From NCBI GenBank assembly GCA_028824415.1, contig JAPPDX010000070.1, forward strand, positions 16,719 to 80,718: DNA of 64,000 nt. The letters run 5' to 3'. Shown here piece after piece: positions 1-64,000 of this stretch; the first letter of the stretch is position 1, and every line of letters starts with the position of its first letter. The position numbers and the translations under genes are program-made. The notes beneath the pieces were generated by a model. The model saw only the letters and a program-made list of their open reading frames with translations, searched no databases and was not told the DNA's origin. This DNA comes from a bacterium. Its GTDB lineage: Bacteria; Actinomycetota; Acidimicrobiia; Acidimicrobiales; CATQHL01.

Positions 1-1
1 C

Positions 2-226
2 AACGACGACGCCTTCTTCGTCCGCCACGCCTACTTCAGCGGCGGTGGCGTCGATCCCTTCGACTCGCTCAAGCGGACCCTCCGCTCCGAAATCAACCTC
101 GAAGCCTGGGAAGCCCTCTACCGCACCGAGTCCCTACCCTTCCCCCGACCCGCCACCAACAAGATCGCCGTCAAGGCCATCAACCACTACGGCGACGAGG
201 CGCTACGCGTCTTCACGTTGCACTGA
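2..226 (+). CDS. DNA methyltransferase (N6-adenine/N4-cytosine type), C-terminal 74 codons only; gene starts upstream of window
   Basis: Frame 2 is open from the window edge to TGA 224-226. It is absent from the ORF track because there is no start codon in the window. The translation NDDAFFVRHAYFSGGGVDPFDSLKRTLRSEINLEAWEALYRTESLPFPRPATNKIAVKAINHYGDEALRVFTLH matches, from memory, the conserved C-terminal tail (..kIAVKvINhyGDEv..) of Mod-like DNA amino-methyltransferases. Needs an HMM check. Confidence 0.5.
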   Translation, partial: NDDAFFVRHAYFSGGGVDPFDSLKRTLRSEINLEAWEALYRTESLPFPRPATNKIAVKAINHYGDEALRVFTLH

Positions 227-247
227 GATTCGATCCCGACAAGTTCA

Positions 248-1147
248 ATGCCACGGACAAAGAAACAACACCTCGTCTCAGTCACTCTACTCAAGCGATG
301 GACAAAGAACGCCAGATTGAGACAAGTAGACTTGAAGACTCGAAAGCATAGTCTCGCGGTCCCGAACAAGGTCGCCTATTCGCGAGACTTCTCAACTCCT
401 ATCCAAGTACAACACACAGAAGAAGTGTGGCATGAGATTGAGTCGAGAGCTGGCGTCGCTCTGAAGAAAATATCAGAAGGTCGTCAATTTGATAGAGTTG
501 CAGTGACGGACCTAATCGCTCTTCATCTAGTACGAAGTCATGACATGATCGACGCGTGCCACAATCTCTTCAACAGCTACGAGCCGATTACACGTCTTCG
601 CAATCTGAGCTTCGAAGACTTGCAAAGGCACGCTTTGGAACGCACCGGCCTATACATCGTAGGTCCTGAGGGTGCCCTTATGGAACAGCAAGTGGTCACA
701 GAGCAGATTTACAAGCACTTTCGCGAAGATCTGTCCGAACACCTCCCGAAGCTACTAGCACAAGTGCAGGGATATTTCCGAAGCCTGAACCTAGAAATCA
801 TGACGTGCAACTCCGCTGGTGAACTAGTCATCGGAGACACTCCCGCTATCCCGATTGACTGGACAGGTACACGGACCGGCCTGGAATCAGGGGTATGGTT
901 ACGTGACGCGGCGGCTGTGTTCATGCCCTTGACGCCGACGATTCTAGCGTCGGTCGGGCTAGCAGAAGGCACAACATCACTCACCAGCAACGCGATCACC
1001 AGATTGAACCTAATGCAATGCCAACGCGCTACAAGACGAGTCTTTTGTTCCCCCGGCTCTGGGCTCCACAGATGGATACTGGACGAACATAAGAAGGTGC
1101 TCGACTCATTGGACAACCAAGGCATCGGCACTGAGGCCTCACAGTGA
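248..1147 (+). CDS. DUF4238-like protein (function unknown), low-G+C inserted gene
   Basis: ATG 248, 299 aa. KKQHLVSVTLLKRW near the N-terminus, then VWHEIESRAGVALKKI and LIALHLVRSHD, resemble the DUF4238 pattern (HYVPQFYLxxF ... iE ... fiaxQxxR). Hand-counted G+C is ~50% against ~70-75% in the flanks. It starts 21 nt after the methyltransferase stop. Its TGA (1145-1147) overlaps the next gene's GTG (GTGA). Confidence 0.7.
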   Translation: MPRTKKQHLVSVTLLKRWTKNARLRQVDLKTRKHSLAVPNKVAYSRDFSTPIQVQHTEEVWHEIESRAGVALKKISEGRQFDRVAVTDLIALHLVRSHDMIDACHNLFNSYEPITRLRNLSFEDLQRHALERTGLYIVGPEGALMEQQVVTEQIYKHFREDLSEHLPKLLAQVQGYFRSLNLEIMTCNSAGELVIGDTPAIPIDWTGTRTGLESGVWLRDAAAVFMPLTPTILASVGLAEGTTSLTSNAITRLNLMQCQRATRRVFCSPGSGLHRWILDEHKKVLDSLDNQGIGTEASQ

Positions 1148-2019
1148 CGACGCATCACACCAACGCCTTCCCCGACCTGGATCGTGACCTGCGGTTCATC
1201 CCGTTGGGTGTCGAGGAGCCGCGGGTGCTGTCGCCCACCCAGGTTCGCCGGTACAACGAGGTGGGTCATCTGTTCCCCATCGACATCTTCTCGCCGGGCG
1301 AGATCGCCGAGATCCGGGCCTACATCGATGACCTGTTGCCCAAGGCGCTGGCGGCGGGGTGGAACAGCTACGAGGTGGTCAACTGGCACAAGAGCTGTCG
1401 GGGCATCTGGGACATCGTGACCGAGCCCCGCATCATCGACGTTGTCGCGGACCTGCTGGGCGACTCGGTGATCCTGCGCCACAGCCACCTGTTCGCCAAG
1501 CTGCCCGGCGACGCCAAGCGGGTCGCCTGGCACCAGGACGCCTCCTACTGGCCGCTGTCGCCCAGCCGGGTGGTCACCGCCTGGCTGGCCATCGACGACG
1601 TCGACGTCGACAACTCCGCCATGCAGGTCATCCCCCGCTCACACCACCACGCCCAACTCGCCTTCCGCGACAGCGCCGCCGCCGAGAACAGCGTGCTGGT
1701 CCAGACCGTGGACGACCCCGGCAACTACGGCGACCCGCCCGTCGCCCTGGAGATGCGGGCCGGACAGATCTCGCTGCACAGCGACTGGATCCTGCACGGC
1801 TCCGAACCCAACCGCTCCAACCGGCGCCGCTGCGGGCTGGCGATGCGCTACCTCTCCGCGGACGTGCGCGCCTACCTCGACTGGAACACCAACTCCATCT
1901 GGTGCCGCGGCACCGACCCCACCGGCCACTGGGCCAACCACCCCCGCCCCGACGGCGAAACAATCCCCACACCCGACAACGCCCCCGACCCCGTCAGAGA
2001 CGCCTCCCTGAGCCGCTAG
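1144..2019 (+). CDS. phytanoyl-CoA dioxygenase (PhyH) family Fe(II)/2-oxoglutarate oxygenase
   Basis: 291 aa. WHQDASYWPL (HxD), a distal His in LHGSEPN and an Arg in NRRRCG are typical of the PhyH family. GC-rich like the backbone. Confidence 0.9.
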   Translation: MTTHHTNAFPDLDRDLRFIPLGVEEPRVLSPTQVRRYNEVGHLFPIDIFSPGEIAEIRAYIDDLLPKALAAGWNSYEVVNWHKSCRGIWDIVTEPRIIDVVADLLGDSVILRHSHLFAKLPGDAKRVAWHQDASYWPLSPSRVVTAWLAIDDVDVDNSAMQVIPRSHHHAQLAFRDSAAAENSVLVQTVDDPGNYGDPPVALEMRAGQISLHSDWILHGSEPNRSNRRRCGLAMRYLSADVRAYLDWNTNSIWCRGTDPTGHWANHPRPDGETIPTPDNAPDPVRDASLSR

Positions 2020-2026
2020 GGCCGAC
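1383..2026 (+). repeat. left copy of a 644-bp direct repeat (3' two-thirds of the PhyH gene plus 7 nt past the stop)
   Basis: Base-by-base comparison with 3241-3884 at a constant offset of 1858 nt. There are 0 differences over 1383-1640 and 14 substitutions over 1641-2019, with no indels. Confidence 0.95.
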
Positions 2027-2116
2027 GCCCCGTCGGCTGGGACAGAACTGGTACCGTCTCCTGAAGTCAGCCCGGAAGGCACATGAGCTTGTTCTGCACA
2101 TCACGGGGAGGCCACA

Positions 2117-3238
2117 GTGCAGCATTTCCTAGACCTCTTTACGCCCGAGACGTGGGACAAATATCGCTCGTCAGATCAAACCGTGACCGGCTTCCGGGTG
2201 CGCCAGCGCCGAATTGCAAACGAGCGGGTCAAGGAGGGGGATCTCCTGCTTTGCTGGCTCACCCGCATCTCGCGGTGGTGTGGCGTACTTGAAGTCACGT
2301 CGGAGGCATACGAAGACGAGAGTCCGATATTCGACGATCCAGATCCCTTCATTGTGCGATTCAAGGTAAAGCCCCTAGTCGTCTTGGATGCCGAGTTGTC
2401 GATTCCAATTCGAGAAGACGCCGTATGGAACGGTCTTACAATCACCAAGAAACATGAGAAGGACTACCGGTACTGGTCAGGGCCATTTCGTAGATCTCTA
2501 TATCATTTTGCTGATCCAGATGGCAGACTGCTGGTCAAGCTGCTCCGAGCGCAACAGGAAAGTCGTAGGACCTATCCGCTCTCGCAGAGCGAAGTCAAGA
2601 AACTCGCAGCTCCCAAAGTCCATTCCCCCCGCGGGGAGGTGGAAGTCGAAATTCCTGAGATTGAAGACCCAGAAGAGTCCCCGGAGGAAGCGCCAGCTGC
2701 CTCCAGCCAGGATGACGTGCGGGAGTCGATTCGGGTACAGGCAAGTGTGGCGGAGATCGGCGCCAAGATGGGCTTTGAGATTTGGGTGCCAAACGCGGAT
2801 CGTTCTCTGGTCATCTCTCAAGTCCCTGAATCGCTTCACAGCTCATTCTTGAAGAAGTTGCCACTTAATTACGAGGCCAACACTCTCCGGACTGTTGAAC
2901 AGATTGATGTGCTGTGGCTGAAGGGGCGTGCGATGGTACGCGCCTTCGAAATCGAACACACGACGGCGATCTACTCGGGGATCCTGCGAATGGCCGACTT
3001 GTTGGCCTTGCAGCCCAACATCGACATCCGCTTGAACATCGTGGCGCCGGAAGAAAAGCGCAACAAGGTCTTCGCAGAGATCAGGAGGCCCGTGTTCTCG
3101 CTTCTGGAGGGCAGACTCCTGCGCGAACAGTGTGCCTACCTGTCCTACGACTCAATCAAGAAAGTCAGCGCGGAGAAGTTTCTGTCGCACATGAACGACA
3201 CAATCATTGAAGAATACGAAGAGTTCGCCGACGTCTAG
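2117..3238 (+). CDS. EVE/PUA-like reader domain fused to a PD-(D/E)xK-type nuclease domain; putative modification-dependent (type IV-like) restriction enzyme
   Basis: GTG 2117 with a GGGGAGG SD 6 nt upstream; 373 aa. The N-terminal ~130 aa (KEGDLLLCWLTRISRWCGVLEVTSEAYEDESPIFDDPDPFIVRFKVKPLV) looks like an EVE/ASCH-type PUA fold. An acidic linker follows. The C-terminal ~160 aa carries IDVLWLKGRAMVRAFEIEHTTAIYSGILRMADL, a D...ExE-type nuclease core. Hand-counted G+C is ~47-50%. Confidence 0.7.
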   Translation: MQHFLDLFTPETWDKYRSSDQTVTGFRVRQRRIANERVKEGDLLLCWLTRISRWCGVLEVTSEAYEDESPIFDDPDPFIVRFKVKPLVVLDAELSIPIREDAVWNGLTITKKHEKDYRYWSGPFRRSLYHFADPDGRLLVKLLRAQQESRRTYPLSQSEVKKLAAPKVHSPRGEVEVEIPEIEDPEESPEEAPAASSQDDVRESIRVQASVAEIGAKMGFEIWVPNADRSLVISQVPESLHSSFLKKLPLNYEANTLRTVEQIDVLWLKGRAMVRAFEIEHTTAIYSGILRMADLLALQPNIDIRLNIVAPEEKRNKVFAEIRRPVFSLLEGRLLREQCAYLSYDSIKKVSAEKFLSHMNDTIIEEYEEFADV

Positions 3239-3240
3239 CT

Positions 3241-3877
3241 CTGGCACAAGAGCTGTCGGGGCATCTGGGACATCGTGACCGAGCCCCGCATCATCGACGT
3301 TGTCGCGGACCTGCTGGGCGACTCGGTGATCCTGCGCCACAGCCACCTGTTCGCCAAGCTGCCCGGCGACGCCAAGCGGGTCGCCTGGCACCAGGACGCC
3401 TCCTACTGGCCGCTGTCGCCCAGCCGGGTGGTCACCGCCTGGCTGGCCATCGACGACGTCGACGTCGACAACTCCGCCATGCAGGTCATCCCCCGCTCGC
3501 ACCACCACGCCCAACTCGCCTTCCGCGACAGCACCACAGCCGAGAACAGCGTGCTGGTCCAGACCGTGGACGACCCCGGCAACTACGGCGACCCGCCCGT
3601 CGCCCTGGAGATGCGGGCCGGACAGATCTCGCTGCACAGCGACTGGATCCTGCACGGCTCCGAACCCAACCGCTCCGACCGGCGCCGCTGCGGGCTGGCG
3701 ATGCGCTACCTCTCCGCGGACGTGCGCGCCTACCTCGACTGGAACACCAACTCCATCTGGTGCCGCGGCACCGACCCCACCGGCCACTGGGCCAACCACC
3801 CCCGCCCACCCGGCGAACACATCCCCACCCCCGACAACGCCCCCGACCCCGTCAGAGACGCCTCCCTCACCCGCTAG
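3241..3877 (+). pseudogene. 5'-truncated second copy of the PhyH dioxygenase (about codons 81-291); an internal GTG at 3275 could give a 200-aa product
   Basis: It lacks the first ~80 codons but retains WHQD, the distal His and the Arg. It differs from copy 1 by 6 aa. It is in the same reading frame as the upstream EVE-nuclease ORF, separated only by TAG 3236-3238 plus one codon. Confidence 0.65.
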
Positions 3878-3884
3878 GGCCGGC
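3241..3884 (+). repeat. right copy of the 644-bp direct repeat
   Basis: See the left copy. It begins 2 nt after the TAG of the EVE-nuclease gene. Similarity to copy 1 ends 7 nt after the PhyH stop. Confidence 0.95.
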
Positions 3885-3920
3885 GGCGGGGGTGGGCCGG
3901 CTCTGTGGAGCCGTCCCGAT

Positions 3921-4277
3921 TCAGGCGACTTGCGTGCTCCCGGTGGTCCCTGCGGCCGGGAGGCCGGAGGTCACAGGCGGGTCCTCTCGCCGGCTTCCGG
4001 GGGGACTGGTGGACACCATCTCCTGCAGTCGGGCGGAGACGAGCGATGCGTCCGGAACGCTTCCGGCGAGGAGGTCCGTGACGTGCGGAACCCAACTCGG
4101 ATCGGTCACGGTGAGCACCTCGATGCCGACGATGTTGTCCGAGCCGTCCCGATCCACATGGAGTGACGCGGTGAGCGAGTCGGTTCGGGCCACGTCGCCG
4201 TCACCGATCCGGATGTAACCGCAGTCGCTCTCGCTGTCGTACGAGTACCGCAGAGTGCTCACGTCGCTCAACTCCAC
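3921..4277 (-). CDS. DUF2283-like small protein
   Basis: LRYSYDSESDCGYIRIGDGDVARTDSL...HVDRDGSDNIVGIEVL fits the DUF2283 pattern (YDxeaDalYIrl...D.d..G.ivGIEiL). Start set at GTG 4277; an alternative GTG lies 5 codons later. The long N-terminal extension in the ORF track (to 4481) was rejected. Confidence 0.55.
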   Translation of the reverse strand: MELSDVSTLRYSYDSESDCGYIRIGDGDVARTDSLTASLHVDRDGSDNIVGIEVLTVTDPSWVPHVTDLLAGSVPDASLVSARLQEMVSTSPPGSRREDPPVTSGLPAAGTTGSTQVA

Positions 4278-4314
4278 ATCGCTGTGATGACGAGGATCGT
4301 CCGTCGGTCGGTGA

Positions 4315-4485
4315 TCACCGTGCGATCTCCGCGAGAGCGGTCTGCACGCGCTTCCGTGCCCGCGGGTCTGCCTCCACCTCGGCGTAGAAGTCGCGAGGGG
4401 TGATCTTGTGCTGCCACGCGTCAGGAGGAACCTCGTCGGTCGAGGCGTCATCCGAGGGCAGTCGTCTCTGTCGTGTCTCATCCAT
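4315..4485 (-). CDS. hypothetical small protein (56 aa)
   Basis: ATG 4485 with GGGAGG ~13 nt upstream. It sits 38 nt upstream of the DUF2283 gene on the same strand. No recognisable motif. Confidence 0.3.
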   Translation of the reverse strand: MDETRQRRLPSDDASTDEVPPDAWQHKITPRDFYAEVEADPRARKRVQTALAEIAR

Positions 4486-4508
4486 GCCGTGCCGGTGCCT
4501 CCCAGGCC

Positions 4509-4543
4509 AGAAAAAGAAAGGCCCGGCCCCCGCAGGGACCGGG
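4509..4543 (-). terminator. intrinsic terminator downstream of the NYN gene
   Basis: The minus strand reads CCCGGUCCC-UGCG-GGGGCCGGG (9-bp stem including one G-U pair, 4-nt loop), followed by CCUUUCUUUUUCU. Confidence 0.6.
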
Positions 4544-4611
4544 TCAGTTATGGCAAGTATAGCCAACTGGCCTCTCTCGGCGCGAGCTTCCGAGGATGGT
4601 CTGCGCGGCTG

Positions 4612-5262
4612 TTACCAGCCCGCTGGCTTCCGAACACCGCCCACGACCTCCGGCAACTGATCGTCGAAGAAGTCCTCGGCCGTGAGCCGGTACCACCAGT
4701 GCCCGCCCACACCGTCGTTTGGCTCACCCCTGAGATGTCTCGCAGTAGACCGTCCCCGCGGATTCGCCGTGCCCGTCGGCACATGGATCCGAGCATGCTG
4801 CGCCGGTAGGCGCAAGTCGCCGTCGTTCGAGACCAACACCGCCGCGTCGATCGCCTCGGTGTGAATGTCGATCAGTAGATGCGACGCCACGTTGACGTCG
4901 GAACCCTTCTCATTGGGAACCTCGCGGGTCTCGCGTACGCCGTCTTCGCCGGCCTGCCTGTGGACCTTGCGCAGCGCAAAGTGTCCCAACTCGATCGTGA
5001 TCCGGTCGTCCGCGCGCAGCGCGGCCAGGTAGGCCTCCTGGCAGTGGCGGCCATCCGGGTCGACCTCGCCCCTGATCAGCGCTGTGCAGTACACGAGGCG
5101 ATGCAACGTGGCGCCCTTCGCCGTCCACGCAGCGTTCCTTGCGATCATCCGTTCGACCGATGCTGCCAGGTCGAACCAGCGCCAGCCGGACGCGTCGCGG
5201 CCGCAAAGGTGTCTCCCGCCGTAGTAGACGTTCAGGCCGTCAACGTACGCTCCGACTCGCAA
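4612..5262 (-). CDS. NYN (LabA-like) domain protein, predicted RNase
   Basis: 216 aa. VGAYVDGLNVYY ... KGSDVNVASHLLIDIHTEAIDAAVLVSNDGDL is the NYN/PIN-like acidic-residue pattern. Confidence 0.8.
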   Translation of the reverse strand: MRVGAYVDGLNVYYGGRHLCGRDASGWRWFDLAASVERMIARNAAWTAKGATLHRLVYCTALIRGEVDPDGRHCQEAYLAALRADDRITIELGHFALRKVHRQAGEDGVRETREVPNEKGSDVNVASHLLIDIHTEAIDAAVLVSNDGDLRLPAQHARIHVPTGTANPRGRSTARHLRGEPNDGVGGHWWYRLTAEDFFDDQLPEVVGGVRKPAGW

Positions 5263-5380
5263 GTCGCCCAGACTAACGACGATCTTTCACCATCGGAGAA
5301 ATATACTCATAGCGCGAGTTATACGCTTGGGTCACCATTAGAGTGCGCGCACAGGACCGTTGAGGCGGCTGGGGGATGAG

Positions 5381-5548
5381 ATGGGCGAGAAGCGGCTTGT
5401 CGTTCGGAATCGACACGGCGATTGGGAGGTGCGCATCCCCGGAGCGCACAAGCCGGTGTCGCAGCACGGGTCGCTCGACGACGCCAGGCGAGCGGCGAAG
5501 GAGTTCGTGGCCAAATCCGGAGGCGGCGAGGTAGTCGTCCACGTCTGA
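5381..5548 (+). CDS. DUF2188-like small protein
   Basis: ATG 5381 with a GGGGGA SD. RHGDWEVRIPGAHKPVSQHGSLDDARRAAKEFVAKSGGGEVVVH fits the DUF2188 pattern (W.V....+..s.h.tk.eA...A+..A...g.e+.+H). Confidence 0.65.
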   Translation: MGEKRLVVRNRHGDWEVRIPGAHKPVSQHGSLDDARRAAKEFVAKSGGGEVVVHV

Positions 5549-5601
5549 TCTCCGGCAGCCGGCGGGCGGGTTGTCCGGATGGTGCGCCTTAGGCTTCGAT
5601 C

Positions 5602-6678
5602 GTGGTCGGTGCGGACTTGCCGCAGTTCTTCAAGGACCCGGAGCCGTTCATCTGTCATCCCGATGGCGCTCTGGAGACTCGGCTTGAACTCCAGCAAGGC
5701 TTGATCACGCCGAATCGGCTCTTCTATGTGCTGCACAACGGGGGGCGGGGCGCCGATGTCGACGTCTCGACGTGGCGCCTGCGCGTGGAGGGCGACGCTG
5801 TCGGGCGACCGCTGGACATCACCTACGAGGACATCCGGGGCATGCCCAGCCGCAGCCTCGTGTGCTACCTGGAGTGTGCCGGCAACCACCGGGCGATGTT
5901 CGATCTCCTGAAGGGTCGGCCCGCGGGAAGCCCGCCGTGGGGTACCGGCGCCGTCGGCAACGCGGAATGGACCGGCGTGTCGCTGAGGCACGTGCTGGCC
6001 GAGGCGGGGATCGCCGACAGCGCGGTCAGCGTGCTGCTGGTGGGCCTCGACGCCACCGCACCCGAAGGCGGGTACCGGAGAGTCCTGCCGGTGCACAAGG
6101 CGATGCATCCCGACACGCTGCTGGCCTATGAAATGAACGGCGAGGCTCTCCCCCGCGATCACGGTTTCCCGGTGCGGGCCGTGGTGCCCGGTTGGATCGG
6201 CGCCAACAGCATCAAATGGCTCGGGCGCATCGTCGTGTCCGCCGAGCAGATCTGGACGCGCAACAACACCACCAACTACGTGCTGATCGGCGAGGACTAC
6301 CCCGCTGAGGGACCTGCGATGGGCCAGCCGATCACGACCCTGGTGATCAACAGCGCGCTGGCGCTGCCGTGGCCGGCGGAACTGAGCGCGGGCCCGCACC
6401 TGATCCGGGGGTATGCCCGGTCGCCCCACGGTGCCATCACCGGCGTGGAATGGAGCTCCGACTCGGGCGTCACCTGGTCCGGCGCCTCGGTCGAACCATC
6501 GCCGTCGCGGTACTCGTGGTCACCCTTCACGTTCGAGTGGATGGCCGAGCCCGGTGAGCACACCCTCATGACTCGAGCTTTCGACGCCGCCGGCAACACG
6601 CAGCCGGATGAGATCCCGTTCAACAAGCGGGGTTACCTGTTCAACCAGCCGCTCCCCCATCCGATCCGGGTGGGGTGA
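5602..6678 (+). CDS. sulfite oxidase-like molybdopterin oxidoreductase (Mo-binding plus dimerisation domains)
   Basis: 358 aa. YLECAGNHRA (Mo-ligand Cys), GFPVRAVVPGWIGANSIKWL and a C-terminal Ig-like dimerisation region. No obvious Tat signal. Confidence 0.85.
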   Translation: MVGADLPQFFKDPEPFICHPDGALETRLELQQGLITPNRLFYVLHNGGRGADVDVSTWRLRVEGDAVGRPLDITYEDIRGMPSRSLVCYLECAGNHRAMFDLLKGRPAGSPPWGTGAVGNAEWTGVSLRHVLAEAGIADSAVSVLLVGLDATAPEGGYRRVLPVHKAMHPDTLLAYEMNGEALPRDHGFPVRAVVPGWIGANSIKWLGRIVVSAEQIWTRNNTTNYVLIGEDYPAEGPAMGQPITTLVINSALALPWPAELSAGPHLIRGYARSPHGAITGVEWSSDSGVTWSGASVEPSPSRYSWSPFTFEWMAEPGEHTLMTRAFDAAGNTQPDEIPFNKRGYLFNQPLPHPIRVG

Positions 6679-6696
6679 CCGGGCGTTCCGCTGACT

Positions 6697-7134
6697 GTGT
6701 CGGGACGATCTGACGGCGGCGGGGAGCCGAGGCTTCTTGCGGGCGGCAACCCGCAGATTCCCAAGGGTGACGGCGACGCTCCCGTGGCGGCCTATCTGGC
6801 GGCGATGCCAGGCTGGAAGGGCGACATCGGGCGGCGTGTCGATGACCTCATCGTGGGGACCGTGTCCGGCGTGCGCAAGGCCGTGCGGTGGAATTCGCCC
6901 TTCTACGGCCTCGAGGGCGACGGGTGGTTCGCGAGCTACCACTGCCTGACTCGCTGTGTCTGGTTGACGTTCCTGAACGGCCGGTCGCTGCGGCCCGAGC
7001 CGCCCGGGTCGGGCAAGGACGAGGATGCTCGCTGGATCGACATCCCCGAGGGCGGACTCGACGAGGCGCAGCTGGAGGACTGGATCCGCCAGTCGGCCGC
7101 CCTGCCCGGCTGGCGAGGGTTCGAGGTGCTCTGA
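6697..7134 (+). CDS. DUF1801 (YdhG-like) domain protein
   Basis: 145 aa. VAAYLAAMPGWKGDIGRRVDDLI...KAVRWNSPFYGLEG..WF is typical of DUF1801. Confidence 0.7.
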   Translation: MSGRSDGGGEPRLLAGGNPQIPKGDGDAPVAAYLAAMPGWKGDIGRRVDDLIVGTVSGVRKAVRWNSPFYGLEGDGWFASYHCLTRCVWLTFLNGRSLRPEPPGSGKDEDARWIDIPEGGLDEAQLEDWIRQSAALPGWRGFEVL

Positions 7135-7338
7135 GGCCCGGCTCAGCGGTCGCGCAGGCCCTTGCCGTCGAGGATCTTCCGGGCGTACCTCTCGATGAGC
7201 GCCTGGCGGGTCTTGGCCGGCTTGGCTCCGGCGACGTACGGGTTGCACTCGCGACGGACGCTGGCCGCCGGCGGCACTGTCACAACGTCTGCGTATGTTG
7301 TCCAATGTGGCGAGACGGCGATGGGCGGGAGGACCGAG

Positions 7339-7869
7339 ATGAACCAGAAGCAGGGCTCCGCAGAATCCGGCGACGTGGGTCGGGCCCGCGCCGAACCGCA
7401 GGACACGTCTTCGGGCAAGGACCGTCCGGCAACGCGGTGGTTGGTGTGGGTTGCCTTGGCGGCGGCCATTGTCGTGGCGGCTGTTTGCGCCACCGACGAC
7501 CCGGTGGCGCCCGAGCCGGTCGGGGCGCCGGGCGGCGGCGACCCGGGCGACTGCTACACCACCGAGGCCGACCAGCCGCAGCATCCGCGCGACACCAACC
7601 GTTACCTGGTGGCGCTCACCTCCGATGACGCCGATGCCGGCGCTCTGGACGAGTACGCGCACTGCCAGCACCTGCCGGCAACCAACCCGGAATCGGCTGA
7701 TCCCGACTGCTACAGCACCGGCGACGACAACGAATGGAACCTGCCCGGGGCGAACCTCTATGCGCTGGCGTTGCTCAAGGGCGGCGCTTCGGCGGGGGCG
7801 CTAGACAAGTACGCGAAGTGCGAGTTCATGCCTGCCGTGCTTGGCAGCGCCGGTGACGGAACGGAGTGA
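7339..7869 (+). CDS. membrane-anchored hypothetical protein with an internally duplicated Cys-containing motif
   Basis: ATG 7339 with a GGGAGGA SD 5 nt upstream. One TM helix (WLVWVALAAAIVVAAVCA). The motif AGALDEYAHCQHLPA recurs as AGALDKYAKCEFMPA. Confidence 0.45.
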   Translation: MNQKQGSAESGDVGRARAEPQDTSSGKDRPATRWLVWVALAAAIVVAAVCATDDPVAPEPVGAPGGGDPGDCYTTEADQPQHPRDTNRYLVALTSDDADAGALDEYAHCQHLPATNPESADPDCYSTGDDNEWNLPGANLYALALLKGGASAGALDKYAKCEFMPAVLGSAGDGTE

Positions 7870-7959
7870 GTGATGCGGCGGATGCACGTGGGGCTGCAGG
7901 TCGAGGTCTACGGCACCGCCCAGGTGCCCAGTCCGGCCGGGGCATGAGGCACTAGCGCT

Positions 7960-8787
7960 GTGGACAAGGTCGTGTTGATCACCGGGGCATCGTCGGGCAT
8001 CGGCCGTGAGGCGGCGATCCTGCTCGGCGAGCAGGGGCACACCGTCTACGCCGGCGCCCGCCGGGTGGACCGGCTGGCCGAGTTGGCCGACCTGGCCGAC
8101 GGTCGTATCACCGCCGTCGAGATGGACGTCACAAGCGACGGCGACAACGAGCGGGCCGTCGACCGGATCATCGAGAGCGAGGGCCGAATCGACGTCCTCA
8201 TCAACAACGCCGGCCGCGGCCTCTACGGACCCGTCGAGCAGGTCTCGCTCGACGACGCTCGCTACCAGTTCGAGGTGAACATCTTCGGTCTGGCGCAACT
8301 CACCCAACTCGTCCTGCCGCACATGCGGGCGGCGAGCTCGGGGCGGATCGTCAACATCTCCTCGATGGTCGGGCGGATCTACACGCCCATGGGGGCCTGG
8401 TACATCGCCACCAAGCACGCCCTGGAAGGCTGGTCGGACTGCCTCCGCTACGAGACCGCTCCCTTCGGCATCCAGGTGGTGCTCGTTCAGCCGGGCTCGA
8501 TCCATACCGAGTTCGCCTCCCTGACAGCGAACCAGTTGAACGAACTCCCCGCCGACAGCCCCTACCGGGCACACATCGACATGCTCCGCAAGCGGGTCAG
8601 CGACCCCGGCGCCGCCGATCGCCCGGTCGGGGCGCGGGAGGTCGCCGAGGTGTACGTCAAGGCCGCGACCACCCGTCGCCCCCGCCGTCGCTACGCCACC
8701 GGAGCGCGGGCGCGGCCATGGATGATGACCAGAAGGTTTCTCGGCGACCGGGCCTTCGAATACCTGCTGCACCGCAGCGTGCGGTGA
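7960..8787 (+). CDS. short-chain dehydrogenase/reductase (SDR), tandem paralog 1 of 5
   Basis: TGASSGIG, NNAG and S...YIATK (YxxxK); 275 aa. Confidence 0.9.
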   Translation: MDKVVLITGASSGIGREAAILLGEQGHTVYAGARRVDRLAELADLADGRITAVEMDVTSDGDNERAVDRIIESEGRIDVLINNAGRGLYGPVEQVSLDDARYQFEVNIFGLAQLTQLVLPHMRAASSGRIVNISSMVGRIYTPMGAWYIATKHALEGWSDCLRYETAPFGIQVVLVQPGSIHTEFASLTANQLNELPADSPYRAHIDMLRKRVSDPGAADRPVGAREVAEVYVKAATTRRPRRRYATGARARPWMMTRRFLGDRAFEYLLHRSVR

Positions 8788-8831
8788 CGGTGGTTCGGCG
8801 CCGGCGAGGGCACCGAAGAGAGGATCGCTCA

Positions 8832-9659
8832 ATGGTCAAGGTCATCCTGATCACCGGCGCATCGACGGGCATCGGGCGTGAGGCCGCGATCCTGCTCGGC
8901 AAGCAGGGGCACCGCGTCTACGCCGGCGCCCGCCGGCTGGAGCGCATGGCCGACCTGGCGGAGCGGGCCGGCGGTGGCGTCACCGCGGTCGAGATGGACG
9001 TCACCAAGGCCGGCGACAACGAACGGGTCGTCGAGCAGATCATCCGGAACGAGGGCCGGATCGACGTCCTCATCAACAACGCCGGCTTCGGCCTCTACGG
9101 GCCCATCGAGGACCTCTCGATCGACGATGCCCGCTACCAATTCGAGGTGAACCTCTTCGGCCTGGCGCAACTCACCCAACTGGTCCTGCCGCACATGCGG
9201 GCCCAGGGCTCGGGGCGCATCGTCAACGTCTCATCCATGGTCGGCAAGGTCTTCATGCCGCTGGCAGCCTGGTACGACGCCACCAAACACGCCCTCGAGG
9301 GCTGGTCGGACTGCCTGCGCCTCGAGACCGCACCCTTCGGCATCCAGGTGGTCCTCATCGAGCCGGGCGCCATCAAGACCGAGTTCGACGACGTGAGGAT
9401 GGCCCAGCTGGAGACGCTCCCCGCCGATTCGGCGTACCGCAGCCAGATCGACGCGTTCAAACTGCTCGTGGACGCCCCGCCGGACCTCGACCGCCAGACC
9501 CCGCCCGAAGTGGTCGCCCGGGTGTACGCCAAGGCCGCCACCGCCCGCCGGCCCCGGCGGCGCTACGTCACCGGCAAGTACGCACGGTCCTGGATGTTCG
9601 TCCGGAGGTGGCTCGGCGATGGGGCCTACGAACTGATCCTGCGCCGGGCCTACCGGTGA
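8832..9659 (+). CDS. SDR, tandem paralog 2 of 5
   Basis: Start moved to ATG 8832 (MVKVILITGASTGIG) by alignment with the paralogs. NNAG, YDATK. Confidence 0.9.
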   Translation: MVKVILITGASTGIGREAAILLGKQGHRVYAGARRLERMADLAERAGGGVTAVEMDVTKAGDNERVVEQIIRNEGRIDVLINNAGFGLYGPIEDLSIDDARYQFEVNLFGLAQLTQLVLPHMRAQGSGRIVNVSSMVGKVFMPLAAWYDATKHALEGWSDCLRLETAPFGIQVVLIEPGAIKTEFDDVRMAQLETLPADSAYRSQIDAFKLLVDAPPDLDRQTPPEVVARVYAKAATARRPRRRYVTGKYARSWMFVRRWLGDGAYELILRRAYR

Positions 9660-9779
9660 TGGCGATCCGGCGCCACCGAGCGCACCGGAGGCACCGGAAG
9701 GGGACTCCGGGGGTGTCGAGCGCACTGCTGGTACCGGGCGCATCGGCGTCACCGGGGGCGCTGGAAAGGGGCTAGCGCA

Positions 9780-10598
9780 ATGGGCAAGGTCGTGCTGATC
9801 ACCGGTGCGTCGGCAGGCATAGGACGTGAAGCGGCGATCCTGATGGCGAAGACGGGCCACACCGTGTACGCCGGGGCCCGGCGGGCCGACCGGCTGGCCG
9901 AGCTGGCGGAGCACGGCATCACCCCGGTGGAGATGGACGTCAGCGAGGGCGACGACAACGAGCGGGCCGTCGATCGGGTCATCGCCGCCGAGGGGCGGAT
10001 CGACGTCCTCATCAACAACGCCGGCTTCGGGCTGAACGGGCCCGTCGAGGACATCCCGATCGACGACGCCCGCTACCAGTTCGAAGTGAACCTCTTCGGC
10101 CTGGCGCAACTCACCCAACTCGTCCTGCCGCACATGCGCGCCCAAGGCTCAGGCCGCATCGTGAACGTCTCGTCGGTGGTCGGCAGGGTCTTCCTGCCCC
10201 TGGGGGCCTGGTACAACGCAACCAAGCACGCCCTGGAGGGGTGGTCGGACTGCCTGCGCTACGAGACCGCTCCGTTCGGCATCCAGGTCGTCGTCATCCA
10301 ACCGGGCGCCATCAGGACCGAGTTCGGCGACGTGGCCTGGACCGGGATGGAGAAACACGTCGACGACACCGCCTACGGGGCAGTGGTGGAGCCATTCCGC
10401 AGGCTGCGAGCCAACCCGCGCCTCAAGGGCCGCTCCACCGACGCCGCCGTGGTCGCCAAGGTGTACCTCATGGCCGCGACCGCCCGCCGGCCACGCCGCC
10501 GCTACGTCACGGGGGCGTTCGCCCGACCGGCGATGTTCCTCAGGAAATGGTTCGGCGACGGGGTCTACGAGTTCGCGTTGCGCCGAGTCGCCCGCTGA
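9780..10598 (+). CDS. SDR, tandem paralog 3 of 5
   Basis: TGASAGIG, NNAG, YNATK; 272 aa. Confidence 0.9.
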   Translation: MGKVVLITGASAGIGREAAILMAKTGHTVYAGARRADRLAELAEHGITPVEMDVSEGDDNERAVDRVIAAEGRIDVLINNAGFGLNGPVEDIPIDDARYQFEVNLFGLAQLTQLVLPHMRAQGSGRIVNVSSVVGRVFLPLGAWYNATKHALEGWSDCLRYETAPFGIQVVVIQPGAIRTEFGDVAWTGMEKHVDDTAYGAVVEPFRRLRANPRLKGRSTDAAVVAKVYLMAATARRPRRRYVTGAFARPAMFLRKWFGDGVYEFALRRVAR

Positions 10599-10629
10599 TT
10601 CATCTCCACACGACACGGGGAGTCACACC

Positions 10630-11448
10630 ATGAGCAAGGTCATCCTGATCACCGGTGCGTCGGCCGGCATCGGCCGTGAGGCGGCGATCCTGATGGCGCA
10701 GAAGGGCCACAAGGTGTACGCCGGCGCCCGGCGGATGGACCGCCTGGCCATGCTGGCCGACCACGGCGTCATCCCTGTGCAGATGGACGTCACCGCGGGC
10801 ACCGACAACGAGCGGGCCGTCAATCAGGTCATCGACACCGAGGGGCGGATCGACGTCCTCATCAACAACGCCGGCTTCGGCGTCTACGGGCCCGTCGAGG
10901 ATGTCCCCCTCGACGACGCCCGCTACCAGTTCGAGGTGAACCTCTTCGGCCTCGCCCACCTCACCCAGCTCGTGCTGCCGCACATGCGCGCCCAGGGCTC
11001 GGGACGCATCGTCAACGTCTCGTCGGTGGGCGGCAGAATCTTCATACCGCTGGGGGCCTGGTATCACGCCACCAAGCACGCCCTCGAGGGCTGGTCGGAC
11101 TGCCTGCGCTACGAGACCGCTCCCTTCGGCATCCAGGTCGTGATCATCCAACCGGGCGCCATCAAGACCGAGTTCGGCGACGTGGCCAACGTGGCGCTGG
11201 ACAGGTACGCCGTCGACACGGCCTATGGGGATCTGGTCGGTCTGTTCCTCAAGTTGCGGGACAACTCGCGCACCATGGACCGCGCAACCGACGCCTCGGT
11301 GCTCGCCAAGGTGTACCTCAAGGCCGCAACCGCCCGCCGGCCGCGCCGCCGCTACGTCAAGGGGGCGTTCGCCCGACCTGTCCTGTTCATCAGGAAATGG
11401 TTCGGCGACGGGGTGTACGAGTTCGCGCTGCGCGGCATCGTCCGCTGA
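10630..11448 (+). CDS. SDR, tandem paralog 4 of 5
   Basis: TGASAGIG, NNAG, YHATK; 272 aa. The leader cacacgacacggggagtcacacc is shared with paralog 5. Confidence 0.9.
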   Translation: MSKVILITGASAGIGREAAILMAQKGHKVYAGARRMDRLAMLADHGVIPVQMDVTAGTDNERAVNQVIDTEGRIDVLINNAGFGVYGPVEDVPLDDARYQFEVNLFGLAHLTQLVLPHMRAQGSGRIVNVSSVGGRIFIPLGAWYHATKHALEGWSDCLRYETAPFGIQVVIIQPGAIKTEFGDVANVALDRYAVDTAYGDLVGLFLKLRDNSRTMDRATDASVLAKVYLKAATARRPRRRYVKGAFARPVLFIRKWFGDGVYEFALRGIVR

Positions 11449-11536
11449 CCCATCTCCCTGACGTGTCGGGACGACCGCCTGCCGCGGGCTTCCCCGTCTG
11501 GCAGGATCACCCCCACACGACAAGGGGAGTCACACG

Positions 11537-12355
11537 ATGAGCAAGGTCATCCTGATCACCGGTGCGTCGGCGGGCTTGGGCCGTGAGGCGGCGATCCTGC
11601 TGGCGGAGCAGGGTCACACGGTGTACGCCGGCGCTCGCCGGGTGGATCGGCTGGTCGAATTGGCCGACCACGGCGTCACCGCGGTGGAAATGGACGTCAC
11701 GAAGGCCGCCGACAACGAGCGGGCCGTCAGCCGGATCCTCGACAACGAGGGGCGGATCGACGTCCTCATCAACAACGCCGGCTTCGGCCTCTACGGACCC
11801 GTCGAGGACATCCCGATCGACGAGGCTCGCTACCAGTTCGAGGTGAACCTGTTCGGCCTGGCCCACCTCACCCAGTTCGTCCTGCCGCACATGCGGGCGC
11901 AGGGCTCGGGTCGCATCGTCAACATCTCCTCGATGGTGGGCAAGGTCTTCACGCCGATGGGGGCCTGGTACGTCGCCACCAAGCACGCCCTGGAGGGCTG
12001 GTCGGACTGCCTGCGCCTCGAGGCCGCGCCGTTCGGCATCCAGGTCGTCCTCATCGAACCCGGTGCCATCCACACCGAGTTCGGCGACGTGATGGTGGCC
12101 CTCATGGAGAAGTTCCCCGACGCCAGCCCCTATCACTCTCAGATCGAATCGCTCAGCAGCCTGATGGCAGACCCGGGTGCCGTCGAGCACCGTACGCATG
12201 TGACGGCCGCCGCCAAGGTCTACGCCAAGGCCGCCACCACCCGCCGCCCACGCCGGCGCTACGTCACCGGAAAGCTGGCACGGCCCTGGATGTACACCCG
12301 GAAGTGGTTCGGCGACGCCGTCTACGAGTTCACCGTCTGCCGCGGACTCCTCTGA
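11537..12355 (+). CDS. SDR, tandem paralog 5 of 5
   Basis: TGASAGLG, NNAG, YVATK; 272 aa. The last 19 nt including the TGA form unit 1 of the downstream 32-bp repeat. Confidence 0.9.
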   Translation: MSKVILITGASAGLGREAAILLAEQGHTVYAGARRVDRLVELADHGVTAVEMDVTKAADNERAVSRILDNEGRIDVLINNAGFGLYGPVEDIPIDEARYQFEVNLFGLAHLTQFVLPHMRAQGSGRIVNISSMVGKVFTPMGAWYVATKHALEGWSDCLRLEAAPFGIQVVLIEPGAIHTEFGDVMVALMEKFPDASPYHSQIESLSSLMADPGAVEHRTHVTAAAKVYAKAATTRRPRRRYVTGKLARPWMYTRKWFGDAVYEFTVCRGLL

Positions 12356-12564
12356 CCGAGCTCGCCGCCTGCCGCGGACTCCGCTGACCGAGCTCGCCAC
12401 CTGCCGCGGACTCCGCTGACCGAGCTCGCCACCTGCCGCGGACTCCGCTGACCGAGCTCGCCACCTGCCGCGGACTCCGCTGACCGAGCTCGCCACCTGC
12501 CGCGGACTCCGCTGACCGAGCTCGCCACCTGCCGCGGACTCCGCTGACCGAGCTCGCCGCCTGT
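12337..12564. repeat. 32-bp perfect or near-perfect tandem repeat, 7 units plus a partial one (ctgccgcggactccgctgaccgagctcgccac)
   Basis: Unit starts hand-indexed at 12337, 12369, 12401, 12433, 12465, 12497 and 12529. Units 3-6 are identical. Every unit contains TGA. There are no spacers. Confidence 0.95.
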
Positions 12565-12707
12565 CTCGATTCGCCCGCGCGCGACCAGAGTCGCCGCCAC
12601 TCGGCAGCAACGTCGCCGCCCGATCCGCGTGCGCCAACTCTCCGGCAGATGGACGCGGTGCCGCCAACCGAGGCTCGGACCTGTGGCTGGAGGCGACCGC
12701 TCCTCCG

Positions 12708-13232
12708 TCACCTCGCCGGCGTCACCACCAACTCGCCGTCCGCCAACGTCAGGCGCACCACGGAGAGGATCGTGGGCTCGGCGACGAACGGCTCGTCGTC
12801 GGCCCGGATAAGTCTCGACACCTCGATCGTCGGGCCGCTCACCTCCACGCCCGTTACGGCGACGCGGTCACCAATGAACACGTTGCCGACGTCGCTGAAC
12901 CCGCCGTCGCCGTCGGCGAGGATGGCGTGGACCGTGTAGAAGAATCCCGTGCCGCCGGTGTTCGTGGCCAGAACAGCGACCCCGTCGAGCAGACCGTCGC
13001 CGTTGAGATCGCCGGAGGTCCCGGTGATGAACGTCGAGTCGACCATGGCCTCCTCGTCGAAGAACTCGCCGTTCTCGTCGAGGCGCACCTGCTCGTCGAT
13101 GAGGTCGCCGAGGCTGTACTCGACATCGGCGAACGCCAGCCGGAAGACCTGGTAGTCACAGGCAGTCGCTAGCACGGCCGAGAGTGCGCCCAGGAGCACG
13201 GCGAGCGACCGCAACGACCGGCGAGGCCTCAT
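12708..13232 (-). CDS. putative lipoprotein (hypothetical)
   Basis: ATG 13232. The signal MRPRRSLRSLAVLLGALSAVLATAC carries a lipobox. There is a DLNGDGLLDG Ca-binding/FG-GAP-like motif. The ORF-track N-terminal extension into the repeats was rejected. Confidence 0.6.
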   Translation of the reverse strand: MRPRRSLRSLAVLLGALSAVLATACDYQVFRLAFADVEYSLGDLIDEQVRLDENGEFFDEEAMVDSTFITGTSGDLNGDGLLDGVAVLATNTGGTGFFYTVHAILADGDGGFSDVGNVFIGDRVAVTGVEVSGPTIEVSRLIRADDEPFVAEPTILSVVRLTLADGELVVTPAR

Positions 13233-13340
13233 GACTGAAGGGTACCGACCGGCATCTCTGGGTCCGGCAATCCGCACGGCCAAATACCGCCACGCCCAAC
13301 GCCATCGCCCGCCAGATCCGGCCACCTCACCCCGCCGACA

Positions 13341-13440
13341 CGACCGTGTCGCTACTGAACTCGACCGTGTCGCTACTGAACTCAACCGTGTCCCCCTGAA
13401 CTCGACCGTGTCACTCCTGAACTCGACCGTGTCACTCGCC
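13341..13440. repeat. 21-bp tandem repeat, ~4.8 units (cgaccgtgtcgctactgaact)
   Basis: Units at 13341, 13362, 13383 (20 bp, degenerate), 13403 and 13424 (partial). Confidence 0.9.
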
Positions 13441-13460
13441 GACCCGGCCACCTCCCCCAC

Positions 13461-13546
13461 CAACCCGGCCGCGACACCCCGGCGAACCGACCTCCTCCCC
13501 CGCCAACCGGGCCGCGACACGCCGGCGAACCGACCTCCTCCCCCGC
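13461..13546. repeat. 43-bp tandem repeat x2 (caacccggccgcgacaccccggcgaaccgacctcctcccccgc)
   Basis: Units 13461-13503 and 13504-13546 differ at 2-3 positions. A partial third unit follows. Confidence 0.85.
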
Positions 13547-13576
13547 CAACCATTCCGCCCCGCCAACCCCGACGGC

Positions 13577-13603
13577 GTCATTCCGGCGAAGGCCGGAATC
13601 CAG
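13577..13603. repeat. REP-like palindromic element (gtcattccggc-gaag-gccggaatccag)
   Basis: 8-bp stem ATTCCGGC/GCCGGAAT with a 4-nt loop. Same core as the elements at 21045, 21125, 29588, 35064, 35168 and 52039. Confidence 0.85.
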
Positions 13604-13669
13604 ATCGCCTTTGCGATTGTCGGGACTTCTGGTGGCTGGTGGCTTATCAAATATTTTCAGATATGAACA

Positions 13670-13683
13670 CGAACAATCGTTGC
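13670..13683. promoter_or_regulatory. possible LexA/SOS-box-like site (cGAACaatcGTTgc) upstream of the DUF222-HNH gene
   Basis: It matches the actinobacterial GAAC-N4-GTTC core with one mismatch. It lies in a locally AT-richer stretch ~135 nt upstream of ATG 13818. Confidence 0.25.
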
Positions 13684-13817
13684 GACTGTCACACGAGTCG
13701 CATAGAGTACGGGTACCGGTCAATGACCCCTGATGCGACGGGGGTCGCTTCCCCAACCGGCTTGTCGGCCCGGCCGACCCGAGTCCGACAGCGATGCGTT
13801 CCCTGGGGGAGCCACCG

Positions 13818-15296
13818 ATGACCGAGTTGAGCCTCTTCTCCGACCAGACCCCACCGGCCACAGAGGTCGGCGATGCCCCACGGCTTGCGGTCTATGAGGG
13901 CACCACAGCGGACACCACCTGTCGGTCGGATCGGCGGGTAGCGCCGACCCCGACCACCTCCCCCGCCGACGAGTCCGACCGTGACGAACCCACCTCCCGG
14001 GCTCTCCCCGACCAGCCGGAGGCGCCGGCGCCGCCCACCACCTCCGCCGCCGGCGAATCGGTCCGCAGCGGCTTGTCCTCGGAGCGGTTGTTGGGGCTGT
14101 TGGATGCGCTGGTTGGTGGTCTGGACGGGTTGGTTGGTGGGCGCCTGGAGGAGTGCCTGCGCCTCCTCGGGCGGTGTGAGGCACGGTTGGCGGCGGTGAA
14201 GGCCGACAAGGTCGCCGAACTGGCGCGGTGGCGGGGCGAGGCGCACGCCGCGGCGGTTCTACGGGACGATTTGAAGCAGTCCCGCGGCGGCGCCCGCCGG
14301 GAGGTGCAGTTCGCCGGGCGGCTCGGCGACCTCCCCGGCACGGCCGAGGCGTTGGCGGACGGTTCGATCACGCCCCAGCACGCCCGGGCGATCGCCGACG
14401 CCTCCGCGCACACGCCGATCGACGAGGACGAACTGCTGGACGCCGCGGGAGCCGAACCCGCCGACGTCTTCGCCCGCACCATCCGCGATCACATCAACGA
14501 GCGCACCGCGGCAGAAGATCTCGAGGAGCGTCGGCGGCGTCAGCGGTCCCGGCGGGAGGCGAACATCAACCAGGAGTCCGACGGCATGTACAAGCTGTTC
14601 GGCACCTTCGACCCCGTGTCAGGCGCCCGCGTCGAGACGGCGCTGGCGGCGATGGCGAACCAACTCTGGCACAACGAGGATCCCAAGAACCGCGCCACGC
14701 CCGCCCAGCGGTACGCGGACGCGCTCGAAGCGCTCATCACCCGTCAAGACACCGGCAGCAACGGTAAGGCGCAGCGCACCACCCTCGTGGTCGTTGCCGA
14801 CTACGACCTGGTCGGCGGCCAACTGGACAACGCCCGGCTGGTCGACGGCACCCCCCTGGCGCCTGGCGAACTCCTGAAGATCGCCCTCGAGGCCGACATC
14901 CTGCCCGCCCTGTTCGACACCAAGGGCCAACCCCTGTGGCTGGGCCACAAGACCCGCACCGCGAGCGTCGCCCAACGGGTCGCCCTGGCGATCCGCGACC
15001 GGGGCTGCGTCATCTGCGGCGCCGCCAACAGCTACTGCCAGGCCCACCACGTCCTCCACTGGGCCGACGGCGGCCCCACCGACATCGACAACCTCTGCCT
15101 GCTGTGCAGCGACTGCCACCACAAACAGATCCACGAACTCGGTGCACAACTCGTCCGCGCCCCAGACGGCAAGCTCAGCCTCGAACTCCCGTCCAACCGA
15201 CCACCCGCCCCGAAACGCCGCAGGCGTCCCCCGCGCCACCCCGACGAGTCCAACAGCCGTCGACCGGCCACTGCAAACCAACCCCTCCGCTGCTGA
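13818..15296 (+). CDS. DUF222 domain HNH endonuclease (REP13E12-like family)
   Basis: CVICGAANSYCQAHHVLHWADGGPTDIDNLCLLCSDCHHKQIHE is an HNH motif. The upstream helical DUF222-like region is typical of the actinobacterial family. Start at ATG 13818 (GGGGGAG SD); ATG 13794 is also possible. Confidence 0.85.
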   Translation: MTELSLFSDQTPPATEVGDAPRLAVYEGTTADTTCRSDRRVAPTPTTSPADESDRDEPTSRALPDQPEAPAPPTTSAAGESVRSGLSSERLLGLLDALVGGLDGLVGGRLEECLRLLGRCEARLAAVKADKVAELARWRGEAHAAAVLRDDLKQSRGGARREVQFAGRLGDLPGTAEALADGSITPQHARAIADASAHTPIDEDELLDAAGAEPADVFARTIRDHINERTAAEDLEERRRRQRSRREANINQESDGMYKLFGTFDPVSGARVETALAAMANQLWHNEDPKNRATPAQRYADALEALITRQDTGSNGKAQRTTLVVVADYDLVGGQLDNARLVDGTPLAPGELLKIALEADILPALFDTKGQPLWLGHKTRTASVAQRVALAIRDRGCVICGAANSYCQAHHVLHWADGGPTDIDNLCLLCSDCHHKQIHELGAQLVRAPDGKLSLELPSNRPPAPKRRRRPPRHPDESNSRRPATANQPLRC

Positions 15297-15368
15297 GGAC
15301 CAAGTGGCGGACGCCGCAGCCAATCAGTTCGGCTGCCAACGACGGCTCTGCGATGCCATGATGCTTCT

Positions 15369-15590
15369 GTGCGCGTCACCGTGAACCTGGATGCCGATGT
15401 GTTGGCAGGCGCCCGCTCGCTCGCACAGCAGCGGGGCATCTCGCTCGGTACTGCACTATCGGACTTGGCGCGACTTGGACTGGGAGCGCCGTCCACGGGC
15501 ACCGGGCGGAGGATTTCAGGCTTCGCCGTCAGCCCCGACAGTCAGCAGATCACCCCAGAGATAGTCCGAGCCGCTAACGGGGACTGCTGA
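15369..15590 (+). CDS. VapB/DUF2191-like ribbon-helix-helix antitoxin, no adjacent toxin
   Basis: MRVTVNLDADVLAGARSLAQQRGISLGTALSDLARLGL ... ITPEIVRAANGD is the classic VapB-type antitoxin pattern. The next gene (PhzF-like) starts 5 nt after its stop. Confidence 0.65.
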   Translation: MRVTVNLDADVLAGARSLAQQRGISLGTALSDLARLGLGAPSTGTGRRISGFAVSPDSQQITPEIVRAANGDC

Positions 15591-15595
15591 TCGCT

Positions 15596-16648
15596 TTGCG
15601 CCGGTCCTTCGCGCAAGTAGACGTGTTCACGGCTGTGCCGTACCGGGGCAACCCTCTCGCCGTCGTCGGTGACGCCACCGGTCTCACGACCGAGGAGATG
15701 CAGCGTGTCGCCGCATGGATGAACCTCTCGGAGACCACGTTCCTGCTGGAACCGTGTTCCGAGAACTCCGCCACGGCCGACTACCGGGTGCGGATCTTCA
15801 CGCCCGACCGGGAGTTGCCGTTCGCCGGCCACCCCACCCTGGGCAGCTGCGCCGTGTGGCTCGAGCAGGGCGGCGTGCCCCGCACGCCCGGCGTGATCGT
15901 CCAGGAATGCGGGGCCGGGCTGGTGCAGATCCGCTCCAGCCACAACTCGGGTAGCAGCGCCGGGAACAACCCCGGGACCAGCCCAGATAGCCCCGGGAAC
16001 AACCCCGGTAACAACCCCAGAAACAGCCCCGAGAACAGCCCCGGATCCAGCTCCGGGTCCAGCTCCGATAGCAGCCCCGGGAACAGCCTCGATAGCAGCC
16101 GCCTGGCCTTCGCCGCACCCCCCTTGGTGCGCTCAGGGCCAGTCTCGGCTGATGACCTCGCTGCCGCATGTGCACTCCTGCGCATCGATCCCAACACACA
16201 GGTCGTAAACGCCAACTGGGTCGACAACGGGCCGCCCTGGTTGGGACTGCTGTTGCGGTCAGCCGAGGATGTGCTGAATCTGCGCCCCGAGGCCGCCAAT
16301 CCGCACGACCTGTTCGTCGGCGCGGTGGGCCCATATCCGCCCGGCTCAGCAGCCGACTCAGCCGACCCAGCAGCCGACCCAGCCAACCCGGCAGACTCAC
16401 CAGACTTCGAGGTGCGGGCCTTCTTCCCGGTGCGCGGCGCGCTCGCCGAGGATCCCGTGACCGGCAGTCTCAACGCCTCACTCGGCCAGTGGCTGACCGC
16501 CGCCGGCCACGCCACCGCCCCCTATGTGGCAAGCCAGGGCGCGGCCCTCGGTCGGGACGGCCGGGTCTACATCGACCGGGACCCCGACGGCACGATCTGG
16601 GTCGGCGGCGCGGTCGTCACCTGCATCCAGGGAACCGTCGAGATCTAG
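15596..16648 (+). CDS. PhzF-family isomerase-like protein with two low-complexity insertions
   Basis: TTG start. FAQVDVFTAVPYRGNPLAVV, ETTFL, FAGHPTLG and a C-terminal GRDGRVYI...GGAVV match the PhzF fold. The inserts are SSHNSGSSAGNNPG...SLDSS and GSAADSADPAADPANPADSPD. Confidence 0.85.
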   Translation: MRRSFAQVDVFTAVPYRGNPLAVVGDATGLTTEEMQRVAAWMNLSETTFLLEPCSENSATADYRVRIFTPDRELPFAGHPTLGSCAVWLEQGGVPRTPGVIVQECGAGLVQIRSSHNSGSSAGNNPGTSPDSPGNNPGNNPRNSPENSPGSSSGSSSDSSPGNSLDSSRLAFAAPPLVRSGPVSADDLAAACALLRIDPNTQVVNANWVDNGPPWLGLLLRSAEDVLNLRPEAANPHDLFVGAVGPYPPGSAADSADPAADPANPADSPDFEVRAFFPVRGALAEDPVTGSLNASLGQWLTAAGHATAPYVASQGAALGRDGRVYIDRDPDGTIWVGGAVVTCIQGTVEI

Positions 16649-16750
16649 CGACCGGTCGACCCGTCCGACAGGATGCCGGCCCAGATCGGCCAGTTCTCCG
16701 AACAGTCCCGGACCAAGCGGCGCTGAGCTGTGGTCTGAGAGAATCCGCCC

Positions 16751-16984
16751 GTGCCCGGAAACGCAATCCGTCGCAGCCGGCTCCGTTGCATCACCGTGAT
16801 CCTCTCGGTCGTCCTCGCAGCGGCCGTTCTCGGCGGTGCCTGCGGCTCCGACAATGACACAGGGCCAGTCCGGCCGGTGCGCCTGCCACCGACCACGGTC
16901 GCCGAGGGCGAGCCGCCACCGAGCATCCAGGAGCCGCCGCGACCGGTCGAGCCGCTACCCCCGCCCGAGGCCGAACAGCCGTAG
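16751..16984 (+). CDS. small proline-rich putative lipoprotein
   Basis: GTG start. Signal with lipobox LGGAC. 77 aa. Weak support. Confidence 0.35.
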   Translation: MPGNAIRRSRLRCITVILSVVLAAAVLGGACGSDNDTGPVRPVRLPPTTVAEGEPPPSIQEPPRPVEPLPPPEAEQP

Positions 16985-17028
16985 CTTGGGTGATCCTGTA
17001 ATGGCTATCGCTGACTCCTAGGAAGCCG

Positions 17029-17496
17029 ATGCGTGTGAGATTCGAGCGTTTCGCGCTGCTGATCGTCGCACTGGCACATCTCGCCGCCCAGTTGGCGCAT
17101 GGCTCCAGCCACCTCGCCGCGGATGTGCCGATCACCGCCGCGCAACTCGCCTACGTCATCGTGGTGGTCACGGTGCTGCCGCTCCTCGCCGTCGCGGTGG
17201 CGTTCTGGAAGGACCAGCGATCGGGGGCGCGGCTCTTCGCAGCCGCGATGGCCGCCTCGTTCGTCTTCGGATACCTGTTCCACTTCGTCCTGGACACCGC
17301 CGACCTGCACTCGAACGTCGTCGGCGAACACAGCGACCAGTTCTTCCACTCGGCGCTGAGCCTGGCGCTCATCGAGTTCGCCGGCCTCGTCTACGGTCTC
17401 GCCGTCGCCCTCCGGCACGGTCGGAGCCGGTCGGGTTGGAGCGGAGATTCGACGGCGAGTCCAGGCCAAGACGGCGGCGGCACCGAGAGGTCGTAG
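17029..17496 (+). CDS. hypothetical integral membrane protein (about 4 TM)
   Basis: ATG with an AGGAAG SD. Four hydrophobic segments. Preferred over antisense ORF 17005-17469. Confidence 0.5.
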   Translation: MRVRFERFALLIVALAHLAAQLAHGSSHLAADVPITAAQLAYVIVVVTVLPLLAVAVAFWKDQRSGARLFAAAMAASFVFGYLFHFVLDTADLHSNVVGEHSDQFFHSALSLALIEFAGLVYGLAVALRHGRSRSGWSGDSTASPGQDGGGTERS

Positions 17497-17523
17497 ATCT
17501 CGCCTTCGCGCTCGTCTCAGCGG

Positions 17524-17605
17524 CCCTACAGGTCGAAGGGCACCAGCACCAGCGCCACGACGGGCATCGCCCTACAGGTCGAAGGGCACCAGCACCAGCG
17601 CCACG
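17524..17605. repeat. 36-bp segment duplicated with a 46-bp period, reiterating the antiporter 3' end including the stop
   Basis: ccctacaggtcgaagggcaccagcaccagcgccacg occurs at 17524-17559 and 17570-17605. The second copy holds the real stop (cta at 17572-17574). Confidence 0.9.
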
Positions 17606-20049
17606 GTGGCGTCGCAGCGGCGCAGGACCGTCTCGACGGTGTGACCCAGGAAGGGGCGGTCCCTGAGCCGTCTGAGGTTGGCTCCCATGACGACCAGGTC
17701 GGCCTCGGTCTCCCGCACCAGGTCCAGCAGCTCGACGGCCACCGAGGTGCCGGGGCGAGTGACAAGCTCAGGCTCCACCCCCAGCCCTTCGACGAGCTGG
17801 GCCGCCTGGCCCAGGACCTGCTCGCCGATGTCGGTGGCCCGCGCCGGCGAGCGCAGCATCGCCAGGCGCCGGGGCCGCAGCAGATCCAGCGGCGCTCGCA
17901 ACAGCCTCGTCATCCTGGCCGCCAGCGACCCCATGGCCAGCGACCCCATGGCCGGCAGCCCCGCAGGGCCAAGGGCGGAGCCGCTCTCTGACGGCGTGCC
18001 TGGCTCCACGCTCTCCACCCATCCGCCATCGGTCCCGGGGTCAGGATCGGCGCCGGCTGGGTCTGTCGCGCCCTCAGGGTCGGCCGCCGGCCCGGGAGGC
18101 CCATCGGCGGCCAGCACCCTGACCGCCTCGGCGATCTCCTCGTCGTCGTGCCAGATTCCCGGCCACATCGCGCCGGACGCCACCCCGGGCAAACGCCGCA
18201 GGCCGCCCATCACATCCGCGGAGCCCACGACGTGGGCCAGCACCATCTGCGTGCCGAGCTGGGAACTCAGATGGGCCGCCACCTCGGCCGCGGCGCGGCT
18301 CGCAGGGCCGCCCGAGGCCGGCACCAGAGCCTTGGCGTAGGCCCCCGGCAGCGGGCGATCCAGGTCGCGGGCCCGTCGCACCACCACCACCGGGATGGGG
18401 CTCACCCGCAGCACCTCGTCCACCAGCGGCGAGATCACCTGGCCGATCTCCTCGCTGCTCTCCACACCCATGCCGATCGCCCCGTAGCCCAGGGCGGCCT
18501 CCCGGGCGATGCGCTCGGCCACATCACGCTCCCGCACCCGCTCGAAGTCCAGCTCCCGGCCGTGCAGCACGTTCTCCAGCGGCCCGAAGTCGAACGTCGC
18601 CCGCCGGTCGGCGGCGGTGAACACCGTCACCTCGGCCTCCGGGGGCCACGAGTAGTGCATGAGCTGGGCGGCGGTGATGGAGGCCGGCCCGCCCCGCGAC
18701 GGGATCAGCAGCCGGGACGTGCGCACCACCAGGTTCTCGCTCAGCGCCTTCTCGCGCTCCAGCCGGCGGATCTCCCCCGCGTCGCCACGCCAGTTGAAGA
18801 CCACGATCCGCAGCACCACCGAAGCGAAGAGCGACGTCACCAGCGGCACCAGCACGATGATCGTGAACGACGCCGTGTTGAAGACCCCCAGGCTGAGGCC
18901 CACCGAGGCGATGACGATCTCCAGGGTGCCCCGGGCGTTCAGCCCGGCCCCCAGCGCCATCCCGGCCCGGTGGCTGCGCCCCGCCACCCGAGCCCCGCCG
19001 TAGGCGCCGGCGAACTTGGCCACGATCGCAACCGCCACGATCACAATGGTCCAGGTGAGGATCGTCGGGTCGTCCAGCAACAGCAGGTTCACCTGCAGGC
19101 CGGCGGTGGCGAAGAACACCGGGGCGAAGAACGACGACGTCAAACGCTCGAGGGAATGCTCCAGGCGCTCGTCCACGAAGCGGGAGCGGTGCAGCACCAC
19201 GCCGGCCACGAACGCCCCCACCACCGCCTCGACCCCCAGGCCCTGGGTCACCACCCCGAAGCCCAGCATGGTGACCACCGCCACCGTGACCGCCGCACCC
19301 AGCGAGTCGCTGCTGCGGCGGGTGCGCCGCAGCCAGCGGTCCACCAGCCACTGTCCCACCGTGAGGGCCAGCAACATGAACAGCACCAGGCCGCCGACCG
19401 AGACCAGGATTTCCAACGCGGAGACGCCGCCGGCGGCCACCACACTGGTGAGCACGCCCAGCAGAACCCAGCCCACCACGTCGTTGGCCATGCCGACAGC
19501 CACGGTGATCTGGCCGAAGTCGCGCCGCATGAGCCCCAGGTCGGACAGGATCTTGGCCACCACCGCCAGGGCCGAGACGCTGACGGCCAATGTCACGAAC
19601 AGCACGAACGTGCTGCGCGTGGCCTCGGGGCCCAGGAACTCGCCCGGGATCCGCCAGCCCACGGCGCTTCCTGCGGCCGCCGGCACCAGCATGCTGCCCA
19701 GCGCCACCAGCACGGCGGGGCGACCCAGCTTGGTGATCAGGCCCAGGTCGGTCTCGAAGCCCGCCAGCACCAGCAGCAGCGCCACGCCGATCCAGCTCAC
19801 GGTCAGAAGCGCGGCCGCCTGCTCGCCGCCGGCGGGCAGGAACCATGCGAACTGCTCGGGGAAGTAGTGACCGAACAGCGACGGGCCGAGGATCACGCCC
19901 GCGCCCAACTCGCCGATGACCCGCGGCAGGCCCAGTTGCACCATCACCCAGCCGAGGGTGCGGGCGCCGACCACCAGGGCCAGCAGCTGCACCCAGAAGA
20001 CCAGCAGGTCGTACTCGGCGTGCGCCAGGTCGGCGGTGGCGGCCAGCAT
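17572..20049 (-). CDS. CPA2-family cation/H+ antiporter fused to C-terminal universal stress protein (Usp) domains
   Basis: 825 aa. The N-terminal ~400 aa is a multi-TM Na+/H+ exchanger pattern (GELGAGVILGPS...). The C-terminal Usp-like regions are interrupted by a Pro/Gly/Asp-rich insert. Confidence 0.9.
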   Translation of the reverse strand: MLAATADLAHAEYDLLVFWVQLLALVVGARTLGWVMVQLGLPRVIGELGAGVILGPSLFGHYFPEQFAWFLPAGGEQAAALLTVSWIGVALLLVLAGFETDLGLITKLGRPAVLVALGSMLVPAAAGSAVGWRIPGEFLGPEATRSTFVLFVTLAVSVSALAVVAKILSDLGLMRRDFGQITVAVGMANDVVGWVLLGVLTSVVAAGGVSALEILVSVGGLVLFMLLALTVGQWLVDRWLRRTRRSSDSLGAAVTVAVVTMLGFGVVTQGLGVEAVVGAFVAGVVLHRSRFVDERLEHSLERLTSSFFAPVFFATAGLQVNLLLLDDPTILTWTIVIVAVAIVAKFAGAYGGARVAGRSHRAGMALGAGLNARGTLEIVIASVGLSLGVFNTASFTIIVLVPLVTSLFASVVLRIVVFNWRGDAGEIRRLEREKALSENLVVRTSRLLIPSRGGPASITAAQLMHYSWPPEAEVTVFTAADRRATFDFGPLENVLHGRELDFERVRERDVAERIAREAALGYGAIGMGVESSEEIGQVISPLVDEVLRVSPIPVVVVRRARDLDRPLPGAYAKALVPASGGPASRAAAEVAAHLSSQLGTQMVLAHVVGSADVMGGLRRLPGVASGAMWPGIWHDDEEIAEAVRVLAADGPPGPAADPEGATDPAGADPDPGTDGGWVESVEPGTPSESGSALGPAGLPAMGSLAMGSLAARMTRLLRAPLDLLRPRRLAMLRSPARATDIGEQVLGQAAQLVEGLGVEPELVTRPGTSVAVELLDLVRETEADLVVMGANLRRLRDRPFLGHTVETVLRRCDATVALVLVPFDL

Positions 20050-20116
20050 CAGGAGCCACCGTCCCCGGCGGCTCTGCGGGACCGATCATGGACCACACCG
20101 GTCGTGCCCTGCGCAG

Positions 20117-20167
20117 CTGGGCTCCGGCCCCGGATCGAGTCCGGGACAGGCTCTTCGCCGGAACGAC
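20117..20167. repeat. composite REP-like element (degenerate outer arms with a nested CCCCGGATCGAGTCCGGG hairpin)
   Basis: ctgggctccggccccggatcgagtccgggacaggctcttcgccggaacgac has the same architecture as 40202-40252. Confidence 0.75.
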
Positions 20168-20212
20168 GACGGGCATGAGCCGCGGAGTGACCGATCACCG
20201 GCGCGCCTGCTC

Positions 20213-20989
20213 TCACACGTCGAAGTCCACCACGAGCGGGGCGTGGTCGGAGGGTTTGGTGCCCTTGCGGGCGTTGCGGTCCACGACGATGCCGCCGGCA
20301 CGGCCGGCCAGCGCCTCGGTGGCCAGCACGTGGTCGATGCGCATGCCCTGGCGCTTGTGGAAGCGGCCCGCCTGGTAGTCCCAGAACGTGTAGAGGCCGT
20401 CGATGTCGGGATAACGCCGCCGGAACACGTCCACCAGGCCCCAGTCGCAGACGGCCCGCCAGGCCTCCCGCTCCGGCAAAGTCACATGGGTGGACTCGGC
20501 GAACACCTCGATGTCCCAGACATCCCGGTCCTCGGGCGCCACGTTGAAGTCGCCGGCCACGACGACGTCGGCCGCGGGGTCGCAGACCGACTCCAGGTGA
20601 GCCCGCAGCCAGCCGTACCAGGCCAGCTTGTACCGGTAGTGGTCGTGGCCCACCTCGCGGCCGTTGGGCACGTACACGCTGGCGACCCTCACCCCGCCGC
20701 AGGTGGCCCACACGATGCGGGCGTCGGGGTCCTCGCCGGCCCCGTCGGCGAACCCGGCAGCGGGGTCCTCCAGGCCGAGGCGGCTGCAGATGGCCACCCC
20801 GTTCCAGCGGCCCTCGCCGTGGTGCACACTCTCGTAGCCCAGCGCCTCGAACGCCATGTGGGGGAAGTCCTCAGTGGCGAGCTTCGTCTCCTGCATGCAC
20901 AGAACGTCGGGCTCGACGGCCGCCAGCCAGGGCTCCACCCGCTCCATCCGTGCCCGCAGCGAGTTCACGTTCCAAGTCGCCAGGCGCAT
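20213..20989 (-). CDS. xthA: exodeoxyribonuclease III
   Basis: Start moved to ATG 20989 (MRLATWNVNSLRARMERV...). LCMQETK and a C-terminal SDHAPLVVDF match. 258 aa. Confidence 0.9.
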   Translation of the reverse strand: MRLATWNVNSLRARMERVEPWLAAVEPDVLCMQETKLATEDFPHMAFEALGYESVHHGEGRWNGVAICSRLGLEDPAAGFADGAGEDPDARIVWATCGGVRVASVYVPNGREVGHDHYRYKLAWYGWLRAHLESVCDPAADVVVAGDFNVAPEDRDVWDIEVFAESTHVTLPEREAWRAVCDWGLVDVFRRRYPDIDGLYTFWDYQAGRFHKRQGMRIDHVLATEALAGRAGGIVVDRNARKGTKPSDHAPLVVDFDV

Positions 20990-21044
20990 CCGCGCAGAGT
21001 AGCCCGCAACACCGCACTGGACCGGCGGCCCACGCCCAACTCCA

Positions 21045-21478
21045 CTGGATTCCGGCCTACACCGGAATGACACAGAACGAGGGCGGGGGACGCCGGGAGC
21101 CGGCGCCACTCGGTGCACCCCCGACTGGATTCCGGCCTACGCCGGAATGACGAGGAACGAGGGCGGAAGACACCGGGGGCGAAGTCTGGATCGATTTACG
21201 CAGGCGACAGATGGACTCGCCACCAGCGGCCCGCGCCCGGACGGACACAGACCAACGAGGGCGAGGGACGCCGGGGGCCGGCGCCGGATTTCGCCAGACG
21301 ATCCGCCGACGGACACCCGCGGCCCACGCCCGGACAGACACAGACCAATGAGGGCGGGGGACGCCGGGGGCCGGCGCCGGATCGATTTCGCCAGACGATC
21401 CGCCGACGGACACCGGCGGCCCGCGCCCGGACCGCCGCGGCCGACTCGCAGCCGACTCGCAGCCGACTCGCAGCCGAA
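21045..21478. repeat. complex intergenic repeat array: 2 REP cores plus 4 copies of a ~80-97-bp unit (..gaAYGAGGGCGRGGGACGCCGGGRGCCGGCGCC..) plus a 12-bp x3 repeat (ccgactcgcagc)
   Basis: REP cores at 21045-21071 and 21125-21151. The GAGGGCG..GCCGGCGCC module recurs near 21078, 21158, 21258 and 21350. The 12-mer repeat spans 21441-21476. Confidence 0.8.
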
Positions 21479-21503
21479 CAGAGCACTCTCGTAGACTCGA
21501 CCC

Positions 21504-25304
<3,801 letters not shown>

Positions 25305-25324
25305 GCCGGCGGTCCGGGCCGGGC

Positions 25325-26635
25325 TCAGCGGTCGGCCAGAACCCCCCGCAACGGCAACTCCACCAGGCCGCGGAACGCCACGTTGGGGTGCCAGCGGTTC
25401 TGGAAGTCCTCGGCCAGGTGCAACTCGTCGAACCGGTCGAACAGCATCTCGAAGGCGACGCGGCCCTCGAGGCGGGCCAGGGCGGCCCCGATGCAGTAGT
25501 GGGGGCCGCCGCCGAAGCTCATCGGGAACACGTCGGGGCGGGTCACGTCCAGCTCGTCGGGGCGGTCCCACTGCTCGGGGTCGCGGTTGGCCGAGCCCAG
25601 GAACGCCGTCACCGGTGTGCCCTTGGGGATCTCCCGGCCGCCGATCAGGATGTCGCAGGTGGTGATGCGACGCACCCGCTGCACCGGGCTGTCGTAGCGC
25701 AGCAACTCCTCCACCGCGCCCGGCAGCAGCTCCGGTTGGCGGCGGAGCGTCGCCAACTGGTCCGGGTGGCGCAGCAGCGACAGCGTGCCGTTGCCGATGA
25801 GGTTGGTGGTGGTCTCGTGACCGGCGAAGAGCAGGTTGATGGACGTCGCCACCAACTCGTCCTCGTTGAGCCGGTCGCCCCCGTCCACGGCATCCACCAG
25901 ATCGCTGAGCAGGTCATCGCGCGGTCGTTGCCGGCGCTCGACGACCAGCGCCCGCAGGTAGGCTCGGAACTCCGCCAGCGCCACGTCGAGCTCCTTGGCC
26001 AGGTCCGGGTGGGCGACCGACGAACCGGTGTAGGCCACCACCGCCTTCGACCAGCGCTTCAGATCGGCGTGATCGCTGTCGCCGACGCCGTAGAGCTCGC
26101 CGATGACCGCCACCGGCAGCGGGTACGCAAGGGACTCGATCAGATCGAAGCCCACGACGCCGTCGCCGTCCCCGTCGCCGAGGTCGTCCAGCAGCCTCTC
26201 GGCACGGGCGCGCACCTTGTCCTCCAGCATCGCGACGCGCCGCGGGGTGAACGCCTTGGACAGCAGCCGGCGCAGGCGGGTGTGCACTGGCGGATCCTGC
26301 GTGGAGATGTTCACCGTCCGGAAGTGGTCGATGACCGTGGGGATCTGGGGTCGCAGATCATCCGGCAGCTGGCTCAGGAAGAAGCTGTCCCAGCCGACGC
26401 TGGAGAAGATCTCCCAGGTGCGGGCGATCTCGACGACGAGTTCGCCCCGGCTCACGAGCCATTGCCCGAAGTACGGACTCCAGTACACGGGCGCCTCGTC
26501 GCGCAGGCGGGCGTAGACGGGATACGGGTCGGTGGTGAACGAGGGCGGGTGCAGAGCCGCCTCGACCGCCTCGTCGCCGTCGGGCAAGGGACCGGGCGCC
26601 AGGTCGGGCGGGCCGACGACGGTCGCGCTGGTCAT
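25325..26635 (-). CDS. cytochrome P450
   Basis: 436 aa. Heme-binding FGGGPHYCIGAALAR, I-helix LLFAGHETT and ExxR (EELLRYDSP). Confidence 0.95.
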   Translation of the reverse strand: MTSATVVGPPDLAPGPLPDGDEAVEAALHPPSFTTDPYPVYARLRDEAPVYWSPYFGQWLVSRGELVVEIARTWEIFSSVGWDSFFLSQLPDDLRPQIPTVIDHFRTVNISTQDPPVHTRLRRLLSKAFTPRRVAMLEDKVRARAERLLDDLGDGDGDGVVGFDLIESLAYPLPVAVIGELYGVGDSDHADLKRWSKAVVAYTGSSVAHPDLAKELDVALAEFRAYLRALVVERRQRPRDDLLSDLVDAVDGGDRLNEDELVATSINLLFAGHETTTNLIGNGTLSLLRHPDQLATLRRQPELLPGAVEELLRYDSPVQRVRRITTCDILIGGREIPKGTPVTAFLGSANRDPEQWDRPDELDVTRPDVFPMSFGGGPHYCIGAALARLEGRVAFEMLFDRFDELHLAEDFQNRWHPNVAFRGLVELPLRGVLADR

Positions 26636-26833
26636 CGGCTCAGAGTAGTTCAGACTGGTTCAGGCCGGTTCCGGCGGCGACAGCCCGGCCACCGCACGGG
26701 ATTCGGCCCCGAGTGGCCCGTAAGCGGAACTTTGGCTGCCACGGGAGGACCCCCGGCGCGTCGCCGCCTGAAAGGCGCGGACGTCGCCGCGGTGCGGCCC
26801 GGGGCACCGGCGGGGCGTCGGTACGATGCGGGC

Positions 26834-28621
26834 GTGGGTCGCCTTGCCGAGATGATCGCCGCCTCGGCCGGCGCCCTGAGCCGGGCCACCGGGCGCGGTG
26901 GAGGCACCAGCCTGCCGGGCATGGTCCTGAACCGGCTGGAACCGGGTGCGCTGGCCCGGCTCGGCGGCGGGCTCGGCGGCGGCGCCGTGTACATCTCGGC
27001 CACCAACGGCAAGACCACCACCGCCCGCTTGCTGAGCGCCTGCCTGCGCGCCGACGGCCGGGACGTCACGGCCAACGCCGCCGGCGCCAACCTGGCGAGC
27101 GGCGTGACAACGGCGCTGCTGGTCCGGGAGCGACACCGGCGCTCAGCCGAGCGAGCCGGACGCCGCACGGTGGGCCTCCTCCACCGGCCGGCCTCCCCCC
27201 GACACGCCGGCAGCACCCTCGGCCGCGACGGCACGAAAAGCCCCGGCAGCCTTAAGACCCGCGACGGCGCCGACGGCGCCGAGCGCGGCGACCACCACGC
27301 AGGCGCGCACGGCCGCGACAACGCGGACGCCCAAGTGACGGGTTGCGGCGGGATCGGCGTCTTCGAGGTGGACGAGGGTGCGCTGCCCGCGATTGCCGGT
27401 TCGCTGCAACCCCGGGCCGTGGTGCTGATGAACCTGTTCCGAGACCAGCTCGACCGCTACGGCGAGCTGGAGGCCATCGCCGAGCGCTGGGGCGACCTGC
27501 TCGCCGGCCGCAGCCTGGGACCGGCCACCACGCTGGTCCTGAACGCCGACGATCCGGCGCTGGCCCACCTCGGCTCGCTCCGGAACCCTGCACCCATGTT
27601 CCAGCCGTACTGGCCGGAGGGGGCGCCCGAGAGCATCGCCGGCGACCCCGCTGATGCTCCGGCAACCCGGCCACCGGCGCCGGCGGGGGCACCGGAGGCC
27701 GCCGGCGCGAACCCTCCCGAGCCGACCGCATCGGCGGGATTCCTGCCGCCGGCGCTGGAACGGATCGGAGGCGATCCCCCGAACGTGGTGCTGTTCGGCA
27801 TCGACGACCCGGACGTCGGGCGTCCCGATCTGCCGCATGCCGCCGACACGGTGCGCTGCGTCAACTGCGGCGGCCCGCTGAGCCACGACCTGGTGACCGT
27901 CGGGCACCTCGGCCACTGGCGCTGCGAGGCCTGCGGCCTGCAGCGACCCCAACCCCACATCAGCGCCCGTCGCGTGCGGCTCGACGGCCTCGACCGCCTG
28001 GAGTTGACGATCGCGGGAACCGACGGCCCCGGCGGCGCCGACCTCGAGATCAGCGCCGCCCTGGGAGGCCTGCACAACGCCTACAACGTGACCGCCGCGA
28101 TCGCGGCGGCGGTCGCACTGGGCGTTCCCGCCGAGGCCGTCACCGAAGGCATCGCCGGGGTGCAGGCGGCGTTCGGCCGGGCCGAGCAGGTGGGGCTCGA
28201 CGGGCGCACGCTGAGGCTGCTCCTGGCCAAGAACCCCACCGGCGCCAACGAGAACATCCGCTGCCTGCTGGCCGAGCCCGGGCCGCTGAACCTGCTGGTG
28301 GCACTCAACGACCGCACCGCCGACGGGCGCGACCCGTCGTGGATCTGGGACGTGGACTACGAACCGCTGTGGGATCGCATCGGCAGCCTCACCCTGGCGG
28401 GCGACCGCTGCTGGGAACTGGCCCTGCGGTTCTCCTACGGCGGGCTGGACCCGGCGCGCTTCGAGGTGCGGGAGAGCCTGCCGGAAGCACTCGACAGCGC
28501 TGTGGCCGCCACCCCGCCCGGCGGCGTGCTGTACGCGCTGCCCACCTACACGGCCCTGCTGGACCTGCGCGCCGAACTGGTGCGCCGCGGCGCCACCCAC
28601 GACTTCTGGCAGGAGACATGA
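26834..28621 (+). CDS. murT: MurT-like Mur ligase family protein (lipid II isoglutaminyl synthase subunit) with low-complexity insertions
   Basis: Only the 3' part of ORF 24425-28621 is credible. Start GTG 26834 (or ATG 26852). ATNGKTTTA P-loop, Cys4 ribbon CVNCGG...WRCEACG and a C-terminal DUF1727-like DGRDPSWIWDVDYE. Confidence 0.8.
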   Translation: MGRLAEMIAASAGALSRATGRGGGTSLPGMVLNRLEPGALARLGGGLGGGAVYISATNGKTTTARLLSACLRADGRDVTANAAGANLASGVTTALLVRERHRRSAERAGRRTVGLLHRPASPRHAGSTLGRDGTKSPGSLKTRDGADGAERGDHHAGAHGRDNADAQVTGCGGIGVFEVDEGALPAIAGSLQPRAVVLMNLFRDQLDRYGELEAIAERWGDLLAGRSLGPATTLVLNADDPALAHLGSLRNPAPMFQPYWPEGAPESIAGDPADAPATRPPAPAGAPEAAGANPPEPTASAGFLPPALERIGGDPPNVVLFGIDDPDVGRPDLPHAADTVRCVNCGGPLSHDLVTVGHLGHWRCEACGLQRPQPHISARRVRLDGLDRLELTIAGTDGPGGADLEISAALGGLHNAYNVTAAIAAAVALGVPAEAVTEGIAGVQAAFGRAEQVGLDGRTLRLLLAKNPTGANENIRCLLAEPGPLNLLVALNDRTADGRDPSWIWDVDYEPLWDRIGSLTLAGDRCWELALRFSYGGLDPARFEVRESLPEALDSAVAATPPGGVLYALPTYTALLDLRAELVRRGATHDFWQET

Positions 28622-28829
28622 GCTCTCCTGCTGCGGGCACGTCTGTGGCAGCACGGCAGTCCGGTGCCCGCTACACGAGACGCGTGCGTGATCCGGGCGC
28701 GCCCAACCCGAGCACCTGCCGCCCCGCGGGACACCGCCGGGGCGCCGGCGAGACGCCCATGAGCGCCCCCACGATGCGGCCGACCCACCGCCCGGTCCGC
28801 TGCAACTCTGAGACCAGAGCGAGGCGCCC

Positions 28830-29585
28830 GTGAGCACGCCCACCGTGCGGCTCTGGCACCTGTACCCGCGTGAGATGAACATCTACGCCGACCGGGGCAA
28901 CATCGCCGTGCTGAGCGGGCGGCTGCGCCGGCGAGGGCTGGACCTGGTGCTCCACGAAGGCGGACCCGGCACAACGCTGCCCGACGACGGGGTCGACCTC
29001 GTGTACCTCGGTGGCGGCCAGGACCGGGACCAGTTGAACGTGGCCGCCGACCTCGCAGCCACGAAGGCCATCGCGGTACGCGGGCTGCTGGAGGGCGGCG
29101 CCGTGGGACTGTTCGTCTGCGGCGGCTACCAGCTGGCCGGGCACAGCTACCGCACCGCCGCCGGCGAAGTGGTCGAAGGACTCGGCGCGCTGGATCTCGA
29201 GACCGCCGCCGGGGAGGGCCGGCTGATCGGCGACATCGTGCTGGCCTCGGATCTGGGGGCCGGCTCCGAGGCAGGCCGGCTGGTGGGCTACGAGAACCAC
29301 GCCGGGCGCACCACGCTGGGCGGCGGCACCACGGCGCTCGGGCGGGTGGTCAAGGGACACGGCAACAACGGCCGGGACCGCACCGAGGGTGCAGTGGCGA
29401 ATCGCACCGTGGGCACCTACCTGCACGGTCCGCTGCTGCCGAAGAACCCCTGGCTGGCCGACCTGTTGCTGACCTGGGCGCTGGAGCACCGCTACGGGCG
29501 GTCCTTCGAACTCGAGCCGCTGGACGACAGCCTGGAGCAGGCCGCCCACCGCGCCGCCGTAGCCCGGGCCAACCGCCGCCGCTGA
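28830..29585 (+). CDS. gatD: GatD-like glutamine amidotransferase (CobB/CobQ-type GATase)
   Basis: LYPREMNIYADRGNIAVL, catalytic Cys in VCGGYQL and a His in YLHGPLLPKNP. Follows murT. Confidence 0.8.
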   Translation: MSTPTVRLWHLYPREMNIYADRGNIAVLSGRLRRRGLDLVLHEGGPGTTLPDDGVDLVYLGGGQDRDQLNVAADLAATKAIAVRGLLEGGAVGLFVCGGYQLAGHSYRTAAGEVVEGLGALDLETAAGEGRLIGDIVLASDLGAGSEAGRLVGYENHAGRTTLGGGTTALGRVVKGHGNNGRDRTEGAVANRTVGTYLHGPLLPKNPWLADLLLTWALEHRYGRSFELEPLDDSLEQAAHRAAVARANRRR

Positions 29586-29587
29586 GC

Positions 29588-29725
29588 CCTGGATTCCGGC
29601 TTCCGCCGGAATGACGAGGACGGCCGGGATTCCGATCCCAGATCGAGCCCGGGGCAGGCTCCTCGCCAAAGTCACAACGATCCTCGCGGTGCCACCGCCG
29701 TCATCCCGGCGCAGGCCGGGATCCA
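29588..29725. repeat. cluster of three REP-like elements
   Basis: 29588-29614 is a canonical core. 29621-29666 is a variant carrying the CCCAGATCGAGCCCGGGGCAGGCTC module. 29699-29725 is an inverted variant (gtcatcccggcgcaggccgggatccac). Confidence 0.8.
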
Positions 29726-29793
29726 CTCGCTTCACACCAGCGGGCGAAGGTGGGTTGGCGTTCCTGCGGTAGTTGCCTCATTAGGGTGAAGGG

Positions 29794-30645
29794 ATGCTTT
29801 CCGGCGGGGACGCTCCCGAGGCGTGCAACGTTCCCAACGACGCCGTCCAGCCCACGGCCGAGGACCACCGGTTGGCGGCCGAGCTGGCAACACGGACGGG
29901 CGCCCTGCTCGTGGAGCTGCGACGCAAGCACCGGTTCGACCCCGCCGACCCTGGCGCCGACGACGAGTTGCGCCGCTCAGGCGACCGGCTGGCGCACGAG
30001 TTCCTGGCGAGCGAGCTCGCCGAGGCCCGTCCCGACGACGCCGTGCTGTCCGAGGAGGCCCCCGACGACCGGCGGCGCCTCGACCACCGTCGGGTGTGGA
30101 TCATCGATCCCCTCGACGGCACCAAGCAGTATGGCGAACCGGGCCGCACGGACTGGGGCGTGCACGTCGCGCTCGCCGTCGACGGCGCACCGACCGTGGG
30201 CGCCGTGGCACTCCCCGCCAAGGGGATCACGCTGAGCACCGCGGAGCCCCCGACGCTGGCCCCATGGCCGCCCGGCGGCGACCGCCCGGGAACCAGGCAG
30301 CAGGTGATCACCAGCCGCAGCCGGCCCATCCCCGACGGCCAGGCGGTGGCGGCGGCGCTCGGCGCGAACCTGGTCACCCTCGGCTCGGTGGGCGCCAAGG
30401 TGGCCGAGGTGATCGCCGGCCGGGCCGTCGCCTACGTGCACGCCGGCGGCCAGTCCGAGTGGGATTCGGCTGCCCCGGTGGCCGTGGCGCTGGCCTGTGG
30501 GCTGCACGCCTCCCGCCTCGACGGCCGGCCCCTGCGCTACAACCGGCCCGACGTCGAACTCCCCGACCTGCTGATCTGCCGCCCCGAGGTGGCCGCAGCC
30601 GCCCTCGCCGCGACCGCGGCCCGCGCCGCCACGGCGGCCGGCTGA
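29794..30645 (+). CDS. cysQ: inositol monophosphatase family protein, CysQ-like 3'(2'),5'-bisphosphate nucleotidase
   Basis: [21 protein letters not shown] and WDSAAP motifs; 283 aa. Confidence 0.8.
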
Positions 30646-30801
30646 CCGGCTGACCGGCCCATGCGCATCGTCATCGCCCGCTGCACCGTCGACCACCAGG
30701 GTCGCCTCGTCGCGACCGCGGCCCGCGCCGCCCAAGCGACCGGCTGACCGGCCCATGCGCATCGTGATCGCCCGCTGCACCGTCGACTACCAGGGTCGCC
30801 T
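30603..30801 (+). repeat. ~100-bp tandem duplication spanning the cysQ 3' end, the intergenic spacer and the first 16 codons of nucS
   Basis: Copy A is 30603-30704 and copy B is 30705-30801. Copy A has an extra 8-nt ccggctga, which reiterates the cysQ stop. Confidence 0.9.
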
Positions 30802-31414
30802 GGCGGCCCACCTGCCCGAGGCGGTGCGCCTCATCATGGTCAAGGCCGACGGCAGCATCGCGGTGCACGCCGACGGTAGCGCCTACAAGCCGCTCAACTG
30901 GATGAACCCGCCCAACACCCTCAACGAGGAACCCGAGTCCTGGACGGTCACCAACCCCCGGGGCGAGAAACTCGTGATCAACATCACCGAAGTCGTCTCC
31001 GATGTCACCCACGACTTGGGCATTGACCCGGGTCTGCGCAAGGACGGCGTGGAGGCCCACCTGCAGGAGCTGCTGGCGGCCGATCCCTCGGTGCTGGAGG
31101 AGGGCTACAGGCTGGTGCGCCGCGAGTACCCGACCGCCGTGGGGCCGGTCGACCTGCTGTGCCGCGACGCGGCCGGCGCAGCGATCGCGGTGGAAGTGAA
31201 GCGGCGCGGCGAGACCGCCGGCGTGGAGCAACTGAGCCGCTACCTGGAGTTCCTCAACGCCGACCCGGCCCTGTCCCCGGTGCAGGGAATGCTCGTGGCC
31301 GAGGAGATCAAGCCGCAGGCACGAGTGCTGGCCGACGCCCGGGGAATCCGCTGGAAGGTCGTCGACTACGCCGCGCTCCGCGGCGACAAACCCGAGGATC
31401 TGCGGCTCTTCTGA
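30755..31414 (+). CDS. nucS: endonuclease NucS (EndoMS)
   Basis: [34 protein letters not shown]... and a C-terminal RecB-like nuclease motif (VDLLCRD...IAVEVKRR). 219 aa. Confidence 0.95.
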
Positions 31415-31467
31415 GCGGAGGCCCGTGGCAGCAGCCGCCACTCGGCGGCAACCGAGACGCATTTCCT

Positions 31468-31535
31468 CCCCTTTGAATATGACAGGCCGCCCCCTCTGAA
31501 TGTGACTCGCCGTCCCCTTTGAACGTGACGGGCAC
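31468..31535. repeat. three direct 22-23-bp repeats (CCCCTYTGAAYRTGAC...) in the nucS/VanW intergenic region
   Basis: Starts at 31468, 31491 and 31514, with exact 23-nt spacing. Confidence 0.8.
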
Positions 31536-31646
31536 CGGTACCCTGAGGGCATAGTCGCACCTGAGTTCCCGCACCCTGACCGGGGGCCTCCGGACAGCTA
31601 CGACGGGCATCGGCGCCCGCGCTACTGGCGAATCCTCGCGATCCTC

Positions 31647-33734
31647 GTGGGGGCTCTGGTGATGGGCTTCCTCGGGGTCTATCTCGCGGATGTACTAGTG
31701 GACTCGGGCGACGTGGACCGCAACACTTCCATCGATGGCACCCCCGTGGGCGGACTCTCCGAGGACGAGATCCGCACCGAGGTCCAGAAGCTGGCCACCG
31801 ACTACGCCAACCGTCCTCTGCCGCTGCTCACCCCCGCCGGCACCGTGGCGGCCACCGCCGGTCAACTGGGGTTCGCCCTCGACGTGGAGGCCAACGTGAG
31901 CGCCGCCCTGGCCGCCGGGCAGAGGGGCGCCTCGCCGATCGCCTGGGCATCGTCGTTCTTCGGCGAGAACAATCTGCGCGCCATCGTGACCTGGGACGAG
32001 CTCGTGGCGCAGCAATTCAGCGATGCTCTCCCCCCGGTGCTGGTGCGTGACGCATCGCCGGCCCGCATGGAGTTGCGCGACGGCGTCTTCGTCGTGGAGC
32101 CCGGCGTCACCGGTCTGACCGTTACATCCCAGGACATCCGGTCGGCGATCCGGCAGACCGCAGCGGACCGCACGCTTCCCGACGTGATCGTGGTGGAACC
32201 GTCCTCGTTCCCGCCGCCGGTCACCGCCTTCGACCTCCAGGCGACGGCCGACTACGCCAACGCCCTCACCGCCCGGGGCCTCACCGTCTACGTCGAGGAC
32301 ACGATCAGGGACTTCCTGCCGGCCGAGGTGCGCAGCTGGCTCACCATCACCCCCGCCGACCCGCCCGTCATCACCCTCGACACCGCCTATGTGACCGAGG
32401 TGATCGAGACCCGCCTCGCGAACGTGGCCGTGCCCGGCCACTCGGGCAGGTTCGACATCGTCGACGGGGTGCCGGTGGCGATCGACGCCCGGCCCGGTCG
32501 CCGCTGCTGCGCGCCGAACGCCGGTGAGACGGCGCTGGCCGCCCTGCTGGCGGGCCAGCACGAGATCGCGCTGCACCTGACCGACGTTTTAGGCAGCGAG
32601 GGCGACCTGCTCGCCGAGAGCGGCATCCGCGAGCTCGTCGGCGAGTTCACCACCTACTTCACGCCCGGCCAGGACAGGGTCGGCAACATCCGCCGCATCG
32701 CCGAACTGGTTCAGGGGGCGATCATCGAGCCCGGTGAGACCTGGTCGGTGAACGACTACGTGGGGCGCCGCACCGAGGCGAAGGGTTTCGTGCCCGCCGG
32801 GGTGATCTACCTCGGCAAGTTCCAGGAGGACGTCGGCGGCGGGGTCTCGCAGTTCGCCACCACGATTTTCAACGCGGCCTTCTTCGCCGGCCTGGACTTC
32901 GGGGAGTACCAGGCGCACTCCATCTACATCAGCCGCTACCCGTACGGTCGCGAGGCCACGATCTCCTACCCGCACCCCGACCTACAGCTCATCAACAAGA
33001 CGCCCTACTCGATGCTGCTGTGGCCGACCTCCACCGAGGACTCGGTGACCGTGCGGATCTACAGCACCCTTCACATGACCGTCATCCAGAGTGACCAGTG
33101 GGAGGAGCCCGAGGACCAGTGCACCGAGGTCTTCACCGAGCGCACCCGGACCTTCGCCGACGGCAGCTCCACGACCGACGTCGTGACGGCGCTCTACCAG
33201 CCCGCCGAGGGCCTGAACTGCCAGGGCGAGCCCTTCGTGCCCCCGCCGGACTGCGCGCCCGGCGAGGGTGCGGTGGACACCGACAACGACGGCTGGGTGG
33301 AGTCCTGCCGGGCGCTGTGCCCGGTGCCCGAGCCTGGCGCCGAGGGGGCCGGCGGCGACGGCACGGCCGGTGCGGGGGCAACCGGCGCGGAGGCAGGCGG
33401 CGCGGAGGCAGGCGCGGAGACACCCGGCACCGACTGCGTGCCGGTGTGCAGCGCGGTGCCCGAAACGGAGGCCACCGCCGACGGCGGGGAGCCACCGGTG
33501 TGTATCCCGCTCTGCGGCCCCGATGACGCCGAGGCCTCGCGGGGCAGTTGCGCACGCCCCGAGGACGTTCCCGGCAGTCCCGGCGCCCCGCAGGAGCCAT
33601 CGGCCGAAGGCACCGCTGGAGACGCCACGGTGATCGAGCCCGAGCAGGCCCCTGTCGAACCCGAGCAGGCCCCTGCCGATGCCGAAGCCGAGGCCGAGGC
33701 GGAGACGGACGCCCAACCCATCGACGACGCATGA
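31647..33734 (+). CDS. VanW-family protein with an N-terminal TM anchor and a Cys/Pro/Glu-rich C-terminal tail
   Basis: The VanW core is ISRYPYGREATISYPHPDLQLINKTPYSML. The start is uncertain; it could lie upstream. Confidence 0.8.
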   Translation: MGALVMGFLGVYLADVLVDSGDVDRNTSIDGTPVGGLSEDEIRTEVQKLATDYANRPLPLLTPAGTVAATAGQLGFALDVEANVSAALAAGQRGASPIAWASSFFGENNLRAIVTWDELVAQQFSDALPPVLVRDASPARMELRDGVFVVEPGVTGLTVTSQDIRSAIRQTAADRTLPDVIVVEPSSFPPPVTAFDLQATADYANALTARGLTVYVEDTIRDFLPAEVRSWLTITPADPPVITLDTAYVTEVIETRLANVAVPGHSGRFDIVDGVPVAIDARPGRRCCAPNAGETALAALLAGQHEIALHLTDVLGSEGDLLAESGIRELVGEFTTYFTPGQDRVGNIRRIAELVQGAIIEPGETWSVNDYVGRRTEAKGFVPAGVIYLGKFQEDVGGGVSQFATTIFNAAFFAGLDFGEYQAHSIYISRYPYGREATISYPHPDLQLINKTPYSMLLWPTSTEDSVTVRIYSTLHMTVIQSDQWEEPEDQCTEVFTERTRTFADGSSTTDVVTALYQPAEGLNCQGEPFVPPPDCAPGEGAVDTDNDGWVESCRALCPVPEPGAEGAGGDGTAGAGATGAEAGGAEAGAETPGTDCVPVCSAVPETEATADGGEPPVCIPLCGPDDAEASRGSCARPEDVPGSPGAPQEPSAEGTAGDATVIEPEQAPVEPEQAPADAEAEAEAETDAQPIDDA

Positions 33735-34990
33735 GGCCCCTGACCGCCGACGTGGCCGTGGTGGGGGCCGGACCCGCCGGAGCCGCCGCCGCCATCGGGC
33801 TGGCGCGGGCGGGCCGGCATGCCGTGGTGGTGGACCGCTCACCGTTCCCGCGCGACAAATACTGCGGCGACGGGCTCACCACCGGGGCGCTGCGGCTGCT
33901 GGAGCACCTGGGACTCGACCCCGCGTCGATCTCCTCCTGGCAGGCGGCGACGAGCCTGGTGATCCGCGCCCCGTCCGGCCTGGAGGTGAGCTACCCGTTC
34001 AGCCGGCGCGGCCAGTACGCCGCCACCGTCCAGCGCCGCCAACTCGACGCGTCTCTGGTGACCCTGGCCCGGCAGGCCGGCGCCGAGGTGCTCGACGGCA
34101 ACGCCTGCGAGGGCATCACCGTCGACGCCGACCGCGTGGTGCTGAAGCTGTCGGGAACCGGTCCCCTCCATGCCCGCTACGCGGTCGCCGCCGACGGCAT
34201 GTGGTCACCGGTGCGCCGGATGCTGGGGTTGTCGCTGCCCGCCTACCGGGGCGACTGGCACGCCTTCCGCCAGTACTTCACCGGCGTCGGGCCACAGGCC
34301 ACGGCGTCGATGCGCGTGTGGTTCGAGCCCGAGATCCTGCCGGGTTACGTGTGGTCGTTCCCGCTGCCGGGGGGCGCGGCCAACATGGGCTTCGGCGTGT
34401 CGCGCGCCACGCACCGCACCGGCAGCCTCGCCCGGTTGTGGGACGAGCTGCGCAGCCGCCCCCATATCGCCGCCGTGCTGGGCCCGGGGGCGACCCCGGA
34501 GGACCGGCCCCGCGCCTGGCCGATCCCCACGCGCCTGGGCGACCTGCCTCTGGCCACCGAGCGGGTGCTGTTCTGCGGAGACGCCGCCGGGGTGGGAGAT
34601 CCCATGACCGGCGAGGGCATCGGCCAGGCGCTGCTGAGCGGGCTGCTGGCTGCCGAGGCCCTAGCCGGGGCGGGGCCCGACGACGAGGTGGCCGCCCGGG
34701 AGCGCTACCGGTCCGGCGTGGCGCGTCACCTGGAGCGGGACTTCGTCTTCACCCGCATGCTCGGGCGCGCCCTGCGCAGTCCCCGGGGCTGCAACGCGGC
34801 GGTGGGGATCTCCGGTGCGACTCCCTGGACCCGCCGCAACTTCGCCCGCTGGCTGTTCGAGGACTACCCCCGCGCCCTGGTGCTCACCCCCGACCGTTGG
34901 CAGCGGGGCGCGCTCGGCGGCGGCGCCTTCGAGCACCCGCCGGCCCGCTCGGCCCAGGAGACACCGCCGGGTACCGGCACCACGGGGTGA
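33731..34990 (+). CDS. FAD-dependent oxidoreductase, geranylgeranyl reductase family
   Basis: ATG 33731 overlaps the VanW stop (ATGA). VAVVGAGPAGAAAA (GxGxxG), CGDGLT and a C-terminal GDAAG..DPMTGEGI. Confidence 0.85.
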   Translation: MRPLTADVAVVGAGPAGAAAAIGLARAGRHAVVVDRSPFPRDKYCGDGLTTGALRLLEHLGLDPASISSWQAATSLVIRAPSGLEVSYPFSRRGQYAATVQRRQLDASLVTLARQAGAEVLDGNACEGITVDADRVVLKLSGTGPLHARYAVAADGMWSPVRRMLGLSLPAYRGDWHAFRQYFTGVGPQATASMRVWFEPEILPGYVWSFPLPGGAANMGFGVSRATHRTGSLARLWDELRSRPHIAAVLGPGATPEDRPRAWPIPTRLGDLPLATERVLFCGDAAGVGDPMTGEGIGQALLSGLLAAEALAGAGPDDEVAARERYRSGVARHLERDFVFTRMLGRALRSPRGCNAAVGISGATPWTRRNFARWLFEDYPRALVLTPDRWQRGALGGGAFEHPPARSAQETPPGTGTTG

Positions 34991-35063
34991 GGCCCGCGGC
35001 TGCCGGACAGTCGAAGGCCAGGAGAGCCCGACCCGCTGAATCCTGCTTTCCGGCCGGTGAACC

Positions 35064-35194
35064 CTGGATTCCGGCCTGCGCCGGAAAGACGATCGGAAGG
35101 GTTGCTCTGCCGGCTCAGGCCGGGTGCCGGTCAGTCGAAGACAGGAAGAGTCGGAACTGCTGGAGCCCTGGATTCCGGCCTTCGCCGGAATGAC
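35064..35194. repeat. two REP-like cores embedded in a ~104-bp tandem unit
   Basis: Cores at 35064-35090 and 35168-35194. Each is followed by gatcgg[a/c]agggtt...ccgg...ctcaggccgg. Confidence 0.8.
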
Positions 35195-35218
35195 GATCGG
35201 CAGGGTTTATCCGGCCAC

Positions 35219-37069
35219 TCAGGCCGGACGGGGCACCACGTCGCGGCCCATGGGATGGACCTCTCCGGGGCCGTATCCCTCCGGCGGGTCCTCCATGCCG
35301 TTCGCCCGCAACTCGGCGGTGGCCTCGGTGTCGACCTCGAACCCGGAGTCGGTCTCGACCAGCGCCACGCCGTAGATCCGCTCGGCCAACTCGGGGCCGA
35401 AGTACCCCTCCGAGACGTCGTGCGCCACCGCTTCGGGCGCTCTCTCGCGGGGCGGGCCGAAGCCCCCGCCGCCGTTGGAGGAGTAGCGCAGCACGTCGCC
35501 CTGTCGGATGTGTTCACCGACCGCGTGCATGCCCAGCCACCGCTCGGAGTCGGTGCCGGGGTTCAGCACCAGCACGTTGCCGCCACCGTTGCAGCCTCCC
35601 GCCAGGCCGAACGGCGTGACCTCGGCCCGATCACCGTGCATCGTGAGGATCATGTCGCCGGTCGCCTCGAAGGAGCGGTCGATGCCGAACCCGCCACGGT
35701 ACGTGCCGTGGCCGGCGGAAGCTCCGACCGCCTCGCACGACAGCGCCCGGATGGCGTTGAGCCGCTCCAGCACCTCGATCGGCTGGTTGGTGGCCCCGCC
35801 GATGAAGATCATCAGCTGGAAGCTGTTGCCGTCCTTGTAGCTGCGCGCCCCCTGGCCGCCCTCGTTCCACAGGTACGAGACGAAGGGCACCCCGGTCTCG
35901 GGATGGTTGCCGCTGAGTGCCAGATTGGCCAGGTTCACCGTCGCCGCGTGCATCCGCGAGGGGTCGACGGTGGCGAAGGCCTGCGCCCAGCACGCCATGA
36001 CCGCGGCGGCCACCTTCTCATAGGCACCCGAGGCGAACCCCAGCACCGGCGTGGGCGGCAGCACGTCGACGCACGAGCCGGGCACCGAGACCACCTCGAT
36101 CGACCTCGTGATGCCGTGGTTCAGCGGCACCAGATGGGGGAAGCAGTGCATGGTGCCGTCGTAGACCGACGACAGCAGCGCCGGGCGGGCGAACCCGAAC
36201 GGCGAGATGGGCGCCGGGTCGGACTTGCTGAAATCGAAGGTGACCTGGTCGCCGGCGATGGTCATGTTGACGTGGACCCGGATGCGCGGCTTGTCGGGGT
36301 GCAGCACGTCGCAGTCGCCGAAGTCCTCGAACTCGTAGGTCCCGTCGGGCAGCTCGCGGATGCCCTCGCGCAGCAGCGTCTCGCTGCGATCCATGAGCGC
36401 GTCCATGGTGTGCTCGACCACCTCGGCGCCGAACTGCGCCACGTACTCCAGCAGGCGACGCTCCATCAGTTCGGCGGCCCGCTGCTGGGCGTGCAGATCG
36501 GCCATCCTCTCGTCGGGCACCCGCACGTTGGCCTTGATGATCTCGAAGGTGGAGCGGACGGGACGGCCCTGATCCACCAACAGCATGGGGGGAATGCGGA
36601 GACCCTCGGCGAAGCACTCCCTGGCCAGGGGGTTGAACGACCCCGGGATGGGCCCGCCCACGTCGGCCCAGTGCCCGCAGGAGATCGTGAAGGCGAAGAG
36701 CGACCCGTCCACGAAGACGGGGCGGATGACCTTGACGTCGGGCTGGTGGGTCCCACCGTGGTACGGATCGTTGAAGACGAAGACGTCGCCCTCGCGGAAC
36801 CCGCCGGCGTGCTCGATCGTCGTCTTGATGGACTCCTCGAAGGTTCCCAGGTGGGCCGCCTGGTCCCGCCGGCCGTGCGCTACGAGACGCCCCTCCCGCG
36901 TCAGCAGGGAGCCCGAGTGGTCGTGCCCCTCGCTGATCGTCGTCCCGTAGGCGCCCTTGGCCAGCAGTGCGCTGGCCTCGTCGCAGATCGCCCGGAAGGC
37001 ACTGGAGAGCACCTCCACGGTGATGGGGTCGACGCCGCGGGATGTGCGAGATGTGTCTGCCTGGCTCAT
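35219..37069 (-). CDS. hyuB: hydantoinase B/oxoprolinase family protein
   Basis: Start moved to ATG 37069 (MSQADTS.., overlapping the hyuA stop as ATGA). DPITVEVL, NDPYHGGTHQPD and other HyuB-type motifs. Confidence 0.9.
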   Translation of the reverse strand: MSQADTSRTSRGVDPITVEVLSSAFRAICDEASALLAKGAYGTTISEGHDHSGSLLTREGRLVAHGRRDQAAHLGTFEESIKTTIEHAGGFREGDVFVFNDPYHGGTHQPDVKVIRPVFVDGSLFAFTISCGHWADVGGPIPGSFNPLARECFAEGLRIPPMLLVDQGRPVRSTFEIIKANVRVPDERMADLHAQQRAAELMERRLLEYVAQFGAEVVEHTMDALMDRSETLLREGIRELPDGTYEFEDFGDCDVLHPDKPRIRVHVNMTIAGDQVTFDFSKSDPAPISPFGFARPALLSSVYDGTMHCFPHLVPLNHGITRSIEVVSVPGSCVDVLPPTPVLGFASGAYEKVAAAVMACWAQAFATVDPSRMHAATVNLANLALSGNHPETGVPFVSYLWNEGGQGARSYKDGNSFQLMIFIGGATNQPIEVLERLNAIRALSCEAVGASAGHGTYRGGFGIDRSFEATGDMILTMHGDRAEVTPFGLAGGCNGGGNVLVLNPGTDSERWLGMHAVGEHIRQGDVLRYSSNGGGGFGPPRERAPEAVAHDVSEGYFGPELAERIYGVALVETDSGFEVDTEATAELRANGMEDPPEGYGPGEVHPMGRDVVPRPA

Positions 37070-39138
37070 TCGCTTGCTCCTATCTCCATCACCAGCTCCC
37101 CGTGCGGCGCCACCCGCGCCACCACGCCGGGTGGCACCACCGTCGTGGAGTCCCACTCCTCGACGATCGCCGGACCGGTCACGACATCGCCCGGCGACAG
37201 CCCCTCGCGCTGCACGAACGCCGTCGGGACCACAGCGCCGGACTCGAAGAAGTACGCCTCACCCGACTCGGGCGGCGAAGGCGTGCCCGCGGGGCGCGCC
37301 GGCAGGCTCACCGGCTCGACGTCGCCGACCAGCACCGCCCGCAGGTTGACGATCTCGACATCGGTCACGTCGTCGGTGAGCACGTAGCCGAACTCCCGCT
37401 GGTGCTCGGCCTGGAACCGCTCCAGGCTGTCGCGGCCCAGCAGGTAGTCGATGCCGTGGGGCAGATCCAGCGTGAGGTAGCCGGAGATCTGGCCGTAGTA
37501 GCGCATGTCGGCCCGCCAGTGCACCTTCCACTCGGTGGCCAGCGTCTCGCTGGCCCGCAACTCGTCGATCTCGGCGAGCAACTCCGCCTCCGCAGCCGCC
37601 AGGACCGAGCGGTCGACGCCGGAGTGCAGCTGGAACACCGGCCGGACCAGGTCGTGTCGCAGCATGACCTGCAGCGCACCCATTGCCGACACCAGCCCGG
37701 GATAGGTCGGCACCACCACCGTGGGGATCCGCAGCTCGCGTGCCAGGTCGGCGGCGTGCAGCGGCCCCGCCCCGCCGAAGGCCACAAGCGAGAAGTCCCG
37801 CGGGTCGTAGCCCCGCTCGACGGTCATGAGCCGCACGGCGTTGAGCATGGAGGCGTTGGAGAGCCTGATGATGCCGGCGGCGGCGTCGGTGACCGAGCAG
37901 TCCAGCACCGGGGCGATGCGGCGCTCGATGGCTTCGTGCGCCGCGGCGGCGCTGAGGGTGATGTCGCTGCGCCGGCCCGTGAACGCCTGGGGCCGCAGCC
38001 GCCCGAGCACCACGTTGGCGTCGGTGTTGGTGGGCTCGGTGCCACCCCGCTCGTAGCAGGCCGGGCCGGGGTCGGCGCCGGCGCTCTGGGGTCCGCTGTG
38101 GGGCGTGCCGCTGGCGTCCACCCAGGCGATCGTGCCGCCGCCGGCGCCGATGGTCACCAGATCGATGGCCGGGAAAATGATCGGCACGTTGAACTCGGCG
38201 TGCCACTCGGAGCGGAACATGGGCGCGCCGTTCACGATCACCGAGATGTCGGCGCTGGTGCCGCCCATGTCCAGGGTGATCACGTTGTCGAACCCCACCC
38301 TCTCGGCGACCGCCAGTCCGCCCATGACACCGGCCGCCGGCCCCGACTGGCAGACGCGGGCGGGGATGCGCGTCGCCGCCCGGGACGTCATCAGCCCACC
38401 ACCGGAGTGCGTGATCAAGACGTCGCCGTCGTAGTCGTGGGATTCCAGCAGATCATCCAGACCCCGCAGGTAGGTCGCCATCGGTGGGCCCAGATAGGCG
38501 TTCACGACCGTGGTGCTCATGCGCTCGAACTCGCGGATCTCCGGCACCACCCTGCTGCTGGCGCAGGCGAAGATCCCCGGCGCCTCGGCGGCGATGATCT
38601 CCAGCGCCTCCAGCTCGTGGGCGGGATTCACGAACGAGTTCAGGAAGCAGACCGCCACCGCCTCGATGCCGCGGTCAGACAGGATCCCGATCGCCTCGCG
38701 GACCTCGCCGGCGTCCAGCGGCGTGACCGTACGCCCCAGATAGTCCAGCCGCTCGGTGACCGTCAGGATGTCGCGGCGCGCCACCAGCGGCGGCGGCGGA
38801 TCCCACACCGAGTCGTAGAGATCGATGCGGCTCGCCCGCGCCGCCAGGAGAATGTCCCGGAACCCCCGGGTGGTGATGAGCCCGATCCGGGCGCCCTTGC
38901 GCTGGATGATGGCGTTGGTGCCCACGGTGGTGCCGTGGCGGAAGTCGACGATGCCTGCCGCGCCCAGGTCGCCCAGAGCGACGTCCACGCCCCGCAGAAA
39001 GTCCGCCGGCACCGACGGCTGCTTGGCCAGGACGATCTCCCCGTCGGCGCCGACGGCCACCAGATCGGTGAAGGTCCCCCCGATGTCCACCGCCACGGCG
39101 TAAGCCGCCGCGGCGCGATCCTCACCGTTCCCGCTCAC
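37066..39138 (-). CDS. hyuA: hydantoinase A/oxoprolinase family protein (ATP-dependent)
   Basis: 690 aa. VAVDIGGTFTDLV, TVGTNAIIQRKGA and DMGGTSADIS are actin-like ATPase motifs. Confidence 0.9.
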   Translation of the reverse strand: MSGNGEDRAAAAYAVAVDIGGTFTDLVAVGADGEIVLAKQPSVPADFLRGVDVALGDLGAAGIVDFRHGTTVGTNAIIQRKGARIGLITTRGFRDILLAARASRIDLYDSVWDPPPPLVARRDILTVTERLDYLGRTVTPLDAGEVREAIGILSDRGIEAVAVCFLNSFVNPAHELEALEIIAAEAPGIFACASSRVVPEIREFERMSTTVVNAYLGPPMATYLRGLDDLLESHDYDGDVLITHSGGGLMTSRAATRIPARVCQSGPAAGVMGGLAVAERVGFDNVITLDMGGTSADISVIVNGAPMFRSEWHAEFNVPIIFPAIDLVTIGAGGGTIAWVDASGTPHSGPQSAGADPGPACYERGGTEPTNTDANVVLGRLRPQAFTGRRSDITLSAAAAHEAIERRIAPVLDCSVTDAAAGIIRLSNASMLNAVRLMTVERGYDPRDFSLVAFGGAGPLHAADLARELRIPTVVVPTYPGLVSAMGALQVMLRHDLVRPVFQLHSGVDRSVLAAAEAELLAEIDELRASETLATEWKVHWRADMRYYGQISGYLTLDLPHGIDYLLGRDSLERFQAEHQREFGYVLTDDVTDVEIVNLRAVLVGDVEPVSLPARPAGTPSPPESGEAYFFESGAVVPTAFVQREGLSPGDVVTGPAIVEEWDSTTVVPPGVVARVAPHGELVMEIGASE

Positions 39139-39154
39139 CGCGACCTCCTCCTCA

Positions 39155-40195
39155 TCACGTTCCCACCCTCACCGTCCGGCGATACGCCTGGAAGCCGTAG
39201 ACCGCGGCCACGATGATCACCGGGGCGGCGACGAGGATCAGCACCAGGTTCCCGGGAAGGCCCAGGATCGCCTGGAGTCGGACCTCGCCGTTCTGCAGGA
39301 ACCCGAAGTAGAGGGCGAAAGGCACCACCGGCAGCATCTTGCCGCGCGCCAGCAGGGCCACGACGAAGGCGATGTACCCCCAACCCGGCGAGAAGTGGGC
39401 CCCGATGCGGTACTGGTTGCCCAGCAACTCGACGACCCCGCCCAGCCCGGCCAGACCGCCGCCCAGCGCCATGGCCACCGTCCGGCTGCGCGCCAGGTTG
39501 ATCCCCTGGCGGACTGCCACGGCGTCGCTCTGGCCCAGCACACCCAGCCGCCATCCGAGGCGCGTGTAGTCCACGAGACAGGTCGTGGCCGCCACCACGA
39601 CGAGGGCGATGAAGATGCCATAGGGGATGTCATCGCCGGCGAAGCGGCCGATCCGGAACCCGTCGGACACCGCCCTGCTGGCCGCATACGGGAGGTCGGG
39701 GTCCTTCAACCCGCCGCGCAGCAGGAACGTGAGGGAGAAGAACGCGATGAAGTTGAACATGATCGTCGTGACGATCTCGTGCATGCCCCAGGCCTTCAGC
39801 CAACCGGCCACGGCCCCGAGGGCGGCGGCCGAGCCGAACGCCGCCACCAGCGGCAACAGGAAGGCACCCGGTCCTCCGCCGAAGGCCGTCCCGATGTAGA
39901 CCCCGACGAGGGCGCCGGTCAGCAGCTGTCCCTCGCCGCCCAGGTTGAAGAGGCCGGCCCGGTAGGGCAGGGCCACACCCAGGCCGACGAGCACCAGCGG
40001 GAGCGAGGAGGTGAGCCACGAACCCACCCCGACCATCGACCCGAACGACGCCTTGAAGAGCTCCTTGTAGCCCTCGGCGAATCCGGCGCCGCCGATCTGC
40101 ACGAGCGGCGCCAGCACCACGAGCGAGGCCAGGATCGCCAGAACGGGCACGGCCGCATCCGGTACACGCGCCCGGCCGCGGGATCCGGCGCTCAT
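39155..40195 (-). CDS. ABC transporter permease (BMP/nucleoside-sugar type)
   Basis: 346 aa, multi-TM. LFNLGGEGQLL is typical of the BPD_transp_2 family. Confidence 0.85.
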   Translation of the reverse strand: MSAGSRGRARVPDAAVPVLAILASLVVLAPLVQIGGAGFAEGYKELFKASFGSMVGVGSWLTSSLPLVLVGLGVALPYRAGLFNLGGEGQLLTGALVGVYIGTAFGGGPGAFLLPLVAAFGSAAALGAVAGWLKAWGMHEIVTTIMFNFIAFFSLTFLLRGGLKDPDLPYAASRAVSDGFRIGRFAGDDIPYGIFIALVVVAATTCLVDYTRLGWRLGVLGQSDAVAVRQGINLARSRTVAMALGGGLAGLGGVVELLGNQYRIGAHFSPGWGYIAFVVALLARGKMLPVVPFALYFGFLQNGEVRLQAILGLPGNLVLILVAAPVIIVAAVYGFQAYRRTVRVGT

Positions 40196-40201
40196 GTCAC
40201 C

Positions 40202-40252
40202 CTGGATTCCGGCCCCGGATCGAGTCCGGGGCAGGCTCTCCGCCGGAATGAC
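40202..40252. repeat. composite REP-like element between the ATPase and permease genes of one operon
   Basis: ctggattccggc-CCCGGATCGAGTCCGGGGCAGGCTCTCC-gccggaatgac: the canonical arms carry a second hairpin nested in the loop. Confidence 0.85.
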
Positions 40253-40289
40253 GATGTTCCGCGGACCAACCGGCCGGCGCGTCGGGTGC

Positions 40290-41897
40290 TCATCGTTCCT
40301 GAAGCATCAGATTGCCGATCCCGCCGATCGTGATCGCCTCGCTGAGAACCCCGCTGACACGCCCCCGGACCATCACCGCCACGCGGTCGCTGACCTCGAT
40401 GATCTCCTCCAGTTCGGTGCTCATGTACACCACCGAGCTCCCGCCGTCGGCGAGGCGACGCACCCAGGACCGGACCTGTTCCGCGGAGCGGACGTCAAGG
40501 CCCCGCGTGGGATAGGTGGCGACCAGCAGCACCGGATGCTTGCTCAACTCCCGGGCGAGGATGACGCGTCGGCGGTTACCGCCGGACAGCTGGCGCACCG
40601 CGGCATTCACCCCGGCGGTCCGGATGTCGAACTCGCTCACCAAGTCGGCGGCCGAGCGACGCCGGAGCGCCTTGCGGCCCGGCGTCGGCGCCTCCTGCCA
40701 GGCAAAGGTCCCCAGAGCCAGGTTCTCCCAGACCGAGAGTTCGCCGCAGGTGGCCAGGAAGTGGTCGTCGGGCACGTCCCCGACAAGCTTGGAGCGCTCC
40801 GGCGGCAGGTAGTCCGCCAGCGGCCTGCCGTCCAGCAGGACCGAACCGCTGTCGGGCGACCACGAGCCGGTGAGCAGCGCGGAGAGTTCCCGCTGGCCGT
40901 TGCCTTCCACGCCGGCCACGCCGAGTACCTCGCCGCGGCGGATCGCCAGGTCGACATTGTGCAGGGCGCGACCCCACAGCGGCGCACCCGAGACGCCGCG
41001 GACCTCCACCCGTACCTCCCCGGCGTCACCCGCCCCGTCAATACCCGCCCCGTCGCTCGACGCCCCTTCGCCGGTCCGCGGCGCGTCCGGGGCCCCGAGC
41101 GGACTTCCGCTCACCTCGCCCACCAGTGACGGGTGAGGGGCGTCGTCCCCGACGATGAGCCGCACCAACTCCTGCTCGTCCACCTGATGCCCGGACTCGA
41201 GGCGCCCGACGACTCGCCCCGCACGCAGCACCGTGGTGCGGCTGCTCTCCGACAGCGCCTCGGCGAGGTGGTGGGTCACGAACACCACCCCGACGCCCTG
41301 GGCGGTCAGCGAGCCGAACAGGTCGAAGAGACTGGCGCGCTCGGCCGGCGCCAGGACCGCAGTGGGCTCGTCGAGGATGACGAGCCAGGCCTCCTGCATG
41401 AAGGCCCGGGCGATCTCGGCTCGCTGGAGGTCGCCGACGGAGAGGTTCTCGACCCGGGCTTTGGGATCAATGGCGAAACCCAACCGGTTGCCGCTATCGA
41501 CGAGGCGGTCCGCCAGCTCGCTGCGGATCCGCCCCAGGCGCCCCTCCTGCAGGACCACGTTCTCCAGCAGCGTCAGGCGGGAGATCAGGGTGGAACTCTG
41601 GTGCACCACCGCGATCCCGCACTCCCGGGAGTCCGCGGGCTCCCGGATGGTCACCTCCCGGCCGTCGACGGTGACGCGCCCGGAGTCGGGCCGGTAAACG
41701 CCGGTGAGGCACTTGATGAGGGTGGACTTGCCGGCCCCGTTCTCACCGAGCAGGGCGTGCACCTCGCCGCCCCGGAAGGTGACGTCGATGCCGTCGTTGG
41801 CCCGGACCCGGCCGAAGTGCTTGTGCAGGCCGGTGACGGCCAGGGTCGAAGGTTCCCTGGCCGTCACCGGCCCCGCGTGGTCTGTGGCCGCTCCCAC
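40290..41897 (-). CDS. ABC transporter ATP-binding protein, duplicated ATPase domains
   Basis: 535 aa. Walker A GENGAGKST and signatures LSVGDLQR / LSGGNRRR. Confidence 0.9.
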   Translation of the reverse strand: MGAATDHAGPVTAREPSTLAVTGLHKHFGRVRANDGIDVTFRGGEVHALLGENGAGKSTLIKCLTGVYRPDSGRVTVDGREVTIREPADSRECGIAVVHQSSTLISRLTLLENVVLQEGRLGRIRSELADRLVDSGNRLGFAIDPKARVENLSVGDLQRAEIARAFMQEAWLVILDEPTAVLAPAERASLFDLFGSLTAQGVGVVFVTHHLAEALSESSRTTVLRAGRVVGRLESGHQVDEQELVRLIVGDDAPHPSLVGEVSGSPLGAPDAPRTGEGASSDGAGIDGAGDAGEVRVEVRGVSGAPLWGRALHNVDLAIRRGEVLGVAGVEGNGQRELSALLTGSWSPDSGSVLLDGRPLADYLPPERSKLVGDVPDDHFLATCGELSVWENLALGTFAWQEAPTPGRKALRRRSAADLVSEFDIRTAGVNAAVRQLSGGNRRRVILARELSKHPVLLVATYPTRGLDVRSAEQVRSWVRRLADGGSSVVYMSTELEEIIEVSDRVAVMVRGRVSGVLSEAITIGGIGNLMLQER

Positions 41898-41931
41898 GTA
41901 CCGGAGACGCTAGTAGCGACCGTTCACCGGG

Positions 41932-43077
41932 TTACGGGGTCTTCTCGCGCGTCGGATCGACGACGATGTCACCGGCCTCGACGCCGGAGATCACGGCGTC
42001 GATGGCCGCGTCCACGTCGGAGTCGGGGTTGCACTTCGAGGCGATGTCGATGCCGGTGTTGACGACGTTCATGGAATAGATCGCGGGCTCCAGCGAGCCG
42101 TCCTTGTAGAACTCGCCCATCTGCTCATACGCCACGTCGAAGTTCATGATGACGCTCGTGATGATGATGCCCGGCGCCTGCTCGCACTGGTCCGACACGC
42201 CGCCGACATACTTGACGTCGTTCTGCACGGCGGCCTCCACCGCTCCGGCGCCTGCGGCATCGGCAGCATCGAAGAGCACGTCGGCGCCCCCGTCGATCAG
42301 AGCCTGCGCGGCCTGCTTGGCCTTGGCGGCGTCCAGGAAGTCACCGGTCCACACGTCGTTGAACTCGCAGCCGTAGCCGAGGACGTCCGGGGAGTCCTCG
42401 CTGAACTGGTAGGAGCCGCCCGTCCAGCGGGTCATCGCCGGGATCGGGGCACTCACGATCATGCCGATGCTCTTGGCGTCGGAGGCGGCGCAGCCGATGG
42501 CGGCGGCCATGTAGCCCACCTGGTTCCAGTGGACCGCCCAACCCGCCACGTTCGGCAGGTCGTTGGTGGTCGACAGGTCCGAGTAGATGATGAACCAGGT
42601 CCCCGGGTATTCCGGAGCCACCTCCAGGACCGCGGCCTCGTAGCCGCTGGAGTGCGGCACGATGATGTCGTAGCCGTCCTCCGCCAGCTGGCGCAGCGTC
42701 TGGGGTGCCTGGTCGTAGGAGATGTGCTCGAGGACGTCCGGCTCTGTGTCCAGGATCGCCGCCATCTTCTCGAAGGCCGCGAAGCCGTCGCGATACCAGC
42801 CGGCCGCGTTCACGGCGTCGGGATGCAGCTGCGCGATCCGTGGCGAGGCCTTGCCCACCTCGGGACCCGCCGGAGCGGCGGGCTCAGGTGGGGGCGGCGG
42901 CTCGGGCGCCGGCTCCGGGGGCGGCGGTGGCTCGGGCGCCGGCTCGGCCGGCGGCGGGGGCGGGGGTGCCGCCTCCTCCTCGTCCTCCGCGCAGGAGACG
43001 GCCACAAGGGCCAGGGTTGCGAGCAGCGCCAGGAGAAGCGTGAGCAGCCTCCCGGCTGGTGTACGTCGAGTGATCAT
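41932..43077 (-). CDS. BMP-family ABC transporter substrate-binding lipoprotein
   Basis: Lipobox LVAVSC, a Pro-rich linker with repeated EPAPEPPPPP, then a BMP/PnrA-like body. Confidence 0.8.
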   Translation of the reverse strand: MITRRTPAGRLLTLLLALLATLALVAVSCAEDEEEAAPPPPPPAEPAPEPPPPPEPAPEPPPPPEPAAPAGPEVGKASPRIAQLHPDAVNAAGWYRDGFAAFEKMAAILDTEPDVLEHISYDQAPQTLRQLAEDGYDIIVPHSSGYEAAVLEVAPEYPGTWFIIYSDLSTTNDLPNVAGWAVHWNQVGYMAAAIGCAASDAKSIGMIVSAPIPAMTRWTGGSYQFSEDSPDVLGYGCEFNDVWTGDFLDAAKAKQAAQALIDGGADVLFDAADAAGAGAVEAAVQNDVKYVGGVSDQCEQAPGIIITSVIMNFDVAYEQMGEFYKDGSLEPAIYSMNVVNTGIDIASKCNPDSDVDAAIDAVISGVEAGDIVVDPTREKTP

Positions 43078-43188
43078 TGGGTCCCCCTAATGGTTGTCGC
43101 GGTCTTGGTGGTAGGTGGTTGGTGTTTCGTGGTTGTTGGTTGCCGGTTGTGAGGCCCGACGGCTCGGGTGGTCCCGACGGTGGGCCTG

Positions 43189-44331
43189 TCAGGCGGCGGC
43201 GCTCTGGGCCCTGAAGTGGGGCATGACCTCGCGGGCGAAGAGCTCCATGTTGCGGATCGTGTGGTCGTGGGGCATGTCACCGATGTGCAGCAGGGCGTTG
43301 ACGAGGCCGAAGCCGAGCTCCTCGGCGAGCTCGGCCAGCCGCTCCCGCACCGTCGCCGGGCTGCCCACGACCGCGTAGCCCTGTTTCACCAGGTCCTCGT
43401 AGCTCACGTCGGAGTAGGCGCCGAGACCGGATTGCAGGAACCGGCCCCACGAGTGGTCGGTCATGTAGCCGGGCGGGAAGAGGTGCTCGAACTTGTGCTT
43501 CAGGCCCTTGTGATAGAGCCACGTGACGTACTGGCGCCCCTGGTCGTGCGCCTCCTTGTCGGTCTCGGCCACATAGATGGGCAGCAGGATGCCGATCTTG
43601 TCCCGGGGCGCCTCGTAGCCGGCGGCGTTGGCGCCGGCGCGGTACCCGTCGAACCAGCGCTTCAGCAGCTTCGACGGGGCGAACACCGACAGGTACGTGT
43701 AGTGGCGCTCGGCGGCCCAGGACATGGTCTCGGTGCTGCCGAAGGCGGGGATCCAGATGGGCGGGTGCGGCTGCTGCAGCGGGCGCGGCCAGACGTTGAC
43801 GTAGTTGAGCCGGTAGTGCTTGCCGATCCAGCGGAACGGGCCCTCGGTCGTCCAAGCCTTGATGATGAGGTCGTGTGCCTCGCTGTAGCGCTCCCGGGAC
43901 GTCGACGGGTCGATGCTCATGGAGAAGTACTCGTCGCCGATGCCGCGCACGAACCCCGAGATGATCCGACCGCCGGAGATGACGTCCAGCATCGCCACCT
44001 CCTCGGCGACGCGCAGCGGGTGGTCGCGCAGCGGCAGGCCGTTGCCGACGATCGCGATCTGCAGCTTCTCGGTGCGGCGCACCAGGGCGGCGGCCATGAG
44101 GTTCGGTGAGGGCATCGTGCCGTAGGCGTTCTGATGGTGCTCGTTGACGCAGATGCCGTCGAAGCCGAGCTGCTCGGCGTACTCGAGCTCATCCAGGTAG
44201 CGGTTGTAGAGCCCCGTGCCGATGGTGGGGTCGTAGTTGCTGTTGGACAGTGTCACCCAGGCCGACTCGCGCTCGTCGAAGTCCTCGGGCAGGTGCGGGT
44301 AGGGCATCAGGTGGAACATGAAGAACTTCAT
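43189..44331 (-). CDS. LLM-class flavin-dependent oxidoreductase
   Basis: 380 aa. MKFFMFHLMPY..., GFDGICVNEHH, LDVISGGR. Confidence 0.85.
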   Translation of the reverse strand: MKFFMFHLMPYPHLPEDFDERESAWVTLSNSNYDPTIGTGLYNRYLDELEYAEQLGFDGICVNEHHQNAYGTMPSPNLMAAALVRRTEKLQIAIVGNGLPLRDHPLRVAEEVAMLDVISGGRIISGFVRGIGDEYFSMSIDPSTSRERYSEAHDLIIKAWTTEGPFRWIGKHYRLNYVNVWPRPLQQPHPPIWIPAFGSTETMSWAAERHYTYLSVFAPSKLLKRWFDGYRAGANAAGYEAPRDKIGILLPIYVAETDKEAHDQGRQYVTWLYHKGLKHKFEHLFPPGYMTDHSWGRFLQSGLGAYSDVSYEDLVKQGYAVVGSPATVRERLAELAEELGFGLVNALLHIGDMPHDHTIRNMELFAREVMPHFRAQSAAA

Positions 44332-45149
44332 CAGCGGGCCCTCTCCTCGGCATCGGGGGCGAGTTCGTCGTGGAACCGCCCGATGGCCGCCACGGTTCGG
44401 TCGGGCTGCTCCAGCAGCGGCGCGTGGCCGCAGTCCTCGATGATCTCCAGGCGCGCCCCGGCGATGAGATCCCGGTAGTGCTCGCCGTGCGCCAGCGGCA
44501 CGAGGCGGTCGTCACTCCCCCACAGCACCAGGGTCGGCGCGGTGACGCGATGCAGCCGCAGGTGGAGCTTCGGGTTGCAGCAGAACGGGTTCCACGCCAG
44601 GCGCGCGAAACTCGTCTTCTCCTTGAATGCGCGCATCAGCATGTCGAGGTCGGGCTCGGGGGAGATGAACTGCAGCGCCAGCTGCTGGTCGACGAACAGC
44701 GCCGCCCGCAACTCGTCGGGGTTCATGGCGAAGATGTCCTCGACGGGGTGGGCGGGCAGGTCGAGACCGATGGGGTCGACCATCACGAGGCTGCGCACCT
44801 TCGACGGCTGGTGCACGGCCAACTCGGCGCCCAGCCATCCTCCGAGAGAGGCTCCGACGACGTGGACCGACTCCAGTTCGAGCTCCTCCAGCAGGTCGAG
44901 GTAGAAGTAGACGAGGTCCTCCATGCCGTCGATCCACTCCAGCCGGTCGGACTCGCCGAAGCCGGGGTGATCGGGGGAGATGACATCGAAGCGCTCCGCC
45001 AGCAGATCGTGGAAGGGAAGCCAGAATCCGGCACCGGCCGCCGGGTGCAGGAAGAGCAACTCCTCCCCCGCGCCGGCACGCATCAGGTGGATCTGTCCAC
45101 CCCCCAAATCAAGATGCCGCACGACGTGCTGGTCGTTCTGACCGCTCAT
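44331..45149 (-). CDS. alpha/beta hydrolase
   Basis: Start moved to ATG 45149. HPGFGES and the nucleophile elbow VVGASLGG, with a C-terminal CGHAP. Confidence 0.85.
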   Translation of the reverse strand: MSGQNDQHVVRHLDLGGGQIHLMRAGAGEELLFLHPAAGAGFWLPFHDLLAERFDVISPDHPGFGESDRLEWIDGMEDLVYFYLDLLEELELESVHVVGASLGGWLGAELAVHQPSKVRSLVMVDPIGLDLPAHPVEDIFAMNPDELRAALFVDQQLALQFISPEPDLDMLMRAFKEKTSFARLAWNPFCCNPKLHLRLHRVTAPTLVLWGSDDRLVPLAHGEHYRDLIAGARLEIIEDCGHAPLLEQPDRTVAAIGRFHDELAPDAEERAR

Positions 45150-45417
45150 GGCAAGGCGCCCCCGGCGCGGGACTATACACCGGGCGACGACGCCGGAAAG
45201 AATGAACAGCCACCCCGGACCGCCTCCGCGATCGCCGGTTGCGGGGGCCGAGGCACCGGCGGGATCCGGCACACGACGGACCCGCCACGATCCGGCAGCA
45301 TCGGCGGTGCCCGCAACAGCGGCGCAGGCTGTCTGTCATAATCGTTCCCATGGGGGGAGTCGCGGTCCACCGGGACCGGCTTGGGGACCGGCTTGAATTC
45401 GGGCGAGGCACCCGCGC

Positions 45418-46332
45418 GTGAGTGACATCCTGAACGCCACCGTCGTGGCCGGCGTGCCGCTGCTGCTCGCAGCCCTCGGGGGTGTGATCGCCCAGCGCTC
45501 GGGCGTCCTCAACATCGGACTCGAGGGGCTGATGCTGCTGGGGGCCTGGGTGTCCGCGTGGGCTGCGGCCGCCTTCGGCGCGGAGCTGGCCGGCTTCTGG
45601 TTCGCGTTCCTCTTCGGTGGCGCCTTCGGGCTGCTGCTGGGCTGGATCACCGTCGGGCTGCGTGGTGACCAGGTCGTCGTGGGAATCGCCTTCAACATCC
45701 TGGCCCTCGGTGCCACCAGCTACCTGTTCGATGTGCTGATACGGCGCGGCGGTCTGGAGGCCATGTCGGTCCCGCGCGGCTCGATCACGCAGCGCATCCC
45801 CGGCCTGGCAGCCATTCCGGGGATCGGTGTGCTGGCCGACCAGCACTGGATGGCCTACATGACCTACCTGTGCGTGCCCGTGATCTGGTACCTGATGTTC
45901 CGGACGGGGATCGGTGTGCGCCTGCGCGCCTGCGGTGAGTACGCCGAGGGCGCCCAGGCCACCGGCGTCAACGTGCTCCGGGTACGGCTGGCGGCGATGA
46001 CCGTCAGCGGCATCCTCGGGGGTCTCGCGGGTGCCTACATGGTTCTGGCCGACATCCGGCTCTTCCTGCACGACGTCGTGCGCGGGCGGGGCTACATCGC
46101 CATCGCCATCGTCATCCTGGGGCGTTGGAATCCCACTGGCGGGGCCGCGGCGGCGGTCATCTTCGGCGCCTCCTATGCCCTCGGCTTCCAGCTCCAGGCC
46201 CGGGACATCCCCGTGGCCGGCGAGTTGCTGCTGGCGCTGCCGTACATCGCGACGATCCTCGCCATCGCCGTCTCGGGGCGCAAGGTGCTGCCGCCACGCG
46301 AGGAAGGCCGCCCGCTCTACCTCTTCAAGTGA
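45418..46332 (+). CDS. ABC transporter permease (second BMP-type permease, detached from the operon)
   Basis: GTG start. GGVIAQRSGVLNIGLEGLML is typical of the partner permease of BMP systems. Confidence 0.85.
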   Translation: MSDILNATVVAGVPLLLAALGGVIAQRSGVLNIGLEGLMLLGAWVSAWAAAAFGAELAGFWFAFLFGGAFGLLLGWITVGLRGDQVVVGIAFNILALGATSYLFDVLIRRGGLEAMSVPRGSITQRIPGLAAIPGIGVLADQHWMAYMTYLCVPVIWYLMFRTGIGVRLRACGEYAEGAQATGVNVLRVRLAAMTVSGILGGLAGAYMVLADIRLFLHDVVRGRGYIAIAIVILGRWNPTGGAAAAVIFGASYALGFQLQARDIPVAGELLLALPYIATILAIAVSGRKVLPPREEGRPLYLFK

Positions 46333-46375
46333 GCTCTGGCCGACTGAGTTCTGTCCCAGTGAGCGATCTCAGCGC

Positions 46376-47404
46376 GTGAGCGCCGCGCCACCCGTCTTCG
46401 GGATCCGCATCCCTCCCTGCGCCGACGTGCGGACGGCCGGCGCCGCGGCCCGGGCGGCCGAGGAGGCCGGTTTCGACATCGCCTGGTACCCGGACTCGCA
46501 GTTCCTGTGGCGCGACGTCTGGGCGACCCTGGCGGTGGCCGCTCTGGAGACCCGCAGCATCCGGGTCGGCTCGTGTGTGACCACCTTCGAGACCCGGCAC
46601 CCGAGCGTGACCGCGGCCGCCACCCGCACCATCGCCGAGATCGCGCCCGGGCGCACGATCCTCGGCGTGGGCAGCGGTGACAGCGCCATCAAGCTGCTGG
46701 GCATGAAGCCGACCCGCCTGGCCGAAATGCGCCGCAACATCGAAGCCGTGCGCCAGCTTCTTGAGGGTCACCCGGCGGACTACGGCGGGCGAGAGATCCA
46801 CCTCCACGGCAAGGTGCCCACACCGGTGCCGGTCTACATGGCCGCCACCGGCCCGAAGGCCCTGCAGCTCGCCGGCGAGGTCGCCGACGGGGTCATCGTG
46901 CTGGCCGGGCTCGCCCCCCGGTTGCTCGAGCGGGCGCTCGGCCACATCCGCGACGGTGCGGCGCGCGCCGGGCGGTCACTCGAGGACCTGGATGTCTGCG
47001 TCGGGACTTTCTGCCACATCACCGACGACCCGACCGAGGCGGCCCGCGTCGCCAAACCGGTCTGCGTGGGCCTGGCGCAGGTCGGCGCCACCGGCGCTCT
47101 GCAACTCGCCGGGATCGAGATCGACGTTCCCGCGGTCGTGCCCGACGTCTACCCCGACATGACCCACGCCGAGGACTGGATGCACGCCGCCGAGGTGGCG
47201 GGGCGCTGGGTGAGCGACGAGGACGGGCGCCGTTACGCCGAGACGTTCTGCGTTGTGGGCACGGCCGCCGAGTGCACCGAGAAGATCCGCCAGGCCCGCG
47301 ACGCAGGGGTCAAGAACTTCTACATCCGCGGCTTCCCGTCCTACGACCTGCCCCTCGACCTGATCGACGTGTTCGGATCCGACATCATCCCGGCGGTCAC
47401 GTGA
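46376..47404 (+). CDS. LLM-class (F420- or flavin-dependent) oxidoreductase
   Basis: GTG 46376. AEEAGFDIAWYPDSQ and ILGVGSGDS. 342 aa. Confidence 0.8.
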   Translation: MSAAPPVFGIRIPPCADVRTAGAAARAAEEAGFDIAWYPDSQFLWRDVWATLAVAALETRSIRVGSCVTTFETRHPSVTAAATRTIAEIAPGRTILGVGSGDSAIKLLGMKPTRLAEMRRNIEAVRQLLEGHPADYGGREIHLHGKVPTPVPVYMAATGPKALQLAGEVADGVIVLAGLAPRLLERALGHIRDGAARAGRSLEDLDVCVGTFCHITDDPTEAARVAKPVCVGLAQVGATGALQLAGIEIDVPAVVPDVYPDMTHAEDWMHAAEVAGRWVSDEDGRRYAETFCVVGTAAECTEKIRQARDAGVKNFYIRGFPSYDLPLDLIDVFGSDIIPAVT

Positions 47405-48999
47405 GCGCGGCCGACGTGCTGATCATCGGGGCCGGCGCCTCGGGAGCCGTCGCCTCCCGGCGCCTCGCCGAGGCGGGCTTCGACGTGGTGTGCCTCGAGC
47501 AGGGCGAGCGGACCGACCCGGGCGCCTACCGCGGCGCCTACGACGACTGGGAGCTGACCGGACTCAAGCGGTGGACCTGGGATCCGAACATCCGCGGGGC
47601 GCGCGCCGACTATCCCGTCGACGTCAGCGAGTCCGATATCGACCCGCTCATGTTCAACGGGGTCGGCGGCAGCACCGTGCAATTCGCCGCCCAGTGGCCC
47701 CGGCTGGCGCCCTCGGACTTCAGGGTCCGGAGCCTCGACGGCGTGGCCGACGACTGGCCCCTCAGCTACGAGGAGCTCCAGCCCTTCTACGAGCGCTCCG
47801 ACGTGGACTTCGGCGTCTCGGGGTTGGGCGGCGATCCCGCCTACCCGCCCGGCGCCGACCCTCCCCTGCCGCCGCTGCCGATTCCCGACGTGGCCACCGA
47901 GATCGCCCGAGCCCACAACCGCCTCGGCTGGCACTGGTGGCCCGGCACCAACGCCATCGCATCCCGCCGCTACCGCGGCCGGCGGCCCTGTGTCCAGCGC
48001 GGCACCTGCGCCTGGGGCTGCGGGGAGGGTGCCAAGGGGTCCACCGACCAGACCCACTGGCCCGACGCCGAACGCCTCGGCGCCCGCCTCGCGACCGGCG
48101 CCCGCGTGAGCCGGATCACCCTCGACAAGCGCGGCCTCGCCACCGGCGCCGACTACGTGGACCGCGACGGCCGCGAGCAGCACCAGGCGGCCTCGGTGGT
48201 GCTCGTGGCCGCCAACGGGATCGGCACGCCGCGCCTGCTGCTGCTGTCGAGGTCCGCGGGCTTCCCCGACGGCCTCGCCAACCGCTCCGGCATGGTGGGC
48301 AGGCGCCTGATGATGCATCCCTTCGGCACGGTGATCGGGCTGTTCGACCGCCACTGGCCGAGCTGGCAGGGTCACTGGGGCCAGAGCCTGCAGTGCATGC
48401 AGTTCTACGAGACCGACCCCGAGCGGGACTTCGTGCGGGGAGCCAAATGGGGGCTGCAGCCCACCGGCGGCCCCCTCGGCGCCGCCCTCGGCTTCGGGGG
48501 GGACCCCGTGTGGGGAACAGCGCTGCACGAGCGGGTCCGCACCAACCTCGGCCACTCGATCATGTGGGGCATCATCGGCGAGGACCTGCCCGACGAGGAC
48601 AACACGGTGACCCTCGACGGCGAGCTGGTGGACCCCGACGGCATCCCGGCACCGCGGATCCGCTACCGGGTGTCGGAGAACTCCCGGCGGCTGCTGAAGT
48701 TCCAGGCGGCCCGGGCCGCCGAATCCCTCCGCGAGGCCGGCGCTTACGAGACCGTCGTCACCCCCCAGGTGCGCGGCACCGGCTGGCACCTCCTCGGCAC
48801 AGCCCGGATGGGCGACGACCCCGAGACCTCCGTCGTGGACCGCTGGTGCCGGAGCCACGACGTCGAGAACCTGTACGTGATCGACGGCAGCGTCTTCGTC
48901 ACCTCCGGCGGCGTCAACCCCACCGCCACGATCTCGGCCCTGGCATTGCGGGCCACGGAACGCCTGATCGAGACACGCCGGAGCCAGCAGGTGCCATGA
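47401..48999 (+). CDS. GMC-family FAD oxidoreductase
   Basis: GTG 47401 overlaps the preceding stop. DVLIIGAGASGAVASRRLAEAG and a C-terminal HLLGTARMG...NLYVIDGSVF. Confidence 0.9.
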   Translation: MSAADVLIIGAGASGAVASRRLAEAGFDVVCLEQGERTDPGAYRGAYDDWELTGLKRWTWDPNIRGARADYPVDVSESDIDPLMFNGVGGSTVQFAAQWPRLAPSDFRVRSLDGVADDWPLSYEELQPFYERSDVDFGVSGLGGDPAYPPGADPPLPPLPIPDVATEIARAHNRLGWHWWPGTNAIASRRYRGRRPCVQRGTCAWGCGEGAKGSTDQTHWPDAERLGARLATGARVSRITLDKRGLATGADYVDRDGREQHQAASVVLVAANGIGTPRLLLLSRSAGFPDGLANRSGMVGRRLMMHPFGTVIGLFDRHWPSWQGHWGQSLQCMQFYETDPERDFVRGAKWGLQPTGGPLGAALGFGGDPVWGTALHERVRTNLGHSIMWGIIGEDLPDEDNTVTLDGELVDPDGIPAPRIRYRVSENSRRLLKFQAARAAESLREAGAYETVVTPQVRGTGWHLLGTARMGDDPETSVVDRWCRSHDVENLYVIDGSVFVTSGGVNPTATISALALRATERLIETRRSQQVP

Positions 49000-49460
49000 C
49001 GGACCCCCGACACCCCGACGGCTTCGACGAGGCGTTCCGTGCCCGGCTGGCGCGCATCGCCGACGTGCTGGTGCCCGCCTATGAGGGCATGCCCGCGGCG
49101 AGTTCGGTCGGGATCGACGGGGACCTGCTGGACAAGGCGCTGCGAGCCCGCCCCGACCTGGTCGCCGACTGCCGGCGAGCCGTGCGTGAATGCGCCGACC
49201 CTCCCAGCCCCCAGGCACTCGAGCAGCTCGCCGCCACCGATCCCGACGGCTTCGGCGCGCTCATGGTCCTGGTGCTGGGCGGTTACTACATCAGCGCCGA
49301 GGTCAGGAAGCTGCTTCACTACGCGGGACAGGAAGCGCTCCGCATCGACGTCGGGGAGCTCCCGGCCTACATCGAGGAGGAACTCATCGACGAGGTGATC
49401 GGCCGGGGTCCGATCTATCGCAGACCGCCACCGGACGATCCACAGAGTTCGCAGGACTAG
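48996..49460 (+). CDS. small subunit, gluconate 2-dehydrogenase subunit 3-like
   Basis: ATG 48996 overlaps the GMC stop (ATGA). 154 aa. LARIADVLVPAYEGMPAAS...GGYYISAEV fits this family from memory. No Tat signal. Confidence 0.55.
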   Translation: MTDPRHPDGFDEAFRARLARIADVLVPAYEGMPAASSVGIDGDLLDKALRARPDLVADCRRAVRECADPPSPQALEQLAATDPDGFGALMVLVLGGYYISAEVRKLLHYAGQEALRIDVGELPAYIEEELIDEVIGRGPIYRRPPPDDPQSSQD

Positions 49461-49519
49461 CTCGCAGAACCAACTCGCATAACCAGCTCGCAGAGACTCG
49501 CAGAACCAAGGGGGACATC

Positions 49520-50743
49520 GTGGTAACGACTCGCTATGGCACCAGGCCGGTGAGGATCGAACAACTCACCGGACCGTACGAGCCGAACGGGCAGCCCGAC
49601 CCGCACCTCGGCCAGCCCCTGCAGTTCGGGCTGTTCGCCTGGAACATCCAGGGCGGTTCCACCGGCTCCAAGGCGGTGCTCACCGACCCCGACCGCTACC
49701 AGAACTACTGGAAATGGCCGTTGGCCTCCCAGCTGATCACCGAGGCCGAGCGGATCGGGTTCGACTACCAGGTGCCGTTCGCCCGCTGGATCGGCCAGGG
49801 AGGCGACTCCGACTGGAGCGAGACCTGCCTGGAATCGCTGACGGCCGCTGCGGCGGCCTCGGCCCTCACCAGCCGCATGCTCCAGTTCTCCACCGCCCAC
49901 AGCAACTACGACTTCCACCCGTTCCACTTCGCCAAGTTCGGCGTGACCGTCGACCACATCTCCGGCGGACGCTGGGGTCTCAACATGGTCACCGGCTACT
50001 CGGCCAAGGAATACGCCGCGTTCGGCCACATCGAACCGCCCGAGCACGACGAGTCCTACCGGCGGGCCGACGAGTTCTTCACCCTCGTCAAGGCGCTGTG
50101 GGCCTCCGACGTGCCCGTCATCTTCGAGGGCGAGTACTACCAGTGCTACGGGGCCTACGTGAATCCCAAGCCCACCCGCAAACCGCGCCCCCTGCTCATG
50201 CAGGCCGGGCAGTCCAAGGTGGGCATCGACTTCGCCTGCCGGCACGCCGAGTGGATCTTCCAGATCCAGCCCACCATGGAGCACTACCGGAACATCGCCA
50301 GGGAGATCCACGACAAGGCGGCCTCCTACAACCGCAAGGTGCTCGTGGCCACACAACTCTGGCCCGTGATCGACAAGACCGACGCCGCCGCGCAGGCCAC
50401 CGCCGAGTGGATCGCCGAGGAGGTCGACCACGTGGCCACGATGAACTTCATCCAGTCCGCCAAGCGCCAGCACGTGTCCTCCACCTTCGGCTGGGACGAG
50501 GCCGAGGAGGAGAGCACCGACCCCTACGGCGGGATCGGCAAGGAGAGGTTCCTGCGGATGGCCCTGGGGATCGGCGCCCACCAAGTTGTGGGCAGCTACG
50601 ACACCGTCGCTGAGATGCTGCGCGAGCTCTACGAGGCCGGCATCGAGAGCGTGCTGGTGTCGTTCTTCGACCCGTTCCTGGGCCTGCAGCAGATCGAGGA
50701 GGAGATCTTCCCCCGCCTCAAGAAGATGGGCCTCCGCCGCTAG
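49520..50743 (+). CDS. LLM-class flavin-dependent monooxygenase, NtaA/DszA/RutA-like subgroup
   Basis: GTG 49520 with an AAGGGGGA SD. HISGGRWGLNMVTGYSAKEYAAFG parallels E. coli RutA [23 protein letters not shown] (recalled from memory). Confidence 0.85.
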   Translation: MVTTRYGTRPVRIEQLTGPYEPNGQPDPHLGQPLQFGLFAWNIQGGSTGSKAVLTDPDRYQNYWKWPLASQLITEAERIGFDYQVPFARWIGQGGDSDWSETCLESLTAAAAASALTSRMLQFSTAHSNYDFHPFHFAKFGVTVDHISGGRWGLNMVTGYSAKEYAAFGHIEPPEHDESYRRADEFFTLVKALWASDVPVIFEGEYYQCYGAYVNPKPTRKPRPLLMQAGQSKVGIDFACRHAEWIFQIQPTMEHYRNIAREIHDKAASYNRKVLVATQLWPVIDKTDAAAQATAEWIAEEVDHVATMNFIQSAKRQHVSSTFGWDEAEEESTDPYGGIGKERFLRMALGIGAHQVVGSYDTVAEMLRELYEAGIESVLVSFFDPFLGLQQIEEEIFPRLKKMGLRR

Positions 50744-50746
50744 ACG

Positions 50747-51907
50747 ATGGGGATTCCCACGTTCGACGTCGGCAGCGTGGAGCGGGTGTTACGGCCGCTG
50801 CTGGAGACGCCTTCGGAGCAGACGGACCGTTTCGAGGACGACCCGCAGATCCGGGCGTTCCTGCAGGGGGTGGTTGCCCCTCAACTCGAGCAACTCGGAC
50901 TGCACACGACCACTGACGAGGCCGGCAACTTGATCTGCGAGATCGGCGGTGGTGAGGCGCCGGGGCTGGTTCTGTTCTGCTATGCGATGACCCATCCTGC
51001 GGGGCGGATGGTCGATCCGTTCGTGGCGAGCAGGTTCGACGGCGAAGACGGTGCCACCCGGCTGCGTGGGCGTGGCGCCAGTGAGCAGATGGGGGCGCTG
51101 GCGGCGGCTGTGCTGACCGCCGGAACCTTGGCCGAGCGGGCGGCCGACCTGGCGGGACCGCTCGTGTTGTGCGTCTCCCCGGCGGGTGAGACCGGACGCC
51201 ATGACACGGCCCGCAGCTTCCTGTCCCGTTACGGGGACCGGACGCCGCCGGCGGCGTGCATCGTGGGGATCGGCACCGACAACGCCATCTGCGTGGCCAA
51301 CAAGGGCCGGGTCGACGCCACCATCAAGGTGGCCGGGGTGGCGGGACACAGTTCCATGCCCTGGCGCACCAAGAACGCCATCGAGGGCGCCCGCCTGGTG
51401 CTGAGATGCCTGGAGGGCATCGCACTGGCCGGCGACCACCCGCGTCTCGGGCGCCCGACCCTCACCCCCACGGCGGTGCACAGCAGCCCCAACGCCACCC
51501 ACACCGTTCCCGATCTCGTGGAGGTCACCGTCGACCGGCGACTCCTGCCGGGCGACAATCCCGAAGCAGCCCTCGCAGACATCCGCCAGGCGCTCGAGAG
51601 CATCGACGGCTGGGACATCGACGTGGAGCCCGGGCCTCTGATGTACCCCTCAGAGGTCGCACCCGACTCCCCGTTCGTGGACACTCTCCGGGCGGCGTTC
51701 GCGGCGGCCGGGCACCCCGATCCCCCACTCACCTATTCACACGGCTGCATCGACGCCGGGCTGTTCTCGAGCCGCGGCATCCCCGCCGTCATGCTCGGAG
51801 CGGGCGAGCAGGAGATGTGGCACACGATCGACGAGTCGGTCGCCCTGGACGCCGTGGCGCTCACGGCAGAGGTCTACACGGCGACCGCCCTGCACCTCCT
51901 GACCTGA
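50747..51907 (+). CDS. M20-family metallopeptidase/amidohydrolase (ArgE/DapE-like)
   Basis: 386 aa with an overall M20 pattern (RGASEQMG, GVAGHSSMPW). Starts 3 nt after the preceding stop. Confidence 0.75.
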   Translation: MGIPTFDVGSVERVLRPLLETPSEQTDRFEDDPQIRAFLQGVVAPQLEQLGLHTTTDEAGNLICEIGGGEAPGLVLFCYAMTHPAGRMVDPFVASRFDGEDGATRLRGRGASEQMGALAAAVLTAGTLAERAADLAGPLVLCVSPAGETGRHDTARSFLSRYGDRTPPAACIVGIGTDNAICVANKGRVDATIKVAGVAGHSSMPWRTKNAIEGARLVLRCLEGIALAGDHPRLGRPTLTPTAVHSSPNATHTVPDLVEVTVDRRLLPGDNPEAALADIRQALESIDGWDIDVEPGPLMYPSEVAPDSPFVDTLRAAFAAAGHPDPPLTYSHGCIDAGLFSSRGIPAVMLGAGEQEMWHTIDESVALDAVALTAEVYTATALHLLT

Positions 51908-51943
51908 CGGGCTGACCTGACGGGCTGACCTGAGGGGCTGACC
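51895..51943 (+). repeat. 13-bp tandem repeat x3.5 (cgggctgacctga) reiterating the M20 gene stop codon
   Basis: cctcctgacctga (the CDS end), then cgggctgacctga x2, then ggggctgacc. Confidence 0.9.
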
Positions 51944-51990
51944 GCCGCCCCGGTCGTCCCCCGGCAACGACGGCGGAGCGCTGGCCGGAT

Positions 51991-52065
51991 GGATTCCGGC
52001 CCGGGAATCAACCGCTCGACGCCTTCGACTCCCTGTCCGTCATTCCGGCGAAGGCCGGAATCCAG
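51991..52065. repeat. REP-like elements (variant 51991-52009; canonical 52039-52065)
   Basis: ggattccggcccgggaatc and gtcattccggcgaaggccggaatccag. The latter abuts the DUF1116 stop codon. Confidence 0.8.
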
Positions 52066-53286
52066 CTAGGCATCGAGGAAGGCCACCGCCTCCGCGAAGG
52101 GCGCCGGCGGAAGGCGCAACAGGCACGCGCCGACCTGGCCCCGCCCGGCCTCACGGTGGGCCAGTCCGGCGTTGGCCAGGGGTGTGACGCCGGTGGCCAC
52201 CACCTTGTGCACGTCGATCCCGATGGGCGTCCCGCGGAACCCCTCGGCGGGGATCAGGAACCGCGAGCTGGTGCCCCGGCAGATGCCCCGCAACTCCTCG
52301 ACCCGCTCCGAGGCGGTCAGCGGATCACCCCCGACGAAGGACGCGATGGCCGGCGAGGCCGACAGGGCGAAGGCGCCCAGACCGACGGTCTCGGCAATGA
52401 AGGAGTCCCCGAGCACCGGCGAGGCGTCAGCCGGCGTGTAGCCCTCGAAGAGCTTGGGCTCGCCGATCAGGGACTTGGTGAGGAACCAGCGGTCGCCCGC
52501 GCCGCTGACCCGGATCCCGAGGCTCGCGCCGTTGGACGACATCGCCGTCACGACGCCCGGGTCGCCGCTCCGGTGGACCACGTCGCTGACGGCCTTCCCC
52601 CCGGCGATGGACAAGGCCAGGAAGAAGTGGGGGTTGGCGCCGATGTAGGACAGGACGTCGACGGCGTCCTGCCGGTCGGCCGCGGCCACAATCGCCGGCG
52701 CCAGGCGGGCGAGCACGGCGGCGCTGGAGGCCACGTTCCGGTTGTGGCACTCGTCGCCCCGGCGCAGACCCTCCGCCCACAGGTCGACCATGTCGAGCCC
52801 ACCGACGGCTCCGAGCGCCGCGTGCAGCGTGGGGCCGGCGACCGCGCCCAGCCAGCGGAGGCGATCCAGCGTCGCCGGATCGTAGGAGCCGAAGCGCAGC
52901 GCCTTGCCGAGGCCCTCGTTCAGGGGCGAGAACGCCCGGGAGCCGCCGTCGGTCTCCATGACGACGACCGGAATGGACGGCGTGACCACTCCGGCCATGG
53001 CCCCGACACCGCCGTTGTCGTGGCAGGAAGCCAGCTCGAGATCGCCCCGATCCAGAATGCGGGCGGCCGCCTCGGGCGAGTCGGCCTCGCCTTCGAGCAT
53101 CAGCGCCCCGATGAGTGCGCCGCGCAACGGCCCGACCATGCCCTCGCCACCGAGCGGCGGCCCCGCATGCAGGTACCGGCGCTCGCCGACCGCGGCGGTC
53201 ACCTCGCCTGCCGGGCGCACGCCGACCGCGGTGACGCCGGTTTCGTCGAGCGCCCCAAGCGCAGCTCCGGCAACAGGATTGGTCAT
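52066..53286 (-). CDS. DUF1116 domain protein (YlbE/AllG-like)
   Basis: 406 aa. LHAGPPL...GPLRGALIGA...SCHDNGGVGAMAGV fits DUF1116 from memory. Confidence 0.7.
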   Translation of the reverse strand: MTNPVAGAALGALDETGVTAVGVRPAGEVTAAVGERRYLHAGPPLGGEGMVGPLRGALIGALMLEGEADSPEAAARILDRGDLELASCHDNGGVGAMAGVVTPSIPVVVMETDGGSRAFSPLNEGLGKALRFGSYDPATLDRLRWLGAVAGPTLHAALGAVGGLDMVDLWAEGLRRGDECHNRNVASSAAVLARLAPAIVAAADRQDAVDVLSYIGANPHFFLALSIAGGKAVSDVVHRSGDPGVVTAMSSNGASLGIRVSGAGDRWFLTKSLIGEPKLFEGYTPADASPVLGDSFIAETVGLGAFALSASPAIASFVGGDPLTASERVEELRGICRGTSSRFLIPAEGFRGTPIGIDVHKVVATGVTPLANAGLAHREAGRGQVGACLLRLPPAPFAEAVAFLDA

Positions 53287-53296
53287 GGCCGTCCAG

Positions 53297-55684
53297 TCAC
53301 GAACAGCCCGGCCCGTTCGACCCCCGGATCAACTCCACCAGCCGCTGGGGGCTGAGCGGCGTCTCGGTGATCTCGACGCCGGTGGCATCGGAGACGGCGC
53401 CGACGATGGTCGCCGCGACGGCAATGCAGCCCGCCTCCCCCACTCCCTTGACACCGAGCGGGTTGAGCGGCGAGAGGGTCTCGAGGTGCTCCACGCCCAG
53501 GCTCGGCACTTCGGCCGCCGAGGGGATCAGGAACTCCGCGAACCCGGCGTTGCGAAGTTGCCCGTCGCTGTCGTAGTGCATCTTCTCGAACAAGGTACCG
53601 CCGATGCCCTGGACGATCCCGCCGTGCACCTGCCCCTCCACGACTGCGGGGTTGATCATCCTGCCGCAATCGTGCACGGCCATGTAGCGCAGCAGCCGGA
53701 CGACGCCCGTCTCGACGTCCACCTCCACGACGGCGGCGTGCGCGCCGCTGGCGAACGTGGCGTGCCGTGGGCTGTTGTAGGCGGTCGCCTCGAGGCCGGG
53801 GGCGACCTCTGACACCGGGGGCGCCTCCCCCTCGCCACCCTCGCCGATGAACTGCGTGGCGGCCAGCGCCTCCTTGCTGAAGGCGTAGCGCAGCGGATTA
53901 GCCAGCACGGCGATCTGCCGGAGCGGGACGCGGACATCGGGTGAGCCCCGGACCGATACGTGGCCCTCGGAGAAGACGATGTCGGCCTCGTTCGCCTCGA
54001 GGATGCGGGCGGCGATCTGCGCCGCCTTCACCCGCACGAGCTCCGCCGCCTGGGCCACCGCATTGGACGCCACGACGCCGATCCGGCTGGCGAAGGTCCC
54101 GGTGGCCCACTTGAACTGGCGCGTGTCCCCGGTACGTACGACGACGTCGGAGAAGGGGACCTGCAGGATCTCCGCGGCCACCTGGGCCAGGATTGTGGCG
54201 TGCGCCTGGCCCTGGGTGGAGACGCCCGTCGTGACGAACACCTTGCCGGTGGGCTCCACGTGGACGCGCGCCCCCTCGTATGGCCCGCTGCCGGTGCCCT
54301 CCACGTAGCAGCCGAGGCCGATGCCGATCCGGCGACCCTCGGCCCGCGCGACGGCCTGCTCGGCTGCGAAGGTCTCGTAGCCGATCGCCTCCAGCAGCAC
54401 CTCGAGGCCCGCGGGGTAGTCGCCGCTGTCGTAGGTGGTGGTCAGGCCGTCCTCGTCCATCAGCCCGACCACGTAGGGGAACTCGTCGGGCTGGATGAAG
54501 TTCCGCCGACGGACCTCGGCCCGATCGATTCCCAGGTCCCGGGCGATCAGATCCACCACACGCTCCATCACGAAACCCCCCTGGGGCATGCCGGCGCCGC
54601 GGTAGGGAGTGACCGGAACGGTGTTGGTGTACACCACGTGCATCTCGCTGCCGTAGTTGGGCAGCCTGTACGGGCCGGGCAGGCGGGAGGCGGTGACGAT
54701 CGGGATGATGATCCCGTAGGGGCAGTAGGCGCCGGCATCGTGGATGAACTCGTCGTGCAGCGCGAGGATGCGTCCCTCGTCGTCGAATCCCACCCGCACC
54801 TCGTGCCACTGGGCCCGCTCGTGGTTGGAGGCCACGAAGTGCTCGAGGCGACCCTCGATGAATTTGACGGGAACGCCGAGCCGGCGCGCCGCCCAGGGAA
54901 CCAGGATCTCCTCGGGATAGAAGACCGGCAACTTGACCCCGAAGCCGCCGCCGACGTCGGGAGCGACGACGTCCACCTCGTGCTCGGCCAGATTCAGGTA
55001 GGTCGACAGCCCCGCCCGGATGGTGCTCGGTGCCTGGGACGTGTCGTAGACCAGCAGGTGCCCGAACTCGTCGGGGATCGCCACCACGCCACGGCATTCC
55101 ATGGGCGTCGCCGCGCTGCGTTCCACCCAGAACCGCCGCACCAGCGTGTGGGGCGCGACGGACATGGCCGCCTCCACGTCGCCGTGCTCCTGGGTGAAGT
55201 GCGCCGCCACGTTGTCGGTCATGTCGGCGTGGACGAGGTGCGGACCCTCGAAGGCGACCACTGGGCCCACGACCGCGGGCAGCGATTCGTAGGTCACCTC
55301 CACCGACTCGGCGGCGTCGGCGGCCGCGTACCGGCTCGTGGCCACAACCATGGCGACCGCCTCACCGACGAAGTGCACGTACTCGCCCGCCAGCGGGAAC
55401 TGCGTCCGGGGTTCGGTGAGATTGGGGTTGGGGATCAGCAATGGCAGCGCCTGGCGGCCGAGTTCACCGAGATCGGCAGCCGTGTAGACCGCCACGACAT
55501 CGGGCCGGGCCGCCGCCGCGGCGGTCTCGACACGCAGGATGCGCCCGTTCGCGCAAGTGGAACGGACCATCGCCACGTGCAGGCAACCGGCCGGCTCGAT
55601 GTCGTCGATGAACGTCCCGTCGCCGGTCAGGCTTCGCCGATCCTCGGACCGCAGAACGCGCTCACCGATCAACCGCGTGGTCAC
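53297..55684 (-). CDS. xanthine dehydrogenase/aldehyde oxidase/CO dehydrogenase-family molybdopterin-binding large subunit
   Basis: 795 aa. The N-terminal RVLRSEDRRSLTGDGTFIDD, YRGAGMPQG and a C-terminal VKGVGEAG are typical. Confidence 0.9.
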   Translation of the reverse strand: MTTRLIGERVLRSEDRRSLTGDGTFIDDIEPAGCLHVAMVRSTCANGRILRVETAAAAARPDVVAVYTAADLGELGRQALPLLIPNPNLTEPRTQFPLAGEYVHFVGEAVAMVVATSRYAAADAAESVEVTYESLPAVVGPVVAFEGPHLVHADMTDNVAAHFTQEHGDVEAAMSVAPHTLVRRFWVERSAATPMECRGVVAIPDEFGHLLVYDTSQAPSTIRAGLSTYLNLAEHEVDVVAPDVGGGFGVKLPVFYPEEILVPWAARRLGVPVKFIEGRLEHFVASNHERAQWHEVRVGFDDEGRILALHDEFIHDAGAYCPYGIIIPIVTASRLPGPYRLPNYGSEMHVVYTNTVPVTPYRGAGMPQGGFVMERVVDLIARDLGIDRAEVRRRNFIQPDEFPYVVGLMDEDGLTTTYDSGDYPAGLEVLLEAIGYETFAAEQAVARAEGRRIGIGLGCYVEGTGSGPYEGARVHVEPTGKVFVTTGVSTQGQAHATILAQVAAEILQVPFSDVVVRTGDTRQFKWATGTFASRIGVVASNAVAQAAELVRVKAAQIAARILEANEADIVFSEGHVSVRGSPDVRVPLRQIAVLANPLRYAFSKEALAATQFIGEGGEGEAPPVSEVAPGLEATAYNSPRHATFASGAHAAVVEVDVETGVVRLLRYMAVHDCGRMINPAVVEGQVHGGIVQGIGGTLFEKMHYDSDGQLRNAGFAEFLIPSAAEVPSLGVEHLETLSPLNPLGVKGVGEAGCIAVAATIVGAVSDATGVEITETPLSPQRLVELIRGSNGPGCS

Positions 55685-55795
55685 CGATGCCCCCCTTCGG
55701 GTCTCCCTTCCCGATCGCCCCCTGGGTGCCGCGCCACACCCGACGAGGCCGTCAGACTCGAACCCGTGCGCGTCCCGGCGAGATCACGTGCGGGG

Positions 55796-55981
55796 TCAGT
55801 TGACCGAGACCCCCTCGCTGTCGGCCGACAGGAGAAGCCGCAGGTCCAGCAGGAGGTTCGTGAACTCGGTGCGCGACACCAGCTCGCGCATGCCGATCTC
55901 GCCCAACTTGCCGTCGATGAGAGCGAGGGCCTGGGCGGTGTTGGTGGACTCGTCGGTGGCGGGGGCGGCGGTTTCTGGCAT
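55796..55981 (-). CDS. hypothetical small acidic protein (61 aa)
   Basis: ATG 55981 with a GGAAAGGA SD. No recognised motif. Confidence 0.45.
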   Translation of the reverse strand: MPETAAPATDESTNTAQALALIDGKLGEIGMRELVSRTEFTNLLLDLRLLLSADSEGVSVN

Positions 55982-56111
55982 GGTCCGATCCTTTCCTCTC
56001 GCACCGGCGACGTTCGGATCGCCGTCCTGCGACTGTCCCGCCACAGGTCGGCGGCCATCCGGTTCCCCGGCTGTCCGTCTGTAGTGCCACAGTATCGGAC
56101 CGAGGTGAGAC

Positions 56112-57407
56112 ATGGGTAGAGAACCCAGTGTTGCCGTCTATGAATCCCGCTCGCGGGAGTGGATGGATCGGCGCACACGCCAGTACGGCGACCGGCTGGA
56201 GCGCTTCGTCGCCCGGGTGACGCGCGACCCCGGCGGCGGGGCGGCAGGCCCCGGCCCGGCGGGCGGCGATCCGGGCGACGATCCGGCGAGAGGCGATGGC
56301 CCGGGGAGCACCAGCACAGGCGACAGCTTCACGCGGCGTGCCGGTCCCTCGCCTCCAAGCTCTCGGCGTCAGCCGCCACCCGCCGGCATCGGCGACAGCG
56401 ACACGCGACGTGCCGGTCCGGTCGCCGACCTTGGCTGCGGGCCCGGCTGGCATGTCGATGGGCTGCCGCAGCCGGTGTTGGCGCTGGATGCCAGCCGGGC
56501 GATGCTGGCCGAGGTCGGGGCGGGGGCCGGGGGCATCGCCCCGCTGCGGGTGGCCGGCGATCTGCGCGCCCTGCCGCTGCGGGACCGCTGCCTGCGGGGT
56601 GCGTGGGCCTCGCGCTCCTACATCCACCTGGCACGCGCCCAGGTACCCCTGGCGCTGGCCGACCTGCACCGGGCGCTGATGCCCGGCGCGGCCGTCGAGC
56701 TTCATCTCTTCGCCGGCGACGCAGAGTGGGACGAGCGGGCCGACGACGACTTCCCCGGGCGACGCTTCTCCCGCTGGCCCGAAGATTGGCTGCGGGACGT
56801 GCTGGTGGGCGCGGGATTCGGCGTCGAGGGGATCGAGAACCGTAAGAACGTGCTGCTGGTGGCGGCCACGCGGCTGCACACGCTCGCCGACACCGTCGCC
56901 CCGGGCATGCGACTGCTGGTCTGCGGGCTGAACCCCAGCATCTACGCCGCCGACGTCGGGGTGGGCTTCGCCCGGGGCTCCAACCGGTTCTGGCGGGCAG
57001 CACGGGCCACGGGACTGGTGAGCCGCGATCGGGATCCCCGCCACGCCCTGGTGGCCCACCGCATCGGCATGACCGACCTGGTGAAGCGACCGACCCGACA
57101 GGCCGCCGAGCTCACCGCAGCCGAGTACACCGAGGGCCTCGCACGCCTCGAGCGTCTTGTGGAACGCCTGGAGCCCGGGGTCGTTTGCTTCGTCGGCCTG
57201 GCCGGGTGGCGGGCAGCCGTCGACCGTCGCGCCGCCCCGGGCATCCAGGACCGCCGCATCGGCGGCCGCCCCGCCTACCTCATGCCCTCCACCAGCGGCC
57301 TGAACGCCCGTACGTCCCTGGTTGAGCTGACCGACCACCTCCGAGCCGCCGCCCATGCGGCGACGGGAGCACCGCCGGCCCACTCCCCGGCCCGCGGCGC
57401 CGAGTGA
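56112..57407 (+). CDS. fusion protein: class I SAM-dependent methyltransferase domain plus mismatch-specific uracil/thymine DNA glycosylase (Mug/UDG family 2) domain
   Basis: ATG with a GAGGTGA SD. VADLGCGPGW (motif I), LDASRAML and a Methyltransf_11-like body, then LLVCGLNPSIYAADVGVGFARGSNRFW...MPSTSGLN (Mug motifs GxNPS and STSG). Confidence 0.8.
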   Translation: MGREPSVAVYESRSREWMDRRTRQYGDRLERFVARVTRDPGGGAAGPGPAGGDPGDDPARGDGPGSTSTGDSFTRRAGPSPPSSRRQPPPAGIGDSDTRRAGPVADLGCGPGWHVDGLPQPVLALDASRAMLAEVGAGAGGIAPLRVAGDLRALPLRDRCLRGAWASRSYIHLARAQVPLALADLHRALMPGAAVELHLFAGDAEWDERADDDFPGRRFSRWPEDWLRDVLVGAGFGVEGIENRKNVLLVAATRLHTLADTVAPGMRLLVCGLNPSIYAADVGVGFARGSNRFWRAARATGLVSRDRDPRHALVAHRIGMTDLVKRPTRQAAELTAAEYTEGLARLERLVERLEPGVVCFVGLAGWRAAVDRRAAPGIQDRRIGGRPAYLMPSTSGLNARTSLVELTDHLRAAAHAATGAPPAHSPARGAE

Positions 57408-57513
57408 CGTCGAGGTCAGGGCACTTCACGCGAGTCGACCGAGGCGCGAGACTCGTCCAGTCGATCGACAGGTCCCTGCGCGGTGTCGATCCCGCTGAAC
57501 GAAGGAGGCAGGC

Positions 57514-57918
57514 GTGGTGAAGAGGGAAGAGATCCGAGTCGAGGGGGCCAGCGAGCCGATCAGCCACTACACCGACGCCGTCCGCTTCGGCAACCTGCTG
57601 TTCGTGTCGGGGATCGCTCCCTTCGACGGCGAGGGCAACGTGGTCGGCGAGGGCGACGTCGTGGCCCAGGCACGCCAGGTGCTGCAGAACCTGCGTGACG
57701 CCCTGCGAACCGTCGGCGCGGACATGTGCGACGTGCTGAAGGTCACGGTGTTCCTGACCGACGTCAACGATCGAGCCGCCATCAACCCCGTCCGCAAGGA
57801 GTTCTTCGGCGCCGCCCGGCCGGCCAGCACACTGATCGAGGTCAGCGCCCTGGTGGACCCAAGAATGCTCGTAGAGATGGAGGCCATCGCCGCCATCCCC
57901 GACAGAGCGCGGTCATGA
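57514..57918 (+). CDS. RidA (YjgF/L-PSP) family protein
   Basis: GTG with a GAAGGAGG SD. 134 aa. VKVTVFLTD...F and VEMEAIA. Confidence 0.9.
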   Translation: MVKREEIRVEGASEPISHYTDAVRFGNLLFVSGIAPFDGEGNVVGEGDVVAQARQVLQNLRDALRTVGADMCDVLKVTVFLTDVNDRAAINPVRKEFFGAARPASTLIEVSALVDPRMLVEMEAIAAIPDRARS

Positions 57919-57944
57919 GGTACGAACCAGAAGCAGTCGAGTGA

Positions 57945-58139
57945 ATTTGCCACGCGATCTCCGGCAATTCTCCCGACGAACCAGCGGCGCTGGCTCGTGC
58001 CGAGTTGCCATTCGAGCCGTTCGAACGAACCAGACGCTCCCTCACAAGGGCTGAACAGGTCTCGGTGTTCCTCCGGGACGGGTTCGTCGATCGATACTCC
58101 GGGAAGAAGTTGGTCTTCCCGGGAACCCTTCGACTGCTA
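57945..58139 (+). pseudogene. possible remnant of an HNH-family endonuclease gene, truncated at both ends
   Basis: Open frame with no ATG. LTRAEQVSVFLRDGFVDRYSGKKLVFPGTLRLL resembles, from memory, a family continuing ..LRLLS...FPYHPNWK. The similarity stops exactly where the antisense toxin gene ends (58137-58139). Confidence 0.3.
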
Positions 58140-58490
58140 TTCGAGCCAGCGCTCGCCGTCGAGGCTTTCCCGCGTCGCTAGCAGGGCGTCGAGAGCGAGC
58201 ACCAGCCGGCCTGCCGTTCGCCGGGCTGCTCTCGGGTGGGAGCGGTTACTGGTGAAGATGAGGGTCGGAGAGGTACGGCCGGCCCGCAACGCGACGGACG
58301 CCAGGGGCCGGTAGTCGACGACGTTCTCGGTGACGATCGCGCGCGCATCTGCCAGCGCCGCAGCGAAAATCACCTCGTCAGGCTTGCCCCGGAGGTCTGA
58401 ACGCTCCGCCACCGCCACGACGTCGTGACCACGCTCGCGGAGCGCTGTCGCTATGGCGGGCGCCCACATCTCGTCGAGCAGCAGCTTCAC
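58137..58490 (-). CDS. DUF5615-like (PIN-like) toxin candidate
   Basis: MKLLLDEMWAPAIATALRERGHDVVAV... is typical of DUF5615. It overlaps the upstream antitoxin gene by 4 nt. Confidence 0.7.
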   Translation of the reverse strand: MKLLLDEMWAPAIATALRERGHDVVAVAERSDLRGKPDEVIFAAALADARAIVTENVVDYRPLASVALRAGRTSPTLIFTSNRSHPRAARRTAGRLVLALDALLATRESLDGERWLE

Positions 58491-58897
58491 CTAGCGAGGA
58501 GTTCCTGCTCGCGCCGCCAATCAGCTTCGGCCCGCTCCGCCTCCTCGTCCACCATTCGGATCCAGGACGCAATCTCGTCCCTGTGCTCCGCGTAATAGCG
58601 CAGTGCCACCCCGACCTGCTCGTAGGTCAATCCCATCCGCTCAGCGACATCTTCCCGCGTGTTCTCGTCACCGACGGCCGCACGCACGACTTCCCAAACA
58701 TCCGGCCCGCTCATCAGCCCCGCACGCCGTCCCGCCGGTCCAGTGCGGAACACGATCCCTGGATGTCGCTCCATGCGAAGTCCCTCATCGAGAAGTTGCT
58801 TCGCCAACCAGGACCGCGAGCGACCAATCCTCCGGCTCTCCGAATCGAGCCGCTCCAAGACCTCTTCGTCCACGCGAACCGAAAGATGCTGACTCAC
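58487..58897 (-). CDS. RHH (CopG-like) plus DUF433-like antitoxin candidate
   Basis: GTG 58897 with a GGAGGTGA SD 5 nt upstream. LSVRVDEEVLERLDSESRRIGRSRSWLAKQLL (RHH) is followed by GIVFRTGPAGRRAGLMSGPDVWEVV...ALRYYAEHRDEI (DUF433-like). Confidence 0.7.
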   Translation of the reverse strand: MSQHLSVRVDEEVLERLDSESRRIGRSRSWLAKQLLDEGLRMERHPGIVFRTGPAGRRAGLMSGPDVWEVVRAAVGDENTREDVAERMGLTYEQVGVALRYYAEHRDEIASWIRMVDEEAERAEADWRREQELLAR

Positions 58898-59042
58898 CGG
58901 GATCACCTCCAGATGTGGGCATATGTCACACATCGTACACGTGCGGGTCAGACTTCGCCAAACAGTGCTGATCGGACGCTCCGGCGGGGAGCCGTGCAAA
59001 TCCGCTTGCCGTGCAGCCAGCCGCGGGCACTCCCGTGAATGC

Positions 59043-62000
59043 TCAGCGGGTGTCGTGGACGATAACCCTGTCGGTGCCGGAGCGCCCGAAGACTTCCGGG
59101 GCGTAGATCTCCTCGGCTCTGGCGGGGGGTACGACGAACGTGCCGGGAGTGGTGGCTCGAACGACGTAGCTGTATCTGCGAGTTCCCGCCCGGAGATACG
59201 TCGAGAATGCCTCGGCACGATCATCTCGCAGGTTCTGGTGCTGATACCAGGTCCACCCCCAACCGCCGCCGCGGGCGTCGAAGCTGCCGGTCACCGCCAA
59301 GGCGGGGTTGAGAGGCTCGAAGCCAGCCGCCAGGGGATCGATCAGCACCATCATCGTGCGTCGGCTGTCGTTGAACATGGTCAGCTTGACCCGCACCTCG
59401 GCGCCGGCCCGTACGTGCCAGACACCGTCGTCGTCGAGCCACACGTCGCCAGGGTCACCGACCGCCTCGTAGCTGCGCTCCACGACGAAGCCGCGATCCA
59501 GAGGTTCCAGATCCAGGTCGTCAGGGGCGTAGCGCAGGCTGAGGCGGTAGTAGAGGCGACCCTCGCCGTCCTTCTGCACTACGAGATCGGAGTCGCCCGC
59601 GTCCAGCAGTTCGGCCATCGGCACCAGGGTGGAGCCCCGATCGGTGCTGCGACCGCCGTAGGTGTGCTCTGCCGCGTAGAGGTCACCGAACCACACGCGG
59701 GCGACGAAGTCGGGCTCGGTCGCCTCGAAGGTGTCGAAATAGCGGCCGAGGGCCAACAGGATGAAGGTGTTCTCCTGGACGTTGCGCCAGCGTCCCCGGA
59801 CCCGGTGGGCGAGCAGGCCGGTCACGACCTTGGGAATGAGATCCGACGTGGGCGCCATCGTGATAAGGGCATCGAGAACGATGCCGTCGGCGCGACGGCT
59901 GGAATGCAGCAGCAGATAGGCATCCTCGCCGTAGTCCGTGGCGAACGTGGCCGCGCCGGGGGTCTCGACAGCCCGGTTTTTCAGGATCCGCTCGATCTCG
60001 GCTTCGATGCCGTCATCGTCGACCACGGGCCAGAGCCAGGCCAGGGCGTCCAACTCGAGGGCTTCGCCCCGGCGCTCCCACAGGGCGCGAGCATCGTGAG
60101 CCGCCTGCTGCCCGTCCAGCCAACGCACGTGCAGCGCGTAGGCCATCAGCATGTCCCTGCTCCGCAGGCTGTAATCGTCCGGGAGCCGCCTTTCGATATC
60201 TCCCAGATACCGGTGCCCTCTCTCCATCACCCGAGGCGGAACCTCGAATCCCTCGTTCCGGGCGATGACCAGCGCGTGCATCACCTGGATCGACGCGTAC
60301 GGAAACGATTCATGCTGGCGCGACAACCACGGGAAGCCGCCGTCAGATTTCTGAAGAGATGACAGTTGAGCGATGTCGTAGCGCACTGTGGCATCGAGTT
60401 CGTCAGGGCCGGCGAGACCCTCGGCCTCGAAGGCTGCGAGCACATCACGGAGCGCTGAGATGGCCATGATTTGGCTGGCGTACGCGTCGGAGCTCCTGTA
60501 CGGGTAGCGGGCGACGTACAGCACGGCGTCGGTCAGAGCCTGCAGCGCGGTCGACGAGGTGTTGATCTCGAGTCCGCCGAACTGCGGGAACACGTCTTCG
60601 GGGGCGGTGACCGGCTGGATGACCGCGCCCTGGTCGACCACCCCGTACGTGGCGAAGGCCTCGCTGGTCGCCGGCGTGTACACAGGCAGGGACACAACCT
60701 GGGCGTCGGCATCGCAAGACGCCTCCGAGAACGCAACGGGAGGCGTTTCGGTGACAGTGGACACAACCTGGGCGCCGGCAAGGGCACATGAGACCGCCGC
60801 CGCGCGGAAGCGGGCCGTGCCCGCCGAATCCGTCCGCGCCGCGAACCTGACCTCGACCCGATCGTTGGCCGGCACCAGGATCCGCCTTCCCGCCGACCCG
60901 ACGAGTTCGAGGTTGGAGGTCTGCACGACCACATCCACCTCCATGGCGGAGTCGGTCTGGTTCTGGACCACGATCGGCAACTCGAACTCGTCGCCGAAGT
61001 TCAGGAATCGAGGCGCCGATGGCCGAACCTGCAGCGGGAGGCGCGCGGTGATGGACGACTCGGCCACCCCGAAACGATCGGCGCCATCGACGACGACGGC
61101 CATGACCCTGTAGCGGGTCAGATTGTCGGGCAGGTCGAACTCGACGGTGACCCGGCCCCTGGCGTCGGTCAACGCGTCCGGCTCGAACAGCGCCAGAGCG
61201 TCGAGGTTCTCGCGGACCGCCACTCGGCCGGGGGCGATCCCACCTCCGTCGCTTGCCGCGTCCGCAGCTGGGCCCATGTCTACCCCGGACTCCTCGAACT
61301 GCTCGGGCAGCCAGTGCGGATCCTCGAGCAGGATCCTGCTCCTGCTTCGGGCCGCGTCCAGGCGCGCAGCCCGGGGGCGGTAGAAGACATCGATGGGATC
61401 GATCAGTTCGTAGCCCGACAAGGCCAGCACCGCCTCGTCGACCACGATCACAAGGACGTTGGCCCCCCTGACCGGAGCCCCGCCGGCATCGTTGACCTCG
61501 ACGGTGACACTCGTGGCGGCGCCCGGCTGCACGACCGCCGACGCGGGCGCGGCCGTGACGTCGAGAGTTCGCTGAACGGGTGGGATCCGCAGCAGCATTT
61601 CCCCCGACGCATGGGCGGGCCGAAGGGACGTGCCGTCGCGGCCGGCACCGTCAGCCGAGGTTCGGTCGACGGTGGAGGCAAGATCGACCTGCAGTCTGAG
61701 CGCAGGAACATGGTCCTCGGTTATCGGCACCTCGAGGACCGCGGCGTGGTCGGTGATCTCGAAGCTGCGGGCTTCGATGATCTCGTTGTGCGCGACCGTC
61801 AGGAGGCCGGTGCCCGAGGCGAAGGGAGAGACGACGAGGATCTCTGCGATGTCCCCCGCGGCGTACGTCTCAGCGCTGGGAATGAGGTTGACGGCCTCGA
61901 GTTCGATGTTGCGGCTCGGGACGCCGACCTCTTCGCCGGTGACCCAGCGGGTCATCTCACTGCGATTCGTTCGCCCCGAGTCGTCGACGACTCGGGCCGT

Positions 62001-64000
62001 GATGCGGTAGCGGCCACCGGCGCCGGTGGCGAATGCGCAGTCGACCGGCACCTGCCGGGACGTGACCTCGCAGGTTTCAGCGTCCAGCGCGTCTTCGACC
62101 CACTCGCCATCGACGCGCCTGCTGACAAGACGCTCCTTGGTCACCTCGAAGGGTCGACCGGCGACCGGGTTGCCGTCGAGATCGGTGACGACAGCCTCGA
62201 TGTCGATCCGATCGCCGGCCCTGACGAACGTGCGGGCAGAGCGAATGCCGACATAGAGATCGGCGGAGTGAACCAGGAAGCCGGTTGTCGATGCCCACCG
62301 CTGGCGGTTCACATCGAGCACCTGTGCCTCGGCCATCACCGCCGTCGGTAGATGATCGCCGCCGTCCTCGATGTCAATGTGCAGGTAATGGCTGCCGGCG
62401 GCGTCGGTCGTCCCGAAGAAGGTCTCGACCTCGTACGACGGGGACCAGTGATGGAAATACCACCACGGGCGCCACACACCGAACGTGAACCCGCTCCAGT
62501 TCGGCGGGGAATACGACGTCTGGCGCGTGATCACCCCCCAGTTGACCTCGGCGTTGGGGACGGGGCCGCCGGAGTAATACCGGGCATCTACCGCCACTAC
62601 CGGCGACTCGTCGATGAAATGCGGGCCGGCCGACTCGAGACGTGCCTCCACTTCGAACTCGGGCCGGCGAAACTCCTCCACCTGGAACGAGTGCTGATGG
62701 CAGCGACTGGTGTAGTAGCAGTAACCGGTGGCGCCCGGGAGCCGGAACTCGATCCAGATCCAACCCAGGTTCGCCCCCTCACTCAATTCGATGGTGAGAT
62801 CGAAGCCGCCGTGGCCATCGGTACGGATCTCACCGCTACCGAGATCGTTGCCGAGCGGGCCGACGGCCGTGTAGGTAATCACCGCTCCCTCGGGGAGAAA
62901 CTCGAGATCGCCGTCGCCGTTCACGTCGAGATTTCGCACCCAGCCCTTCAGGTTCACTGTCTCGCCGGGGCGGTAGACACCGCGGTCATCGGTGATGTAC
63001 CAGATTGTTCGATCGTCCCCGGCCTCGATGTCCGCGGGGTAGACGGCCCGGTCCGCGCCAAGTGAGGCAACAACCCAATCGAACCCGCCTGTGCCGAACG
63101 AGGCGCGGGCGAGGCCGTTGCCGTCGCTGACGAGCGTCGAACCTCGGACTCCGAACCGGATCTCCACATCGGCCAGCGGGTCGCCGGTGCGCAGGTCGGT
63201 GGTCCATACAGCCACGTCGCGATTGCCCGTAACGAGGTCGACGCCGATATCGGTGTCCTGCACCCAAGTGAGCACCGAGGATCCGTGGGTCCGGGTCCAG
63301 TAGTCCGCCGTCTCCCTGTGCCGGCCGGCTCCTTCGACGATCATGACCAAGTGTCCGTGCTCGCCGTTGAGGGCACCCGAGAGATCGAGAGGAACCTCGG
63401 TCAGATCGTCGTGGTCGATCCCGGTGTCGATCACCTTCTCTGCTATCAGAGGCCACGACAAGTCGTGCTCAGCCGGGTCACGTACATAAGGAAAGTCATC
63501 TTCGAATTCGATGTACGACTCATAGTCGCTCGGATCCACGTCATAGAGGCGCACGCGAAGCTGCTCCCAACGGCGCACGATCAGCGGAATCGTCTGCCCG
63601 GCTCCGAACGGATCAAGCGTGGTGACCAGTCCACCCAGGAACCAGACTCGGGGGCGCTCTTCCTCGACTTCGAACTCAACGGTCTCCGGCTCGCCAAGAG
63701 TCTGACCGAACACGTCGCCCACCGTCGCCGGGATCACGACCTTGTAGACGGTGCCGCCCACCTTGGGACGGGCGATGTACAGACGGTCGCCGGAGACAGA
63801 GACCCTGACTCCCGGGATCTCCGGCGTTATCGAGAAATCGGCGGCGTTCACCGTTGCGGCATCAAGTCGGTTGTTGAACCAAACCGAAAGAGAACTATTC
63901 GGCCCGCAGGGCAACTCGGAATACCAGTACCGGTAGCACTCCGTGTCGACTATCCGCAAAGGCCCATACGTGCGGGCCTCCACAGTTTCCGAGTTCTCGC
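59043..64000 (-). CDS. bacterial alpha-2-macroglobulin family protein, thioester motif absent; N-terminus probably beyond the window
   Basis: More than 1646 aa. MG-domain repeats, and a bait/A2M region (LPDNLTRYRVMAVVVDG..PRFLNFGDEF). The frame stays open to position 64000. The expected YPYGCxEQ site reads YPYRSSDA (about 60483-60506). Confidence 0.85.
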   Translation of the reverse strand, partial: ENSETVEARTYGPLRIVDTECYRYWYSELPCGPNSSLSVWFNNRLDAATVNAADFSITPEIPGVRVSVSGDRLYIARPKVGGTVYKVVIPATVGDVFGQTLGEPETVEFEVEEERPRVWFLGGLVTTLDPFGAGQTIPLIVRRWEQLRVRLYDVDPSDYESYIEFEDDFPYVRDPAEHDLSWPLIAEKVIDTGIDHDDLTEVPLDLSGALNGEHGHLVMIVEGAGRHRETADYWTRTHGSSVLTWVQDTDIGVDLVTGNRDVAVWTTDLRTGDPLADVEIRFGVRGSTLVSDGNGLARASFGTGGFDWVVASLGADRAVYPADIEAGDDRTIWYITDDRGVYRPGETVNLKGWVRNLDVNGDGDLEFLPEGAVITYTAVGPLGNDLGSGEIRTDGHGGFDLTIELSEGANLGWIWIEFRLPGATGYCYYTSRCHQHSFQVEEFRRPEFEVEARLESAGPHFIDESPVVAVDARYYSGGPVPNAEVNWGVITRQTSYSPPNWSGFTFGVWRPWWYFHHWSPSYEVETFFGTTDAAGSHYLHIDIEDGGDHLPTAVMAEAQVLDVNRQRWASTTGFLVHSADLYVGIRSARTFVRAGDRIDIEAVVTDLDGNPVAGRPFEVTKERLVSRRVDGEWVEDALDAETCEVTSRQVPVDCAFATGAGGRYRITARVVDDSGRTNRSEMTRWVTGEEVGVPSRNIELEAVNLIPSAETYAAGDIAEILVVSPFASGTGLLTVAHNEIIEARSFEITDHAAVLEVPITEDHVPALRLQVDLASTVDRTSADGAGRDGTSLRPAHASGEMLLRIPPVQRTLDVTAAPASAVVQPGAATSVTVEVNDAGGAPVRGANVLVIVVDEAVLALSGYELIDPIDVFYRPRAARLDAARSRSRILLEDPHWLPEQFEESGVDMGPAADAASDGGGIAPGRVAVRENLDALALFEPDALTDARGRVTVEFDLPDNLTRYRVMAVVVDGADRFGVAESSITARLPLQVRPSAPRFLNFGDEFELPIVVQNQTDSAMEVDVVVQTSNLELVGSAGRRILVPANDRVEVRFAARTDSAGTARFRAAAVSCALAGAQVVSTVTETPPVAFSEASCDADAQVVSLPVYTPATSEAFATYGVVDQGAVIQPVTAPEDVFPQFGGLEINTSSTALQALTDAVLYVARYPYRSSDAYASQIMAISALRDVLAAFEAEGLAGPDELDATVRYDIAQLSSLQKSDGGFPWLSRQHESFPYASIQVMHALVIARNEGFEVPPRVMERGHRYLGDIERRLPDDYSLRSRDMLMAYALHVRWLDGQQAAHDARALWERRGEALELDALAWLWPVVDDDGIEAEIERILKNRAVETPGAATFATDYGEDAYLLLHSSRRADGIVLDALITMAPTSDLIPKVVTGLLAHRVRGRWRNVQENTFILLALGRYFDTFEATEPDFVARVWFGDLYAAEHTYGGRSTDRGSTLVPMAELLDAGDSDLVVQKDGEGRLYYRLSLRYAPDDLDLEPLDRGFVVERSYEAVGDPGDVWLDDDGVWHVRAGAEVRVKLTMFNDSRRTMMVLIDPLAAGFEPLNPALAVTGSFDARGGGWGWTWYQHQNLRDDRAEAFSTYLRAGTRRYSYVVRATTPGTFVVPPARAEEIYAPEVFGRSGTDRVIVHDTR

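What the first reader, a model, noticed from the sequence alone, without database searches (positions are those of the whole stretch)
1..3884. Mosaic same-strand gene string: MTase tail, low-GC DUF4238, PhyH dioxygenase, low-GC EVE-nuclease, second PhyH 3' copy (candidate composite DNA-modification/defence locus)
Two ~50% G+C genes sit inside a ~70-75% G+C backbone with essentially no spacing of their own. DUF4238 starts 21 nt after the methyltransferase stop, and its TGA overlaps the dioxygenase GTG. The EVE-nuclease ends 2 nt before the repeated dioxygenase segment. All five units are co-directional, so the foreign genes must be read with the host-like ones. The set combines a DNA methyl writer, an Fe(II)/2OG oxygenase (a fold that includes base oxidisers), a modified-base reader fused to a nuclease, and a protein of unknown function. 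I do not recognise this combination as a described defence system. The conservative alternative is that the dioxygenase is only the insertion target and the genes are functionally unrelated.
Basis: partly seen in the sequence, partly recalled or inferred. Interest (0 to 1): 0.75.

Follow-up and report, generated by a model that had tools for sequence, protein, structure and literature searches.

The report
Defence genes stacked around repeated dioxygenase gene
This stretch is not one new defence machine but the edge of a defence island in a sponge-associated actinobacterium, where separate, largely known anti-phage modules sit between whole and broken copies of an ordinary dioxygenase gene that seems to act as a recombination anchor.

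Summary
The proposed four-part modification/defence system is not supported.

- **Type III-like R-M module.** The methyltransferase tail and DUF4238 are the last two genes of a three-gene module, ResIII helicase–Mod–DUF4238. The module recurs as one 6.7-kb block (84% nt identity) in another metagenome, without PhyH or EVE.
- **EVE-nuclease.** This is a complete, solitary EVE + NmeDI_C protein, a predicted type IV restriction enzyme. The family has more than 5,000 members. In the two other taxa sampled it sits in unrelated contexts.
- **PhyH.** This is a metabolic dioxygenase gene. In 37 loci from other lineages it is single-copy among transport and metabolic genes.
- **PhyH repeats.** Only in the window's Acidimicrobiales clade is PhyH iterated: 51 co-directional copies or fragments in 19 loci, including two complete chromosomes. 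The copies alternate with diverse defence cassettes.
- **The 3' PhyH copy.** It is a relic of an EVE–PhyH unit that is intact in relatives. It was truncated by a deletion at a CTGGC microhomology, and one relative from a different sample shares that junction.

No integrase or att-like site was found. The new elements are the PhyH-repeat scaffold and the recurrent link between DUF4238 and helicase–methylase systems.

The parts
2..226 (+). 3' end (74 codons) of a 941-aa N6/N4 DNA methyltransferase. It is the Mod gene of a Type III-like R-M module whose ResIII helicase gene lies just upstream of the window.
   Evidence: PADLOC MTase_III matches positions 912-982 of 983 (E 8e-20). The full gene in L001 scores E 1e-230 and is preceded by a 1001-aa ResIII protein.
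248..1147 (+). DUF4238 gene, the third gene of the ResIII-Mod-DUF4238 module. Its last ~7 codons (IGTEASQ) are not native.
   Evidence: Pfam PF14022 E 8e-15. The same 21-nt gap and gene order occur in L087/L088, in a 6.7-kb colinear block of 84.5% identity that ends about 40 nt before the stop. Relatives end ...LDSMxxxxGxN.
1118..1143 (+). Probable remnant of the PhyH leader, with a GAGG Shine-Dalgarno sequence 7 nt before the GTG. It is now translated as the DUF4238 C-terminus. The rest of the conserved PhyH leader and promoter region is missing.
   Evidence: Partial similarity to the last ~25 nt of the L009/L053 leader. Clear homology to those loci starts at 1145. This is an inference, not a firm alignment.
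1144..2019 (+). PhyH_A, a full-length Fe(II)/2OG dioxygenase of the PhyH family and a host-type metabolic gene.
   Evidence: Pfam PhyH scores 95 bits. GC3 is 0.94. It is 80-96% identical to Acidimicrobiales relatives and 55-75% identical to homologues in other sponge-symbiont phyla.
2025..2043 (.). Junction between the PhyH_A trailer and the EVE cassette. It contains a GCCGACG-CCC-CGTCGGC hairpin.
   Evidence: PhyH homology ends at about 2024-2029. Homology to the EVE upstream region of L005-L007 starts at about 2039-2048.
2044..2116 (+). Conserved leader of the EVE gene, presumed to carry its promoter and RBS.
   Evidence: It is 90% identical to L006/L007, while the whole cassette alignment (window 2042-3245, leader plus CDS) is 76.6% identical.
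2117..3238 (+). Complete EVE (PUA-like reader) + NmeDI_C/PD-(D/E)XK-type nuclease fusion, a predicted modification-dependent (type IV) restriction enzyme.
   Evidence: Pfam EVE and PADLOC REase_II hits and a precomputed NmeDI_C hit. It covers 100% of a family of about 375 aa with more than 5,000 members. The modelled N-domain matches PH1033 (TM 0.77) and YTH domains.
3239..3245 (.). Deletion junction, 'ct' followed by CTGGC. The microhomology links the native EVE 3' flank (ttCTGGCgcc) to PhyH nt 1383 (aaCTGGCaca).
   Evidence: Alignment A2. L006/L007 keep EVE-leader-full PhyH. The window and L005 share the truncated form.
3241..3885 (+). PhyH_B, a 5'-truncated copy (codons 81-291 plus an 8-nt trailer), likely a pseudogene.
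   Evidence: Identity to PhyH_A is 100% over 1383-1640, 98.3% over 1641-1940 and 88.6% over the last 79 nt. It lacks the first 80 codons and the leader.
3921..4481 (-). DUF2283-domain gene, the recurrent right-hand neighbour of PhyH tails in related islands.
   Evidence: Pfam DUF2283. The block at window 3801-4311 recurs twice in L005 and once in L011.
4612..5262 (-). Gene with a weak NYN-domain match (below Pfam's cutoff), the last island-type gene. Ordinary chromosome follows: a molybdopterin oxidoreductase from 5602 and DUF1801 from 6697.
   Evidence: Pfam hits. The DUF1801 gene is shared with the right end of the L010 island.

Best explanation
Window 1-3884 is the right-hand part of a defence island in a sponge-associated Acidimicrobiales bacterium. 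It holds three independent units, not one system.

**1. ResIII helicase-Mod-DUF4238 module.** This is a Type III-like R-M operon. The Mod protein methylates host DNA and the helicase-type Res subunit attacks unmodified DNA. DUF4238 is a conserved third gene of unknown biochemistry. The DUF4238 family includes a protein that defends on its own.

**2. PhyH.** This is an ordinary metabolic Fe(II)/2OG dioxygenase gene. In this clade it has been copied repeatedly and now serves as the recombination scaffold of the island. Defence cassettes lie between co-directional PhyH copies. Homologous recombination between copies, within a genome and with imported DNA, adds, swaps and homogenises units. Microhomology deletions erode copies from their 5' ends.

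**3. A self-contained EVE-nuclease.** The PUA-like domain reads a modified base, and the PD-(D/E)XK-type domain cuts DNA carrying it. This catches phages whose modified DNA escapes classical R-M.

**How the window's arrangement arose**
- The window consists of two such units, [R-M + DUF4238]-PhyH_A and [EVE]-PhyH_B.
- An illegitimate join fused the DUF4238 3' end to the last ~25 nt of the PhyH leader. PhyH_A is therefore probably now read with, and translationally coupled to, DUF4238.
- A 5-nt (CTGGC) microhomology deletion removed the leader and first 80 codons of PhyH_B.

**Shown versus inferred.** Shown: the gene identities, the conservation of the module, the arrays and the junction anatomy. 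Inferred: RecA-type exchange as the driver, all enzyme activities, and co-transcription.
For: **The R-M + DUF4238 module is a unit**
- L001 4134-10860 aligns with L087 4131-10860 at 84.5% identity as one colinear block.
- The 21-nt MTase-to-DUF4238 gap is the same, and transposase genes rather than PhyH lie downstream.
- DUF4238 GC3 is 0.56-0.62 beside partners at 0.82-0.84 in L001 and L087, and 0.58 beside 0.71-0.82 in the Hma-type module L089.
- All seven contexts found for this DUF4238 subfamily lie next to helicase + methylase systems. These are Type III-like (window/L001, L087/L088), Hma-like (L089, L171, L172) and MmeI-like + SNF2 (L090).

**The EVE-nuclease is autonomous**
- The gene is full length within a family of more than 5,000 members.
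- In other taxa it is solitary in unrelated contexts.
- The fold search supports an EVE/YTH-like N-domain.
- EVE-PD(D/E)XK fusions are already predicted type IV enzymes (PMC7641849).

**PhyH is a metabolic gene**
- Neighbours in 37 loci from other lineages (143 neighbour proteins) are MFS and ABC transporters, transketolase, amidohydrolases and other PhyH paralogues.
- In the single-copy Acidimicrobiales locus L013 it is followed by psuG.

**PhyH is the island scaffold**
- 19 loci carry PhyH at 80% nt identity or more, and 11 of them have more than one segment.
- There are 51 segments in all. All 32 extra segments are co-directional with the main copy.
- The loci include the complete chromosomes OZ220687.1 and OY760933.1.
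- Between the segments lie RloB/AAA_21, AAA_21/DUF4276, SMODS, KwaB-like, HerA-like, UvrD-PDDEXK, ASCH, HTH/Gp49, BrxL, HsdM and SNF2-NOV_C genes.

**Junction history**
- L006/L007 keep EVE-leader-full PhyH. The window and L005 share the CTGGC deletion junction.

**Recombination between copies**
- Copies within one genome are usually each other's nearest relatives, at 94.8-98.8% identity.
- L009d is closer to the window's copies (96%) than to its own genome's copies (90.7%). L011b is an outlier at 82-85%.
- winA versus winB is mosaic: 100%, 98.3% and 88.6% across three segments.

**No site-specific machinery was found**
- The Pfam-annotated loci contain no tyrosine or serine integrase, and only one IS110 transposase.
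- There are no tRNA genes.
- There is no general junction motif.
Against: - No reads were available, so the tandem PhyH_A-EVE-PhyH_B order on one molecule rests on assembly. It is supported by conserved junctions in relatives.
- An alternative assembly has C instead of T at 1398 and 1443 in the upstream-linked copy. This points to strain mixture or partial collapse of the repeat.
- Homologous recombination as the driver is inferred from anatomy only. The event that first duplicated PhyH is unknown.
- Only ±10 kb around each relative could be read, so an integrase further away cannot be excluded.
- Distant DUF4238 proteins (25-29% identity) on actinomycete plasmids have no adjacent annotated methylase. 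The R-M link may therefore be a habit of this subfamily rather than a functional dependence.
- The EVE Pfam score is only 3 bits above the cutoff, and the catalytic lysine of a classical PD-(D/E)XK motif was not identified.
Confidence: 0.72

Rival explanations
1. The methyltransferase, DUF4238, the PhyH oxygenase and the EVE-nuclease form one composite DNA-modification and defence system. A base is written, oxidised and then read by the nuclease.
For: All genes are co-directional and tightly packed. DUF4238 and PhyH_A overlap by GTGA. An RBS-like GAGG precedes PhyH_A. The oxygenase fold family includes base oxidisers (general knowledge).
Against: - The R-M + DUF4238 block occurs without PhyH or EVE.
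- In the two other taxa sampled, the EVE-nuclease occurs without any of the other genes.
- PhyH relatives in other lineages sit in metabolic contexts.
- In the same clade PhyH is mostly present as broken fragments beside many other unrelated cassettes.
- The tight spacings are explained by deletion junctions.
- A type IV nuclease that read the host's own modification would be self-toxic.
Confidence: 0.04
2. Assembly artefact. The second PhyH copy, or the placement of EVE, is a mis-join of strain variants. The real genome has one PhyH and no tandem structure.
For: Other assemblies of the sample break exactly at the repeat. The first 258 nt of the two copies are identical. L001 shows two SNPs that are absent from both window copies.
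Against: - Both EVE junctions are assembled independently in two other assemblies (L003, L004). Any path through them needs PhyH sequence on both sides of EVE.
- The EVE-to-PhyH nt 1383 junction also exists in L005, from a different sample.
- Complete chromosome-level MAGs of relatives carry 4-6 PhyH segments within 20 kb.
- The two tails differ at 9 of 79 positions and resemble different relatives.
Confidence: 0.06
3. Site-specific integration. Cassettes are inserted one after another by an integrase at an att site at the 3' end of PhyH. Each element carries a replacement gene end, as islands at tRNA genes do.
For: PhyH fragments mostly keep the natural 3' end (22 of 51 segments end at the gene end), and cassettes start within about 10-40 nt after the stop. 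All fragments are co-directional.
Against: - No integrase was found in any annotated locus.
- Left boundaries are scattered over at least 15 positions.
- At least one boundary is demonstrably a secondary deletion at a microhomology.
- Candidate motifs (CGCCGGCGG, GGTCRAG) are not general at junctions.
- Full-length copies with their own leaders are also repeated.
Confidence: 0.1
4. PhyH has been co-opted as a shared component of defence in this clade, for example by modifying a nucleotide or metabolite used by several cassettes. That would explain why an intact copy is always kept in the island.
For: Nearly all well-covered islands retain at least one full-length PhyH with a conserved leader. 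PhyH GC3 is very high at 0.94.
Against: - Orthologues in other lineages are in metabolic contexts.
- The single-copy relative L013 has PhyH beside psuG.
- Most extra copies are decayed.
- The neighbouring cassettes are of kinds described as complete systems without such a partner.
Confidence: 0.06

Closest known systems
Defence islands and core-gene-flanked defence hotspots
   Same: A variable set of unrelated anti-phage systems is clustered at one chromosomal site. The content differs between close strains. L053 has PhyH 96% identical to the window's but a completely different upstream region.
   Different: The homology that frames the cassettes is not a pair of different core genes. It is one gene iterated many times, whole and truncated, inside the island.
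Integron cassette arrays, including defence cassettes in sedentary chromosomal integrons
   Same: A co-directional array of short gene cassettes is separated by a repeated element, which allows cassettes to be gained and lost.
   Different: There is no IntI, attI or attC. The repeated element is a ~0.9-kb protein-coding gene of variable extent, cassettes are not uniformly oriented, and the presumed exchange is by homologous recombination.
Orphan-fragment arrays behind rhs/cdiA genes, pilS silent cassettes, and partial 3'-CS duplications in complex class 1 integrons
   Same: A full-length gene is followed by co-directional 5'-truncated copies. The repeats promote recombination and carry adjacent cargo.
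   Different: In rhs, cdiA and pilS arrays the variable information is the gene's own 3' end. Here the PhyH fragments are near-identical and the variable information is unrelated genes between them. No ISCR-type element was found.
PUA-superfamily modification-dependent restriction enzymes (the EVE-HNH enzyme VcaM4I; predicted EVE-PD(D/E)XK enzymes of Bell et al. 2020, PMC7641849)
   Same: An N-terminal EVE/PUA-like reader is fused to a C-terminal nuclease in a single solitary gene without a cognate methylase.
   Different: The nuclease is of the NmeDI_C type, not HNH. Neither the specificity nor the activity is known.
Rst_DUF4238, the single-gene anti-T7 system from a P2 hotspot (Rousset et al. 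2022, PMC9122126)
   Same: A protein of about 300 aa made up of the DUF4238 domain, located in a defence hotspot.
   Different: The match to the PADLOC DUF4238 model is only marginal (E 0.036). This subfamily always sits at the end of, or next to, helicase + methylase operons.
Type III restriction-modification systems and the Hma (helicase-methylase-ATPase) systems of PADLOC
   Same: A large N6/N4 methylase (MTase_III, E 1e-230) is paired with a ResIII-helicase protein. Relatives of the DUF4238 gene follow HmaA/B/C.
   Different: The gene order is res then mod, then a third gene. Matches to the REase_III models are weak (E 2e-06).

Membership tests
Type IV (modification-dependent) restriction enzyme of the PUA-nuclease fusion kind | N-terminal PUA-superfamily (EVE/SRA/YTH/ASCH) reader domain | tested here: met
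   Pfam EVE scores 26 bits against a cutoff of 23. The AlphaFold model, whose residues 1-160 mostly have pLDDT 77-97, matches the EVE protein PH1033 (E 2e-08, TM 0.77) and YTH domains.
Type IV (modification-dependent) restriction enzyme of the PUA-nuclease fusion kind | C-terminal nuclease domain with an intact catalytic motif | tested here: inconclusive
   PADLOC REase_II (E 1.7e-14, residues 200-334) and precomputed NmeDI_C support a nuclease domain. D264, E278 and E280 are invariant in 34 homologues, but no classical ExK lysine was assigned. The top 50 PDB fold matches all align to the N-terminal reader domain, and none is to a nuclease.
Type IV (modification-dependent) restriction enzyme of the PUA-nuclease fusion kind | Stands alone, with no cognate methyltransferase required | tested here: met
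   Homologues in L173 and L174 have no adjacent methylase. In L005-L007 the neighbours are RloB/AAA_21 and PhyH.
Type IV (modification-dependent) restriction enzyme of the PUA-nuclease fusion kind | Cleaves only DNA that carries a modified base | not testable with these tools
   This needs biochemistry or phage challenge.
Type III restriction-modification system | Mod subunit: N6/N4 DNA methyltransferase of the Type III kind | tested here: met
   PADLOC MTase_III PDLC03632 E 1.4e-230 and Pfam N6_N4_Mtase E 2e-28, for the full gene in L001. The window tail matches the end of the same model.
Type III restriction-modification system | Res subunit: SF2 helicase with an endonuclease motif | tested here: inconclusive
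   Pfam ResIII gives E 3.6e-09, but the REase_III models match only weakly (E 2e-06 to 4e-04). The nuclease motif was not examined. The gene order, res before mod, is atypical.
Rst_DUF4238 single-gene defence | DUF4238 domain covering the protein | tested here: met
   PF14022 matches residues 6-269 to profile positions 1-279 of 281, at 55 bits.
Rst_DUF4238 single-gene defence | Match to the defence-system model, and a stand-alone genomic habit | tested here: not met
   PADLOC DUF4238-Pers gives only E 0.036. All 7 contexts of this subfamily adjoin helicase + methylase systems. More distant plasmid homologues are solitary.
Integron | intI integrase, attI, and attC sites bounding the cassettes | tested here: not met
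   No integrase domain appears in the Pfam-annotated loci. There is no recurrent junction motif. Boundaries are PhyH sequences of variable extent.
Integrase-driven genomic island at a gene 3' end | Tyrosine or serine recombinase, and a constant att core at both ends | tested here: not met
   No recombinase was found within ±10 kb. There are no tRNA genes. Left boundaries are scattered, and one is a microhomology deletion. More distant flanks could not be read.
PhyH family Fe(II)/2OG dioxygenase | PhyH domain with the HxD...H iron-binding residues | tested here: met
   PF05721 scores 95 bits over residues 38-229. The WHQDASYW and HSDWILHG motifs are visible in the translation and were the conserved peptide patterns used.

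The most novel reading that the evidence does not exclude
The iterated PhyH gene works as portable homology arms, giving an integrase-free, RecA-dependent cassette array. On this reading, any DNA fragment of the form PhyH-cassette-PhyH taken up from a relative can be inserted into, or swapped within, the island by ordinary double crossover. Recombination between direct copies would delete cassettes or excise them as circles. Populations of this sponge-symbiont clade could then shuffle defence genes much as an integron does, without a dedicated recombinase. A second, smaller novelty is that DUF4238 may be a functional third component of helicase-methylase defence systems (Type III-like, Hma and MmeI-like).
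Probability: 0.3. Interest if true: 0.7.

Novelty: new variant of a known kind. Interest (0 to 1): 0.42.

Why it matters
- **The individual genes are largely ordinary.** They are of largely known kinds: a Type III-like R-M, a DUF4238 defence gene and an EVE-nuclease of the type IV kind. No new modification chemistry is implied.
- **The architecture is worth keeping.** In one clade of uncultured sponge symbionts a defence island is organised by dozens of co-directional copies and stumps of a single metabolic gene. There is evidence for both import between lineages and homogenisation within a genome.
- **If confirmed, it would show a simple route to an integron-like cassette array.** A bacterium would need nothing but homologous recombination. 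That would also explain why short-read assemblies of such islands shatter.
- **The DUF4238 association gives a testable handle.** Its recurrent position at the end of three different helicase-methylase systems suggests how to probe a defence protein whose mechanism is unknown.

Tried and rejected
- **Recombination-site motifs.** CGCCGGCGG after stop codons and AGGTCGAGG about 30 nt after the PhyH stop looked promising in a few copies. They are only the inherited PhyH trailer and are not general at cassette boundaries.
- **PhyH leader motif.** The conserved GC..TAGNTTGC motif is more simply read as a -10-like promoter element than as an att site. This is an inference.
- **Promoter and terminator scan.** The sigma-70 and terminator scan of window 1-4600 gave nothing above shuffled expectation.
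- **RNA searches.** Rfam found nothing in window 1-6000. No tRNA or tmRNA genes occur in six island loci.
- **EVE leader structure.** A possible anti-SD hairpin in the EVE leader has no covariation support.
- **DUF4238 structure.** The model was poor (pLDDT 62) and had no PDB fold match, so no mechanism could be derived.
- **PDB sequence search.** The EVE-nuclease found nothing by sequence.
- **Family-wide DUF4238 association.** Distant DUF4238 homologues on actinomycete plasmids have no adjacent methylase. The association is therefore not family-wide.
- **Circular element.** A free 1,858-bp circle (PhyH fragment + EVE) was considered as an alternative path through the assembly graph. It cannot be excluded without reads, but it would itself be the expected excision product of the tandem form.

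Full report

- Frame 2 of 2-226 is the C-terminal 74 residues of a methyltransferase, matching positions 912-982 of 983 in PADLOC MTase_III (E 8e-20).
- 248-1147 encodes a DUF4238 protein (PF14022, 55 bits against a cutoff of 27).
- 1144-2019 encodes a full PhyH-family dioxygenase (95 bits).
- 2117-3238 encodes a 373-aa protein with an N-terminal EVE domain (26 bits against a cutoff of 23) and a C-terminal restriction-nuclease domain. The nuclease domain matches PADLOC REase_II (E 1.7e-14) and carries a precomputed Pfam NmeDI_C hit.
- 3241-3885 repeats 1383-2027.

The 21-nt gap, the GTGA stop/start overlap and the 2-nt gap are exact. DUF4238 and the EVE gene have 52% and 55% G+C (GC3 0.56 and 0.67). 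The PhyH copies have 69-70% G+C (GC3 0.94-0.96), and the window as a whole has 69.4%.

**Is the arrangement real?** Two other assemblies of the same biosample break at the repeat. One contig (L001) ends 81 nt into it. The EVE gene sits on its own short contigs, L003 and L004. Those contigs are 100% identical to window 1895-3340 and 1988-3286. Both junctions were therefore assembled independently: the A-type PhyH tail into the EVE leader, and the EVE stop into PhyH nt 1383.

The second junction also exists in L005, a relative from a different sample (EVE 90% aa identity). Relatives assembled as complete chromosomes (OZ220687.1, OY760933.1) carry several PhyH segments within 20 kb.

I could not map reads. 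L001 has C rather than T at window 1398 and 1443, so some strain mixing or repeat collapse is possible.

**Upstream context and the DUF4238 gene.** L001 extends the window 9.7 kb to the left. It carries a BilC-like JAB protein, an E1/E2-like protein, small ORFs, a 1001-aa ResIII helicase protein, the 941-aa methylase (MTase_III E 1e-230) and then DUF4238.

The last three genes form a conserved module. In L087/L088, from other samples, the same three genes occur in the same order with the same 21-nt gap. They align to L001 as a single 6.7-kb block of 84.5% nucleotide identity. Transposase genes follow, not PhyH. In both copies of this module DUF4238 has GC3 0.56-0.62 beside partners at 0.82-0.84, and in the Hma-type module L089 it has 0.58 beside partners at 0.71-0.82. 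Its composition is therefore an old property of the module, not a sign of recent insertion here.

More distant members of the subfamily (53-60% identity) sit in two other settings:
- at the 3' end of Hma-type operons with an SNF2 helicase, a DUF1156 methylase and a DUF499 ATPase (L089, L171, L172);
- next to an MmeI-like methylase with SNF2 helicases (L090).

All seven contexts found therefore adjoin a helicase + methylase system. Homologues at 25-29% identity on actinomycete plasmids are solitary. A DUF4238 protein from a P2 hotspot defends against T7 on its own (PMC9122126). The link to R-M-like systems is recurrent in this subfamily, but it has not been shown to be a functional dependence.

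**The DUF4238-PhyH junction.** Homology to the module ends about 40 nt before the window's stop codon. Relatives end '...LDSMxxxxGxN*', while the window reads '...LDSLDNQGIGTEASQ*'.

Relatives' full-length PhyH genes have a conserved ~50-nt leader with a TAGNTT element. The window lacks it. Clear homology to the L009/L053 type of PhyH starts at 1145. The 25 nt before that resemble the end of the same leader, including the ribosome-binding site.

The GTGA overlap is therefore the product of an illegitimate join. The join fused the DUF4238 reading frame to the stump of the PhyH leader. PhyH_A has probably lost its own promoter and is read with DUF4238 (inference).

**The EVE gene.**
- It is full length. 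It covers 100% of a family of more than 5,000 proteins of about 375 aa that are 55-60% identical across Chloroflexota, Deinococcota, Gemmatimonadota and others.
- In a structure model built on 34 homologues, the N-terminal 160 residues are confidently folded. They match the EVE protein PH1033 (TM 0.77) and the YTH m6A readers.
- D264, E278 and E280 in the nuclease half are invariant.
- In other taxa the gene stands alone. In one it follows LexA-DnaE2-SRAP, and in another it lies next to an oligopeptide transporter.
- EVE-PD(D/E)XK fusions have already been catalogued as putative type IV restriction enzymes (PMC7641849).

It is thus a new member of a known kind.

**PhyH.** Homologues at 55-75% aa identity occur in MAGs of many phyla, many of them recognisably from sponge metagenomes. 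In 37 such loci the two genes on each side (143 proteins) are mostly transporters, transketolase subunits, amidohydrolases, aldehyde dehydrogenases and further PhyH paralogues. No defence family is among the commonest. In L013, a single-copy Acidimicrobiales relative, PhyH is followed by psuG. PhyH is an ordinary metabolic gene.

**The array.** PhyH is repeated only in the window's close relatives.
- Among 19 loci with PhyH at 80% nucleotide identity or more, 11 carry more than one segment.
- There are 51 segments in all. All 32 additional segments point the same way as the main copy.
- 22 of the 51 segments reach the natural 3' end of the gene. Left ends of the truncated segments are scattered over at least 15 positions.

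Between the segments lie diverse defence-type genes:
- RloB + AAA_21, and AAA_21 + DUF4276;
- a SMODS cyclase;
- a KwaB-like pair, and a HerA-like ATPase;
- UvrD-PD-(D/E)XK;
- ASCH proteins, and HTH + Gp49 pairs;
- BrxL, HsdM and an SNF2-NOV_C helicase.

No tyrosine or serine recombinase was seen, and only one IS110 transposase. There are no tRNA genes. The sequence motifs I suspected at the junctions turned out to be the inherited PhyH trailer and promoter.

**History of the window's second copy.** In L006 and L007 the EVE gene is followed by 'TAAttCTGGCgccggcggg...', a leader and a full PhyH. In the window and L005 it is followed by 'TAGctCTGGCacaag...', which is PhyH from nt 1383, where the intact gene reads 'aaCTGGCacaag'.

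PhyH_B is therefore what remains of an EVE-PhyH unit after a deletion of about 290 bp between two CTGGC pentamers. The deletion predates the split of the window and L005 lineages, or was passed between them.

Yet PhyH_B is 100% identical to PhyH_A over 258 nt and 98.3% over the next 300 nt, but only 88.6% over the last 79 nt. The two tails resemble different relatives.

Across genomes, copies in one genome are usually each other's nearest relatives (94.8-98.8%). There are clear exceptions. L009d is closest to the window's copies, and L011b is an outlier. This is the pattern expected from gene conversion within genomes plus import of PhyH-flanked DNA between lineages.

**Interpretation.** The string is a stack of independent modules: [Type III-like R-M + DUF4238]-PhyH_A-[EVE type IV enzyme]-ΔPhyH_B-[DUF2283...].

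The tight spacing that suggested a composite operon results from deletion junctions. Functionally the modules are complementary in the usual way. R-M attacks unmodified DNA, and a type IV enzyme attacks modified DNA. They do not need each other, and PhyH has no evident role.

The most interesting aspect is the use of one repeated gene as the frame of a defence island. A linear fragment PhyH-cassette-PhyH can insert into even a single PhyH copy by an ordinary double crossover. The left arm would be the gene's 5' part and the right arm its 3' part. Direct repeats also allow unequal exchange and excision. This mechanism is inferred, not shown.

**Limits.**
- No read data were available.
- Only ±10 kb around each relative could be read.
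- My ORF calls in the relatives are heuristic.
- The DUF4238 model was too poor for any fold inference.
- All enzyme activities are predictions from domain content.

Noticed in passing
window 7960-12352: Five tandem short-chain dehydrogenase (adh_short) paralogues, 67-78% aa identical to each other. This is a local gene-family expansion in the ordinary chromosome just right of the island.
   Followed up: partly
window 2044-2116: The EVE gene's 75-nt leader is 90% identical to L006/L007, while the whole cassette alignment (leader plus CDS) is 76.6% identical. A possible hairpin pairs GTCTCCT with the GGGGAGG ribosome-binding site, but no covariation supports it.
   Followed up: partly
window 3236-3245 (also L005 11119-11130): The EVE stop codon TAG and the truncated PhyH_B are in the same reading frame, so stop-codon read-through would give an EVE-PhyH fusion. 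This is probably a coincidence (chance 1 in 3), but the shared junction preserves it in L005.
   Followed up: no
window 1398 and 1443 (L001 11151 and 11196): Another assembly of the same sample has C at both positions in the copy linked to DUF4238. The window has T in both PhyH copies. This points to a strain variant or to partial collapse of the repeat in the window's assembly.
   Followed up: partly
L001 372-3010 (about 6.7-9.4 kb upstream of the window start): A BilC-like JAB protein and an E1/E2-like protein (weak PADLOC hits) suggest a Bil-type ubiquitin-like conjugation defence system at the left of the island.
   Followed up: partly
L012-L086 and L091-L170 (PhyH relatives): This PhyH is 55-75% aa identical across MAGs of Dehalococcoidia, Poribacteria, Gamma- and Alphaproteobacteria, Gemmatimonadota, Latescibacterota and Spirochaetia, many from sponge metagenomes. 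That is unusually high across phyla and suggests horizontal spread of a niche-specific metabolic gene.
   Followed up: partly
L173 1528-7128: In a 3.2-Mb genome the EVE-nuclease homologue lies directly after LexA, an error-prone DnaE2-type polymerase and an SRAP (abasic-site sensor) gene.
   Followed up: no
L104 452-2457: A PhyH gene is interrupted after about codon 57 by about 1.1 kb carrying a 152-aa ORF. The same 152-aa ORF length precedes a PhyH copy in L010 (3762-4220).
   Followed up: no
L087 10946-20888: The ResIII-Mod-DUF4238 module in this unrelated contig is followed by at least seven transposase genes or fragments (rve, DDE_3, ISL3, IS605 OrfB), forming an insertion-sequence graveyard.
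   Followed up: no
L005 18649-19127 and 20489-20950; window 3801-4311: The block 'PhyH tail + DUF2283 gene on the opposite strand' is itself duplicated within L005 and recurs in L011. Repeat units larger than PhyH alone are therefore being copied.
   Followed up: partly
window 13794-15296: A DUF222 + HNH endonuclease gene of the kind common in actinobacterial genomes.
   Followed up: no
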